Origin: Vairimorpha necatrix
Lineage: Eukaryota
DNA length: 64,000 nucleotides
NCBI GenBank assembly: GCA_036630325.1
Contig: CP142733.1
Span: 682,001 to 746,000, forward strand
Direction: 5' to 3'
Shown here: one piece after another, positions 1 through 64,000 of the stretch
How the letters are laid out: each line of letters opens with the position of its first letter
How positions within the stretch are numbered: the stretch's first letter is position 1
Program-made: the position numbers and the translations under genes
Notes under the pieces: model-generated
The model's input: the letters and a program-made list of their open reading frames with translations, nothing else
Databases searched by the model: none
What the model was told of the DNA's origin: nothing

Positions 1-51
1 GAATTGTTCAATATAAGTAAATATATATATATATGAAAAAAGTGAAACCCC

Positions 52-627
52 ATGATATTGATTCTTTTTAATCTGCAATATATTTTTTCTATTGAGGCCA
101 TGTTTATGGTACAAAGAGATGATAGATTCGTAGATGTTTACATAAGTTTAGCAGATGAAGAAAAAAACACTACCTATTCAATTTCTGAAATGGACGATGA
201 TTATAATTTTAAATCAATTAATACATTCAATCATAAAATCCTAATAGGAAGAAAATATAAGACGCATTACTTTCTACCTATAACATTAAAAGAGGGAATG
301 TATATTCATAAAATTTTGAATTCTGTTGCAAATAATAATGTCGAACTGATGAACATTATAAATTTGTTCTACAATGGTACATATATACTTAAAACTACTA
401 TTACAACTGAAGATAAAAAGGTATATTACTTAGAACATGGAAAATATAATTCTGTAATACCGGATGATGCTTTCATAGTTAATTCGAAATTACACTTTCA
501 GGAATCAAAAAGCTTATTTGAACTAGAATGGTTAGATATTTTCGATAAACGTGTTGATTATAAACTTCCAAAAAAATACTTTATAATACGTTACAGGAAA
601 GTACTAGATGCTAAAGATAAAGATTAA
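52..627 (+). CDS. Family A putative secreted protein (unknown function)
   Basis: AACCCC-ATG start; hydrophobic N-terminus; family motifs DVYISL, YSISE, FLPIT, ILKTT, KKVYY shared with paralogues in window. Confidence 0.85.
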   Translation: MILILFNLQYIFSIEAMFMVQRDDRFVDVYISLADEEKNTTYSISEMDDDYNFKSINTFNHKILIGRKYKTHYFLPITLKEGMYIHKILNSVANNNVELMNIINLFYNGTYILKTTITTEDKKVYYLEHGKYNSVIPDDAFIVNSKLHFQESKSLFELEWLDIFDKRVDYKLPKKYFIIRYRKVLDAKDKD

Positions 628-3392
628 CTTGTACATGTATGATATAAAATCCTATGTAAAATTTTTTTACATTATCACAATTGTAATGGTAGCTTATAAA
701 ATAATTTTCAGTCTATTGTGAAGCACCGAAAGTAAAAGAAAAAAGTACCATAGGAATTTGGTATAATTTACGTCAAATATAAGAAAAACTAAATACATTA
801 ATTGTCAATAGTTACAAGCTAAAATTAATAAAAAATTATAATGTTTTTAAGATGATTTTTTTTTAATTTTCATTATCGCTAAAACTGATGAAAAGTATAA
901 AATTTCAAATTTGTATATCAAGTTTATAAAATTAACTAATCACTTAATCCACGTAAAAAGTAGTTTAAAGAATGAAGAAAATATTTATAAAAATAAACTT
1001 AGACAAAATTAACAGTTCGTATCAAGAAAAAAAATCTTGCAATAGTTTTGATATATTTTCAGGTTGAGACGAAATTTTTATTTCATCAGAAATGAAATAA
1101 CTTGAAAAATATGAAAGCTTGAAATATTTTTTATGAGAAAAAAATCTACTCTTTTTTGATTGCATATAACATTTTACTTAAAAATCATCATGAAGAAATT
1201 TTTTTTGTAGATTTGTGACTTTTTAAACAATTATTGTAACAAATCTATTTTGTGTTAAATAGCTAATATAAAGCTTTATTGTCTCGTAATCGAATAAAAA
1301 ATTGTAATAAAATTTTTAATTATATGTTACAAAACCAACGGTATAAAAAGATATTACTTTTTTATTGAATAAAGCTCTTCGTTCTTGGTTTTATATCTAA
1401 AGAACAAAATTAAGATGTTAGTTTTTTTAGCAAACAAAAACTGTTGAGCATAAAGCATCAAAAAAGCGGAACGGTTCGATTTTAAAAAATTAAAAGGTAT
1501 TACACCAACAGCAAGATGTTTCAGTTTGTGAGCAACTAAATCTTTCCCAAAACTCGTAGTTTTGATGTCGATAATTTAAATTTTTATAAAAAAATATGAT
1601 TTAAGATTAAATGTGGTAAAAAAAAATTAGGTTGATTTATAGACTTATATCACAAAAACTTTTGTTCATGCAATGGGTATTTTTTTAAGTAAATTGGAAC
1701 AATATTATTCTATGGACGGCATTGTTGCAGTTATTTGTAGATATGTTTGCCATGTAGTCATATTTAGAAATTTGCATTTAAATGGAACAAAGCATTGACG
1801 ATGTAGTTTTAGTCTATCAGATTTCATAAATTTTTATATTTATTGCTATTACTTATTTCAAATCTATATAAAGCCTAAATGATTTCTGTTTGTCAAAATT
1901 GCACCTAGTTTTTTAGCATTTAATTATAATTAGTTGCAGGCTTGTAAATGGCAAATTAAAATTCAACTTAATAAAATCTAAAGACAAATAGTGGTTAAGC
2001 ACGAATATGACTACAATTATTTGCAATAGCTTTAATCAATATGAGTAAAGTATTAAACATTTATAAATGATTTTTTCTCAAAATACGATGTTTTTTTTAT
2101 TGGCATAAGAGCTAATTACAAATATTGGAGTATTTATCTATAACAGAAGAGTTTATTTAAAAAAATCAAACATTTTTTACATAACATAAACTTCTTTAAC
2201 AAACTTCTCAGAACAGCCAAATTATAGTAAATGTTAATGTTTTAATACAGTTAATAGACTAAATAAAAAATAGAACATTGTTATGTGCACCCTATTGTTT
2301 TCTATGTATATACAAGATATGCGATAAATAAAAAAGTAAGTTCTCATGAAACCACTCATATTGGGTCAAAAAAAAACATATCGCAGTAATACTAAACACA
2401 AATGATAACACATCGACTTCTTCACAGAATTGAATATGAGGAAGACTAATACAAAATAGGCCAGTTCAATAAACTTCTAGACGTTGTGATGCTCCTGATT
2501 AATTAGATATTAAATAATATATGCTTAATGTTTCTGTACGCGATAATGGTTTTAGTATGCACGATGTCTTTCTAACTTTAATTGAGTGAAAAGCCTTAGC
2601 AACATTATATCGAAATTCGATATTTTGCATCGATAAAAAGGTGTTTTACGTTTTATTAATAGGGAAATGATTACTATTTTGAGTTCTTTAGATATCTATA
2701 TTATGCTGCTTCGACTTTCAAGCAAGAAACAAAAATAGGATTGATAAAAATTATAGTACTTTTAATACGTATTTGTTTCTCGTACTGTTATAGGTACTTT
2801 TTACTTTTTATACTAATTAGAACTAATTTATAATTTAAATTTTTGATCAATAATGTGTATTTTTTCCACATTTAATTATTCTATAACATGTAGTTGAATA
2901 TGTTTCAAATTATATTTACAAAATAAATAAATGCTTACCTGATATAGAATATTATTAGAAATTTGCGATACTAAGAACTTTAATTATCAAACTATTTTAT
3001 ATAAATTGTCCCAGTTTTGTAAATGGGTTTGACATTATACTTTGGAATTTATGTGTTTTTCTTGATATACTTTTGAACTTATTTAAGTAAATTTTGTTTT
3101 TATCTTAAAATGTCAAATATTTATATAAAAAATTATGATTTCAAATCATATCAAAATGCTTTTTATTCAGATATATCTAAAATATTTAATTAGTAAATTT
3201 TAGATAAAAATTAAATTTGTTTTGACGTTTTTAATTTATTAAGTTTGAGAAATATGCCAAATGGTATATAAATACAATATTTTTTAATGATCGTATTTTA
3301 AATTTTATATATTATGGATCTATGGAAATATCATTTTTTTAAATTAAATCTTATTTTATACTATTTATAAATCCAAAAAAACGACGAACCCC

Positions 3393-4028
3393 ATGATTTT
3401 ATTTTCTTTTCATCTATTAGAATTCCTATGTACTGACATACTTTTTATTATTCGAAAAGATGAAAATTCTGAAATTTACATTGGTACAGATAAAGAAATT
3501 AATGTCGAGCAACCATCATCTCAATATATTTTTGAAATAACTGAATCAAATAAGTTTGATTTAGAGAAATCAGGAAGAAGAAAAAAATTAATTCAACCCC
3601 CTAAATCTCGCAATTTTTTACCACTGAGGTATAAGGATAGACAAGCATTTAATAAAAAAGTGATAAGGATTGATTATGAAACCGATGAAGAACTTTATCT
3701 TGCTTTCAAACTTGTGGATGCTAAAGTTGTATTAAAAACTATATTTCCATACGATTTAAAAGAACAATTTTATATAACAGCAAAGAAAATATCACCCGGA
3801 AATACTCTTGAATATTGTTTGTCAAGTAGAGGCCTTAAGTTAAATCCAAACAAAGATATATACGAATTAAGGCTATGTATAACCAATAAGGTTGATAGAC
3901 AATTTATAATTAATCTCCCTCAGGTCTACAAGAAATACTTGGCAATTCAATCATATATAATGAGAAGAAATGAAGAAATTTACGAACAAGAAATAATTGC
4001 GTTCCAAATGGAGTATTTTTCAATGTAA
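3393..4028 (+). CDS. Family A putative secreted protein
   Basis: AACCCC-ATG; MILFSF..CTDILFI..EIYIG, VLKT motifs; closest to 5918..6553. Confidence 0.85.
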   Translation: MILFSFHLLEFLCTDILFIIRKDENSEIYIGTDKEINVEQPSSQYIFEITESNKFDLEKSGRRKKLIQPPKSRNFLPLRYKDRQAFNKKVIRIDYETDEELYLAFKLVDAKVVLKTIFPYDLKEQFYITAKKISPGNTLEYCLSSRGLKLNPNKDIYELRLCITNKVDRQFIINLPQVYKKYLAIQSYIMRRNEEIYEQEIIAFQMEYFSM

Positions 4029-5917
4029 GAAACAATATAACGTGGGGTTAAAGAAATTTAGGTTTTTATTAAAATTTTTTGATGTTTATTTGCTTTTTAT
4101 AAAAAATCCTTCTTGTTTCTATAAAAAACCATTGGGAGATTTATTTTTTAAATTTTTTTTTCTGTGAATTTAATAGAAACTTATTAAAAAATGTTTTTAC
4201 GTATCATTTAATCCGCAATTTAAGCTTATAAGAAAATAATTCACTTTAAAATTAAAACAGAATTCAAAAATTATCTTAATATTACATTTTAGCTTGTTTG
4301 TTTCGTTGATTCTATTTTTATCTGTACATAAATTTTCTATTTATCGTATTATTTTGTCTTAAACAATAATTTTCAATTGTTTTGTATATGAGCATATATC
4401 ATCATTATTTTATAATATTCTTTATAAAATTTTTTGTTTTATTTGAGTTAAAGACAGTTAGATGGTTTTTTTTTTCAAATTATGAAAGAAAAATTATATA
4501 AGGAAAAGTAATATACACTGTGGCACGAGCTGCCTTCTGGTCGACGACATGTCATCCAAGCTTGTATAAATATATTAATTCAAAGATTTTTTGTTATTTT
4601 TTTCATCTCCAATTTAGAACTTAAAAATGCTTCTTTTTATAGTTATATTTTTTCGAACGATAACATGTATCATCTTGTAGAGGGATGTTTATTTAATTAT
4701 TGATAAAACCATATTTGAAATGTTGGATATTGCTAAAGTCTCTTGATTTTATCCATTGTTAGTTTACGATGAATCATGTAAACAAGGGCATCTTAGTCAT
4801 TTGACATTTATTACTAAAGTATTAGCATTTTATGCTACTCTACATCTCTAGAGTTCCTTAAGAATCTCATGTGTCATATATCGGTGTAAAATATATAAAA
4901 AATGTTATATAAGTTACTTTTTCGAATACATATCACCACATGCTTAAACATAATTTTTTTTTATAATTTCTTACGATTATTAATTTCCGTTCTTTAAATT
5001 TAGTCTAGCGGTAAAAAATGAGTTAGTCGAAATATTAAAGAACAAAAATAGTGAGAATGCGTAACTTAACAAATTTGTGTAATTGCAAACATTTGAAACA
5101 CATTTTATACCATTTCAAATTATAAATATATATAATCTTACACATCGGTTTGAATATATAGTACGCTCAATCCTATAATTAGTGTAGTAGATTTATATAT
5201 GGTACTTAAGTTTTCTTTCGGAGTATTTATGTACTTGCATAATAATATTATTATCTTATGAGCAATTTTATCGGGTTTTAATTATATGGCAAAAACGTGT
5301 ACATTTGTTCATAATCATTAATGTTCTCATTTTGTTCAATAAAAACTATTTTTTTGGAATGGAAAAACAAAGAAGCATGTTTCAATTGGTTTGTTTATAA
5401 AGTTTATACGTTTTTTTATGTATTTTTGATTGTATAATGTAAAAAAAATTAATCATAACTTCAAAGATACGATTTCACGTAAGTTTCCCATTAAATATTA
5501 TAAGATGATAATAAAGGAAAAAACAACTTTTTCATGTTTGTCGTTTTGCAAATTCACTTGATTTTAATTTATGTATTAAAATTCTCAAGATAATTTGACT
5601 TCTTATTTCCATAAAAGGACTTTAAAGAAGTTAATAACTATATTCGTTTATTTTTGACATTAAAAACTTCATTCATTGAATAAAATTATCTGACCTTTGT
5701 TAAAAATTTTTATTCATATTAAATAAAAATTAAGTGTAAAAAAATATTGACGTTTTTTAATTTATCAATCTGAAGAAATTTGGCAAACTATGTATAAACT
5801 TATAATTTATATTTTATATTTTATATATGAAAAAAATTTAAATTTTTACATAAGAAATCAAATTTTAATTTAATATTTAATTTATTCTTTTATAAATGCA
5901 AAAAACTTCAGTGCCCC

Positions 5918-6553
5918 ATGATGTTATTTTGTTTTCCATTTTTACATAGTATTTGCACTGGCATTATGTTTATTGATAGAAAAGATGTTGATTTTGAAAT
6001 TTACATAGGTTTTAACAATGATATTAACGGAGACAACTATTCACCTTATCATATTTTTGAGATTTCGAATTCCTATGAATTTCATAAAGCTAAACTTATT
6101 AGAAATAAAAATTACGAATTGGTTGTAAAAGATACTCAGCATCTTCTCACTCCGTTAATGCTCGACGATAGACAAATATTTGAAAAGGATTTGAAAAAAA
6201 ATTACAGTGAAAGTGATGAAAGTGTTTCGAAACTTGTTGAATTACTTTGCAAAAGTCAAGTTATATTAAGAGCGAAATTTCCATTTGATATAAATGAAAG
6301 ATTTTACATAACATTAAATAAAATCTCTCCTGATTATAACCTTGAATATTGGATAACTAGTAGAAGTCTCAAGTTAAATCGAAACCGAAATATATACGAA
6401 TTAAAATTGCGAACTATTTCAAGCTTTGATAAAAACTTTTCTGTATGTATTCCTAGGACATACAGTGAACACATAAATAGTCAATTAGAAGAGTTGGAAT
6501 TAAGCGCTAACTTTGTTCTATCAGAACTTGATGAAACTATCTATATGGAATAG
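5918..6553 (+). CDS. Family A putative secreted protein
   Basis: GCCCC-ATG; aligns along its length with 3393..4028 (FPxD..E.FYIT..KISP...LEY...SR.LKLN.N..IYEL). Confidence 0.85.
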   Translation: MMLFCFPFLHSICTGIMFIDRKDVDFEIYIGFNNDINGDNYSPYHIFEISNSYEFHKAKLIRNKNYELVVKDTQHLLTPLMLDDRQIFEKDLKKNYSESDESVSKLVELLCKSQVILRAKFPFDINERFYITLNKISPDYNLEYWITSRSLKLNRNRNIYELKLRTISSFDKNFSVCIPRTYSEHINSQLEELELSANFVLSELDETIYME

Positions 6554-6971
6554 TAAAAATTTATTAAATTTTATCATTTTAAAATAATTTAGTTGTAAAA
6601 AATTTACTTTCTCATTAATATTTACAATAATATAATATTTTGTCGTAGATTCTTTTATCCGTCTTTAAAATCAATTTGAACTTTAACTCACACAATAGCG
6701 TTGTTAATCTTTAAATAGAAAATCAATACCCGCTTATTATTTCAAACACGAAAAAATAATATTTTAAATATAAATTTAAATTATTTTTTTAATCAATTCT
6801 AATTTTGACATTTAACGATTATGATATGTTTAATTTTGATATTTCTTCAGAAAATATCTTAGTTTTTGTTCAGACCGATTTTTTATAATAAAAATTTAAT
6901 ATTATTTTACCCATCAATATTTAATATAATTTTTTTAATTTAAATATATTATAAGGGTTCTTAGTGCCCTT

Positions 6972-8115
6972 ATAGTACCTTCATTCTTGTTTATATATGT
7001 TACAATATGTACTGATCTTTTGTTTTTAGTTCCAAAAGACGATAAAAATGTTGATCTATACATTTCATTGAAAGATGTACTTACCCAAGAAATGTATTCA
7101 ACATTCCTAACAACTGAACTACTCGATGAAGACATTGTAGATGGAGTTGTAAGTACCTACGATAAAAGATTAGAAAATGGAAGAAAGACTTAACCTTGTT
7201 TTTTTAAACCGATAAGTTAGAAGAAAAACAAAGTGTAAAGAAAACTTTATCAGATTATAGGGTTATGCATTATAAAGAAACCAATCTTGTCGATTTAGTT
7301 TATAGCGGCAATGTTATATTAAAAACGACATTTGTACTTGATGCAAAAAGGCATATTTATTTGATTTTTAATATTACTAAAGTCCAAATTGTTTTTTTTA
7401 TTAAACAAGTAAAAAAAAAAATTGACAGATCAAATAGGCTATATGAAATCATTTGGTTAGGTTTTTATAGTCTGCCGACAATAGAAAAAAATGTTAGTGT
7501 CCTTTCGTTATACAAAGATAATTTATTTATAATAAATCAATTTATTAATTTAAAAGATGATTTAGAAATAATAAGTAGGGATCTACAATCAAAAATAGTT
7601 ATTGAGCAAAAGAAAAAAATTTTGATGACTATGAATGTAAGTTGTCGATTACAAACGACAACGAAATAAATTGTCTCATTTCTACAGACAATTTTACAGA
7701 AATAAAAAATTTTGTTTGAGAAAACAGCGCGAGAAATAGTGACTTAAAACATTGTAATGGAATTACTTATACTGAAAAAATTATTTATACCTGATGATAT
7801 ATTAACAGATAAAGATTTAAAATTTTATGAGCGAAACGATACTTCTGTTAGCTCAAATGCCAAAGAGCTTGTTAAAGTTGTAATGCCAGATATAGCCTTT
7901 TCTCCTGAACGTGTTGAAAATATAAACTTTAGTGGATAGAAAAATTCTACAAATGAAGACAAGAAAGAAGTAAAAGATAAAGAAAATAATAATGTTAAAA
8001 ATGAAGACGAAAAAAACAAACTAGAAAAGTAAAAGAGTCATGTTAAACAAATTTTACTTGGGGTTTTCTTTTTTAAAGTTGTATTAATCGTATATTATAA
8101 AGTTCTACGATCTAA
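6972..8115 (+). pseudogene. Family A pseudogene, long form with C-terminal hydrophobic anchor
   Basis: CCCTT-ATA where paralogue 14664 has CCCTT-ATG; CTDLLFLVP, DLYISL, TYDKR, ILKTT motifs split by stops (7191) and frameshifts; hydrophobic codons about 8050-8100; end approximate. Confidence 0.7.
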
Positions 8116-11100
8116 TAAAAAGATATTTCTAAGACTTTAAACGTTTTTTAAATTGATATTTTGCTTTTATACTAGCCCAAACTCACATTTAAGAAAAACT
8201 TAGTCTGGGTACTTTTTTTTAATTTTTGCTTTAAAAAATATCTATGTGCACTAGTTAACGATAGGGATTGTCATAAAAGATTAATGAAGATGTATTCTTT
8301 AAAAAATATTTCTATATTGCAATATCTTGCTGAATAAAGACTTGTGTCATTCCTTTATACATAATTCGTAATAAGCATTATGGTGAAAACCCATAAATTA
8401 AAATTGTCCTTTCTAGATAAATTCTATGTCAATTAAATAAAAGAAGTCAATGAATAAATATAAAACATAAATCAAGGCTGAAATTAAAGCTATTTTTTAT
8501 ATAAATACAAAATTGTTTTTTGAAGAATACTAAAAAAGTATTTTTATAAACAATCATATAGTGTAATATTAGTTTTTAATACGCTAAAACAATAAAAATA
8601 TGTCAAAAGCGATTTAGCACATAAAAATTTTTATATTATTTGATTTTATGTGACAAATAAATTATTCATTTGACTTTGATTTTTTTTATAACTTAATATA
8701 TAAATAGCAAATAAATTCGTAATAACTTAAAAATATTCTGTTTTTATATCTGTAAAAATAGTCTTAAAAATAAAGGAAACGACTAAAATATAAAATGTAT
8801 TCGTGAAATATGCGATCAAATTTTTTAATAATTTTGGTCTTTTGTTATTATATCTATTGTAGTTAGAACCCAAATGATTAATTTTTTATTTGATTTTTGA
8901 CTACAATTGCTCTACAACTCTATTCTTGGTGGCCAAATATACATACTTTGTAGGCATATACTTAATCTTTCTAGGTAATATTTTCAAACTATATATTTTA
9001 CATATTTTATTACTGAATTGATTATAAAAAATGAAGATTATTGATTAATAAACTCGTTATATGAAAGATTAATAGAAGGTTAGCCACACATAACCATGGT
9101 TATAAACAAAAAACGTATTATTTAATGAAATAGTTATGTATTAAATATGACAGGCAACTCTTATGGTGAAGAACAAATATATCCAAGAAATTATTTTGTT
9201 TATACAACAAATTATTAAATCAAGAGTATCAATTGATCCTAAAAAATCATATTTTTTTTCTTCTGAATATAACTAGGTCTTTGTTTAATTAAAATTTGTA
9301 AAAAGCATATAATTTATATTTGAAAATGATTTAAAATTTTATGATATAATGGCTTGAACATAAAAAACTTTTCATTTGCGTTATATAACTTTAAAGCAAA
9401 GAATAAAGTCAAATATTTCAGTAAGTTAACATTTAAGAGTTGAATTATAATGACTCAGATATTATACCAAGTTACGAAAATTACAGAATATGTATGAAAT
9501 AAAATTTCGTTCGTTGGTTCATAGAAATAATAAGGTGTTGTATATTAAGATCTGCTACAGAGATTGTGAAAAATTGAGAACATAACCATAAAACCTGATT
9601 ATGCAGATAAATTTACATCGAGCTTTTTGATTAAAATTTTTAAAAATAATCGTTTTTAATTTCTTTATGTAGATTTTAAAATAAAATTAGTTTTTTTTTA
9701 TATCATAATTTAAACTGTTTAAAATAATACCGCAAATTTATTTTTCGTTAGTTTTATTAGTATTTTCTATATTTTAGATGAACTGTATGTTTGATCAAAT
9801 TTTTCCCTAAGAAATATTATTTTTTATCGAAATGCTTAAAAATACAAAATCGAAAATAATCTGGATGAAAAAGGGACAATATTTACATCAACTTTCAATA
9901 TATAAAACAAAATAAATACTTGTTACTCAATTAACTTTTAATTCCCATTTACGCATCATTAAATACATAAACTCTATATTAATTTTTATAAGAAATAAAA
10001 ATACTGATTAAACTTAAAGTTTAAGACGTATTTGTATCATAAAATTTTTGTATAAAATAAAGTAATATTTTATAATGAATCAATTATTTACATTATAAAA
10101 AAATTTAAAAGCATTTTGAATTATTATTATTACAGATAACGCTGACAATAGAAATTATTAATATTAAAATGAGAAGTAATTACTGTTAATATATACTTCC
10201 TCATTTAAAGAAGTTTTTTTTACACACATATATACTAAAGAAAGAATCAAATATTTGAGGAAAGGTGCTGATATTATAAAAGATACAAAACACTAGAAGC
10301 CAAATTATCTAGCTTATTTGTAAAGATTTCAATGATAAGTATTATATAAGTTACTACAACATTATTCGCTATATATAATTAAGATGTTATCATGTTTTTT
10401 TTGATTTGATGGGGCGTTACTACTATGACATACAAAAACTTAAATATGCCTGTGCAATGCTTGTGTATGATTATTTAATATAAATTAAAAATTAAAACAA
10501 ATGTAAACAAAAAATTGCATCGTAATTATAGCCAATTGGGAGTGATGTGTTTATAATTTTAAAAAACAAATTTTTTGATAATAATGTTTTAACATGAACT
10601 TGTTATCTTAAAATTATCGGAATAAAAGATTAAAAATTGTATTAGAACAAAAAGTATAAACCATCTGTAATGCTATACGTGAAAATTCTTTTAAGGACGA
10701 ATTGAGTAAGAAATTTTCATTATATATCATTAATTTTGATCTTTTATATTTCAAGTGCAGAATGATAGATTAATATGCATATATACATGCAATTGGGAAC
10801 CCAGATGGTTTCTCTAAATAAATTTAAATTAAAAAAAGTATTTATTGTGATGCGTTGAGACAAATTTTGAGGAATTACATAGAGTACAAACAATAAAGCT
10901 CTAATTATAACTCAAAATAGAAGCACATTACAAAAAACTATCTTAAAATGACATTAAAAAGATTAAATGTGTCGGCGTGTTTTGTCTTTGCACTAAATAT
11001 TATGGGGCATTTAAAACCATTTTAATTAAAGTGATGATAAATTTTATCATCCGAAACGGCAGAATTAAATACATTTTGTTTAGGAAAAGTAAGTTAAAAG

Positions 11101-11304
11101 TTTACATTTGTAACGACTCTATTACATTTAAATCGATTGATTATTCGTGGTAGTGAATATATTTGAACAAGCATAAGAATTTCACATTTTTAATTATTTA
11201 AAAAAAGTATTATTTCAATTTTATATGTTAATAAAATTTAATTTAATGAAGTTTTTAGCTATGCGTTGTTTCCAATATTAAATGCGATTCTTTTACATAA
11301 AAAT

Positions 11305-11926
11305 TTATTTTTTATTTTTGAAAAAATTTAATTTTTTTTCAAGTCTATAGGAATCATTAAAATAGGTTAGAAAAGCTCTAGAAGTAAAATCATCGGAAAA
11401 AGTACTATAAAAATTTAACCATATTAGTTTTCCTAGATTAAACTCACCCCATAATGCAAAATTTACGCTTTTTGAATATTTACAAAATTTCATATTCAAG
11501 TCTTCATGTATTCCAGCAATATATTAAATTTGCCCATGTAATTCGTTAATAATAAATGTTGCTTTTAATATAATGTTGCTTTTTTCAAAATAATTTACAT
11601 AATCACAACATACTCTATTGTAATATCGAAGATGATCTATAAAAATTATAGTATTTTTTCTTTCTTTAATAGTTATTGCCTTGAAATGATATATATATAT
11701 ATAGATTTCTTTCTATTTCAAATTTTAAATCACAATTTTTATGTAATCTTTTATCGGTTTCTGGCATATTTAGCTTGCTGATTAAGCAAAATCTTGTGTG
11801 CATGTCTTCATGTGAAACATTATCCAAAGCTAAGTAAACATGACATACATCTTTTTTAGTATCTTTAGAAATATATAATATGTCGGAACAAAATATACAT
11901 AATAATTTAAAGCAAAATAAAATCAT
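11305..11926 (-). pseudogene. Family A frameshifted copy
   Basis: ACCC-ATG; MILFCF..IFCSDILYI..VYLAL; frame breaks around the (AT)n tract near 11690; family-like coding continues downstream (IILKATF-like near 11560-11580). Confidence 0.65.
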
Positions 11927-13523
11927 GGGTACCGAACGTCAAATTTTTTTATATATATATATATTTAGTAAAATGGTTTTTGTCAATAGAAATTTATACT
12001 GAATCAAATAATCATTTGCTTTTAATTTGATTTATAATTCTCAAAAATATTTGACAGTATATTTCATTAAGTTGTTATTGGGGAATATCTTTAAATTTTT
12101 AGAAAGAATTAAATTAATCATTGACACGAAAAATTCAAAAATAAACTTTAAAACAATTATAATAAGATTTTTTAATCTCAATCCAATATATATTCATGTA
12201 ATTCTGTTAATGTAATAATTTTATTGACTAGTTGATTATTATAAAAATTTAATTTTTTTTTATTCTGTGGTAGTGTTTTGAAGATCAATAAAATAAATGC
12301 TCTTTTTTTCTGTATAGATAGATAAAAAATACACTTCTAAATAGTTTGGTTGTGAAATAATATTTATAGATCATGAATTTTGTATTTGTTTATTCTAGAA
12401 AAATGCTTATTTTATCAAGTATAAGGTATTTGAATAAAAATTTAAAAAGTAAAATAATTTTATCTTGAAATCTTTAATGTCATAAAAAATAAGATTTAAA
12501 TCAGATACTCTGTTTCTTTTAAGATAGTACTTATGATTCATGTTCTTAGTCTTAATTTATAAAAAACGGTATAAAACGCTTAACGTGAGGTAAATGTACT
12601 GGTTTATTGTATTTTTTATCTTTATTTTTAAAACACAAAACAATACCTTAGATGATTACTACCGCCTTACCACATTTTTATCGGAATACACTAACACGAT
12701 GCAAATATTTAGCTAAATACAATTTAAAAGGATAATTTGTGATAGATTATTCAAATATTTATTTTAAAAATCTTTAAATTAAGACATACTTCATAACAAA
12801 GTCCACTCGTTTGTAATTACAAATTTCAGATCCTAAATGCTTAACATCATAATTTATATTATTTTCATTCTAATCAAAAACGCTGAAAATATACATGTAA
12901 AGGTATTACCCAAATAAAAAAAAGATTCTAAAGTGTATATTCTTCAATTCTTTCCGTTTAGACTAATTTCAGATGTAAAAACTTCATAAAATTTATTGTA
13001 TTTTCATCTTTCTTAAATGTTAGACAATATAAAAATTTATAATTCTATATTGTTATATTCAACGATAAAATTGAAATAACACATTGAGAGAATTTTTTTT
13101 TTTAAAACTTTATCAACATATGAAAGACTTATTCTTTGTGTTTAGTTTATGCTAATACTTTATTTTGCCTCTTAAATATATTTGTTGTTATGCCTTTTCG
13201 TCACACAAGGTGAGTTTTTAATAACAACAGCAAATCCATAATAATAATTTAAATATTTTTTTTTCTGCTGTTTCCAAAAGCACTCGATTTTTTTTATTCA
13301 ATTTATATTCTTCAATTGACGCAATATGAAAATAGCTTTGAACAAATAAATATAGGAATTTAATATAATAAGCGCTCAGAATAACCTTTAAGAACTTTAA
13401 TATAGAACTTAATACAGAATCAGAAATTTAATTCAATGACATTCAAAGTTAATGTTGAATTGTATTGTAAAAGAAGATAAAAAGAAGCTATTAAATAAGA
13501 ATTATTTGGCTAAAGAGAACTTA

Positions 13524-14325
13524 CAGCCCCCGCATTTGAGGCGCTACGATTTTTTTTTTTCGAACCCCAAAAATGAAGTGTAAAAAAAGGAGGAGCAGGA
13601 AGGAGACAAAAATTACTAAGCACTTATGACATTAAAAACAATAAATAAATATACATTTATGTACACAATTATATTTTAATACAAGTTTTTACAATAATAT
13701 AAACCAATAAGCATTTTTTGCCCTTCTGATTTTTTAGAATTGGGGACAAAAACGCTCCCTCTGAGGGTGTTCACTTTATTATTTTGAACCCCAAAAACGA
13801 AGTGCAAAATAAAGGAGAAGCAATCATCAGTACTCAAATTACTTGCATCTTTAAACAGTAAAAATACCAAATAAATATATATTTGTATACGAAATGTAAT
13901 TTAAAAAAAGAATATAACCATTAAACTATAAAATTCTAAATAACTTAACATATTTAAATTAAATTTTTTGATATAACAATCTGTATAGATCGTTGAACAT
14001 TTATTTAAATTTTCTTATATAACTAATATTTATAATTTTAATTGTTGGTTTATTATAAAAGTAGATTTTTGAAGAAAATCTACTTTCATAATAAACCAAC
14101 AATTAAAAAAAATTGAAAAAATAAGAAGGGCGAAAAGACACAATACTCTAAATAATTATTATAACTAAATTTAAAATTAAATTTTGTATAAAATATTATA
14201 TTTATTTGCTATTTTTAATATCATAAGTGCCTAGTAATTTTCGTCTCTTCTTTGCTCCTCCTTTTTTTTTACTTCATTTTTGGGGTTCGGAAAATAAAAT
14301 CGTAGCGCCTCAAATGCGGGGGCTG
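13524..14325. mobile_element. Non-autonomous TIR element (MITE), Tc1/mariner-like
   Basis: Termini CAGCCCCCGCATTTGAGGCGCTACGA / TCGTAGCGCCTCAAATGCGGGGGCTG; imperfect TIR of roughly 150 bp; TA on both flanks; no transposase. Confidence 0.85.
14036..14108. repeat. Near-perfect inverted repeat (about 34-bp arms) inside the MITE
   Basis: TTTTAATTGTTGGTTTATTATAAAAGTAGATTTT ... AAAATCTACTTTCATAATAAACCAACAATTAAAA. Confidence 0.85.
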
Positions 14326-14663
14326 TAAGTATCCCAGCTCCGAATTATTTTATATAGCATTAAATTTAAAAAAATAGATCTAATAAGAGTGTAAGTTTAA
14401 TGATTGTTTCCAATGTAAATATTTTATATTTTATGTCTTAGTCAAACTTAAATCAGATCGCAATAAAATATTTTATCGGCCTGTCATTATTTAATTATTA
14501 AAAGTTCCAATAAGATGTCAAATTCCAATATCTACTTCGAAATTTAAAATTTTGAATTAAACACCAAAAACTTTTAATTTCTATACGTTAATACTTTATT
14601 TAGAAAGAAATATATTTATTAGAAATAACTTTTTAGTATATTATAAAAAATTTTTACACCCTT

Positions 14664-15188
14664 ATGATTTGCTTTATTTTTTCATTTTTATACATAAATT
14701 GTTCTGACACTTTATTAGTGGTTCCATTGAACAATGAATATGTGGATATATACATCGGCATAGTCAAATTTCGCCAAAATGACATATATATAATTACTGA
14801 ATTAATTGAAAAGGATTGTGTATGTGAAATTATAAAAACTTATGATAAAAGATCAAAGGAAGGAAAAAATACTAAGCCTTATAATTTTAAACTAATCACT
14901 TTAGATGATAAGCTAAATATTTTCAAGATAGTACAATGCGATAGTAAAAAAACGCAGAAAAAATTATTTGATAATTTTATATATAGTGATGTTATACTAA
15001 AAACAACCATTCAACTAGACATTAAAAAGACATACTTCATTGAATATATGGAATCTAGAAAAGGTATAATAAAAAAATTTGCAACCAGTGAGAAACTTAT
15101 ATTTGATGGATCAAAGACGATGTCTAACTTAAATTGGTTAAATATAAATCACTTTCCTTGGGGTAAAAAATCTATCTTATCTAATTAA
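14664..15188 (+). CDS. Family A putative secreted protein
   Basis: CCCTT-ATG; CSDTLLVVP, DIYIG, YIITEL, IKTYDKR, PYNFKLIT, ILKTT, KKTYFI. Confidence 0.85.
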   Translation: MICFIFSFLYINCSDTLLVVPLNNEYVDIYIGIVKFRQNDIYIITELIEKDCVCEIIKTYDKRSKEGKNTKPYNFKLITLDDKLNIFKIVQCDSKKTQKKLFDNFIYSDVILKTTIQLDIKKTYFIEYMESRKGIIKKFATSEKLIFDGSKTMSNLNWLNINHFPWGKKSILSN

Positions 15189-15843
15189 ATAATACATTTG
15201 AAAATTATTTATTTAGTTTTTTTAATATTATCATGAGCCCATGAGAAAAGTCATTTCGTTTTTTTTTCCGATATTCCCTCTAATTACTTTAGTGGTCTTC
15301 TCGAGGAATTTATTGCATATACGATAGTCATATATAGTTGGAAAAAATTTATAGAGCATCATGAAAGCATAAAATTAAATAAATTTTTTATTAACCTTTA
15401 ATACTTTTCAATCACGATATTGCCAAATCAAAAATAATTTTAAATCATAGTCATTATAGTTCGCACATTTATTAGATTATATTAATGTTTATTAGTTTCA
15501 AATTCTTTTAATTAGCACATCAAATAGTATTAATTTAACAAATGTTAATTATTAAAAAATATGTTATCATTTATTTTAAAGCTTTCATAAAATTTTAATC
15601 TTATACAACTATGTAACCATTGCAAATTTAAGTTTATATAAAACAATTTTACAACTCAAAAAGTATCAGAGTCTTTTGTGCTATCCTCAAAGAAATATAT
15701 ACCTGGCGAAATTTATGTGTTTCTATGGTATTTTTTATCTAAATTTTCGGTATCTTCAAATTCTTGTTATGATAACACGAATTAATAAAATCTTGATAAG
15801 CAAATTATAATCATAACTCGAAATTTTAAATTTGAAATATAAT

Positions 15844-17509
15844 TATGATATACCAAATATCATAAAATATATTTGAAAAATTTCCCTCCAAATTCGACCC
15901 GTTTTCCCTCCAACATTTATTTAAATATTTTATCTGGAGAGGGGTACGGAATAATGGAAAGGAAGCCTAAAATGAATAATAAAAATATTTTAAATACTTT
16001 CCTCAGTGGTGGATACCACAAGTTAAATTTAACGAAGATGTATCCTATACTAAACAAAAGGATAAAGACTTATGAATCCAAAGACACGATCAGCTTTGAG
16101 ATCAAAGTCAAGGGCCTAAAAGAGCCTATTATAAAACAGTTAGAAATAATAAACTGTATTGAAGGAACCAATATGCTAGAATGGTTCAGAAAATTTGAAG
16201 AATTGAGTAAGAAAATAGAATGGAGCGATGAAGAGAATCTGTTAGTGCTACAAAATCTAGTGGAAAGTAAAGAATGGAAAAGAAAGAACAATTGTAAGTC
16301 TTATATGAAGGGTAAGGAAGAAATATTAACCGCTTTCCCTCCACATACTATATTTTCAAATGCAGGAGTTAAATTATTAGAAATTAAACAATCTAATTAT
16401 GTTTTGATAGAAGATATGATAAATGATATTTATGCCAAACTTGAAGTGGCATCTTATTTAGAAAAATATACTAAGAAGGAATATGAGAGAAGGTTTAATG
16501 AAATCTGTCTAAATGCTTTATCTGAAGATACAAAAGATTATGTTCTGAAATTAAATACTACGAATGTTAAAGACATTATTTATCTATTGGTAAGCTTGGA
16601 GAAAGAAATAGTATCTAGAATTTGAAATGATGTAGTCTTAATAAGGAATAACCGAGTCGAGGTCAAAGAACCAAACCATAGAGAGGATGGGAATAGATGG
16701 TGTAGTTTGCATCGATCAAGAACCCATAATACTAGTGATTGCTTTAAGAAAAATAAAAGTAATAAAAATAGGAATAACTACATGAAAACAGATGAAGCTA
16801 AGCGAAATAAAGATCTGTCAAGGCAAAAATGCTTTTCCATAAGTGAGGAAAATAAAAGCATTGAAACTGCCGAAAAAATAGACCACTACATCAAAAACAG
16901 CGAGTTACATTAAGAGAAAGGGTTAACGCAGATATAATTAAAGAAGCGAGCACAGATGCCGCTAAAAACCACAAGCCAAGGAAGTTAAAAACGAAAAACT
17001 CGAAGAGATAATAGTAAGAGCTAAAAAATCAACCCACGGGGACAATGTATTGAAAGACAATATAGAAAACAGCGAAGGTGAAAATAAGCAAAATCGCGAG
17101 AAAATTCTGTACAAAGTAAAATACTTTGGTAAACCAAAACTATTGAAGACTTATAAAACAAGAAAGAGGATGATAGCTACATTGGATGATATAAACACCA
17201 AAAATAGGTTAGAAACTATAAATAATGATGTTAATAATACAATAGAAGAGCCTCCAGATATAGTACCTAATATAATACCGGGATATGAAAAATTGGTTGA
17301 TAGTAAACTTTGAAGCAAAAGAAGAGGCAGATTATGATATACCAAATATCATAAAATATATTTCTAAAATTTCCCTCCAAATTCGACCCGTTTTCCCTCC
17401 AACATTTATTTAAATATTTTATCTGGAGAGGGGTACGGAATAATGGAAAGGAAGCCTAAAATGAATAATAAAAATATTTTAAATACTTTCCTCAGTGGTG
17501 GATACCACA
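15844..17509 (+). mobile_element. Non-autonomous Ty3/gypsy-like LTR element, gag only (LTR-1)
   Basis: 177-bp direct repeats 15844-16020 and 17333-17509 (2 mismatches seen); 5-bp TSD ATAAT; purine tract AAAAGAAGAGGCAG before the 3' LTR; no pol motifs. Confidence 0.92.
15954..16913 (+). pseudogene. gag: Gag of LTR-1 with one in-frame TGA (16623-16625)
   Basis: EWFRKFE..W motif homologous to LTR-2 Gag; the frame continues past the TGA into the zinc knuckle WCSLHRSRTHNTSDC; start at 15954 or 16038. Confidence 0.8.
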
Positions 17510-19544
17510 ATAATTTTTTTTAAAACTAAGTATGTTTTGTTTTCTCAGTTTACCTCCACTTCCGAGCACGTTATCTGGCCACACCACCTTCTAGCTGCCC
17601 CTTCTATGTTCTGGTCCCAGATCCCTCTTTACGAGTCCCTGTCGCTGTTAAAAGAAGATCCTCTCTTGTAAATTCGTTATAATTCTGATTTTGATGTAAG
17701 CTTTGATATTAATCGATGGGCCGTGGCATTAACAAGTTACTAACATATATTTATACATTTAAATACATCGCAGTTCCTAACTATGATTATATTATATAAA
17801 TTTAATTTTACCGTATCTCAGATAGTTTAAAAAGCATCCAATGATATTACATATATTAAATTGAAAAGTAAAATCTATAACACATAAAATAAGTCGATAA
17901 AATTATGGTGTTGAAGTATAAATTAAGAATCTATATTATCTTTTTCTTTGAATTAATTTTAAGAAGTATAGTTTTAAACTATTATAATTATCATTGTTTT
18001 AGAAATATATAAAAAAACACAACTTATTTAAAATAATAATATATTGCATGTAACATACATTTAACATATCTAGTGGCTTGAAAATGTGCAAATTACCAAA
18101 AAGCCTATTCGTAAATTGTGGTGGAGAAAAAAAATTCGCAGAATACAGTAAAGAATCCGAAGACAAAAAATAGATAAAATATGCTGGTTTTGGCTCCTCA
18201 AATCACGTAATTAGAAAGATGTAGCTCTTTACAACTCTATGCTTCAAAAAACACATGTTTTTGAATTTAATAAAGCATTCTGAGCATAATATAAACTTAA
18301 AAGTTTTTGTTTCTGTCAATTGATTTAGTGTTGTCCTTCATCCAAATTGGGGGTTTATAAAATTTAAAAATAAATATCAACAGTTTCAATTATAATTTGT
18401 CGATATTAAATATTTATTTGGTTTTTCATATTTTTCTTCCATATTGCTTAGGGTAAAATACAAAAGTTTTAAACGTTAAAAAATTGAGAAATGTCAAACG
18501 TGTCAAAAATTTAGCAGCTCTTGAGTCCTGCTGATATAATTTATAAAAAAACTTTTTTTCATGTTTTTACATGATCAATAATTAGTTATGATAAACAACC
18601 AACAATCATTTCCTCATAAGATTAGCATATTATGAAAGGCAATATAAATAAAAAATATAATTTTAAACGCTATTATATATCAAAGAAAAAGACAATAATA
18701 AAGAAGGTATAGCTTCATATAAAAAAGTTTATTTTATTGAAAGGTAAATTTAGGCGTAGGAATTTTTATAAATCAGAGTGAAAAATACTTGAGTAGTTAT
18801 GTCTTGATATGTATGTTAAGAAATAGTGAAATTTTAACAGTGTAAATTATTTTGTGGTTATTGCTTTATTTATATCCCAATCTAGGAGTTTATTGTTTGT
18901 AAAAAACATATAAAAATTCAAGAAATATACATTCACCAATATCATTCAGTAGACTCCTTATTCGGTTACAAATGTAGATTATATTTCTTAGAGAACTAGA
19001 TAAAGCTCCTGTGCCTCTTTGTTACAATTTTCATCCTTCACTCAGATATTGCTTTGATAACTCCCATGTTATATAAACCAAAATTCAATTAATTGGTGCG
19101 GTAGGATTGGTGATAAATAATACTAATAAATTTGCTAGTTAAAAAAATACAATTGAAAACAAGTTCTAATTTTTCTTTCCTCTAAGTTACACTTTGTAAA
19201 AGATATTTACAGAATAATAAGATTGTGTATCAAATAATCAATAATTGACAATTTTATGATTTGATAACAGTTTATCATGATCAATGTGATCTTAAAATCA
19301 AAAAATGAAAAAAATTTAATATTAAAGTATGGTAAAAAAGTTATTCCATAAAAAATAATTATAAAATTTGTCTGTATTCAAAACATTTCTCAAACAAAAC
19401 ATTCTATGTATCAGGAATAAAAAATTTAAAATTGATAAATCACTAATATAATATTTTATTAATAATTTTTTAAAATTAATATTTCTTACAATTATAAAAC
19501 GTTTCAGGATAATATATAAAAATAAAAAAATCACAGCAAACACA

Positions 19545-20033
19545 ATGTCAGCAATTTTCAAATTAGCTCTTTCACTCTTAGCATGGACCTTCGCTTATGC
19601 TTCTTCAGAAAAGGACATAAGTACAATTTTCCAGTATCAATTACAGGAAAATACTATCCAGAAAATATGTATAGTTAGGAAGGAAGATCTAGTATTTATT
19701 GCTTTTTTTAATGATCCGAGAGATAAGACTGAAACAAAGAAACGAATCAAACCATCCAAAAGTGAATATATCAATATAGTAAGATCTAACAAATTCATCT
19801 ATCAGAATTATATTAAATTGAGACATCATATCTCTTGTGCATTTAAAAGCATTTCCTCTCGTATTTTCTCTGTTCTATTTAAGGTGAGATCAATAAGTGC
19901 AACCATATCCTCTAATATCCTATTTATTTCTAAAAAGCTGATTAAAATACCTTCATACACATTTTGCCATCTTTATAATGAAAGTAAAGCGAGATTAAGT
20001 AATCTAAAGATGTTTCTAAGGAATAAACAATAA
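19545..20033 (+). CDS. Family B protein (signal peptide, basic amphipathic C-half)
   Basis: MSAIFKLALSLLAWTFAYA signal-like N-terminus; paralogues at 32944 and 35941. Confidence 0.8.
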   Translation: MSAIFKLALSLLAWTFAYASSEKDISTIFQYQLQENTIQKICIVRKEDLVFIAFFNDPRDKTETKKRIKPSKSEYINIVRSNKFIYQNYIKLRHHISCAFKSISSRIFSVLFKVRSISATISSNILFISKKLIKIPSYTFCHLYNESKARLSNLKMFLRNKQ

Positions 20034-20448
20034 AACTAAGTATTTTAATTTTTTGTTTTATGTTCTTATAAACTATAATTATTGAGTTATCCTATAAAAT
20101 ACATTTCATTATGGTTGGAAATTGAGTCAACTAAGTCTAAGAAATTATTGTATTAGTTTTTATCCTATACAAAATTTCTTATGTTGAATTATGTATTGTT
20201 TTATTGTATTTAAAACGAACTTTATAGTTTTAAAGATTGCCACTTAAAAATGTAAATCCATTGAATTTTTATTATGTAAAATGTAATTATTCAATAATAT
20301 TTTGTCTGTTCATAGATATTTTAGGAAATTTAAATGCAAATGACACAGTTATAACCAAAAAATATCATCTGGAAAAAAGTCTTAAAATTTTTACTAAATT
20401 AGGCAAAAATGTTTTTTGGTAAAGTTATATTAAATTAGGTTCTAAGAA

Positions 20449-20652
20449 AATTCACCGACCATCAATTCACCGACATCAATTCACCGACAGCAATTCACCG
20501 AAAATCAATTCACCGACCAACAAATTCACCGACAACAAATTCACCGGCTAAAAATTCACCGGCTAAAAATTCACCGACTACAAATTCACCGACTACAAAT
20601 TCACCGACTACAAATTCACCGACTACAAATTTACCGACAACAAATTTACCGA
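20449..20652 (+). repeat. Tandem 14-16-bp units (AATTCACCGAC core) in the left MULE TIR
   Basis: About 13 copies; mirrored at the right end. Confidence 0.9.
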
Positions 20653-21115
20653 AAAATTGAAATATGTATTTTTTTATGGGTATATTTATGATATACATAT
20701 TTAATTTAAATTTTTTTTGTATGGATCATAAATATTGTGCAATATAGCATTTGAATATTACTATATTTATATCACTAAATAAATTAAAAAATAGAAAAAG
20801 TATCAAAATGTTCATTAAAAATTAATCTGAAAAGAAAGATTATGAAACAACGCGACAACAATTCCTCAAAATTATGACATATAATGTACTAGTATACTTG
20901 TAACACTAATGTTTTTACATTGCATTTATGTGTAATGTTCTATCTAGACATATTGTAATAAAGTCTCATCCAATTCTTTACCAAAGTGCAATGAAGGTAT
21001 CCTAGGCACAATTGGTAAGGCGCAGGTTTGCGAAGAAAGATCTATACTTTACTTAAAATGGCACAACTCTTTTTAAATATTTTAACATTTTAATTCTAAA
21101 CCCCTAATTTCAATA

Positions 21116-22510
21116 ATGCAGATCGAATATTTACTCTTAGAAAAGGGGAAGAAAAAATTAATTTTAGAAGGTCATCTTTTCTTTAAAGAAAAAGATGTTT
21201 GGGAACTATCCAAAATATATTGGAAATGTGAATACTATCAAAAGTACAAGTGCAAGTGTAGAGTGATTACAATGTCTAATGGGGAAATTAAAGTGTTTGG
21301 CGAACACAACCATTCGGGGGATGCTGCTAAAGTCGAAGCCGATAAAATTAATGCTAATGTTCGAGCCTTGACAAAAAAAACTCTAGAGAAGCGCCACAAT
21401 CTATTATATCAGATTGTTTACCTCTATGCAGCCATGCTGCAGCTCCAAAATTGCCATCGATTGACAATATGAAGCGTAGCGTTCGGTATATTCGACAAAT
21501 TGCAGAAACTAGTCCGCACTCCCAAATTTGCGGCAAGAAATTACATTCACAGACGAATTTAAAGAAACGACAAGAGGGGAACGGTTTTTGCTATATGATT
21601 CTGGACCAGATGAAAACAGAATTTTAATTATTTCGACGACTCACAATTTACGGCTTTTGGCAGATTTCAAAACTGGTACGCAGATGGCACCTTTAAAACC
21701 GTACTATTATTATTTCATCAACTGTACACAATTCACGGGCTAAGACAAAGTGCTTCTATTCCCTTGGTCTTCGCTTTATTGCCAAATAAATTAGCGCAAA
21801 CGTATTCTAAATTTCTTTGCACTTTAAAAGAGTTGGAATCATCATTAAATCGCAATCCATAACTGTAGATTTTGAAAAAGCCACGATGAATGCTATTTCA
21901 GTACAGTTTCCTGGTGCAAGTGTAAAAGGATGCTTTTTTCATTTCTCACAGTGCATTTTTCGAGCCGTTCAAAATCATGGACTCAAACTACTGTACAATA
22001 CAGATCCAGAATTTGCACTGCAAATAAGATCGCTGGCTGCCATAGCATTCGTACCTTCCAATTTTGTTGTTGAAGTTTTTGAAGAATTGTCTGACAGAAT
22101 ACTGCCCATCGAAGCTCTGCCGGTCTTAGATTATTTTGAAGATACTTTGATTGGCCGCCCAAACCGAAGACAGCGTCGAGCCCCGAAATTTGCATCAGAG
22201 ATATGGAATATGTACTCCAGAACAATAGATGGTCTACCGAGGACTAACAACTCGGTCGAAGGTTGGCATCGTGGGTTCGAGTCGCAAGCTGGTGGTACTC
22301 ACCTGAATATTTGGAAGTTTATCAATTGCTTAAAAAGGAATAATCTCTAAATGAAGTTCGAATAGAACAATTTTTGTCTAATTTTAATGCTCCAACGTCT
22401 AAAAAAAAATATCGCGATTGTAGAACGAGACTTCTAAATATAGTGTCCAATTTTAATCGAGAAAATATTATAGAATATATTCGTGCCATTGCCCATAATC
22501 TGACATTTTA
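21116..22510 (+). pseudogene. FLYWCH-MULE transposase, frameshifted
   Basis: YWKC..CKCRV..HNH (FLYWCH); WYADGTFK in a shifted frame near 21675; DFE, GCFFHFSQC, RTNNSVEGWH; split over at least 4 frames. Confidence 0.9.
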
Positions 22511-22724
22511 ATAATAAATTATTAGATTTTTATGTTTTCTATTATTTATAATTAGTTTTTTATGTTTATGATCATTTTGATACTTTTTCGATTTTTTATT
22601 TAGTGATATAAATATAGTAATATTCAAATGCTATATTGCACAATATTTATGATCCATACAAAAAAAATTTAAATTAAATATTTATATCATAAATATACCC
22701 ATAAAAAATACATATTTCAATTTT

Positions 22725-22926
22725 TCGGTAAATTTGTTGTCGGTAAATTTGTAGTCGGTGAATTTGTAGTCGGTGAATTTTTAGTCGGTGAATTTTTAGT
22801 CGGTGAATTTGTAGTCGGTGAATTTGTTGTCGGTGAATTTGTTGTCGGTGAATTGATTTTCGGTGAATTGCTGTCGGTGAATTGCTGTCGGTGAATTGAT
22901 TTCGGTTAATTGATGTCGGTGAATTC
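22725..22926 (-). repeat. Tandem GTCGGTGAATT units in the right MULE TIR
   Basis: Reverse complement of the 20449-20652 array. Confidence 0.9.
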
Positions 22927-25479
22927 TCCGGACACCATTAAATTAATAGGAAAATCAAAAAAAATATAAATGATTCGTTTTTTTTAAGATTTGAATATTT
23001 TTGCAAAGGACAGAGTAACCAAAGTACTGATATTACTTTTGAGGCAAAAAAAATATTCTACAAATCAGATCCTTCGTTTTTAGTAATGTTAAGGAGGAGT
23101 AAACGTACAGCATGTTCCGCCTATATACATGAAGGCCTATCAATATAGAAGGACATGAAAGACCAAATAAACCTTTAACTTAATAAAATTATTCTCGGAA
23201 TGCCAGAAAACAACTAGTTTTATGATTTTATTGCGTAAAGGTTTTTTGTAAAAAATAAGCTTTGATAGTCTGAGAGCCACTATCAAAAAATAATAAGCTG
23301 GAGAACACGGTACAACTTCACAATTTCATAAAAATCAATAATATGCTTGGTGAGAAATTCAAAATAATATTTAAATATATTCCAAACTGATTTTTAATAA
23401 AACATATAGTGATGGTATAACGTGTATTTTCATTCTTGCCAAACGTGTGATTAATATACTTTTTTTAAAAAACATTTTTTATGTAATAAAGACGTTATCA
23501 TATTTAAATGTAGCGAATTATGAACAATAAGTTCTAAATTTTATCTGTATACATCTAATATTGTGTCATAGAGTACTAAAATTAGGTTTTAATCTTATAA
23601 ACCTCTGTTAAGTATAACTGTAGTTAAAAGAAGATAGCATTTACATATAAAGAGAAGGGGACATAGGTGCTAAATATAAATATTAACTTTGAAAAATTAA
23701 GAAATTTTGTCGAGTCTGATTTGTTAATAACAACAGAACATTTTTACTTTGAAGACAAAATTTTATTGTTGTAAAAAGCGATACTGTTAGATTAAGGCTA
23801 TAAAAAATTTAATAAATCGTCAATTGAGTATTTCTTGAGTTCGCCTTGACTCTTTATGAATGAATCCTATGATAGCCATATGGAATAATTTAGAACCATC
23901 TTAAATCAAATAGACAAGATGTAATACATGTGAGAAAGAATTTCAAATCAAGTACAATTTATAGTATCTCACGTCCTGGTTCTTGTCTGTTTGATCAAAA
24001 CACAATTATGAATTTTTAATGTTCTTGTAAAACACGAATTTGATTCTATTAATATCCTTCTTTGTTTGAACGATGAATTGTTCGATCTTCTAAGTTTTAA
24101 CGATTTCGAAGATATTCAATATTTTTAATTTTGTATTTCTAATTTATATTTCTAAAAAAATTGTGCTTTATATTTTTAGAATTAAATTTACAATAAATAT
24201 AATTAACATTTTAATATAAAGTTCTGTATTAGCATTTAGATATATATATATATATCGAATTTTTTTGTGGACAATAACAGGTTACAGGGTATTATTTAGC
24301 AAACTCCTATCATAGTTATATTATATCTTTCGGTAAGAAACATCTCATTTTGTATATCTAATAATTTCTATATATGTGATTTATCCAATTTTATACATCA
24401 ATATACTACAACTATAAATAATAAATGTTTCTGTTTTTTTACAGTTTAAAAAACTATCTCTTTTGATTTTATTTTTTTTATATTTAGTATAGTAATTATA
24501 TTAAAATGGTCGTTTGTTGATATAGTCAGTTTTTATAATGCGAATTTAATTATTATTTAAATGCATACAAAGATCTTGTAATTAGATAGATAAACATTTG
24601 TTTATAATTGATTTTTGTATAAAAAATTTATGTAAAAACTCTCAAAATTGTTTTTTATTTCAACCAAATATTGATTGATAAAAATAATTAAATGTTTGTT
24701 AAAGTACGAAATTTGGAATTAATACAAAAATCTAAACATTTTTTTAATAATAATGAAATTCATCAGATGTTTCTTTGTACAATTTTCACATTACAGCCAC
24801 TTATACAAAAATAACAATTTTTGAAATTTATACAAAAAAGAAGAAAACGAATATATAAATAGATAGAAATTTTTTTTATATGTTTATTATAAAACTACAA
24901 TATTAAAATGTACAAAATATAACCTTTTTTGCTAGCTTTTTATCAAGTAGTGTATAGAAAGATATAAAAATATATAAATCACTTGAACTTTTCCAACATT
25001 CAAATCAAAATTTATCGATATTATAGATTTAAGTTCATTTTAACAATATACAAACTTTTTTAGATAAATAATTTTATTTTGTTAACGTATTAATACTTTG
25101 TCACTTTTAGTGTTTACATGACCTTTTCGTCGATTAAGAAAAAACATATGTTTATGTTATTTAAAACATTAATACGTCTCATTCAAGTCAATTTATATAA
25201 TTATAAAATGGTCACTTATAAAAAGATTATTTCATTTGTATAATTATATTTTTTCACATATTTATTTATGGCATAAAATTACGTTCTTTCACTAGGAAGA
25301 TCGTAGATCATTTAGACACAAAGTGAAATCGAATGAAATATTACTTTTATATGAAAAAACAGAACGAGGTATTAAGTTGTATTCATCTATTACTTTGTAT
25401 TTTTTATGAGGTTAATTAACAGTACAATAGATCGTGGAAGATAATCATGCAGTAAAAAAGTAAATACGAGGATACTCAC

Positions 25480-26040
25480 TAATATAAGAGGTCACATAAT
25501 AAGCTTGACATTCTAGTGTTTGACAAGAAGAAAAAAAAAGAATTTATATCATTCGAATTGGTATAACAACTAGGATCAAATACTAATCTAAAACGATTAT
25601 AAATAAAGTGCAACTTTTTTTTTGCAAATGCTACGGAACTAATACATGCATCTCCACAGTAATGTTTCTTATTAAAGTACAAAGAATAAAGTAATAAAAA
25701 TATACAGATAGTACATCTTGTGTCTGAAAAATATTAACCACATCTTGAAGCATACATTCAGTCCATTGTTCATGAAAAAACTGTAGATTTCATCTCTTTA
25801 AAACGATGACAAGGATGCGTTAAAGAGATGAAGGAGAGGAAGAGGGCGCTAGAGCTTTAAGATCACTAGCCAATATGGTGGCTGATAAAAAGTGGTATCG
25901 CCTAAGGAGATTAAATCTGAAAATTTATAGTTAAAAGACAAGAACGATTATACAGAAAGCATAATCTATTAGAGCTGAATCCCATGAGCGATATCGAGAA
26001 AGATATGCTACAAATATCTAAACTAAACGGAAAAATTACC
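25480..26040 (+). mobile_element. Decayed 3' fragment of the RLE non-LTR element
   Basis: HNKLDILVFDKKK, PHLEAYIQSIV and 3' end (GCTGAATCCCATGAGCGATA) match the 27872-28420 copy. Confidence 0.8.
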
Positions 26041-26559
26041 TAATGAACTATTTTTTTTAAATATATAAAAATATAACAACAAAACCAAATGCTCCTATTT
26101 ATATATATAGTTCAAATTTTTTACGTACTCCCATAAGTTTTTAAGATGTATAAATATATAAAATGCAAGTCGTTTTTTAAAACTCTCCCTCAATTAACAA
26201 TCAAAAACTAAATTCGTTTTTAGAATGTAATTTTTATCACTAAATCCTCAATTGAATATACTTGTTTATGTTCAAATAAGATATTTTACGAATCATAAAA
26301 TCTTTAGTCCTTATATTTAAGATTATTATAGTAAATGTTCTTCAGATAATATTCTTACGAAATTTATCATACACTGATATTATATTTAATACTAAAAGAA
26401 AGTGCATATTTTTAATGTTTATGTTGTATTTCTAATAAATTTTTGTGCAAATTGTCAAATTAATTATTAACTATACAAGTATTGTCGCATAAACACCTGT
26501 TTTTTAAATTCAACAAAATCAATTTTGAATATTCATAGATATAATTTTATTGTTTATAT

Positions 26560-27553
26560 TCTAGAGGTAAATATTTTTTCTTTCAATTGGTTTGTGCTTG
26601 CAGTACTTATATTTTTAATGAAAATACAAATATTATAAAACATACAAAAATTAGAGTTGCGATAAAACCTCAAACTCCAATAATACTTGTAATGTGTAAT
26701 TTCAGTGTCAATTGTATCGGAATCATTTTTTGTTGAAAGTTACTATCGCGGCATGTTTTCAGATTGTTCTTTTGTTAAAATTTTACCTTGTTAACTCTAT
26801 TTGTATTATTTTCTGTGTTTTGTCCTTGCTTCTTTAATTAAATCAGTTGTAACAAAGTCTTTAATACAATTTATACATTCTGCTTTTAATAAACTATCAC
26901 GGTTCTTAGTTATGAAATCATATATATAACTGACTATATCTTTCCATAACAAACATTAAGATTAGTTATTAGGCGTTTCCTTTGCTTATTAACAGTGTAT
27001 AGGAAGTTTGTTTTTTTGCATCATTTGGTATAAGACATATATGTTGTTTAATAGTTTATTTTATATTCTATTTTCAGATACGGAATTGTTTATAACATCT
27101 TTAAACATAACCGTAGTATGTCATAACTCTTCTATTCTGAATAAATTTTCTATTCTAAATAATAATTTCTTATCTAAATATATATATATCTTTTTCAGTA
27201 TTCAGTTTGTTGATTTTCAATAAAACAAAAAAAATTTTCTTTTATCGACATATTTCTTATTAAAACTATGTTCTGAATAGTTATTTTGCATTTTCGAAAT
27301 TTTCCATGATTCGTAATTGTGTTCCAAAAAAATGAAAAGTCTTATCTGACATTGGATTATATAAAGAGGCCGAGAAAGTGGTCGACAAACATCTAAACTG
27401 TTGACAATTTTTTCATGTAATCTTTAAGATCAAAACTGATTACTATATTTTTAGATAAAATTTGAGAGCGTCAAGATTGGATAAAAAAATTAAGGCAAAT
27501 CAAAACATTAATTTATCATTAAAAGAGTTAACGTAAAAAAGTTAAATTTTTCA
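26560..27553 (-). pseudogene. Possible decayed membrane-anchored protein gene
   Basis: Minus strand has a hydrophobic run (IIGV*GFIATLIFVCFIIFV) near 26620-26690 and coding-like sequence upstream with many stops. Confidence 0.3.
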
Positions 27554-27844
27554 TTTTGTTTACTTTTCATATATTATGTCTTTGTATTATCAAACGAGAT
27601 GTTATTTATATAAGAATTGATAATAGTCATTGTCTTTGGTTTTTTAAGATTCATAAAACTTTTGCTGTTCTTTATAACTTGAATTCATCTATAGAAACTC
27701 TATAAATCGATATGATTTGGTTTACACTAAAATATATTGTCTAACCTATACTCTTGAGGTCATGTAACTTAAACAAATACCTGTACATTAATATTTTAAG
27801 AATGAAGAAAGAAAGTTAATAATCTCAAATCATAAAAATAAAAG

Positions 27845-30597
27845 ATTTATTGAGTTAATTTTCAATTATGTTTAGATATTCATAGCACAGCTTTCCCCGG
27901 TATCGCTCATGGGATTCAGCTCTTCACAGACTTTGGTTTCTGTGGAATTATTAATGTTTTCCAACTTCACTTTAGCAGCTTCATTCCCCTTTGCCGACAC
28001 CACTTCTTTAACAGTCGCCATATTCGCTAGTGCGCTTACAGCTCTAGCCACTTCTTCTTCTCCTGCATCCTCCTGATCGTATCCTCGTCGTCGTTCCAAA
28101 GAGATGGACTCTAGAGTCTTCTTCATCACAATAGACTGGATATATGCTTCCAGGTAGGGTTGGATTTCTAGCTCCCTGATGTACTTTCTGTGATATTTGG
28201 TCACCACTCCATCCCATGTCATTACATAAGGAACTATTCTTGTCCGGGATTTATGTATTAGTCCCAGTTCATTTGCAAGAAGGTCATATTTTCTTAGTTT
28301 TTCATTCTCAACTATAGTAAGTCGATCCTGGTTGGTTATACCAACTTCAACTATTAAAATTTCTTTCTTCTTCTTGTCAAACACAAGAATATCAGGCTTA
28401 TTATGGGTTACCTTTATATTAGTGGATATTCTCGTATCTACTCTTATTTCTGCACGATCATTTTCCATGATCTCTTGTACTGAGTGTCCACGTATTTTCT
28501 TTGTCTTCTTAAACCCATATTTAATACATAGTAAGAGATGAATGCATCTAACTACCTCGTTGTGTCTTTTCATATAATCAAAACCCAACATTCGATCACA
28601 CTTGGTAGCTAAATGATCCACGGTCTTCCTATGAGATCCACAATGGGACATTGTCCCTCTTGTCCACAGAAGATATTTCTATCCTGTAGGAAGCAGTAAA
28701 TTGCTTCAGATCTAGCCTGATTGTTTCCTTTAACCAGCCAGGTAGAAGAGTCCCTAATGCTTACTAAATCATTGTCCCTAGCTTTAAACAACTTTCCATG
28801 GTTTGTCCTTATGTTAATTTTGTTGTAAAGCGCTTCTTTTTGGGATTCTATTAGCATCTTCTGGGTTATCTCTCCTACAAAGCTATACCTAATCCTTAGA
28901 TACTCGTTTATTGTAAACAAGTGGGATTTGCTCTCTGCCTCTACTTTAAGTATCGCTGCCCGTCTTAGTGAGCTATTTCTAGACTCATCTAATGTTTTAT
29001 AAATATTCAGAAGCATACTTTCGCTTCTATCTTCGATACTTATGAGGCCTCTGCCCATTTCGGATCTAGGAAGGTATAGTCTTTCCTTGCAGGCTGGCTG
29101 CAGATGGACCTGGTACTTGATAAGTACCTGTCGGATATCAAAATCGAGACTTTTGAAATCTATTGGTTCTAATTTTAATAATCCTACATGATAGTTTATT
29201 ACTGATATTGCATGCTCGTTTATAGCTCGAATCATATTCTTACCATTTAATTGAGTCTTGCACAGTTTTTCAACCCTCTGTAGGATCTCACTTCTTACTT
29301 TTTCAAAAGTCTCTCTTTTGATAGCACTAGAGGCATCTTCTGTTATTCCAAGGTATTTGTATCCTTGATGCCCTTCTAGTACTACTGCATCTTCACTACA
29401 ATCACTACAGTTAGTTGCAGACTTACTCCTATTCATTTCTAAACCTACAGCAGAGAAAAACTTTTTAGTTTCCTCTTTCATCAGTTTTAAAACGTCATCG
29501 TTCTCTGCTAGGAGCTTAAGATCATCAATAAATAGAAGATGGTTTGTTACATAAACACTCTCGTGAGTCTGTATTCCTACTTTTGGGTAAGTTGAATTCA
29601 GTTTCCTGCTCAACGGGTCCATACATAGTACAAACAAAAGCGGCGACAGGGAATCCCCTTGTAATATGCCTCTTTCAATCTTCTTATTCAGTATCGTTTC
29701 CGATCCTGATTTTATCTCAATGTGCCACCTTTTAACCGTGGCTTCTAAGAATTTACTTATCCATTGAGGGAGATTCAACTTGCTAATACATGTTAATAGA
29801 TAAGAATGGTCTACGGAGTCGTAGGCTTTCTTTACATCTATCCACATAGTCTTCAGCTTGTTTCCATGCTCCTTATTGACTGCTATATTAATCATAGCTT
29901 GCTCTTTTGCTCCTTGGACTTGTCTAACTGTCCCTAGTTGGTTCTCTGCTAGTAGCCCTCTACTTTCTACAATTAGCTGCATTACTTTCGTAGTGCATTT
30001 CGTTGTAAGCTTGTAGAGGTTCGACATACAGGTAATAGGCCTGAAATCATTACCAATAGTGGGGGTACGATGGGTATTAAATAAGTAATCCCCTTGTAGA
30101 ACCAAGCTTCGGGTTCTTTCCCATCCAAGCATACTTCCTTAACAATCTTGTAAAGGAATGGATGTAGAGCTTCACACTTCTTAATAAAGAAATTGAAGAT
30201 TCCATCACAGCCTGCAGCCTTCCAATTTGGTAAATATTTAATAATATCTACAAATTCTTGCAAGGTTGGGAAAGTGATCTGATCTTGGCTATCAGGAATG
30301 TATTCTAGAAGATACTCCTCGAAACTATTGCAGTCTTCGGATTGCTCTTTCTTATTCCACATGGTAGACCAGAATGAACTAATATCTTCTTTACTTACTT
30401 TATGAGTAACCTCATTGGCACACTTGAGTTTTCTATAGAAATTGCTTCTATATAGCTCAAAGTTTTGATTTTCACGCCTATACTCTCTGCGTCGGTCTGC
30501 GACCTCTAGCTTCCTTGAGTATATGGCTTTCCTCTCGTTGAGTATAGCAATGGCTTCAGAAGTATCTCGGTGTAAACATGCAAGCATGTATCTCAAA
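27845..30597 (-). mobile_element. 5'-truncated non-LTR retrotransposon, RT + restriction-like endonuclease (R4/Dong-like), two frameshifts
   Basis: NWKAAG.DG, FRPIT, DVKKAYDSV, GILQGDSLSPLLF, LFIDD, YKYLG; CCHC finger, RHN, KPDI..E endonuclease; ORFs 29982-30596, 28609-30132, 27872-28651. Confidence 0.93.
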
Positions 30598-31606
30598 TCA
30601 TAATAAATATTTAAAAATAAATATAAACATAGAAAAAATCTTCAAGATAATATTTTAATATTATCTTGGAGATTTTATCCGTTTCATAACAATATATAAT
30701 TAACACTTTAACTTCAATTTTTCCCTTTAATATAAGCTCATTAAGAAGCATATCAGCCAAAAATGCAAGTGTTTTTGTATTTAGAGTTTCAAGTAGGTTC
30801 TTTGTGTATTTCTTTTTTTGTAAAATCTATGTTTAATATATAACAGTTAAAAATATAAAAAAATCACAGCACAATGGAACCCTTAAATTAATATAAATTT
30901 ACAATTATATCAATTTTTTAATATTTATATGAGGTTGTAGTATCAATTTTTTTTTAGTAGTAATAAATTCTTTGCATTAAATTTGCGTGAAGATATTATA
31001 AATGACGTAATATCTATAATAGAGCGATATCAAAATAGATTATTTGAATGATCTTAAAATTTGTAAAGATATTTATAGTATAATATTATTAATTTCATTA
31101 GTAGTATATCAACACAGTATAAAGTTTTTGAAAAATTGAAATTTGTTTTTTTTAGATTATGAGGTAGAAAATTCTTTACATTAAATCAAATAAAAAGGAC
31201 TAATCCTTCCTGGTATAATTTTAGTTTTTTGTTAACATTAAGAATCAATCTACTATTTTCGAAAAAAAACCTCACAAGGAATTATTGTAATTTGTATGCA
31301 AACTATTAATTACGGTTAGCATCTTGTTTTCGAATATGTAATTTTTAGAGCCTTGTTTTTGCTAGAGGCAATTTATTGTTGACTTAATATAAAAACAATA
31401 TGCATCTAATGGGAATAACATTACGTTAAAACATTACAACCCCATTTCATTGACAGCTTAATGCTTGTCTATAAAAGTCGACCATACAATAGATAAACTT
31501 ATAGCATTTCAATCTGTTCTATTTTTATTCTTTTTTATTTAAACTGCTTAAAAGATATCATTCTCTGAGTAGTGTTTAGGGGCTTTTTTATGAATATTAC
31601 TCTACA

Positions 31607-31631
31607 CATATATATATATATATATATATAT
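31607..31631. repeat. (AT)n microsatellite
   Basis: Direct read. Confidence 0.85.
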
Positions 31632-32215
31632 AAATAGCAACCAATATACATTATTCTTCTGTAAGATTGCATTCCGACAAGGTTAAAATAACATAGCTTT
31701 AAGACAACAAATAAATATGGCACTTCAAAAGCGAAACATGCACAAGGTTCCATTTTATGCTATTTATCCTTGTATGAAAAATATTGACCAAAATAGTTTG
31801 TTTGTAGAAAACAAAGTTCTTGGAGTTTGAACACATTGAATTGAAATACACATAAACAGAAAAATTCACACATGAAAACAATTCTGTTAAACCTTAGGAA
31901 AATATCAATATATCAAAATAGATAAGTTAAAAAATAGTTTTAAGGGATTTTATTAATCATGCATTTTTTGTTAATTCTAATTTTAAATTAAACATAAAAT
32001 ATTTTTTTTATCTTATGAAGCTTAATATAAAATATATTTTTCATCTTATGGTATATGTGTCTAAATACACAAGAGTTTAATGATATTATAATCAAATTTG
32101 TCATTATTTATTATTTTAGTACAATATTAAATATATTATATAAATTAAATGTTAACAGAAATTTATTTTCGTTAGAATATTTATAATTTTAAATGCAAAG
32201 CACTGTTCTTTCAAA

Positions 32216-32218
<3 letters not shown>

Positions 32219-32248
<30 letters not shown>
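32219..32248. repeat. (AT)n microsatellite
   Basis: Direct read. Confidence 0.9.
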
Positions 32249-32251
<3 letters not shown>

Positions 32252-32943
32252 TATAAACTTAATAGTGTTTTATAAATAGAATCATTTTAGGATATTATAA
32301 AAGTCTTAAATAGCTTCTGATGCAAATATATTGAAAAAAGGTTTGTAATATCAAGCATTAAGCTTTCAATTTATTCAAACAAAATGTTTAATTTTGTTTG
32401 TCTGTAGAATTCTATTATTTATTCGAAGCAGAATGATGAACAAAAAACAATAAAAATTTATTCAGTTACATTGATAATTATGAAAGGTTGATATGTGATT
32501 GATTGTATACAAGTTCCTGAAATGTAATGTTAGAATCAATTTCATTGAAAATGAGTATTTTTTTTGTTTGTTGATTCACCAACACATTGTCCAAAATACA
32601 TTCTACACATTAAAAGAAAGATTAAAACTTATTCGACTGATATGGACTTTGATATCAAGCATATCAAATCATTTTGACGGCTTAAAATAAAAAAAAAATG
32701 TAAAAAATTTTTTTAAAAAGTACATAAATTCAATTGTTAACCACATTTCATCAGTTTATTTTTTTGTGTTTACACCTAAACACATCTGAAACACTTGAAT
32801 CATAATTATTAGAAAAATGAAAAATTAAATTTGATAAATCACTAATATGATCATTATTAAGAATTTTTTATAAATTTACTTCTGTTTTTGTACACAATTT
32901 GTTTCAGAAATAAATATAAATATAAAATTTTATGTAAATAAAC

Positions 32944-33438
32944 ATGTTATTTGCATTCCTCTATTTAAAAAAAACAGTCAGCATTCGGAAGCTTGCCTAT
33001 ATTCCTACAGACATAGGTATTGGGATAACTATTTTAGAAGTAACACAAGAGCACAAAGAAGAAGAAATAAGTGTGGTGAAATCGGGTGATCAAATGTATG
33101 TGCTTTTAGTTAATTTCCCATTAGATTGGAAGTCACCAAAGCCAAAGGACAAATTTACAAAGCAATTGTCTGAACACTTCATTAGATTCCAAAAAGTCGT
33201 CTTTGAGAATATTTTGAGGCTAAAAGATAAGATTTTTTCTGCAACAAGAAATATGTGGTCGAGTATTTCATCTTTATTTTCCAAATTTCGATCAAAAATC
33301 TCGTTATTGTTCACTAATACATTATCATGGTTTTATAAACATATAAAAATGCGTTCTAAAACATTTGAATGGGTCTATAAAGTGTCCAAACATGGGTTTG
33401 AGAAAGTGTTAAAAGTTCACAAAGAAATCAGAGAATAA
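32944..33438 (+). CDS. Family B protein, divergent paralogue
   Basis: VVKSGDQMYVLLVNFP vs IVRKEDLVFIAFFNDP, and RFQKVVFENILRLK vs RSNKFIYQNYIKLR; upstream 120 bp homologous to that of 19545. Confidence 0.75.
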   Translation: MLFAFLYLKKTVSIRKLAYIPTDIGIGITILEVTQEHKEEEISVVKSGDQMYVLLVNFPLDWKSPKPKDKFTKQLSEHFIRFQKVVFENILRLKDKIFSATRNMWSSISSLFSKFRSKISLLFTNTLSWFYKHIKMRSKTFEWVYKVSKHGFEKVLKVHKEIRE

Positions 33439-33729
33439 AGCAATAACTTTTTAAAATTTCTTTATTTGCTTTTTATAATCATATATTTAATACATTATAT
33501 TTTATCTACGTTTTTATTTGTATGTTTAGTTCAATGTTAAAAGGGTTCATTTCAATTTTTGTTTATTATATAAAATCATAAATTCCTCAATATTATTTCA
33601 AGGATAAGATTTCTTATGTGTGTATATAATACAAATTAGAATATTTAAAGTTTATCTTTATATCATAAAAAATAGAGCTCTTTTTTTTATAAGTCAAACA
33701 ATATAAATACTTTATTGGTGTGTAAAGAA

Positions 33730-34830
33730 AAATCTTACTTACTAATTACTTTTTACAAGCTATACTTCAATTTCTTCTGATAGTTCCTGGAATTCCTCAA
33801 ATCCATATTGGGTTTTTGAACACATCTTCCTGTTCAGTATCAAGCCCATGTCTGATTGACATAGTTAGACTTTCTAAAGTCATTTTAAGAACTTTTGTCT
33901 GTATATATGCTTCCGTTCTGAGTTTTAATCGTGAGTATTTGATATGCGAGCGGTAAAATTAGATACATTTCCAACCTAAGTCATCACTGAGGAGTAATTT
34001 TCGGCTTATATTTATAGAGAGAAGCCACATGATTTGCAAGCAAGTCGTATTATGCTTCTTTTCTGTCTCTACCGCATGAAGGTTGTTAAAGCTTGTGATT
34101 CTGGATTCAATAACGATCACTTCTTTTCTCAACTTTTTTTACAATTAGTATATCAGGCTTGTTAAACTTTGTTTTGATACTTGAATGTGTCCCAGTGTCA
34201 ACTCTTATCTTAACATACTCATTAGCTGCACATAATGGAATAATTGATTTTTAATTTTTTTGGATGGGTTAATACATCGTCTTACATAACTTCAGGTGTA
34301 TGCATCGCAGTGCCTCGTTGTGCGTCTCATGTAATCATGTGAAAGCATACGATCACATTGGATGCCCATATGATCTACTATCTTTGCATTTTCATGACAG
34401 TGTGGGCATTTTTTCTGTTTCTCTAAGAATATGTTTCGATCCTGTAATGCCCATAAAATTCCCTTCTCTCTTGGGCTTAAATTTCCTTTTGTAAGCCACA
34501 TAGCAGCATGCTTTATATCAATGAGTGGATCGTCTCGTGATTAAATAGTTTTGAATGATTAAATTTTTGTTTTTATATCGCTATTAAGAGTTTCGTTTTG
34601 AGCCTATATTAATGTTTTAATGTGACTTTTTCCTTAAGTTTATATTTCTCTTTTATATCTCCTTGTATGATTTATAGATATGTATGGCCAGTTTTTAAAA
34701 GTTGAACATCGCTTTGCGTTTAAGAACAGATTTTTTTGTACTTTCAAATTCTTTAGCAAATTGTAGTAGCATTCTTTCACTTTTATGTTCTATGCATTAA
34801 AGCCCTATTCCAAGTTCGGCTCTGGGGGAT
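33730..34830 (-). mobile_element. Decayed 3' part of a related RLE non-LTR element
   Basis: WLTKGN..LQDRNIF..CPHC..VDH...CDRML..DYMRR; NKPDIL; many stops. Confidence 0.8.
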
Positions 34831-34998
34831 ATAATCTTATAACTAAATTATAATTTTATTAATTTTTATAAAAAAGAAAAAACATATGTATATATTATTT
34901 AATGAAATTAATCGGACAGCAGTATATTTTCTGAGGTTTAAATTTGATTAATATAATACATATAATAATTACAAGAACAGAAATATAAAATTTTGAAT

Positions 34999-35070
34999 GT
35001 GCCCTTAGACCAGTGGTAGAAGGCGATGCTTCCATTGAGCAACGGCTGGGTTCGATTCCCAGGGGCACCA
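34999..35070 (+). ncRNA. Degenerate tRNA-like sequence (Pol III A/B boxes), head of putative SINE
   Basis: A box TAGACCAGTGG, B box GGTTCGATTCC, T stem CTGGG/CCCAG, acceptor GTGCCC/GGGCAC followed by CA; D stem and anticodon loop non-canonical. Confidence 0.75.
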
Positions 35071-35790
35071 AAATTATTCTACTTGCTTGGTTGCAGTTGA
35101 ACAACTCAGATGATAAAAATGTCCACGATAATCATTAAGTTGATTCAATAAAACTTGTGTGTGTCCAGCCACAAGGAGATTAGCATCTAGTGTAATAACG
35201 CACCTCAAGGCCAAAAAACAGTATTATCCTTGTGGCAACTTAATGATACATTTAAGTATCTAATGGGTACGGCCTAGGTGGAGCCCATGGCTGGTGCACT
35301 CTAGGTTGGGATCCTAGAGCTAACTAAGAGACTAGACGAAGTAGGGCAATAGAAGGTCTCGTGGACCCTATCCTACAAGATTCTGTAACACGGTGGCCGA
35401 AACTAATGGGAGACTGGTAGTCAACGGAGCCCATTAAAAAAAACGTTGGCTGGTGATGTGGTTGTGTAAGGAGCCGTGTGTGCAATGCAGATGATTGTAG
35501 GGACCTTTGAGTCAGTACGATGATATTTTTCCTCGGGGTATAGATAGCCATGCCCGTTAAATATATACGCTTTGAGTTCATTCTGGAAGCGATTTGAGGT
35601 ATAAATGGAAAGTGTTCTCCTGGAGCCAAGGTTCAATGGATACGGCGGAGCTTGCTGCACCGGCAAGTTGTATGTAGGGAGTTTTATTGAGTAAGAATCT
35701 CACAGTACCAGTTAGATTAGGATCCCACCCAAATCCCTCTGGTCCCCATGTAAGGTTTCTCCCTACCTCTTACTTGCAAGAAAAAAAAAA
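34999..35790 (+). mobile_element. Putative tRNA-derived SINE
   Basis: tRNA-like head, GC-richer non-coding body, 3' ~100 bp similar to the LINE end at 58722-58830, A10 tail; no clear TSD. Confidence 0.7.
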
Positions 35791-35940
35791 TCTAATTCTT
35801 AATATTTGTTCTAATCTTGAAGTTCTATTTCTCATTTTGGGGGTAAAAAATAAATAATATTTTTAACGTATATAATACGACATAATATGTTTTATTATGC
35901 ACATGATCCAAATATAATAAAGATAATTTTAACAAAAACA

Positions 35941-36428
35941 ACGTCCACAGTTCTTAAATTAGCTCTTTCACTCTTAGCATGGACCTTCGCTTATGCTTCT
36001 TCAGAAAAGGATATGAGTACAACTTTCCAGTATCAATTACAGGAAATATTATCAAGCAAATATCTATAGTTAGGAAGGAAGATCATTATTTATTGCTTTT
36101 TTCAATAATCAGAAAGATAAGACTGAAAATAAAGAAATGAATGAAACCATACAAAAGTGCCTATACCAACAAAGTAAGATTTAATAAATTCATCTATCAG
36201 AATTATGTTAAATTGAGGCATCTAATTTCTTGTGCAGTGATAAATATTTTCTCTCGTGTATCCTCTATTCTGTTCAAAGTTAGATCGATAAGTGCGACTA
36301 TATGTTCTAATATTCATTTTGTTTCTAAAAACTGATAAAAATTCCTAAAATCACATTCTTTCGTCTTTATAATTGAGGTAAAGCGAGATTTAATAACCTA
36401 CCATGGATTTCTAAAAAATAAACAATAA
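35941..36428 (+). pseudogene. Family B pseudogene (close copy of 19545..20033)
   Basis: ACG in place of ATG, frameshifts; LALSLLAWTFAYASSEKD identical; 3' flank similarity continues to about 36600. Confidence 0.85.
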
Positions 36429-37456
36429 AACTAAGTATTTTAATTTTCTGTTCTATGTTCTCATAATTTATGTTGATTGAGTTCTATTAAAATATACATT
36501 TTATTAAATTTGGAAATCTATTCAACTAAGTCTAATGAATTATTGCATTTGATTTTTGTTCTATATATTTTTTTTTGATGTTGAGCTTTGTATTGTATAA
36601 TTATATTAAAAGTCCGATATATATTTTGCCATGAAAAATAAATTCGCAATAATGTAGAGCAACATATGATAGGATGAATAATTAATTGGAATGTAACTTT
36701 ATATCAGCTTCATAATCATAGATAATAAATTTTAATGTGGTTTTATTAATTTTATATTTTATAACAACGTAAGTTTATTTAGAAGTAATATGCTAGAATA
36801 TTAAGTCTATAACTTTTTTTGATCTTATGTCGCCTCAAATTTGATAAACCTTTCTAATTATCAGACAATTGACATCAATTTTAATATTTTATCTTTAATT
36901 GTTCTATATTGTGCGTTTATTATGTCTATAAAACTCGCTAAAATTTCATGATAAGATAAACAATTATTATTTATCTCAAATATAATTTAACTTGTCTATC
37001 TACTTAAAATGGTTGATGTTTTTTATAAGAGGTTTAGTTACTTGTTGATCTCTAGTATAGAGAAAGTGATGTATCAGATGACAACAGAACAAATCTAATC
37101 TTTTGATTGAAAAGTACAGTGTTTTTATCGATAGCATACTAAATTAATCTTCATTAATAATAATATTGTAGAATACATTTTTTTTGTTCGTATGATAAGC
37201 CTTTTATCATGATAACGTGGTGCACAAATATTTATACAAAGAACAGTCATATATTTAATAGCAAATCGTAAATTTTCTGATGATAAAGAATAATCAATAT
37301 GATTTAAGCCCATTGAATAGGTTTACTAGATATTATTAAATATAACATTACGGATTTTTATTTAATTTTCAACATTTTAAAAGCAAAATTTTTATATATG
37401 TTAAATTAAATGTGTTTTAGTACATAAATTAAAGTCTATTTTTAATTTAATATTTT

Positions 37457-37834
37457 TTATTTAAATTCTTTTTTTATATTTTCTGTATCTTCTTCTAATT
37501 TCTTTAATACCACTTGTCTTATTTCTTTTTTTATATCTTTAATTTTATTAATTTTTTTGTGTACATTTTTTACTTGTTCGTTGATTTTATTACATTTTTC
37601 CAGTATGAAATTCATTTGGTTTTTTAATGTTTCTAGTAAGGAAGTTATGTCTATATCTTTGATTGATTTTATATCTTCTTTAAGAATATCATTATCATTT
37701 TTCAGTTTATTGTCAATGTATTGTTTTATATCCATATAAGATTTTTCAAATTGAGTTTGTACCATTTTGACTTGTTTTTGTGTTTTATTGTTTAGTTCCT
37801 TTTCTATTAATTTTAGCAGATCTTTTTTAGTCAT
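37457..37834 (-). CDS. Hypothetical coiled-coil protein
   Basis: 125-aa ORF, K/E/I/L heptad-like pattern. Confidence 0.6.
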   Translation of the reverse strand: MTKKDLLKLIEKELNNKTQKQVKMVQTQFEKSYMDIKQYIDNKLKNDNDILKEDIKSIKDIDITSLLETLKNQMNFILEKCNKINEQVKNVHKKINKIKDIKKEIRQVVLKKLEEDTENIKKEFK

Positions 37835-39154
37835 GAAATTTATGCAGAAATAAAAATTTCAAAAAATAAAACCTATTTATAGGAAATTTATAAATTACTA
37901 GAAACCAAAAATATTGACATATGTTCAGAAGGACTACATTGACAAAAGAATTTAACATTAGTGTGAGGGCTTTTAAGATAAATTTATTAACTTAAAATTT
38001 TTTGCTTTGGAAGTGATAAGTTTCGTATTGAAAAATAACAGGATATAAGAAAGATTATTACAAGTAAAATATAAATAAATGCGACTATCAGGAAATTCTT
38101 AGTATTAGACTTAAAGTCTTGCTCATATGCAATGTCTCTTTTACTAAATCAATATATGTATTTATTCTTTAAGCTGCAGGAATTTATTCTAAATGTCATA
38201 TATCTTAGAAAGCTTAGATCTTCGCACAAAAGAAGTTATATAAATGGTCTAGCAGAAGATCTGTTTGTCTTCATTCTATCGTTAGAAAGCATTTAACATT
38301 ATATTGTAATTTGAGAAGAAAATATTCTAATGTTCTTATTTCTTTTACAGCTGGTAGAATACTTGCTTAACAAGGGATAAAAATATTTTAAAAAATTAGC
38401 CCAAAGAAGAAGCTGCTCAATTTGGGTGCTTTTTCGGTTGAATAGGCAAAAAACTATTTTTAAAATGCAAGATACTCAATAAGTCCTTAATAGGCTTATT
38501 ATTACAAAGATAATATTACAGGGATTTCTATATGCTCAATAAACCAATAAAGTGAAACTATACAAGAAAATGATTAGTGTTATTGTAAAAGTCAAAGCAC
38601 AAGATCTAAGTCTAATAAAATGTAAAAAGAAATTATTTATGTATTATGTCCTGGTGTGTAAAAGAAAACAATGCACATAATAAAGCTAAGCACATATGCC
38701 AGATCTTTTTTTTTCAGAGATTCTGGTTGTAATTTTAAAGTCAAGATATGTAGACATTTTTTTGGACTTTGAATTTATTATGATTTCTACTGCCACATCT
38801 TTGTAATTAACTAATTGATCATTTACATCAATGATTATTGAACTATATTTTTAGGGTGAAGAAATTTAGTCTTTGAAAAAGATGAATTTTTAAAAAATCA
38901 TTCAATTTTATAAATAAATTAATATAGTATTGTATGCTTAATTTAAAATAAAAAGGAAAATCAAACTCAAAATCAAACCAATTCTGAATTTAAATTTATA
39001 AAAAGTAATTTCAAACGTTAAATGCTTTATAAATTATTATTTTAAAGATTTCTGGTAATAATTCCTTGTCTAAATTTTAACTTGTCATTTACTACCAGTA
39101 AAATTTACTATTGGTCTATTTTTTTATTAAAAAATCGTCTCGTCGCCCCTTTTA

Positions 39155-40411
39155 ATGCTTAACTTCTTCTTAGAAAAAGACTTCATCTCTAAAGGACTTC
39201 CTACAGTCTCAGAAATAGATTTAAAAGATAAACAACTTATGGACCAATTAGAACATTGTAATATTCACTATTCAATATTCTTATACCGTACAAAAACACT
39301 TTATAAAAAATCAATAAGATTATTACAAAAATTTATAAATGCTACAAAACACAATCTAGTCGCCATGGAGCAAATTCTGCTTACTTGTATACTTTTTGAT
39401 GACCAGAAACTTCTAGAAATGAATATGAAAGTATATAGAAGATTTCATAATAAAAATCTTGATAAAATCAAGTTTTTCGAAATCATAAAACGAAAAATCA
39501 TCGAGACAGATGATCAAGAAATCATATATTTCAATAATAAATGTACAGAAATATTTGATAAAATTTTTAAAGGTGATAAATCTTTTACATTACTAAGTTT
39601 TACAATATATAAAAAATATGATAAAAATTTTTTCATGGACATTGATAATAAAGTTGTATACGATTATAAATGTAATACAGATGAATATAATAAGATACTA
39701 AATAAATGTAAAGATTTTTTATTATATAATTTAGACTTGAATATATTATTTCTATATACTTATATTAGTAGAACGGGGTGTCTACTAAATAAATGTAAAG
39801 AAAAATGTTATGAGAAAAAAGACAAAGTATTAAGAGACATTTTAGTAAATGAGTTGTATTTATTGAAACAAGGACAAGATGATAGAGAATTTTTACTAAA
39901 ATTTTTTAAAAGGAAAAAAATTATAAAAGAAGAGAAAAACTATATAAAATTCAAAGAGATAGAGCCTGTGGAAATAACTTTTAAGGAAATAATACATAAA
40001 GATAACCTTACTAATAATAATAAATATGTACGACCAGGAAGAAAACAGTACAGATATAATCAAAAAGAGTATAGTGATGAAATGTACGGAGGAATAGGTA
40101 CAGTGTACACTAAAAAAGTAAGGAAATGTATATTTAAAAATGAAGAAGAAGACGAAAAACAGAATAAATTAGAGAACAACAAAAGTAGTGAAAAATGTAA
40201 GAAATCTAAAAATGAAAGCAGCGAAAAAAGCCAGAAAATTGATAAAAATAATAATAAAATGAATAAAATTGGTAAAAAGAAAATAAAGAACATTATTAGT
40301 AGTAGTAAAAAAACTAATAAAGACGAAAAAAAGAATGATAAAATTGAGAAAAAGAAAATGGAGAACAGCGATGATAAAAAAAGAAGAATAAGACGAACAA
40401 GTATGAAGTAG
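39155..40411 (+). CDS. Hypothetical protein, helical N-terminus and Lys-rich tail
   Basis: 418-aa ORF preceded by CGCCCCTTTTA. Confidence 0.8.
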   Translation: MLNFFLEKDFISKGLPTVSEIDLKDKQLMDQLEHCNIHYSIFLYRTKTLYKKSIRLLQKFINATKHNLVAMEQILLTCILFDDQKLLEMNMKVYRRFHNKNLDKIKFFEIIKRKIIETDDQEIIYFNNKCTEIFDKIFKGDKSFTLLSFTIYKKYDKNFFMDIDNKVVYDYKCNTDEYNKILNKCKDFLLYNLDLNILFLYTYISRTGCLLNKCKEKCYEKKDKVLRDILVNELYLLKQGQDDREFLLKFFKRKKIIKEEKNYIKFKEIEPVEITFKEIIHKDNLTNNNKYVRPGRKQYRYNQKEYSDEMYGGIGTVYTKKVRKCIFKNEEEDEKQNKLENNKSSEKCKKSKNESSEKSQKIDKNNNKMNKIGKKKIKNIISSSKKTNKDEKKNDKIEKKKMENSDDKKRRIRRTSMK

Positions 40412-40756
40412 TTAACACATATGGTAATGAAAAAAAGAAAGAAGAACAAAAAAATAAATATAAAATACGCCATAAGTTAGAAATCTAGTGAAACAAGGCA
40501 ACCTTATGTTTTTTACCTACAAAATTTTGGTGGATTATTCTATAATTTAATTATAATCTATATAATAATTGACCAAAAAACAGAGATCTAACATTTAAAT
40601 ACATAATTCAACAAATCATATATGAAATATTACGCCAAGAAACATAATTTATGGCGTTTAAAAGAAAAACGACAAATTCTTTTAAAATTTTTATAAAAAT
40701 AATTTTACACTACTTTATTTAGGATTAAAAAAATAATTTTTTTTTTTAAATAAAAA

Positions 40757-43700
40757 CTAAACTATTTTAATGTCGAACAAAGATTCCTCGTCATCTTCAT
40801 CATCATATTCATCCTCACTACTTATAACGATATATTTATCATTTTTCTTTTTATCCCAAAAAAAATTCCTACATTTTGCATTGAATTTACTCGCCAGTCC
40901 GAAAATGATAAGAATTAATATATTTAGCACTGCAAATAATAATGCCCAACTTGGTTTAAAAAAATCCCATAATGCTTTCCCAACCTCTTTTAAATTATCT
41001 AGTATATTGGATCTTTTATTTTTATTTTCTTTTTCATTAGATTTTGTCGGCTTTTTTTCTTCTTTTGATTTTTTATTTTCAGGAGGTTTTGTGGTCGACT
41101 TGCTTTTTTCTTTTTTTGGAGATTCTGTTGTTTTGCGTCCGTCCTCAGTTGACTTTTTATTTTCAGGAGGGTTTGTGGTCGACTTACTTTCTTCTTTTTT
41201 CGGAGATTCTGTTGTTTTGCGTCCGTCCTCAGTTGACTTTTTATTTTCAGTAGGTTTTGTGGTCGACTTACTTTCTTCTTTTTTCGGAGATTCTGTTGTT
41301 TTGCGTCCGTCCTCAGTTGACTTTTTATTTTCAGGATGGTTTGTGGTCGACTTACTTTCTTCTTTTTTCGGAAATTCCGTTGTTTTGCCATTGCTCTCAG
41401 TTGAAGAACTTTTATCATTTTTTCTTCTTTCTACGGATTCTGTAGAAAACTTATATTCTTCTTCATCATATGGTTTAGTAGACTTCGACCCGTCTTGTAT
41501 TGAACTTTTATCTCCATTAGTTCGTTCCACTGGCTTTGTTGTTGATTTGTTTTCTTCGTCGGTTTTTTGTTCAACTGTACTAGATTTAATCGTCTTCTTT
41601 TCTTCTTTTGTTTTTGTTGTCGAATTGGAATTTTCTTCTGATTTTTTTGTTTCTTCTTTTGATTTTGTTATCTTATCTTCACTTTCTGATTTTGTGGAAG
41701 GCTTTAATTCGTTTGTTGGTGTTGTTACCTCTTTATTTTCATCATTATTTTGCCGTTCCGTTGTAGATTTCGTTGACTTATTTTGTCTTTCTGATTCCGA
41801 AGATGATTTTTTTTCTTGTGGTACGCTCGTCGTTGACGAATTATTCGAGTTTTCTTTCTGTTGTTCTTCTACTGTAGATGTCGTTGGTTTGTCTTTATCA
41901 TCTTTATTAGGCTTTTTATCAGTCTTAGAGTTATTTTCATTTTGTGATTTTTTCTTATTGTTTGGGGAAGCATTCTTACCATTTGATGTAATTTTTTCAT
42001 TTACTTCATCTTTTATCTTTGTAATTATTTCAGAACCAATTTCAAAACCCACTTCGGCTGCTATTTCTGAACCAATTTTGGTTCCTTTTTTGACGGGTTT
42101 AACTACTTTGCCTATTGCTTTTTTGGCTGCCAATTTTGCTGCTTCGCCTCCCACTTCAATGGCGGCATCTTCTACATAATCTATGACATCACCAGCTACC
42201 TCTATAGCTTTTTTACCTAACCTACTCAATAAACCTGGCCCAGATGATTTAGTCTCTTGATTGTTTTTGTGTTTCCTTGGGCCCTTATTATCATATTCAA
42301 CACTATCTTCCTCACTACTATCATTTATTCTTTTTTTTCTTTTTGTCTTTTTTTCTGCTGTATTTTCAAAAGGTAAAGTTTTACTAATATTAGTCTCAAG
42401 AATCTCTTTGTTTGCACTACTCTTGTCATAATTATGTGTTGTTGTTGGAGTCGAATCAACTTTTAAATTAGTTTTATTATTTTTATTTTCGTCTTTATTT
42501 TTGCTTATGTCATCATAATTAAAATTGATGTCAGTAATTTTGGTCAAATCTTCTGTAGTCTTATTATACTTACTTGCATTAGTAGTAATATTGTCGTTTT
42601 GTGTAATTTCTTCATTTAACCCAGTATCGAAAATAATATCGTCTTGTATTGTGACAGTAGATTTATCTTCTTGTTTAGTAATTTTACTAGTCAAATTATC
42701 TTTTTTTGTGGTTTCATTTTCGACTGACAACTCTTTAGATGTTACATCTTCGATTTTATCTATCTGTTTTTTATTACTATCTTGTTGATTTTTTTGAACT
42801 TCCGAGGAAACTTCTTTATTATTTCCCGATCCTTTTTTTATTCTATCTGCAAATGTTTCTGACGCCGTATTGATATTATTTTCTTGGATTCCCTCATGTA
42901 CTTCTTCTTCATCTATTTTTTTAAAAGTATCCGGAATATTTTTATTTGCGTCATCATAATGTTCAAGTGGTTTATCGTCCGATTCATATTCTTCGTTATT
43001 TTGTTGGTTTGAGTTGTGGTCATTTTCCGCATCTAGACGTTCGTTTGAATCTTCGATTGCCATATATTTGTCTTCTAAATCATTTCCCGGATCATTTGAA
43101 TTTTGTTCATCTATATCATCTGTTTCTAAATCATTATAGGCTAAAGAACGAAGAATATCATCTAAAATATTTGTATTATCACTAAATTCGTAGTTTTTAT
43201 CATTTTTCGAGCATCTATTTTTTATTAAAAATAACCCCGAAGCTGTATCCAGCATCAATTTTTTCATGTCAGGCATCGTTCGCATTTTTTTATTACTAAA
43301 ATAGAATTTTTTAATAAATCTATCAATGTTTTCATCAAATTTATACATTATGTCATCGAAATCCATAAAATCTTCTTCCTTTTTTATTTTTTTCCCTTTA
43401 TTATGTTTGGAATTTTTTATAATAGTACAATCATTAATACTATTCCATAAAAGATTTAATTCTAAAGGAGTAAACAATTTTTTGAGAAATTTAATATCTG
43501 ATAATTTGATAATTAGGTCAAAATTATCTACCACAAAATATTTTAGTTCCTCATAACACAGACGTTTAGCGAATGGGATTAATATGTCACTGTCTTTACA
43601 TGCATATCTTTTTATAGAATTAAAAAAAATAGATTCTATTTCAGCTTGATGTAAATTACGCAATTTTTTTTCAGGATAAATATCATGCATAATATTATAT

Positions 43701-44077
43701 GCCTTTTTTCTTTCGAGTACTTTTCTAAAGAAGTCGATTAACACTAATTTAAGTTTGTGTTTATTTTTGTAATTTATATTAGCACCTTCTTCATCTTTAT
43801 TTGTTTTTTTCCTATTATTTTTAGATTTAGTTTTTCTATTCAAATATTTCAATCTTTCCAAATCATATTTTCTCGGATTGTATGAAGGGTCGAGATCATA
43901 TTCTTGATATTTTAATGGATTATAACTACTTTGGTTTTCTAAATATAATCCGCCAATATTTGGAATTTCAATTCTATGTGTTCCATTGTGGATATCAATC
44001 GTATTATAAATATTGCTCATTGCGCACTGATGAAATTTAAAATAAAATAGACTCTTTAAGAATTTTTTTAAAAGCAT
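40757..44077 (-). CDS. Large putative surface/membrane-anchored protein with S/T/K/E-rich stalk
   Basis: 1106-aa ORF; ACCCCAT before ATG; possible short signal peptide; single C-terminal TM (WALLFAVLNILILIIFGLA) and acidic tail. Confidence 0.9.
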   Translation of the reverse strand: MLLKKFLKSLFYFKFHQCAMSNIYNTIDIHNGTHRIEIPNIGGLYLENQSSYNPLKYQEYDLDPSYNPRKYDLERLKYLNRKTKSKNNRKKTNKDEEGANINYKNKHKLKLVLIDFFRKVLERKKAYNIMHDIYPEKKLRNLHQAEIESIFFNSIKRYACKDSDILIPFAKRLCYEELKYFVVDNFDLIIKLSDIKFLKKLFTPLELNLLWNSINDCTIIKNSKHNKGKKIKKEEDFMDFDDIMYKFDENIDRFIKKFYFSNKKMRTMPDMKKLMLDTASGLFLIKNRCSKNDKNYEFSDNTNILDDILRSLAYNDLETDDIDEQNSNDPGNDLEDKYMAIEDSNERLDAENDHNSNQQNNEEYESDDKPLEHYDDANKNIPDTFKKIDEEEVHEGIQENNINTASETFADRIKKGSGNNKEVSSEVQKNQQDSNKKQIDKIEDVTSKELSVENETTKKDNLTSKITKQEDKSTVTIQDDIIFDTGLNEEITQNDNITTNASKYNKTTEDLTKITDINFNYDDISKNKDENKNNKTNLKVDSTPTTTHNYDKSSANKEILETNISKTLPFENTAEKKTKRKKRINDSSEEDSVEYDNKGPRKHKNNQETKSSGPGLLSRLGKKAIEVAGDVIDYVEDAAIEVGGEAAKLAAKKAIGKVVKPVKKGTKIGSEIAAEVGFEIGSEIITKIKDEVNEKITSNGKNASPNNKKKSQNENNSKTDKKPNKDDKDKPTTSTVEEQQKENSNNSSTTSVPQEKKSSSESERQNKSTKSTTERQNNDENKEVTTPTNELKPSTKSESEDKITKSKEETKKSEENSNSTTKTKEEKKTIKSSTVEQKTDEENKSTTKPVERTNGDKSSIQDGSKSTKPYDEEEYKFSTESVERRKNDKSSSTESNGKTTEFPKKEESKSTTNHPENKKSTEDGRKTTESPKKEESKSTTKPTENKKSTEDGRKTTESPKKEESKSTTNPPENKKSTEDGRKTTESPKKEKSKSTTKPPENKKSKEEKKPTKSNEKENKNKRSNILDNLKEVGKALWDFFKPSWALLFAVLNILILIIFGLASKFNAKCRNFFWDKKKNDKYIVISSEDEYDDEDDEESLFDIKIV
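41065..41400 (-). repeat. 84-bp (28-aa) coding tandem repeat, about 3.5-4 copies
   Basis: KKEESKSTTNPPENKKSTEDGRKTTESP; GTGGTCGAC recurs every 84 bp. Confidence 0.92.
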
Positions 44078-46899
44078 ATGGGGTAAATTAATTTATGTTT
44101 TAATACGTGGTTTTAAAATTTTTGACATTTAACGTTTTTATATTAAAAAATTTATTTTTGTGATTTTCTCTGAAAACAAAACTATTAAAGCCATATAAAA
44201 AGTTTAAAATTTTCTTTTGTGTAAATCGAGTCATTCAAACTCATTTAATTCCAAAATATATTGATTTTTTTGACGGCAGGCGAATTTATAGTGCTTCGCA
44301 GAATTATACAAATAACAATAGTTTTACATAAAACTACCAATTTTCGACTGTAAAGTTATTACGAACTATTAAAACGCCTATGATTTAATTATAAGCATGT
44401 CTCTTAACTATTTATGTGTAAATTTATCTTATTTATTTTTACTTTTTGTTATTTCATTTTTGATTTTTAGAACTTGTCAAATTTAATATTCAAAATGAAA
44501 AAGAGCATTTTTATTCTATTTATAAATAAAACAAAAGATAACTTAAGTATTCTTTAAAATATACAAACAACATAACACTGATGAAATCATCATCTTAAAA
44601 ATTTTCTATTAAAAAAATATCGTGTTTTGGTTCTTTCTAATAAATTTTACGTTTATATAATATCAATGAAAAATTTATCTAAATGACTACATATAAACAT
44701 AAAAACTCATGTATTGTCTCAAAAATCACAAGAGCCATCGAAAAACAAAAGGATAAAAGAAATTATTTTGAAAGATAGAAGAAATATAGCATATTAGAAT
44801 TTGATTTCAGCCTTACAACAAAGCTCAATAAGAAATGCTATAAAGTCAGTTTCAATACATTTTCAACTACGATTTAATATGAACAAATTGAATTATAGCA
44901 AAAGACGTCTATTTCAATACTTTTAATATTATCATTGTCTTTTAAATTCTACCAATAATTTGTCTAGTATTAACGAAATTGAGAGTATACTTTAGTATAT
45001 ATGACCACCATAAAGAAAAGAATGAAGAACTAAAATAAATGTCCTCTGCAACTTTGGGTTAGAACTAAGTGACAATTCTTTTGCAACAACAGAAATGACT
45101 AAGAAAAATTTTGAATATTAATATTGATTTTGAACACGTTTAGACAAATTTATCAATAAAAAGGACATAACAATTACAATTTTAAAATAGTTTCCGTATT
45201 TTAAAATGATAAAGAGCGAAACCAATAATTTACCATTTAAATTATGTTTTCTTTTATGATACCCTTTCAATTTAACACTCGTGCACAAATAATACTTTTG
45301 GTGTATAAAAATATAAGAAAAACTAATTTTTGGCATTTCCTTTTTATTCCTTCCAAAGGCATAAATATAAGGAATACTTGATCGCGAAGAAATCATCTTT
45401 TATTATTATATTAGTCTTTGAAAATTTAGGATAAATGAAAATAATAAGGACAAACACGCTAGACTTATAATTAAATTATCTAGACTGGAACTAATTATTC
45501 GTTTCAATTTATCATGAAATATGAAAAAGATTCGTGCAATCATAAACATTGTATGAAGATTGGTCTATATTTTGAACAAAATAAACTTCATTTAATTTGA
45601 TATGCAGTCTTTAACTGATGAAGAGAAAATTAAGTTCACTTTGAAAAAAAAATAATCAATGATGTTTATTTTCACTCAAAAAAGCAGAGAATTATTTTAA
45701 TCGTGTATAAGTAAATCAAAAGAGACACGTTGTTGATATAAAATTTTTTAGACTATACATAAATTTTATCATCAATCTATTACTTAATATGTTTATTTTT
45801 TCAATTGAACAATAAAACAGCGTGATATGGTCGGAAACTTTGCTTAAGTCATTTCGAGGTATTGATAACTATAACACTAAATTATATAATGGAAGCGTGT
45901 TTTTTGTCAATTTTATGTCATAGGTATGAAATAATATCGAAAGAAAAACATTTAGTATCCAACGAAAAAAGGTGGCGGAAGAAGATCTGCTTTTATATAA
46001 AGATTGTTTATTTGATATTATATTTTTTTGTGGGGGGGGGGAACATCCTTAAATACTTTTGTAATTTACATGACAAGCGATGACAGTAAACAAACAACAA
46101 TAATGCAGGGAATGCACTTAAGCCCTATATCATGCGGTTTTGGTATATCCGGTAATTTATATAAAAAATTTGTTATAAAACAATAAATTTTGATTTTTAT
46201 ATTCTGATTTAAAAAGAAATTAGGGTGCAACTAATTTTTTTTTAGATGAATATATGGAAACGTTTTAAATATTATCAAATTTTAAAAGCAGCTTTATTTA
46301 AACTTTATTAGTCATAAATGTTTTTTTCTTAGGAAGGTCTCATTTGTCGTTGCGAGCCCATTGTCGCCCGAGCCGGACTGGCTACCGGAATTTTTACTAT
46401 TTTTTAAAACATTTTTTATTTTAATTCTGAAATTTATATTTCCATAATTTTTTACCAATATCTCTTGTTGGAAAGAGTACATGAGTCTGTCCGAAATTGC
46501 ATGTTTATTGAAAAGCTTTCCTTTTTATATTTATGTTTGAAACAATGATTGTGATAATCATGTCGGATTGGACCAGCTTATAATGGAACTGTTTGATATC
46601 TGATAGAGAGCTATGATTGGTAACAAGAGTTACAACATCTTTAATCAGTAACTATTTTACAGGATTTTTTTTGCACTTAATTTTTACACATATGCGACTC
46701 AAACAAATGTTCGCCGCAACCCCCCAAAGAGAAACCATTGAGCTAAACAGCTTATAAATAAAACTATTAAAATACTAATATCAAGTATTTTTCGCGTTTA
46801 AATTTCTTTTTCGCTTTAATTAAATTAATTAAAACTCAAGAAGAGTATGATTTTTTTGTTAAAATACGGCAAGGAGATGATTTGATTAGTGACGTCCAA

Positions 46900-47867
46900 A
46901 ATCAATCAAGATTTCGGCTTAAAAAGCTGCCGAGAAGTTTATTTTGTAAATAATATACTTTTCTGTGGGATTTTATTTGCTTCACAAAAGGTTTGCAGTA
47001 GGGAGCATGGTGTAGTCCATGAAAATAGAAATACAAATTCTACATGGTCAATATCACTATGGATTTAATCGTCTATATGAGTTGTTTCAGCAATTTACTT
47101 TTATCCCGGGAATCGTTGTGGGAGAGGTCTGCAAAGGGAGCAATGTTTGTTTCCAGGCACAACCTCTAAAAAAGTATATCTACAATTGTATATTATATTA
47201 AATCCCCTAGAGTAGGTTATCATCGACCTAATAGACACGAGGGTCTATGACGACCAGAACGAAGGACATAGTGTGTTACTTACAGTTTTGCACGCATATT
47301 TAAAGTATGCATTAACTAGTGTTATGAAATCTAAAACGGTTTCGGAAGTTTTATTACATTTGAATATAATTTCAATCGACATGTTTTTCTTAGTATTTTG
47401 GTGTATCAATGGAAAAGTAGATAAAATTCATTTTACTCTAATTCTGAGAGAGAATAAAAATTTACTAGTCCATGACAGACATAGTCAACCTTAAAGTCAA
47501 GCTGAGAGATTAAATCAATTCTTTTACTTGAAAGTTGTAAAAACATTGCTACGCAGAATTTGGTACAAATAATAAAAACTAGGATTATTAAAGACGCAGT
47601 AGTTTATCAATACAACATCGCATTACATTCTCAACGATTAAAATATCCATTTGAATTATTTTATGGAAGAAAGGAGTATTATATGTAAAAGCAGTACGAG
47701 GATAAAGAAATTAATTTTGAATATTTAAATCTATTGTTTACGCATGAAATTTGATCTATGATAGACATAAAATATCTGTTAAGTATGGGCAAAAAATGTT
47801 TTCATAATTCTGTAATGATTTTTTATGGTGAAAGGATTATTTTAAAAATAGACTTTGATACTAATTC
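46900..47867 (+). pseudogene. Decayed rve-type integrase/transposase (Ginger-like), interrupted by Merlin
   Basis: H..HYGFNRLYE..C..C-like zinc region; IDLIDTRVY..NEGH..LLTV; SQAERLNQ; YN...HS....PFELFYGR; many stops; may resume after 49011. Confidence 0.6.
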
Positions 47868-49003
47868 GGTTAAATTGCGATGTTATCCCCCCCCACCCCT
47901 AAAAAAATAAAAAAAGGGGAAAAAATAAAATTTATTCAATTATCTCAAAATCAAATTCAGGGGCTAAATCGTATTTAAAACCCATATATTTTGAACTTCA
48001 AAAAGGCATAACATTCTTTCAAGTAGTGATTCTCTATAAATTAACATAAAACGAGCTATATAAAGTTTTCGAACGAGATTCATTAAAGAACCATAACTTG
48101 TTCCTTCTTTGTGCATTTCCCTTTTAATTACAGACCACATTCCCTCAATTGTTTGGGTGTGGGCGTCTGTTGTTGGATTTACAAAATTTTAGCTATGATT
48201 TACAGTTAAATGTATATGGTTATAATCCATACATAGTTCCGAAAACCCTTCATAACCCCGCCAACAATCAGTAATAATTGTAGATCCAGGTGCGATTTTT
48301 CGTTTAATTAAATCGACAAGAGTAGTTCTTGATCGATTTTCAATAATTTCGAAAAAAAAGAATTGCTGTCTCCTCGTACAACTCCACCAACGGCCCAAAC
48401 TTGGTATTGAAGGATTCTACCGTTATGGTTTTTACTTTTAACAAGCAATGTCTCGTCTATTTCATCTACGCAATTTAAACCTCCTATGGTTTTGTTTCGA
48501 AGGTAGTTGAAATAGGATAAGAATACAGCGTTATTAAAACGCGTAAACCAGCGAGATACGGTACTACTATCTATATCCAATTCGATAGTAGCCGAAACAT
48601 TGCTTACACCTTTAACCCATTCACACAGCAAAATTAAAAGATCTTCGATATCTAATATAGAACTTTTAAAAATGCCTTCTTTGTAAATGTTACCTTTGTT
48701 TGAGCATTTTCTCCCATTTCGTCGTAAGTAACAACGATATTTGTCCAAATTATTTCTAATTTTGGTCATGAGTATCATGCACTTATTGCACATTGGTACC
48801 TTTAATATATTTTGTTCAAGAAGAAATAAAAATAATTCCTCTTTTTTATATATTAATTTTCTAAAATTCTTTATGTTCATTTTAGGTATAATTTTATTCC
48901 TTTTTTAGTTTTGTCTTTTTTTTATTTTTTCCCCTTTTTTTATTTTCCCCCTTTTTTTTATTTTTTTTTGGATGGGGGGGGGGGGCAACATCGCAATTTA
49001 ACC
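47868..49003 (-). mobile_element. Merlin (IS1016/ISXO2-like) DNA transposon
   Basis: TIR GGTTAAATTGCGATGTT; 8-bp TSD ACTAATTC; transposase EIDET, ITDCWRGY, TVNHS, HTQTIE with a frameshift near 48350 and a stop at 48189. Confidence 0.93.
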
Positions 49004-49562
49004 ACTAATTCTTTACAAAAAGGTTAAAATTAAGCTCGGAAGTTCTTAACCATAAGAAATTTGTCTAAGAATGTTTAATTGAAGTTTAATATTTTTTAAA
49101 AATTGTGTAAAAAAATTTTGTTATAAATATAACCAGGTAGGCATACATAAACTAATTTATCACTTTTTTTTTTTTATTTTACAATTTAAATTCAATTCTT
49201 TTTTTATACTTTTTTATAGTATTCTAGCGTTAATTTAGTCGAAATTAAACAAAGATGATAGATTAATATATCAAATTGAATCTAATCGATATTGTTCTTA
49301 TGTAGTTTGTTTTGGCTTTATATAGCACAACCATTTTTGCAAAAACATATTAGATTAATAATCTTGGTTAATATTGTTCTGACTAAACCTTAATATTTAT
49401 CAATTTACTGTGTAAATTATTATTTTTAACTTTTTAACAAATATAAACTGTCCTAAAAAATCACTGATAACATAATTAGTACGTGTAAATATGCTGTAAG
49501 TAAATTAATATAGTTTTACTAGTAAAATACAAGAATTTAAATTTATAACAAACGACTTTTAA

Positions 49563-49722
49563 CCCTTAATAGCCTGATTTACGGAAGTGTTTTTTTTTAA
49601 TATCACTGTGTTTGCTTGGTGGTCTAGATGAAGGGGAAAATAGCTAAAAAAATCACAATATTTATTTTACATATTTATTTAGCGCAAAAAACAGGTCTCA
49701 ATTTTGATACTTCAGGTATTAA
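49563..49722. mobile_element. Older piggyBac-like MITE remnant
   Basis: TTAA-CCCTTAATAGCCTGA left end; TCAGGTATTAA right-end remnant disrupted by the next element. Confidence 0.5.
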
Positions 49723-49922
49723 CCCTTAATAACCTAGAGTTTCAATTTTTATACCAATCTTTTAAACCGAATTTGTACATTACTATTCGTTTTTTTTTAT
49801 AGGTTGGCTGTACGTATTTTACTGTTGTTTAATATTTTTCAATGTAATTAAAGAAAACGAATAGTAATGTGAACATTCGGTTTAAAATTGGTATAAAAAT
49901 TGAAACTCTAGGTTATTAAGGG
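49723..49922. mobile_element. piggyBac-like MITE (200 bp)
   Basis: TTAA flanks, CCC...GGG termini, TIRs of about 70 bp (CCCTTAATAACCTAGAGTTTCAATTTTTATACCAAT). Confidence 0.88.
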
Positions 49923-50315
49923 TTAAGAAGTTATTCAAATAATTTAAGATAGATATTTATAAAAATACCATGCTAACATAAAATATGTTGGAAAATAAAC
50001 TTTGTTTTTGATTCTAGTACACTATTTAGGAGATAAATTATAGTAAAAATTAAAAAGATAAAAAATTGAGCGTTTTTAATAAGTTCTTTGTGATAAACAT
50101 TTTAAACAACCCCTTAGAGCATTTTAGATAGCTTCTTTTCGGTATGATTTTACAAAAATTTTTTTTTGGGGAACCAGTTCGCCTCGGGTAACCAACCATC
50201 CGGGACATCTCACATACAAAATTAGAGGCACGAGTTTCTAACAATTTGCGTATTTAAAAATTAGACATCCATAGATACTAGATATGATTATTTGACACAT
50301 TTTAAGCTTTTATAT

Positions 50316-50568
50316 TGGCGTGCTGCACAGGGATGCGGCTTGTTATAAAGTAATATTCTAAAGAACTAAATGTTTGCCCGTCTGTCCCTGGCAGGCTTTT
50401 ATATTGTTTATTGTAATTATTTTTATTTAGTTTTTCTCCTTGGATTCCATTTCCTTTTTGTGTGGGGTTTAAAATAAAATATTTTAAAAATAAGAAGGAG
50501 GGAAAATAATTAAAATTGTAAAATTCATCCTATAAGAAATAGAGATGTTATGTGGTCATAATACCACA
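50316..50568 (-). mobile_element. Solo LTR (253 bp)
   Basis: TG...CA termini, TATAT on both flanks, 5' hairpin TGTGGT-ATTATG-ACCACA; first 11 nt identical to the solo LTR ending at 58715. Confidence 0.65.
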
Positions 50569-50726
50569 TATATAAATCCCTATTTTTACATTGATGATTT
50601 AAAAGACCATTGCTATTTTTAAAGAAAATTCTAAATTTTACAGGTAAAATTTTTGTTTTAATAAATATAGTTGATTTTTTTAAGATATTTTAAAAAATAT
50701 TATTCTATAAAAATCAAATCTGTTTA

Positions 50727-51875
50727 TTATTTGAATAGTTGATATAAGATGAAAAAAATGAAAACTACTATCAAAACTAGCACCAATATGTTAATTAGCC
50801 CAAATTTGTCTTCTGGGGTTTCAGGTTTACTTGAGGTGGGATTTGATTTAGGATCAGCTTTGTCTGGATCGGATCCGTTAGAATCGTCTGAGTTTCTTCT
50901 TTGGGTCGGCGTTTTTTTTAGATAAAGACTATCATCAGTTACCTTTTTTTGAAAAGGGTCATGGGTATTATCATCTCTATTTTCTGTCGAATGTATCGGT
51001 TTGGTTTCATTTGTAGCACCTGATTCTGGATTAAGAGAAGGACGTTTTCTTTCTGTTTCTTTGCTTTTCGACTCGTTCGCAACACCTGTTTCTGGATTCA
51101 AAGAAGGTTGTTTTGTTTCTGCTGTTTTGTTTTTTAGTTCGTTCGCAACACCTGTTTCTAGATTCAGGGAAAATTGTTTTTCTTCATGTTTTTTTGTTTT
51201 TGCTTCAGGTGTATCTTCTAATGTAGGTTTTTTTATTTGATTATCTGAATCACTTTTCGTCGGCTTAAAATTTAACGTTATATTATCTTCTCTGGCAATA
51301 AAATTCTCGGGGGTAAATAGTCCCTTTTGATATAATGAAGGAATGTCTTTAATGGGATCCTTCATGTGATAAATTTCCCCATTCATCCATGTTAAGATTT
51401 GTAACCTTTTATCATTATCGAGAACATTTTTTTTGCTTGTGGTAAAAACAAATCTAACTTGATCGCGCTTAACAAACAATGCATCAATATAATATGTCTT
51501 TTTTTCGTCTCGCAAAAATGACGCTTTTAATATATATCTATTAGTGCAAAATATCTTTGCCATTTCCAATTCTTCGTCATCATTCAATTGACATGATTCT
51601 AATGATTTTATAATTTCATCGCTGTTTTCTTTTGTAATAGGTTTAAAATAAACTGGAGCATTTTTTGTTTCGGTTGTTAATCGTTTATAGTAGTTCTTAA
51701 TTTGATTACCAGTGCAGTCTGTATCATTTAATTCACTAATCAATATTGATGAAGATATAACTTTATCTAAATTATTTAATGATACATAGACATCTGTATT
51801 ATTGTCGTTGTTTCTAACAATCAAAATATAATCAGAACAAAATATTGTTAACAAATTAAATACTAAAAAAATCAT
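50727..51875 (-). CDS. Family A protein, long form with disordered stalk and C-terminal TM
   Basis: TCCCC-ATG; CSDYILIV, DVYVSL, ISEL, YFKPIT, KKTYYID; 3 SLNxExGxxNE repeats; TM LINILVLVLIVVFIFFILY. Confidence 0.9.
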   Translation of the reverse strand: MIFLVFNLLTIFCSDYILIVRNNDNNTDVYVSLNNLDKVISSSILISELNDTDCTGNQIKNYYKRLTTETKNAPVYFKPITKENSDEIIKSLESCQLNDDEELEMAKIFCTNRYILKASFLRDEKKTYYIDALFVKRDQVRFVFTTSKKNVLDNDKRLQILTWMNGEIYHMKDPIKDIPSLYQKGLFTPENFIAREDNITLNFKPTKSDSDNQIKKPTLEDTPEAKTKKHEEKQFSLNLETGVANELKNKTAETKQPSLNPETGVANESKSKETERKRPSLNPESGATNETKPIHSTENRDDNTHDPFQKKVTDDSLYLKKTPTQRRNSDDSNGSDPDKADPKSNPTSSKPETPEDKFGLINILVLVLIVVFIFFILYQLFK

Positions 51876-53547
51876 GGGGACATACTAATTTTTTTTTTAA
51901 ATAAAAAATTAACCAATTGAAAATTGCAAAAAAAAAAAGACATTAATAATTAGAACTAAACTTTTTTAATAAAAATTTAGCACTTATTTTTAGATACGTG
52001 TCTATGTCAAATTGTTCGAATTGACATGTGTCAAAAATTGATAAGGAGAGTTTATCACATGAAGCCAATAAAAAATCAAATTCATATATTTGTTTTTAGA
52101 TATAAACACAACAAAATTGATCCAAAAGTCTCAGTTTATACATGGCTTTTTTTATCAAGAAATTAAGTACTAATTCTGATTTATTGTCGTAAAATTATAT
52201 TAATGGTTTGTTTACAAATTACATATAAAGAATGAGAGATTTAATCTTTTCAAATTTTATACTTTAGTACTCTTTCCAATATTTATTTAAAATTTTTATT
52301 TTTCAACACTATTTTCGAAAGTCGAAGTGTCTAGAACAGGTAGAAGAAATGAAAATTTTTATAATGAAAAAACAGTCTCATTAAGATTTAGTTTGAGAAT
52401 ATAAATATAAAAACAAATTAACGTATTTATATAAACTTAAAATTTGGAAAATATGTGTTTCTTGGATGTTTAAATTTGTAAAGATATATTTAGTTTTTTT
52501 TACTGCGACAATATGATTAATTTTTTTTGTTATTGTGATAATATCACATTTTTTTATTATTGTACATATCTTGATTTTTTTATACAGTGAAAACAGTTTT
52601 GAGGCTGAAAAATTACTATTTTTGTAGCATATACATAATTTTATCCTTTTTAGTAATGCATTGTTGGTGAATACGAATTAAGACGAAAAAATAAATGTTT
52701 GTGCTCTTATAAACACTATTTTATCTACAACACAATTTTAAAATAAGGTCACCATTCTATCTCATAGTAGTAAAATCATTTACTTTATATAATTTTTATT
52801 TTTCACTCAATTTCATATATACATTGTAGTTTATATATAAAATTATTATATGGAGATTGACAAACATTATCTGTATTATTCAAAAAAAATTATAAAGAAG
52901 TTGTGTCCTGCTCATTTTATTTAAAAAGTAAATAAATTAAAAATAAAAGAAAAAATAATTGTTTTTTTAGTTATTATGCACTTTTAATTGACTCTTCTAT
53001 ATATGGGGGTTGCTCCTACTCGTTTTTTCTTCTTCGTCAAACAAAAAATATGGCTTAAAATAAAAAAAATTGTTCTTTATATGAAAGTGGACTAGTATCA
53101 TAATATTCTGCTTCGTTTGTAAAATGCTTTAAACTTAATAATTGTATTATATAAAAACAATGATCAAATAGTAAATACAAAACACAAAATTAAAAACCAT
53201 TAAACATCTCCTTTATAAAAAAAAGTCAGTATTTAATTTCCGTTAATTAAAAAATACATGAAAAATCAAGATATCATTATACATAAAAAATCCCAAAATT
53301 TATGCAATTTTAAATATCGGCTAATTTTTTTATTTATTAATATCTTATTTTTTTGTATTTAAAACGAAAATTTATTTAATCAAATTATATTATTAAAACT
53401 GAATAAGAACTTTAGCATTATGTTCAGTAGTCATAAAAACTGTTCTTTCCAATATAGGTACTTGTGATGTCAATTCACATAGACACCCTTTTTATTCTTC
53501 AACACTTATAAACTCCTTTATGATTTTAAAGGAATCCCACTATGTAC

Positions 53548-53726
53548 TGTTACAGACTGTATTTTACAACATGTCAATTTTCTAGGATTTTTTTTTGTAA
53601 AAGGAGAAAATAAGTAAAACAGAAATAACACGACCTAAAGTAGCCAATGAGAACTTAAATAGATTTTTTATTTGAAAACATTATAGATTGTTATTACTCA
53701 CCGGGAATGTTACTCTGGGAATCACA
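53548..53726 (+). mobile_element. Solo LTR related to LTR-2
   Basis: Starts TGTTACAGACTGTATTTTACAACATGTCAATTT (LTR-2: TGTTGTAGACTGTATTTCTACAACATGTCAATTT); ends CACCGGGA...GGGAATCACA; no TSD seen. Confidence 0.7.
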
Positions 53727-54330
53727 ATAATATGTATTATTCATTCTATAACGAAATTGGCTAAATACTTTAGGTCCTAATTTTTGAATTAGGGTTTTTT
53801 ATTTTTTTTTACCCCTTTTTAAAAAAATGGAGGAAAGAAAATGTTGAGTAAAAAAAAATTATTAAATATATTAAATTTTTATTAGTACAGCAAAATATCG
53901 ATTTTTATATTTATAAACATCATATACTACGTAATTGTTCCGCTTTATATTTTTTTATGATTATAGTTAGCGCTAGTTTAGCTTTTTCTACCGTTTAGTA
54001 AAATATATTATTCGATTGAAGAAGAGAATAGACATAAAGCTTTGTAACCCAATAATTAAACTACTTTAACAAACATTATTTAAGCGATAACTCAGTAAAA
54101 ATTTCATTTTCTTAGTACTGCTTATAAGAACATAGACCTCTTGAAAACGTGTAATTATTGTCACAGTCCGGAGCGGACGCAAGGGGTAAAAAATCAAAAA
54201 AAAATCTCTCAATGAGGGGCGAACCAGAAAATAAGAATAAATAAATGTTCGATTTTAATGACTGCCCAAATTTTTTCTCGATTTTTTGAGGGGTATATTT
54301 TTGTTTTATTTTTATAATAATGGGAGGGAA

Positions 54331-55344
54331 GGCTAAAGTTAGCTTTAGCTAACAAAAATGCATATAGGGTTTTTTTTCTTTTTTTTGCCCCTTTTTTTAA
54401 AAAATGGAGGAGACAATTATGACTAGAGCAGAAATGGAAACAGTCTATAATATTTTATTTGACAAAAAAAGAAACAGTTATCCAAAGTGTGTAACGGTAG
54501 AATGAGGTTGCTTAGTAAACAGGTCACTATCTTAAAATGTACTTGGAAGAACTGTAAGAAGACATTTCAATGTGGAAAGGCACATTCTTTGAACTTTAGA
54601 CTCGATCATATCACAATTTTGCAGATACTTAATTTGTGGCTTCTAGGATATCCTCGTTAGTATATTAGCCAAATTTTATGTTGTTCAAAACCTTCAAAAT
54701 CGTTTAATTTAAAAAAGCTAAAGCAAATAGACATTTATGATAAATATTTATCATCTTTGGACAAGATGGGCGGGGAAAATATTATATTAGAAATAGATGA
54801 AACTAAAATTGGAAAAATAAGTATAATAGAAGTAAACTAGTGAAAGGGTTTTGGTGTTTTGGAATGATAGAGCGTTTTTTAAAACGAACTATAATAATTA
54901 CGTATATTAAAAAAAGAGATAAAAAAGCACTTACTGACCTTTTATTTAAATATGTGAGCACGGAAAGTACTATATACAGCGATATGTGGAAGGCTTACCG
55001 TTCCTTGGGTAATGATTTCGAGCAACATCACATGGTCAACCACTCATTACACTTTCGAGATCCTAATACTGGGGTTCATACCAATACCATAGAAGGTAAT
55101 TGAGATCACTCAAAAATTCTATACCTAACCGAAATAGGTCTGCAAATAGTGCCAAATTTTATTTATTAGGTATACTTCGAAGAAATGCATCTAATTCTGT
55201 TTTTGATGCATTTTAAATTTATTGTTCTGATTTTTGTTTTTGTTCCTTCCTCATCGTTTTCTCTCCTCCATTTTTTAAAAAAAGGGGCAAAAAAAAGAAA
55301 AAAAACCCTATATGCATTTTTGTTAGCTAAAGCTAACTTTAGCC
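54331..55344 (+). mobile_element. Decayed Merlin transposon (inner)
   Basis: Near-perfect TIRs of about 80 bp GGCTAAAGTTAGCTTTAGCTAAC; EIDETKIG, IYSDMWKAY, VNHS, GVHTNTIEGN; no matching TSD. Confidence 0.88.
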
Positions 55345-55700
55345 ATTTCTTCTATAATATTTCCATTATCATCTTCTCTGCATAATTATACTTTATAAAA
55401 TTGTATTATGTCTGTTACAACATAGACTTCTGCATCTAAATGTTCATAAAGAGAATGGCTTCTGGTATTGATGTTGCTGTCAAAATAAGGTCTTATAGGA
55501 CTCTATCTCCTATTTTATGCTCAAAAAATCATATTTCTCATTATTAGTTTTTATTTAATACACAAAAAAAAGAAGAACATTATATAAAACATAATTATAA
55601 ATCCCATTCTCGCAACGGTACGTATAAACTAGTTGAACCACAAAATTACAAATAAATAACAACGATTTTTTTTGTAATATTTTTTTTACTCTTTTCAAGA

Positions 55701-55885
55701 AAGCATTTTCTCCTGCGTCCGCTCCGGACGGATATTTTTACCCTTCTTAAGTAAGCATTTTCCCCTGCGTCCGCTTCGGACGGATATTTTTTTACCCTTC
55801 TTAAGTAAGCATTTTCTCCTGCGTCCGCTTCGGATGGATATTTTTTACCCTTTTTAAGTAAGCATTTTTCACTGCGTCCGCTCCT
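55701..55885 (+). repeat. About 52-bp tandem repeat, about 3.5 copies, subterminal
   Basis: AAGCATTTTCTCCTGCGTCCGCT(C/T)CGGACGGATATTTTTACCCTTCTTAAGT. Confidence 0.9.
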
Positions 55886-56393
55886 AACGGTGACGATTAT
55901 TAATTACAAATTATATATTGTACACTTTTGTTTTGTTCTAGTCTAAAAAATTATTTAGAGCAGATTTCTAATTCTTCTCTGGTTCGAATTCTTTCCTCTA
56001 TTTTTTTAAAAAGGGGCAAAAAAAATAAAAAATCCTAGTTCAAAAATTAGGACCTAAAGTTCTCTTTAGCCCGAAATTTTGTTTTTCTAATTGACGTAGC
56101 CCAGAGGAGCTACCTCTGTGTGGTATCCCGGGGAAGTCCTCCCGGTGATAAAGTACCACTCTAAAATAGAATTAATATATTTACTTTTATTTTTAAATGT
56201 CCCTTTGGACTCTCTAATAGCTCTCTTGTGGCTATCCTCAAACACTCCTTGTGTTCGTCTCTCGTTCATCTTTTCGTACCCTTCTTTTTATGAAAATTAT
56301 TTATAACAAATAATTTTCTAGAAAATTCATTTTTACTAAAAATGAGAAAATTGACATGTTGTAGAAATACAGTCTACAACATCCTGCCCCCTC

Positions 56394-57350
56394 TCAAAGT
56401 TTTAGTTGTTTTCTATGAAACCATCCTGCTAGTCCATATACCTTATACCATAATCCATTTTTCCCTTTTTCGCATACTTTGTATGGACCTATAAATTTTT
56501 TATTAAGTTTGTTTGTCGAGATGTTCCTCGCATAGACTAGAACTTCGACCTTATTTTTCTGCTTACACATTTTTATCTTGGTCTTTTTCTTTCTTGGCCG
56601 ATCTGATGCATTAAAAATTACCTTACTTTTATAAGGATCATAAAATCTTATTTTTGAAATCTTATCTCGATATTTTACTACAGGGTTAACCTGATCTTTT
56701 GTTTTATCTTTAATAATTTTACCAGTTTTACATTCTGTTACTACTTTCTTATTTTTATTCTTTTTAACCCAATTTTGTTTTCCAAATACTGTATTTCTTT
56801 CTTTCTTATGTTTATTCCTACCCAATTTCACATTACTATCTTTCGTTTTGGCTGTATAATTATTTACTTTATTATGATCTTCATTTTCAATTTTTTCATC
56901 TTCCACTACGCATAGTCTTTCAATCATTATTTCGTCCAATGTTTTTTCCGCTACCTCTTCATACCCAATGATTTTGACAATCTTCTCGTTCACAATAACT
57001 ACCTTATTTTTATAATCTAAAATGCAATTGTTGTTAAACAAGAAATCGCTGCCTAGAATCACATCATACATGCATCTATCAAAGACGTATGGTTCAATAG
57101 AGTAACTCTTGCTTACTCCTTCAAATTTAAAGTCTAATTCTGTTGACATATTAGTGGAAATAACTTCTCCATTGGCTATAACCGTTCTTATAGATTTGTT
57201 TTCTCTAAGCTTTAAATTTAATCTTTTAGCTAATCCTTCAGATATAAAGCTTCTGCTTGCTCCGCTGTCTAACAAAATGTTCACGTTACTTTCCTTAAAA
57301 TCCTCTAACAACCATTTCTCTAATGTTGTCTTTTTCTTCTTCCATGACAT
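56394..57350 (-). CDS. Truncated pol: aspartic protease + Lys-rich linker + integrase C-terminal GPY motif
   Basis: LLDSGASRSFI, DVILGSDFL, KLNKKFIGPYKV; no RT, RNase H or DDE core. Confidence 0.88.
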   Translation of the reverse strand: MSWKKKKTTLEKWLLEDFKESNVNILLDSGASRSFISEGLAKRLNLKLRENKSIRTVIANGEVISTNMSTELDFKFEGVSKSYSIEPYVFDRCMYDVILGSDFLFNNNCILDYKNKVVIVNEKIVKIIGYEEVAEKTLDEIMIERLCVVEDEKIENEDHNKVNNYTAKTKDSNVKLGRNKHKKERNTVFGKQNWVKKNKNKKVVTECKTGKIIKDKTKDQVNPVVKYRDKISKIRFYDPYKSKVIFNASDRPRKKKTKIKMCKQKNKVEVLVYARNISTNKLNKKFIGPYKVCEKGKNGLWYKVYGLAGWFHRKQLKL

Positions 57351-58320
57351 TCATTTCATTTCTTCTTGGTAAATCCCTATAGTTTTGATTTCCTTTTTCT
57401 TTATTCATGAAGCAATCAACAGAATTATGTCCGTTGTGCTTGTGGTATTTGCACCACTTCTTTTGTGTTGAAAAGTAATTATTTTTATGTGTTCGTTCAA
57501 ATGTTTCGAACTTTTTTGAATCATTTCTTGGATTATTTAAATTAAGTATTTCTTCTTCCATCGTTAACAATTTCTTCATATATTCCTCAAGGTTGTGAAC
57601 ATTGATATTATCAATTAATTTTCCTCTAGTGTTGTCACCTAGCCCATTCTTAAAGTACTCCCATAATTTTCTGTTATACTCGTCCTTGTTTATCTTATAT
57701 GCAAGACTATAATATTTAACGTACTTATTAATGTACTCATAGTATTCCTTGATGGTTACAAAATCGATTTGTTTTGCATTAGTAAGTTTCTTAATCCATC
57801 CCTCAGCTTTCTTCACGCTGTATACATAACTGAAAATTCTTTCTTGTATTTTATTTAAATCTCCTTTAAATATTTTGTCGTCTAAGGACTTATCAGAAAT
57901 CAAGTCTCTTAGTATGAGCTCATATTGCTCTGGATTCCATTTGTTTCTCGTGGTAATCTTCTCAAATGTTTTGAACCACTCATACATATCAAATTTTTGA
58001 ATATCTTCTATAATATTCAGTTCTTCTTCAATTTTAAATTCCGTTCCTGGAATAGTGTAACTTAATTTAATTTTCTTCTGGTTTACTTCACCATAATTAG
58101 TTTTATTATCATTCATTAATACTTTTATACTCGAACTTGGTACTCCTACACTCGCTCTTGAATTCAAGTTGTGGTATCCCGGGGAAGTCCTCCCGGTGAT
58201 AAAGTACCACTCTAAAATAGAATTAATATATTTACTTTTATTTTTAAATGTCCCTTTGGACTCTCTAATAGCTCTCTTGTGGCTATCCTCAAACACTCCT
58301 TGTGTTCGTCTCTCGTTCAT
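57295..58320 (-). CDS. gag: Gag of LTR-2
   Basis: EWFKTFE..W; FKNGL; zinc knuckle WCKYHKHNGHNSVDC; start at 58320 (in LTR) or 58116. Confidence 0.88.
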   Translation of the reverse strand: MNERRTQGVFEDSHKRAIRESKGTFKNKSKYINSILEWYFITGRTSPGYHNLNSRASVGVPSSSIKVLMNDNKTNYGEVNQKKIKLSYTIPGTEFKIEEELNIIEDIQKFDMYEWFKTFEKITTRNKWNPEQYELILRDLISDKSLDDKIFKGDLNKIQERIFSYVYSVKKAEGWIKKLTNAKQIDFVTIKEYYEYINKYVKYYSLAYKINKDEYNRKLWEYFKNGLGDNTRGKLIDNINVHNLEEYMKKLLTMEEEILNLNNPRNDSKKFETFERTHKNNYFSTQKKWCKYHKHNGHNSVDCFMNKEKGNQNYRDLPRRNEMNVMEEEKDNIREMVVRGF

Positions 58321-58721
58321 CTTTTCGTACCCTTCTTTTTATGAAAATTATTTATAACAAATAATTTTCTAGAAAATTCATTTTTACTAAAAATGAGAAA
58401 ATTGACATGTTGTAGAAATACAGTCTACAACACTCTGGATAAGTATAATTCAATGTAGTTAATGATTTTATTAATATTAGATGACCCTCGTTGGGCATCT
58501 GTGATGGGATACTGATCCCTGGCTTGGTAGCCCTTCCTTGGTCTATTTTTCCAAGGGTACTGATCGCTTGTGAATTTCATAATCTGGTGTGGGGGTCAGG
58601 GCAAAAAAGAAATAAATATTCGATTTTTGGAATAGACCGGTCGAATGGTCTATTTTCCAAAAAGGGAAAATTGATAAAATAGAAATAAATAATTTGTGGT
58701 ATTTATAATACCACACTAATG

Positions 58722-60600
58722 ATTTTTTTTTCTTTGACAGTGAGAGTAAAGAACCCTCACATAGGACCACTAGGATTGGGAGTGATCTTTATCCAATTGA
58801 TACAATGAGATCTACACATACCTAAAGTCTTAAAATAGCTTTTCCACCAAAAATTTTCGATTTATCAATTGGTCTGCGGCTCTTAAGAATACAATTCCAT
58901 TTAAAAATTATATTGCTTACAGAGGGCCTCACATCGGATATACTTAATGGTTAAGACTTTTATACAACGAGGAAAACATCGGTACATGACCGTTTGGAAT
59001 CCGCATTGAAATTTAAAAAAGGGAAAAATAAAAAAAAATTGTAAAAAAAGAGACTTAGCAATTTATTTTAGATTATATAAGAAGATGATTTATAGGTCGG
59101 TTTTTTCGATATTTATAAGACCAGAGAACAATAAAAGATACTCATAGTGTATGTCTTGATTTGTTTCATGTCTAGACTGCATATTTCTTGGGAACCCCCA
59201 AAATCTCTAATTTGTATGGTATTGTGTCTCGGGATCGATAAAATTTACAAATTGACGACAAATTCAAAGTCCTGTGATCCATACCAAGATTTGTCTAATG
59301 CGGCATCATATGCTACCATTGATAATGATCACAATCGAACTAGTGATACATATTGTATCGCCAAAAGTAGAATAGACACATTTTTACTAGGCACAGGACA
59401 AGTAAGGCAAACGCTAGTTCTGTATCATACAATTTTTTATAAATGAATTTATTTATGTCCATATTTAAAAACACTCTCTTTTTAACAAATTTTGTTTTTA
59501 CCAATTTTGCCATTTTTTTATAGAAGTCCTTTCAAATTTTCAATGCGAGTTTATTCTCCCAAAGCAGTTTATTTTTCCAAAACAGGCTCCAAACGGCCAT
59601 GTACTAAAATATCATTGCACTATATAAAAGGCAACTACAATAATCTTCATCTTCACAAGGTTTACTACACCGCCATATTAGCAGCCAGCACTTTATTCGA
59701 CAGAATTGATATGTAACCCCACGATCACCGACCGCGTATTCAGATTCTATTAAAATACGGCTTAAAAAAACTCTTTCTATAATTCCTTTTTAGGTTATTA
59801 TTTGGTTGGCTGCTCTCAAAGGTGCGTCGACCAAAAAATTTTACCTCCCGTATACAGCTCATACTTTACGTACAGATAACTCCCCAGAGATGATTTTTTT
59901 GTATCATTATACAAGATTTTACTAGATGCTTAACCCCCGTATCACCAGATTCACACAAAAAAATATTTAACGATCTAATTTTGTTCAGAATCATTTTTCG
60001 TCCGAGTTTTTTCAATTGCATCATTTTTTTTTCGGATATCCTAAAATTAAACCCAAGCGTTTCACAAAAGACGATCTCTTGTTGCACTTCTAGGGTGTCT
60101 TCTCTCTTAATCCATAAGTTATTCACGTTCTTGTATGAGCCAAACAGCGAAATTATGTCTAGTTTTAAAGTCCCCTAAGGTCTAAAACTATATAGGTTCA
60201 ATCATACATCATTTTTAAAGTATTATCATTTGGCTTTGAATTTTTCAGTTATTGCACTCTTTTAGATCATTAAAAAAAAACAATGAACTGAACGAATTTG
60301 GTGGAAATACTTTATGAAAATATTCTATAACACATTGACCGAAACTTCTAGATGATAAGTGGCCACCGCAGTCAACAAAACAAGGTTGCTATGCCAAAGA
60401 CTAATGAGAGTGCGAATGTTTATTTAAGCGTTTCCTTCAATATTAATATATTGATGTCTCTATCGGGGTCCAGCCCTTGCCCGTCAATTATATCTATTGT
60501 GAATCTGTCTGTACACGCATCGAGATAAATAATAGTCTACATAACAGAATTAGAATGACAAACATATGACGAGGTTTTAATCCAAAAGCGTAATTAATGA
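58722..60600 (-). mobile_element. Heavily decayed APE-type LINE
   Basis: Ordered remnants on minus: DINILILKET (~60430-60460), LGDFKTRH (~60155-60178), IIERVFLSRI (~59750-59785), LLY..NDILV (~59600-59630), FKY (~59460-59470), A9 tail at 58723. Confidence 0.55.
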
Positions 60601-61693
60601 AGTTTTAAGAGTTCTCTTTTTATAGTATCAGTTAAATAGGGTTTAACCCCTAGATCCTATAAAAATATATGTAAAGGGGTTCTTACCTTATTTTTGCAAA
60701 AAGAAAAAGAACGACAAAAAATAATCATTTAAAAATACGCACCTATTGTATAGCGTCGTAAAAAATTATAATAGAAGACAAGTAAATATTGTAGAGGAAA
60801 ATTCCGAGTACAATTTAATTCCACATCAAAGAACAGGTAGGCGGATGTAATATTTCAAAAAGATTTTTGCAGAAGATTAAATCTCAAATCAAAATGATAA
60901 TATTTTATAAATTTTCTAGGGTACTATAAATATTGGAAAAAATCTTGGGTTACACAAAAAAATTATCAAATGGTCATTTATAATGTAGAACATTCATTTT
61001 TTTTATTAAACAAATTCTTGTTCTGTTTTTATAGAAATATGTCTTATATTCAATTCCTCAAATTCATTTATCACAAATACCTAAAACAGTTATTTTAAAA
61101 TTTAATATCGGGGAGGGGGGAAACTATATTGCCTAAAATCTTTTTTTACATTCAGTTATGTTTTTTTTCATTAAATGTTATTTACAATAAAACTAATTAT
61201 TCTCCCATATAATATACGCAAATGTTTTTTACTTTATAGAGGTGATATTATAACTTAAAAAACTTTATATAATTTTTTTTCTTTAAATTATTTATATAGC
61301 GACTCTGTTATTTGTAGATTTAAATAAATAAATAAACGATAATTATAATGAAATTAAATTTTTTTTATACTACTTTGATTTTGGAGAGTAAATATATTAG
61401 AAAACACTTTTACGACATAGTTTAAATATATAAAGTGAATATATTTAGACAAAAAAATATTGTTTTATAAACTTATTAAATAAATTATATTTACATGCAG
61501 CTAATATTTATTGTTACTCTCTAAAAATGACTTGAGATTGTTATAACAATTAACGATAAAAGTTGAAAGAATTTATCTTCTAAATAGGTATTATAATACG
61601 ATATAAAATCATCTGTGTGCGTATTTATTTCTATGTCAATCATTAGTTATTTTCCATGCGCACAATTATATAAATAAAAACTCTTACGGATTA

Positions 61694-62661
61694 TTAAAAT
61701 CTCCAACTAATTCTCCATTTGAATATTGATGATTTTTGTTTATTTCCATTTTTAATTTCGTTGCAGCTAGAAGAATTCGCTTTTTCAAAAATGTTTTCTT
61801 TTGATAAAAAATTGTTTTTTAACATTTTATTTTTTACAGAATTATTATAATGCTCTGTAGAATTGTTTCGTCTTGGGAATTCGCCTCTTATTTGATATTC
61901 TAAGTTTGTATCAAATTTTTCAAATACAAATTCATCACTTACCTCTATTTTTCTTGAATCAATATTATAATTATTTGCAATTTTTTTTTCATGTTTTGTT
62001 TGTGAAACATCTTCTGCTTCAAATGTATTGATATCATTTTTCAATACAAAACTTTCATTATGGTTTGACCTATTTAAATATTTTTTTATAGTTTTAGGCC
62101 CAGAAAATTTTAATAAATTGTTTAGATAATATGCGGGAATAAATGGATTTGTTTGCTCTCCAAAGTATTTATAAGAATTTCGAAATTCTAGATTATATAA
62201 ATTTATGCTATCATTAAAAACAATCGGTTCACTTGTCACGTATGTGTTGACAGTTGTTAAATCCTTCGATAGCATTAGATCTATAAAAATTTTTTTTTTC
62301 TCCCATATAAAATTTTTGAGACTACTACATATTCACTCTTTAAAAATTTATTAATCTTATCTTTATCATTAGGATTCAAAATTTTATAACAATTTAAAAG
62401 ATGTTCCAAGGTAATTTTTTCTTCAGGTGTTATCGGTTCGAAATAGTATGGGGCAGTATTTTTACCTAGTTCCGATCTCTGATTATAAGTTTTTATAGAT
62501 TCTTTATCACAATCTATATCAACTAACTCTGTGATTAGATAGGTCCCGGGCAAAATATTATGTTTTAAAGTCATGAATACATCCGCATTGTCACTATTTG
62601 GAACTACAAACAAATACGTTACACAAAGCATTGAAATATTACTAAAAAGAAAAAACATCAT
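61694..62661 (-). pseudogene. Family A long form with a single frameshift near 62285-62325
   Basis: GCCCC-ATG at 62661; YLITEL, IKTYNQR, PYYFEPIT; continues in the second frame (KKKIFID-LMLSK). Confidence 0.75.
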
Positions 62662-63686
62662 GGGGCAATAAAATTTATTCATAAATAAACAATTAATTTT
62701 GTTTAATCAATATTTTTTTGTGTGTTTTACGAATAATATAAATTAAGTAGATCGTTGAAAAAGTATGAAATTTCAATTCATATATAATTATAGATAAAGT
62801 GTTAGAAATATTTGTTTCATGAAATCAACAATATTAAAAGATTACAAACAAACATTATATTATTCTTATCAATGTTTTTGGGATCCAAACAAATCATAAA
62901 TTTAAAATATTCAAAAAAAACTCAAATAAACAGACTGAAGTTTTTGTTAATAAACAATGAAACTCTTGGAAAAATTAATAAATTTAGTTTTACAAAAGCA
63001 TTTAGATTAACGTCTAGCAGTCAATTTAGCAAACTAGAGAATGACTCATTAATAACCAGATAATAAAGTTTATTTCATTACTGTTGTATTATTTAAAAAT
63101 TTATATATTTACCTTTTTATTTTATGAATAAAGATCTTAAAAATAAAAATTTTTATCGCGAAGGTCATTAAAATTAAAATTTTTATTTTTTTACATACTT
63201 GAACAATTTTTAGAACATATATATTTACAATAAAATAAAAAAATAGTTTGCTATTTTTTTCTAACCTGAACAGAATAAAATGAAAATTACGTTGTGAACA
63301 TATATAAATTGTAAATTATTGTATTCCAATGTTTTATTGCGCAGTGCACAGTCTGACACACTTGTTTGCAAAAATATTCAAAATTGAAATACAATATGTT
63401 TTTTAAATCGACATAATTGATCTGTTTTACCTTACTAATTACTATAACTTTTTATTATGTTTTAATGAAAAATTAACCACTTAGATAAAAAAATTGTAAA
63501 TTTGTATTTTCTCATCTTTGGATAAATTAGGTAAAATTATGTTCTTTTTTTAATAAATATATTTGGTCCTTTGAGTGTTGCTATTACATAGAATTGAATT
63601 AATTATATTTATTTAGACATTTTTTTATATCATAAATTATCCAAAGAAGGCTCGTTGTCTATTGAACACTAGTTCAATATTTTATT

Positions 63687-64000
63687 TTAATATTCAGAGG
63701 GAATGTTTTCAGCAAAATCAGTAAAGTGATAGATATCTGTATCATTCAAATTTATCTTATAGATCATACGTTCCGGAGAAAATATCAGTCTATCACTCGT
63801 TTTATAATATTCGAGATTTAAATTTTTTGAAATTTTAATTAAACTAACATGATATTTCTTTCTCAAATCAATTTGAAGTGTTGTTCTTAGAGTTGTTTTA
63901 CTTTTATTTAGCACGTGTGCCAGATAAATTACTTCGACATCATTACTACTAAAGTTTTTTAAATTATTCTCAAAATTTTGTTTATCTTCAAACGTCAATT
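63687..64000 (-). CDS. Family A protein, 3' part (start lies beyond the window)
   Basis: LTFEDK, TLRTTLQIDLRKKYHV, KISKNLNLEY match paralogues. Confidence 0.75.
   Translation of the reverse strand, partial: LTFEDKQNFENNLKNFSSNDVEVIYLAHVLNKSKTTLRTTLQIDLRKKYHVSLIKISKNLNLEYYKTSDRLIFSPERMIYKINLNDTDIYHFTDFAENIPSEY

Follow-up and report, generated by a model that had tools for sequence, protein, structure and literature searches.

A covarying 12-nt palindrome at the primer-binding-site position of microsporidian Ty3/gypsy elements and its possible role in priming

Ty3/gypsy elements of a microsporidian clade carry a self-complementary sequence where a primer-binding site (PBS) is expected. At all five LTR/gag junctions read as DNA (two elements of the window and loci L133, L134 and L136), the 12-mer that starts one nucleotide after the terminal CA of the LTR is a perfect palindrome, and its sequence differs in each of the five. 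We consider it somewhat more probable than the opposite that this palindrome is the PBS of the clade, kept for self-complementarity rather than for a match to a tRNA, with two genomic RNAs pairing through it and a cut supplying the primer. First-strand priming of LTR elements is, to our knowledge, held to be settled, by tRNAs or tRNA pieces with Tf1-type self-priming as the one exception. A site that is family-specific yet always self-complementary across the elements of a phylum would point to another solution to priming, and genome dimerisation would be linked directly to priming if the two-RNA reading is true.

Structure of the two window elements

The window (i.e., the whole 64,000-nt stretch of DNA analysed) holds one element on each strand (Table 1). 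Both had been described as full elements in the original prediction, but they are internally deleted, with total lengths of 1669 bp (element 1) and 2319 bp (element 2), and lack reverse transcriptase (RT), RNase H and the integrase core. LTR identity is 99% in either element, the LTRs of element 2 likewise ending in TG..CA, and the direct repeat of element 1 spans 15842-16021 and 17331-17510. Within each 5′ LTR lie a TATA-like box and the start codon of gag, at 15954 in element 1 and at 58320 in element 2. Positions 16011-16033 read ...GGATACCACA-A-GTTAAATTTAAC on the + strand, and the junction of element 2 reads ...GGATACCACA-A-CTTGAATTCAAG on the - strand. Both palindromes lie in the gag reading frame, where they code for K-L-N-L-T and N-L-N-S-R, respectively.

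Table 1 Features of the two LTR elements in the window, with positions, strand and basis of assignment.
Element	Feature	Position	Strand	Basis
1	5′ LTR, 175 nt, TG...CA	15846-16020	+	direct repeat, LTR-end alignment, sequence
1	gag ORF, starting in the LTR and reading through the palindrome	15954-16625	+	ORF list
1	Spacer nucleotide A between terminal CA of the LTR and palindrome	16021	+	sequence
1	Perfect 12-nt palindrome GTTAAATTTAAC at the PBS position	16022-16033	+	sequence
1	Polypurine tract just 5′ of the 3′ LTR	17317-17331	+	sequence, alignment
1	3′ LTR	17335-17509	+	direct repeat, alignment, sequence
2	Target-site duplication CAGAG (5-bp), upstream copy	58433-58437	-	alignment, sequence
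2	5′ LTR, 263 nt, TGTTG...CCACA	58170-58432	-	direct repeat, alignment, sequence
2	Spacer nucleotide A	58169	-	sequence
2	Perfect 12-nt palindrome CTTGAATTCAAG at the PBS position	58157-58168	-	sequence
2	gag ORF (341 aa), starting in the LTR	57295-58320	-	ORF list
2	Second ORF, in a different frame from gag	56394-57350	-	Pfam
2	Polypurine tract GAGAGGGGGCAGGA (- strand) adjoining the 3′ LTR	56382-56395	-	alignment
2	3′ LTR	56119-56381	-	direct repeat, alignment
2	Target-site duplication CAGAG (5-bp), downstream copy	56114-56118	-	alignment

The remaining interior of element 1 (16626-17316) is decayed gag sequence without protease (PR), RT or integrase (IN), and tblastn with Gag homologues covers only 15870-16874. 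The Gag of element 2 bears a zinc-knuckle-like C-x2-H-x4-H-x4-C motif near its end, and the second ORF of this element is an aspartic protease fused directly to a C-terminal piece of integrase (Pfam: Asp_protease_2, 2.8e-11; RVP_2, 7.9e-11; SH3_Tf2-1 matched weakly, at 0.0074, below the cut-off). A polypurine tract lies beside the 3′ LTR in both window elements as well as in L133, L134 and L136.

No clear target-site duplication was found in the sequence flanking element 1. For element 2, two contigs of run X2 contain a joint from 56113 to 58433 that omits 2319 nt, where 5 letters match either side and the shorter side has only 22 letters; this run may, on weak grounds, contain the empty site of the element. 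Among the read alignments listed, none carries a variant within the palindrome of element 2, which has no bearing on variation at the site. The cis elements of the window copies look usable, given the 99% LTR pairs and the target duplication of element 2. Since both copies are defective, their own activity would depend on a helper.

Homologue P0004 (Nosema granulosis) has the domain order protease - RT - RNase H - integrase (PR 321-410, RT 536-692, RNase H 759-881, IN 946-1117), so that the family shows this order even though the window copies carry gag and protease only. The window elements are of Ty3/gypsy (Metaviridae) type and belong to a microsporidian clade. Parisot et al. (2014, PMC4202319) describe microsporidia-specific Ty3/gypsy groups that encode a single gag-pol polyprotein and have diversified in Anncaliia algerae, Edhazardia aedis, Nosema and Nematocida, and, judged by the main text of that paper, the window clade is by all appearances the same as these elements. 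The terms PBS, primer and tRNA each have 0 occurrences in that main text.

Covariation of the palindrome in DNA and in Gag homologues

The 64 kb of the window contain 104 perfect 12-nt palindromes, many of them in TA runs, i.e., ~0.16% per position, and the loose pattern TTNAATTNAA occurs there as often as chance predicts (32 found vs 32.8 expected). That both elements bear a perfect 12-mer palindrome 1 nt after the LTR, and that the two 12-mers differ by two compensatory pairs, had been predicted, and both statements were confirmed: the palindromes differ at 4 positions, which make up the 2 pairs. The offset from the LTR is the same in both elements although their Gag proteins share only 25% identity (E 7e-14).

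Three more perfect palindromes, all different and at the same place after the LTR, were read in the DNA of L133, L134 and L136, which come from contigs filed under bacterial MAGs. L135 belongs to the same clade, but its contig begins downstream of the site and it stands outside the junction set. Loci L155, L161, L162, L165 and L167, which resemble Gag only weakly, likewise lie outside this set. When the five DNAs are aligned, 30/30 cells pair, and both sides have changed in 4/6 pairs (8 cells in all). The innermost pair is AU in three, CG in one and UA in one. None of 500 shuffles reached the observed covariation score, and shifting the 3′ partners by 1-3 columns lowered pairing to 20-47% of cells.

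Because the gag ORF starts in the LTR and crosses the palindrome, relatives can be tested at the protein level. We back-translated the aligned pentapeptide to a perfect 12-nt palindrome; a compatible peptide leaves room for a palindrome but does not prove that there is one. The Gag of element 2 has 167 homologues at E<=0.001, the best of which is 64% identical and comes from Vairimorpha necatrix. Gag homologues derive from at least 10 named microsporidian species, among them V. necatrix, V. apis, Nosema granulosis, Dictyocoela muelleri, D. roeselum, Edhazardia aedis, Anncaliia algerae, Pancytospora epiphaga and Nematocida minor. As a background, 2474/74013 pentapeptides (3.3%) are able to encode a 12-nt palindrome in this register. 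Palindrome compatibility was found in 23/27 homologues at the phmmer-aligned site and in 40/42 at the site located with an N-terminal profile HMM, including 27/28 outside the HMM training set. With duplicates removed, 25/27 were compatible, whereas column shuffles gave a mean of 9.9 and a maximum of 18, and 0/20000 reached 25. The residue located by the HMM is incompatible with a palindrome in P0030 and P0040, both of which have a compatible pentapeptide 5 residues upstream, a judgement made after the fact.

The Gag homologues imply 15 different palindromes, and across these and the five DNAs the first palindrome position takes all four letters. At the outer codons, a residue change on one side of the centre goes with a fitting change on the other (M with F/Y/C/L, V with L, I with S), and M is always found with S across the palindrome centre. 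The codon before the site can always end in C in the HMM-placed Gag sites, and the junction codon can start with A in 25/27 of them, the exceptions being the misplaced P0030 and P0040. L133, L134 and L136 use precisely the palindromic synonymous codons, as the protein-level test predicted. Palindromicity and covariation, originally seen in two copies, thus extend to five real DNAs and about 40 Gag homologues.

Such matched changes argue against the palindrome having arisen by chance or as a side effect of Gag peptide conservation. The core peptide L-N-S is indeed frequent in the family, and a palindrome is among its possible codings, but shuffles that preserve the residue columns gave at most 18 compatible sites of 27 against the 25 observed, and the real DNAs use the palindromic codons among the synonymous ones. 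We give this explanation almost no weight.

Several other searches were made for relatives. A protein search with the Gag of element 2 gave no match at 187-597 aa, and one with the Gag alignment matched only P0144. Metagenome scans with P0145 and P0027 (both JGI) returned no relative, and a scan of genome contigs with the U5-end 14-mer returned only chance matches, in bacterial contigs. The polyprotein-alignment scan of viral contigs yielded 12 Ty3/gypsy or caulimovirus-like loci (L121-L132), none of which belongs to this Gag clade. The 12-mer of element 1 also occurs in L131, within an unrelated ORF, and is taken there as chance.

Candidate primers and the pairing of two RNAs

The absence of a TGG-initiated PBS, claimed originally for the window elements, holds after either LTR, and no TGG was found after the LTR at 5/5 DNA junctions (both window elements, L133, L134 and L136). 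As a control, we used 8 other Ty3/gypsy loci from the same scan, in which TGG lies within -2..+3 of the LTR end in 7/8 and a palindrome in 0/8 (the best reached 4/6 pairs). This control was limited to loci with clear LTR pairs; left out were the repeat pairs in L140, L168, L186 and L191 (79-90% alike, <=1.9 kb), which were not accepted as LTRs, and L123, L124, L125, L128, L152 and L161, with contig-end-overlap repeats only. The longest complement of spacer plus palindrome in the element's own LTR is 5-7 nt in 5/5 elements, which is the shuffled level (mean 5.3-6.2, maximum 8-10), and the 12-mers are complementary over <=4 nt to the window's single predicted tRNA (tRNA-Met). Within these comparisons, the original statement that the LTRs hold no complement of the 12-mers was borne out, and neither a host tRNA nor a complementary transcript 5′ end of the Tf1 type accounts for the palindrome.

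During reverse transcription of LTR elements, the 3′ edge of U5 marks the position of the 3′-OH of the minus-strand primer, and the primer must therefore pair with exactly the palindrome nucleotides. As the letters are family-specific while the site is always a perfect palindrome, the element's own RNA would be the sole complementary RNA. We propose that two co-packaged genomic RNAs would pair via the palindrome into a 12-bp duplex, one strand of which would be cut at its 3′ edge, a step modelled on the RNase H cut in Tf1. From the new 3′-OH, synthesis would proceed on the partner RNA across spacer, U5 and R, after which RNase H would trim the donor RNA back to the palindrome, and the plus strand would copy the short palindrome RNA, regenerating the site for the second strand transfer. 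Such a scheme would have a cost, since the donor RNA would be destroyed and the template RNA would have to remain uncut to retain its own site for that transfer. The idea that two RNAs pair and a cut gives the 3′-OH was already part of the original prediction and remains the best reading; its pairing step is favoured by covariation of the innermost pair, although the dimer, the cut and the priming are all steps that we infer.

A single RNA might instead be cut after the palindrome, fold back as a small hairpin and prime on itself in cis, with a product identical to that of the two-RNA model. A 4-bp local hairpin does form at the palindrome in 4/5 monomer folds. However, the palindrome RNA is calculated at -9.4 kcal/mol as a homodimer vs 0 as a hairpin in element 1, and at -13.8 vs -1.0 kcal/mol in element 2, and the innermost pair and the next one stay complementary, the innermost covarying among AU, CG and UA, where a hairpin loop would free both. 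Covariation of the innermost pair favours a two-molecule duplex over a hairpin, and we regard cis priming as improbable. The A+U-rich 12-bp duplex is nonetheless weak, at its -9.4 kcal/mol in element 1. Some monomer folds place a U5-leader stem around the palindrome or pair the 5′ region of the transcript with the leader, neither being common to all five; their z-scores are mostly weak (-0.3 to -2.9, one at -4.5). Rfam returned no family at gathering score over the whole window.

Covariation at all varying pairs, innermost included, would fit any intermolecular duplex, also one that acts only as a dimerisation or packaging signal joining two genomic RNAs while reverse transcription is primed by something else, and the palindromes of retroviral dimer initiation sites (DIS) and the PAL sequences of Ty1 are known as dimer contacts. 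Yet the site is fixed one nucleotide past the terminal CA in all five DNAs, a register that a dimer site does not need, and the C-ending codon and A-starting junction codon permitted in the HMM-placed sites count against such a signal as well. The LTR boundary, moreover, sets the 3′ end of the primer on the palindrome nucleotides, and a further site, for instance a TGG, is absent. We therefore hold a purely dimerising role to be unlikely, if still deserving of attention. Perfect palindromes are also typical of the sites of dimeric DNA-binding proteins, and the 12-mer could bind a host factor or integrase, or have another role in the DNA copy; positions 3/10 never depart from T-A, nor do positions 5/8 depart from A-T in the five DNAs and all 15 implied palindromes. 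A protein site would, however, conserve letters, whereas 4/6 pairs vary freely here with symmetry retained. Coding also accounts for the constant positions, position 3 being the second codon letter of a hydrophobic residue, and the element would be left without any primer site. A role at the DNA level thus appears distinctly improbable.

Two further kinds of primer can be considered. Copia and Ty5 offer known cases of half-tRNA and internal-tRNA primers, and a host tRNA, a tRNA half or another host small RNA could in principle serve here. But the site takes at least 5 real and 15 implied sequences, whose first position can be any letter, and one host RNA would not match them all. An even-length perfect palindrome, we reason, cannot centre on a tRNA arm, the loops being odd-numbered, and the sole tRNA compared, the tRNA-Met predicted in the window, offers too short a match (<=4 nt, above). 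We consider a host primer very improbable. Self-priming of the Tf1 type, by fold-back of the transcript's own 5′ end onto the site, has a precedent in Tf1/sushi elements, where a tRNA site is likewise missing and an 11-nt site adjoins the LTR, as described in PMC7175516. Against it, the complement in the own LTR does not exceed shuffled expectation in any of the five elements, and the Tf1 model has no need of a palindrome; we think it only slightly less improbable than a host primer.

Taken more broadly, the pairing of two RNAs may mean that the whole microsporidian Ty3/gypsy clade uses a third route into reverse transcription besides tRNA priming and Tf1-type 5′-end self-priming, obligately intermolecular, in which a packaged RNA cut at a self-complementary site within gag coding sequence primes on its partner; to this we assign a little less than an even chance. 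Under such a route, protein and RNA duplex would evolve together, since gag codons make up the site. Annotation tools that rely on a PBS would overlook or misjudge elements of this clade, which form a large part of the bigger microsporidian genomes. A terminal CA followed by one nucleotide and a 12-nt palindrome in the gag frame could serve as a marker for intact 5′ ends.

Comparison with known systems

Gag translation starts inside the 5′ LTR in Ty1 of Saccharomyces cerevisiae as well, and the primer site of this copia-type element lies within the gag coding sequence, complementary to the initiator tRNA-Met. The microsporidian elements thus resemble Ty1 in the Gag start in the LTR and in the primer-site position within gag, and differ in that Ty1 is tRNA-primed. 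Ty1 PAL and the retroviral DIS are self-complementary RNA sequences that pair two genomic RNAs, but they exist beside a tRNA primer site, at another place in the leader, and usually consist of 6 nt in a hairpin loop, whereas the microsporidian palindrome occupies the primer-site position itself.

Among described systems, Tf1 self-priming and the palindromic site of fungal GalEa elements come closest to the reading proposed here. Tf1 of Schizosaccharomyces pombe is described as having an 11-nt site to which the transcript's own first 11 nt pair, RNase H cutting the RNA duplex to free the self-primer (PMC7175516). Tf1/sushi elements and those of the microsporidian clade have in common the Ty3/gypsy type, the lack of a tRNA site, a short site beside the 5′ LTR (11 nt in Tf1, 12 nt here) and, as proposed here, a primer made of the element's own RNA. 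The Tf1 site is not palindromic, however, while the microsporidian site has no complement in the LTR and pairs with itself, so that its partner would be a second RNA copy or a fold-back.

Our literature search, which covered main texts, turned up no study of the primer sites in microsporidian LTR elements, and no description of a palindromic PBS for microsporidia or for Ty3/gypsy elements. The original prediction knew of no earlier description, which stands for these groups but not more widely, as a palindrome at the PBS position is known from GalEa. These copia elements of Pezizomycotina are reported to have no recognisable tRNA site and a palindromic "CHS" (Conserved Hairpin Site) at the expected PBS position, which comprises 10 nt counting the last A of the LTR and varies by paired substitutions; its authors suggested it as a PBS replacement and stated that no described model fits (2017, PMC5445492). 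According to the same paper, this site forms a hairpin by pairing with a second sequence, of 9 nt, located 12-41 bp downstream. A comparable downstream partner, searched for by eye, was not found in element 1, and element 2 has only the 6-nt AACTTG/CAAGTT.

The two groups therefore share a palindrome at the PBS position that has no tRNA match. They differ in superfamily (copia in GalEa vs the gypsy domain order of P0004 among the microsporidian relatives) and in the placement of the palindrome, which includes the last LTR base in GalEa and here comprises 12 nt after a 1-nt spacer. They may also differ in coding, the GalEa site not being placed within a reading frame in the passages of PMC5445492 consulted. 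Seen alongside these fungal copia elements, the microsporidian ones make it worth asking whether palindromic primer sites had more than one origin.

Two LTR elements with a palindrome at the primer-binding-site position

The window DNA is A+T-rich (G+C 22-33%) and holds two short LTR elements of Ty3/gypsy type, element 1 (1669 bp) and element 2 (2319 bp), both measured between repeat ends. The original prediction took both for full elements, which did not hold up, as both copies are incomplete: element 1 encodes only Gag plus decayed gag sequence, and element 2 encodes Gag (341 aa) and, in a second ORF of another frame, an aspartic protease fused directly to a C-terminal piece of integrase. 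The two Gag proteins are distant homologues (25% identity, E 7e-14). Element 2 has LTR termini TGTTG...CCACA, a polypurine tract preceding its 3' LTR and a flanking 5-bp target duplication (CAGAG).

In both elements, the LTR ends in ...GGATACCACA and is followed by a single A spacer and a perfect 12-nt palindrome. The four differences between GTTAAATTTAAC and CTTGAATTCAAG form two compensatory pairs and no TGG follows either LTR, in line with the prediction that a covarying palindrome, one nucleotide past the LTR, takes the place of a tRNA primer-binding site (PBS). A perfect 12-nt palindrome is expected at a given position with a chance of about 0.16%; the 64-kb window contains 104 of them, many within TA runs, and the loose pattern TTNAATTNAA occurs there at chance level (32 found against 32.8 expected).

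The close likeness within each LTR pair is a sign of recent activity, and many copies (80-100% alike) are present in contigs of two public sequencing runs. In two contigs of run X2, position 56113 is followed directly by 58433, without element 2 and one duplication copy; this looks, weakly, like an empty site, the shorter side of the joint being only 22 letters. The gag and protease ORFs of element 2 overlap in different frames, and since contigs from X1, X2 and X3 have two more letters than this copy near 57298-57302, the frame break may be private to it. Relative to the interior of element 2, summed contig depth in X1 was 10-100x higher across the final ~80 nt of the LTR and across the flanking DNA. 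The U5 end seems common to far more copies or families, with element 2 apparently inserted within another high-copy repeat.

Elsewhere in the window, ARAGORN called one tRNA-Met (CAT), while an Rfam scan of the whole window returned no family at gathering score, tRNA included; the locus may be a degenerate or unusual tRNA. A broken non-LTR retrotransposon has two ORFs overlapping in different frames, one with an RT domain (Pfam RVT_1, 1.9e-28), the downstream one resembling by eye a restriction-enzyme-like (PD-D/ExK) endonuclease, with no Pfam match. DNA-transposon remnants carry a FLYWCH zinc finger (1.5e-16), a partial MULE transposase (6.1e-06, just under cut-off) and an IS1595/ISXO2-like transposase piece (1.6e-12). 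A 1106-aa ORF without Pfam family, overlapped on the opposite strand by a 469-aa ORF, contains tandem repeats. Three collinear blocks (81-86% identity, 16395 nt apart), the first copy overlapping a 162-aa ORF, point to an old segmental duplication or dispersed repeat, and two 211-aa ORFs without Pfam family, 2.5 kb apart, are probably a tandem gene pair.

Coordinates of the features discussed (window positions; contig positions for L133, L134 and L136)
Feature	Position	Strand	Detail
Element 1 LTRs	15846-16020 and 17335-17509	+	175 nt each, pair 99% alike
Element 2 LTRs	58170-58432 and 56119-56381	-	263 nt each, pair 99% alike
Element 1 palindrome	16022-16033	+	GTTAAATTTAAC
Element 2 palindrome	58157-58168	-	CTTGAATTCAAG
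L133 junction	4121, again at 117 (contig's end overlap)		LTR end ...GGGCACGGCA, spacer T, 12-mer TATGACGTCATA
L134 junction	437		LTR end ...AACATGACA, spacer T, 12-mer GCTGATATCAGC
L136 junction	1927		LTR end ...CACACGACA, spacer A, 12-mer GATGAATTCATC
Complementary boxes, element 1	15943-15949/16041-16046		
Complementary boxes, element 2	58322-58328/about 58131-58137	-	
Element 2 gag/protease overlap	57295-57350	-	
X1 high-depth stretches	58438-58700, 56088-56181, 58156-58249		
tRNA-Met (CAT) call	34998-35070	+	
Non-LTR retrotransposon	27872-30596	-	
DNA-transposon remnants	21116-22350 and 54840-55103	+	
1106-aa ORF	40757-44077	-	
Repeats in 1106-aa ORF	40974-41393		four tandem copies, 84-nt unit, 66-100% alike
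Collinear blocks	19516-20161 and 35912-36556		
211-aa ORFs	3393-4028 and 5918-6553	+	
DNA shared by 211-aa ORFs	3724-3870 and 6258-6404		76% alike

The site within gag and its record in homologous proteins

The gag ORFs of both elements start at an ATG within the LTR, downstream of two boxes, one conserved (GGGTACG) and one TATA-like, and share one frame as they cross the end of the LTR and then the palindrome (G-Y-H-K-L-N-L-T and G-Y-H-N-L-N-S-R). The 12-mer spans three complete codons, flanked by the final letter of the codon before and the first two of the codon after; homologous proteins therefore keep a partial record of the site. The GGGTAC box also has a complement, a GTATCC or GTACC box lying 8-20 nt 3' of the palindrome; predicted folds of element 1 show this pairing, which is inconsistent among the five elements and may represent a long-range contact within the 5' leader.

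Searching exhaustively with HMMER for homologues of element 2 Gag gave 167 proteins at E<=0.001, of which the 150 listed were analysed. The best match was from Vairimorpha necatrix (64% identity), and the 30 proteins whose names were looked up included entries from V. necatrix, V. apis, Nosema granulosis, Dictyocoela muelleri, D. roeselum, Edhazardia aedis, Anncaliia algerae, Pancytospora epiphaga, Nematocida minor and metagenomes, which places the window DNA in the microsporidia, close to Vairimorpha/Nosema. We scored a protein as compatible when the pentapeptide aligned to N-L-N-S-R could be back-translated (standard code) to a perfect 12-nt palindrome in the same register, which holds for 3.3% of all pentapeptides in the 150 proteins (2474/74013). 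The phmmer-aligned site was compatible in 23/27, two of the four misses being spurious second alignments and two alignment slips of one to three residues. With a profile HMM built on the Gag N-terminus, the site was located in 42 proteins (domain E<=0.01), 40 of them compatible (27/28 outside the HMM training set). In the two misses, Gag homologues P0030 and P0040, a pentapeptide five residues further upstream, right after the conserved G-Y, is compatible, and on a post hoc reading the HMM may have misplaced the site.

After deduplication, 25/27 pentapeptides were compatible, a count reached by none of 20000 per-column residue shuffles (mean 9.9, sd 2.1, maximum 18), indicating that the signal is covariation, more than a conserved peptide. 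Leu at place 2 accompanies place-5 residues with possible A-initial codons, Met or Ile accompanies residues with T-initial codons (F, Y, C, L, S), and Val accompanies Leu; Met at place 2 is invariably accompanied by Ser at place 4. Back-translation implies fifteen distinct palindromes, variable at pairs 1, 2, 4 and 6 and invariant at pairs 3 and 5. A C-ending codon is always possible before the site and an A-initial junction codon in 25/27 HMM-placed sites (exceptions P0030 and P0040), which, read from the protein sequences, would be the LTR's terminal CA.

DNA junctions of related elements

Two metagenome scans found no relative, and a viral contig scan no element of this clade. With a polyprotein alignment as query, a prokaryote genome collection yielded 62 Ty3/gypsy-like loci on contigs that are evidently eukaryotic and had been binned with bacterial MAGs. 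Four of them (L133-L136) carry a Gag of this family and match the microsporidian polyprotein over its whole length (E 1e-165 to 2e-81). Their contig titles name Clostridium and Anaerovoracaceae, and each contig is a complete or almost complete retrotransposon of this microsporidian-type clade; a C-rich motif, typical of microsporidia, precedes the start codon in L134 and L136. The four contigs look like DNA of eukaryotic origin wrongly assigned to bacterial genomes.

The junction is readable in L133, L134 and L136, L135 beginning after the site. All three 12-mers are perfect, different from one another, one nucleotide past the terminal CA and within a gag frame beginning in the LTR, with a polypurine tract upstream of the 3' LTR; distinct 12-nt palindromes are few per locus (one, two and four). 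Across the five real junctions, including elements 1 and 2, 30/30 cells of the six-pair structure pair, with both-sided changes in 4/6 pairs (8 cells in all); 0/500 shuffles reached the observed covariation score, and sliding partners by 1-3 columns lowered pairing to 20-47% of cells. As controls, we used the eight other Ty3/gypsy loci of the same scan with both LTRs within the contig and >=93% alike, leaving out four with long low-identity repeats and six with contig-end-overlap repeats only. TGG lies within -2..+3 of the LTR end in 7/8 control loci and a palindrome in 0/8 (best 4/6 pairs). We confirm the observation and extend it, by three more DNA palindromes and by the HMM-placed Gag sites, to other families: across the clade, the primer-site position holds a covarying, self-complementary sequence that forms part of gag.

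Primer candidates and comparison with known systems

The U5 end of LTR elements locates the 3' end of the minus-strand primer, so that the primer pairs with the nucleotides just after the LTR; as these have no complement other than themselves, the element's own RNA would be the simplest primer. Tf1-type priming requires a complement of the site at the transcript start, and is rejected here because the longest complement of spacer plus palindrome in the own LTR is 5-7 nt in 5/5 elements, the level of shuffled sequence, as the original prediction had noted for the 12-mers. Its suggested comparison with tRNA, made with the window's one predicted tRNA, gave at most 4 complementary letters. A match to a single host RNA is ruled out by the diversity of the site, which takes at least five real and fifteen implied forms. 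Self-pairing could also take the form of a hairpin, in which the covarying innermost pair (AU in three junctions, CG in one, UA in one) is impossible. We favour a two-RNA duplex because of this innermost covariation and because the predicted duplex (-9.4 and -13.8 kcal/mol for elements 1 and 2) outweighs the hairpin (0 and -1.0 kcal/mol).

In the two-RNA scheme, the palindromes would pair two packaged genomic RNAs, and one strand might be cleaved where the duplex ends on its 3' side. The model for this cut is Tf1, whose RNase H cuts its RNA duplex, according to a review (PMC7175516). The new end would be extended across the partner's spacer, U5 and R; the donor, its own U5-R being complementary to the strong-stop DNA, could be trimmed by RNase H to a 12-nt RNA, and a plus strand copying that RNA would restore the site for the second transfer. 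The scheme would require the template RNA to remain uncut. These elements are a new form of putatively self-primed LTR elements, whose mechanism we infer.

In the openly accessible literature searched, we found no report of a palindromic primer site in microsporidia or Ty3/gypsy elements, and the terms PBS, primer and tRNA are absent from the main text of the chief survey of microsporidian transposons (PMC4202319). Novikova et al. 2010 describe an element without recognisable PBS (PMC2864245), and the review cited above for Tf1 mentions a proposal of novel priming in Cryptococcus Tcn2-5 (PMC7175516). Donnart et al. 2017, cited by a bivalve TRIM paper (PMC6934838), describe a conserved sequence at the PBS position of fungal GalEa copia elements, palindromic with the LTR's last A, varying by paired changes and pairing with a second, downstream sequence; they proposed it as a PBS replacement and stated that no model fits (PMC5445492). 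On this account, GalEa, a copia element, is a partial precedent for a palindrome at the PBS position.
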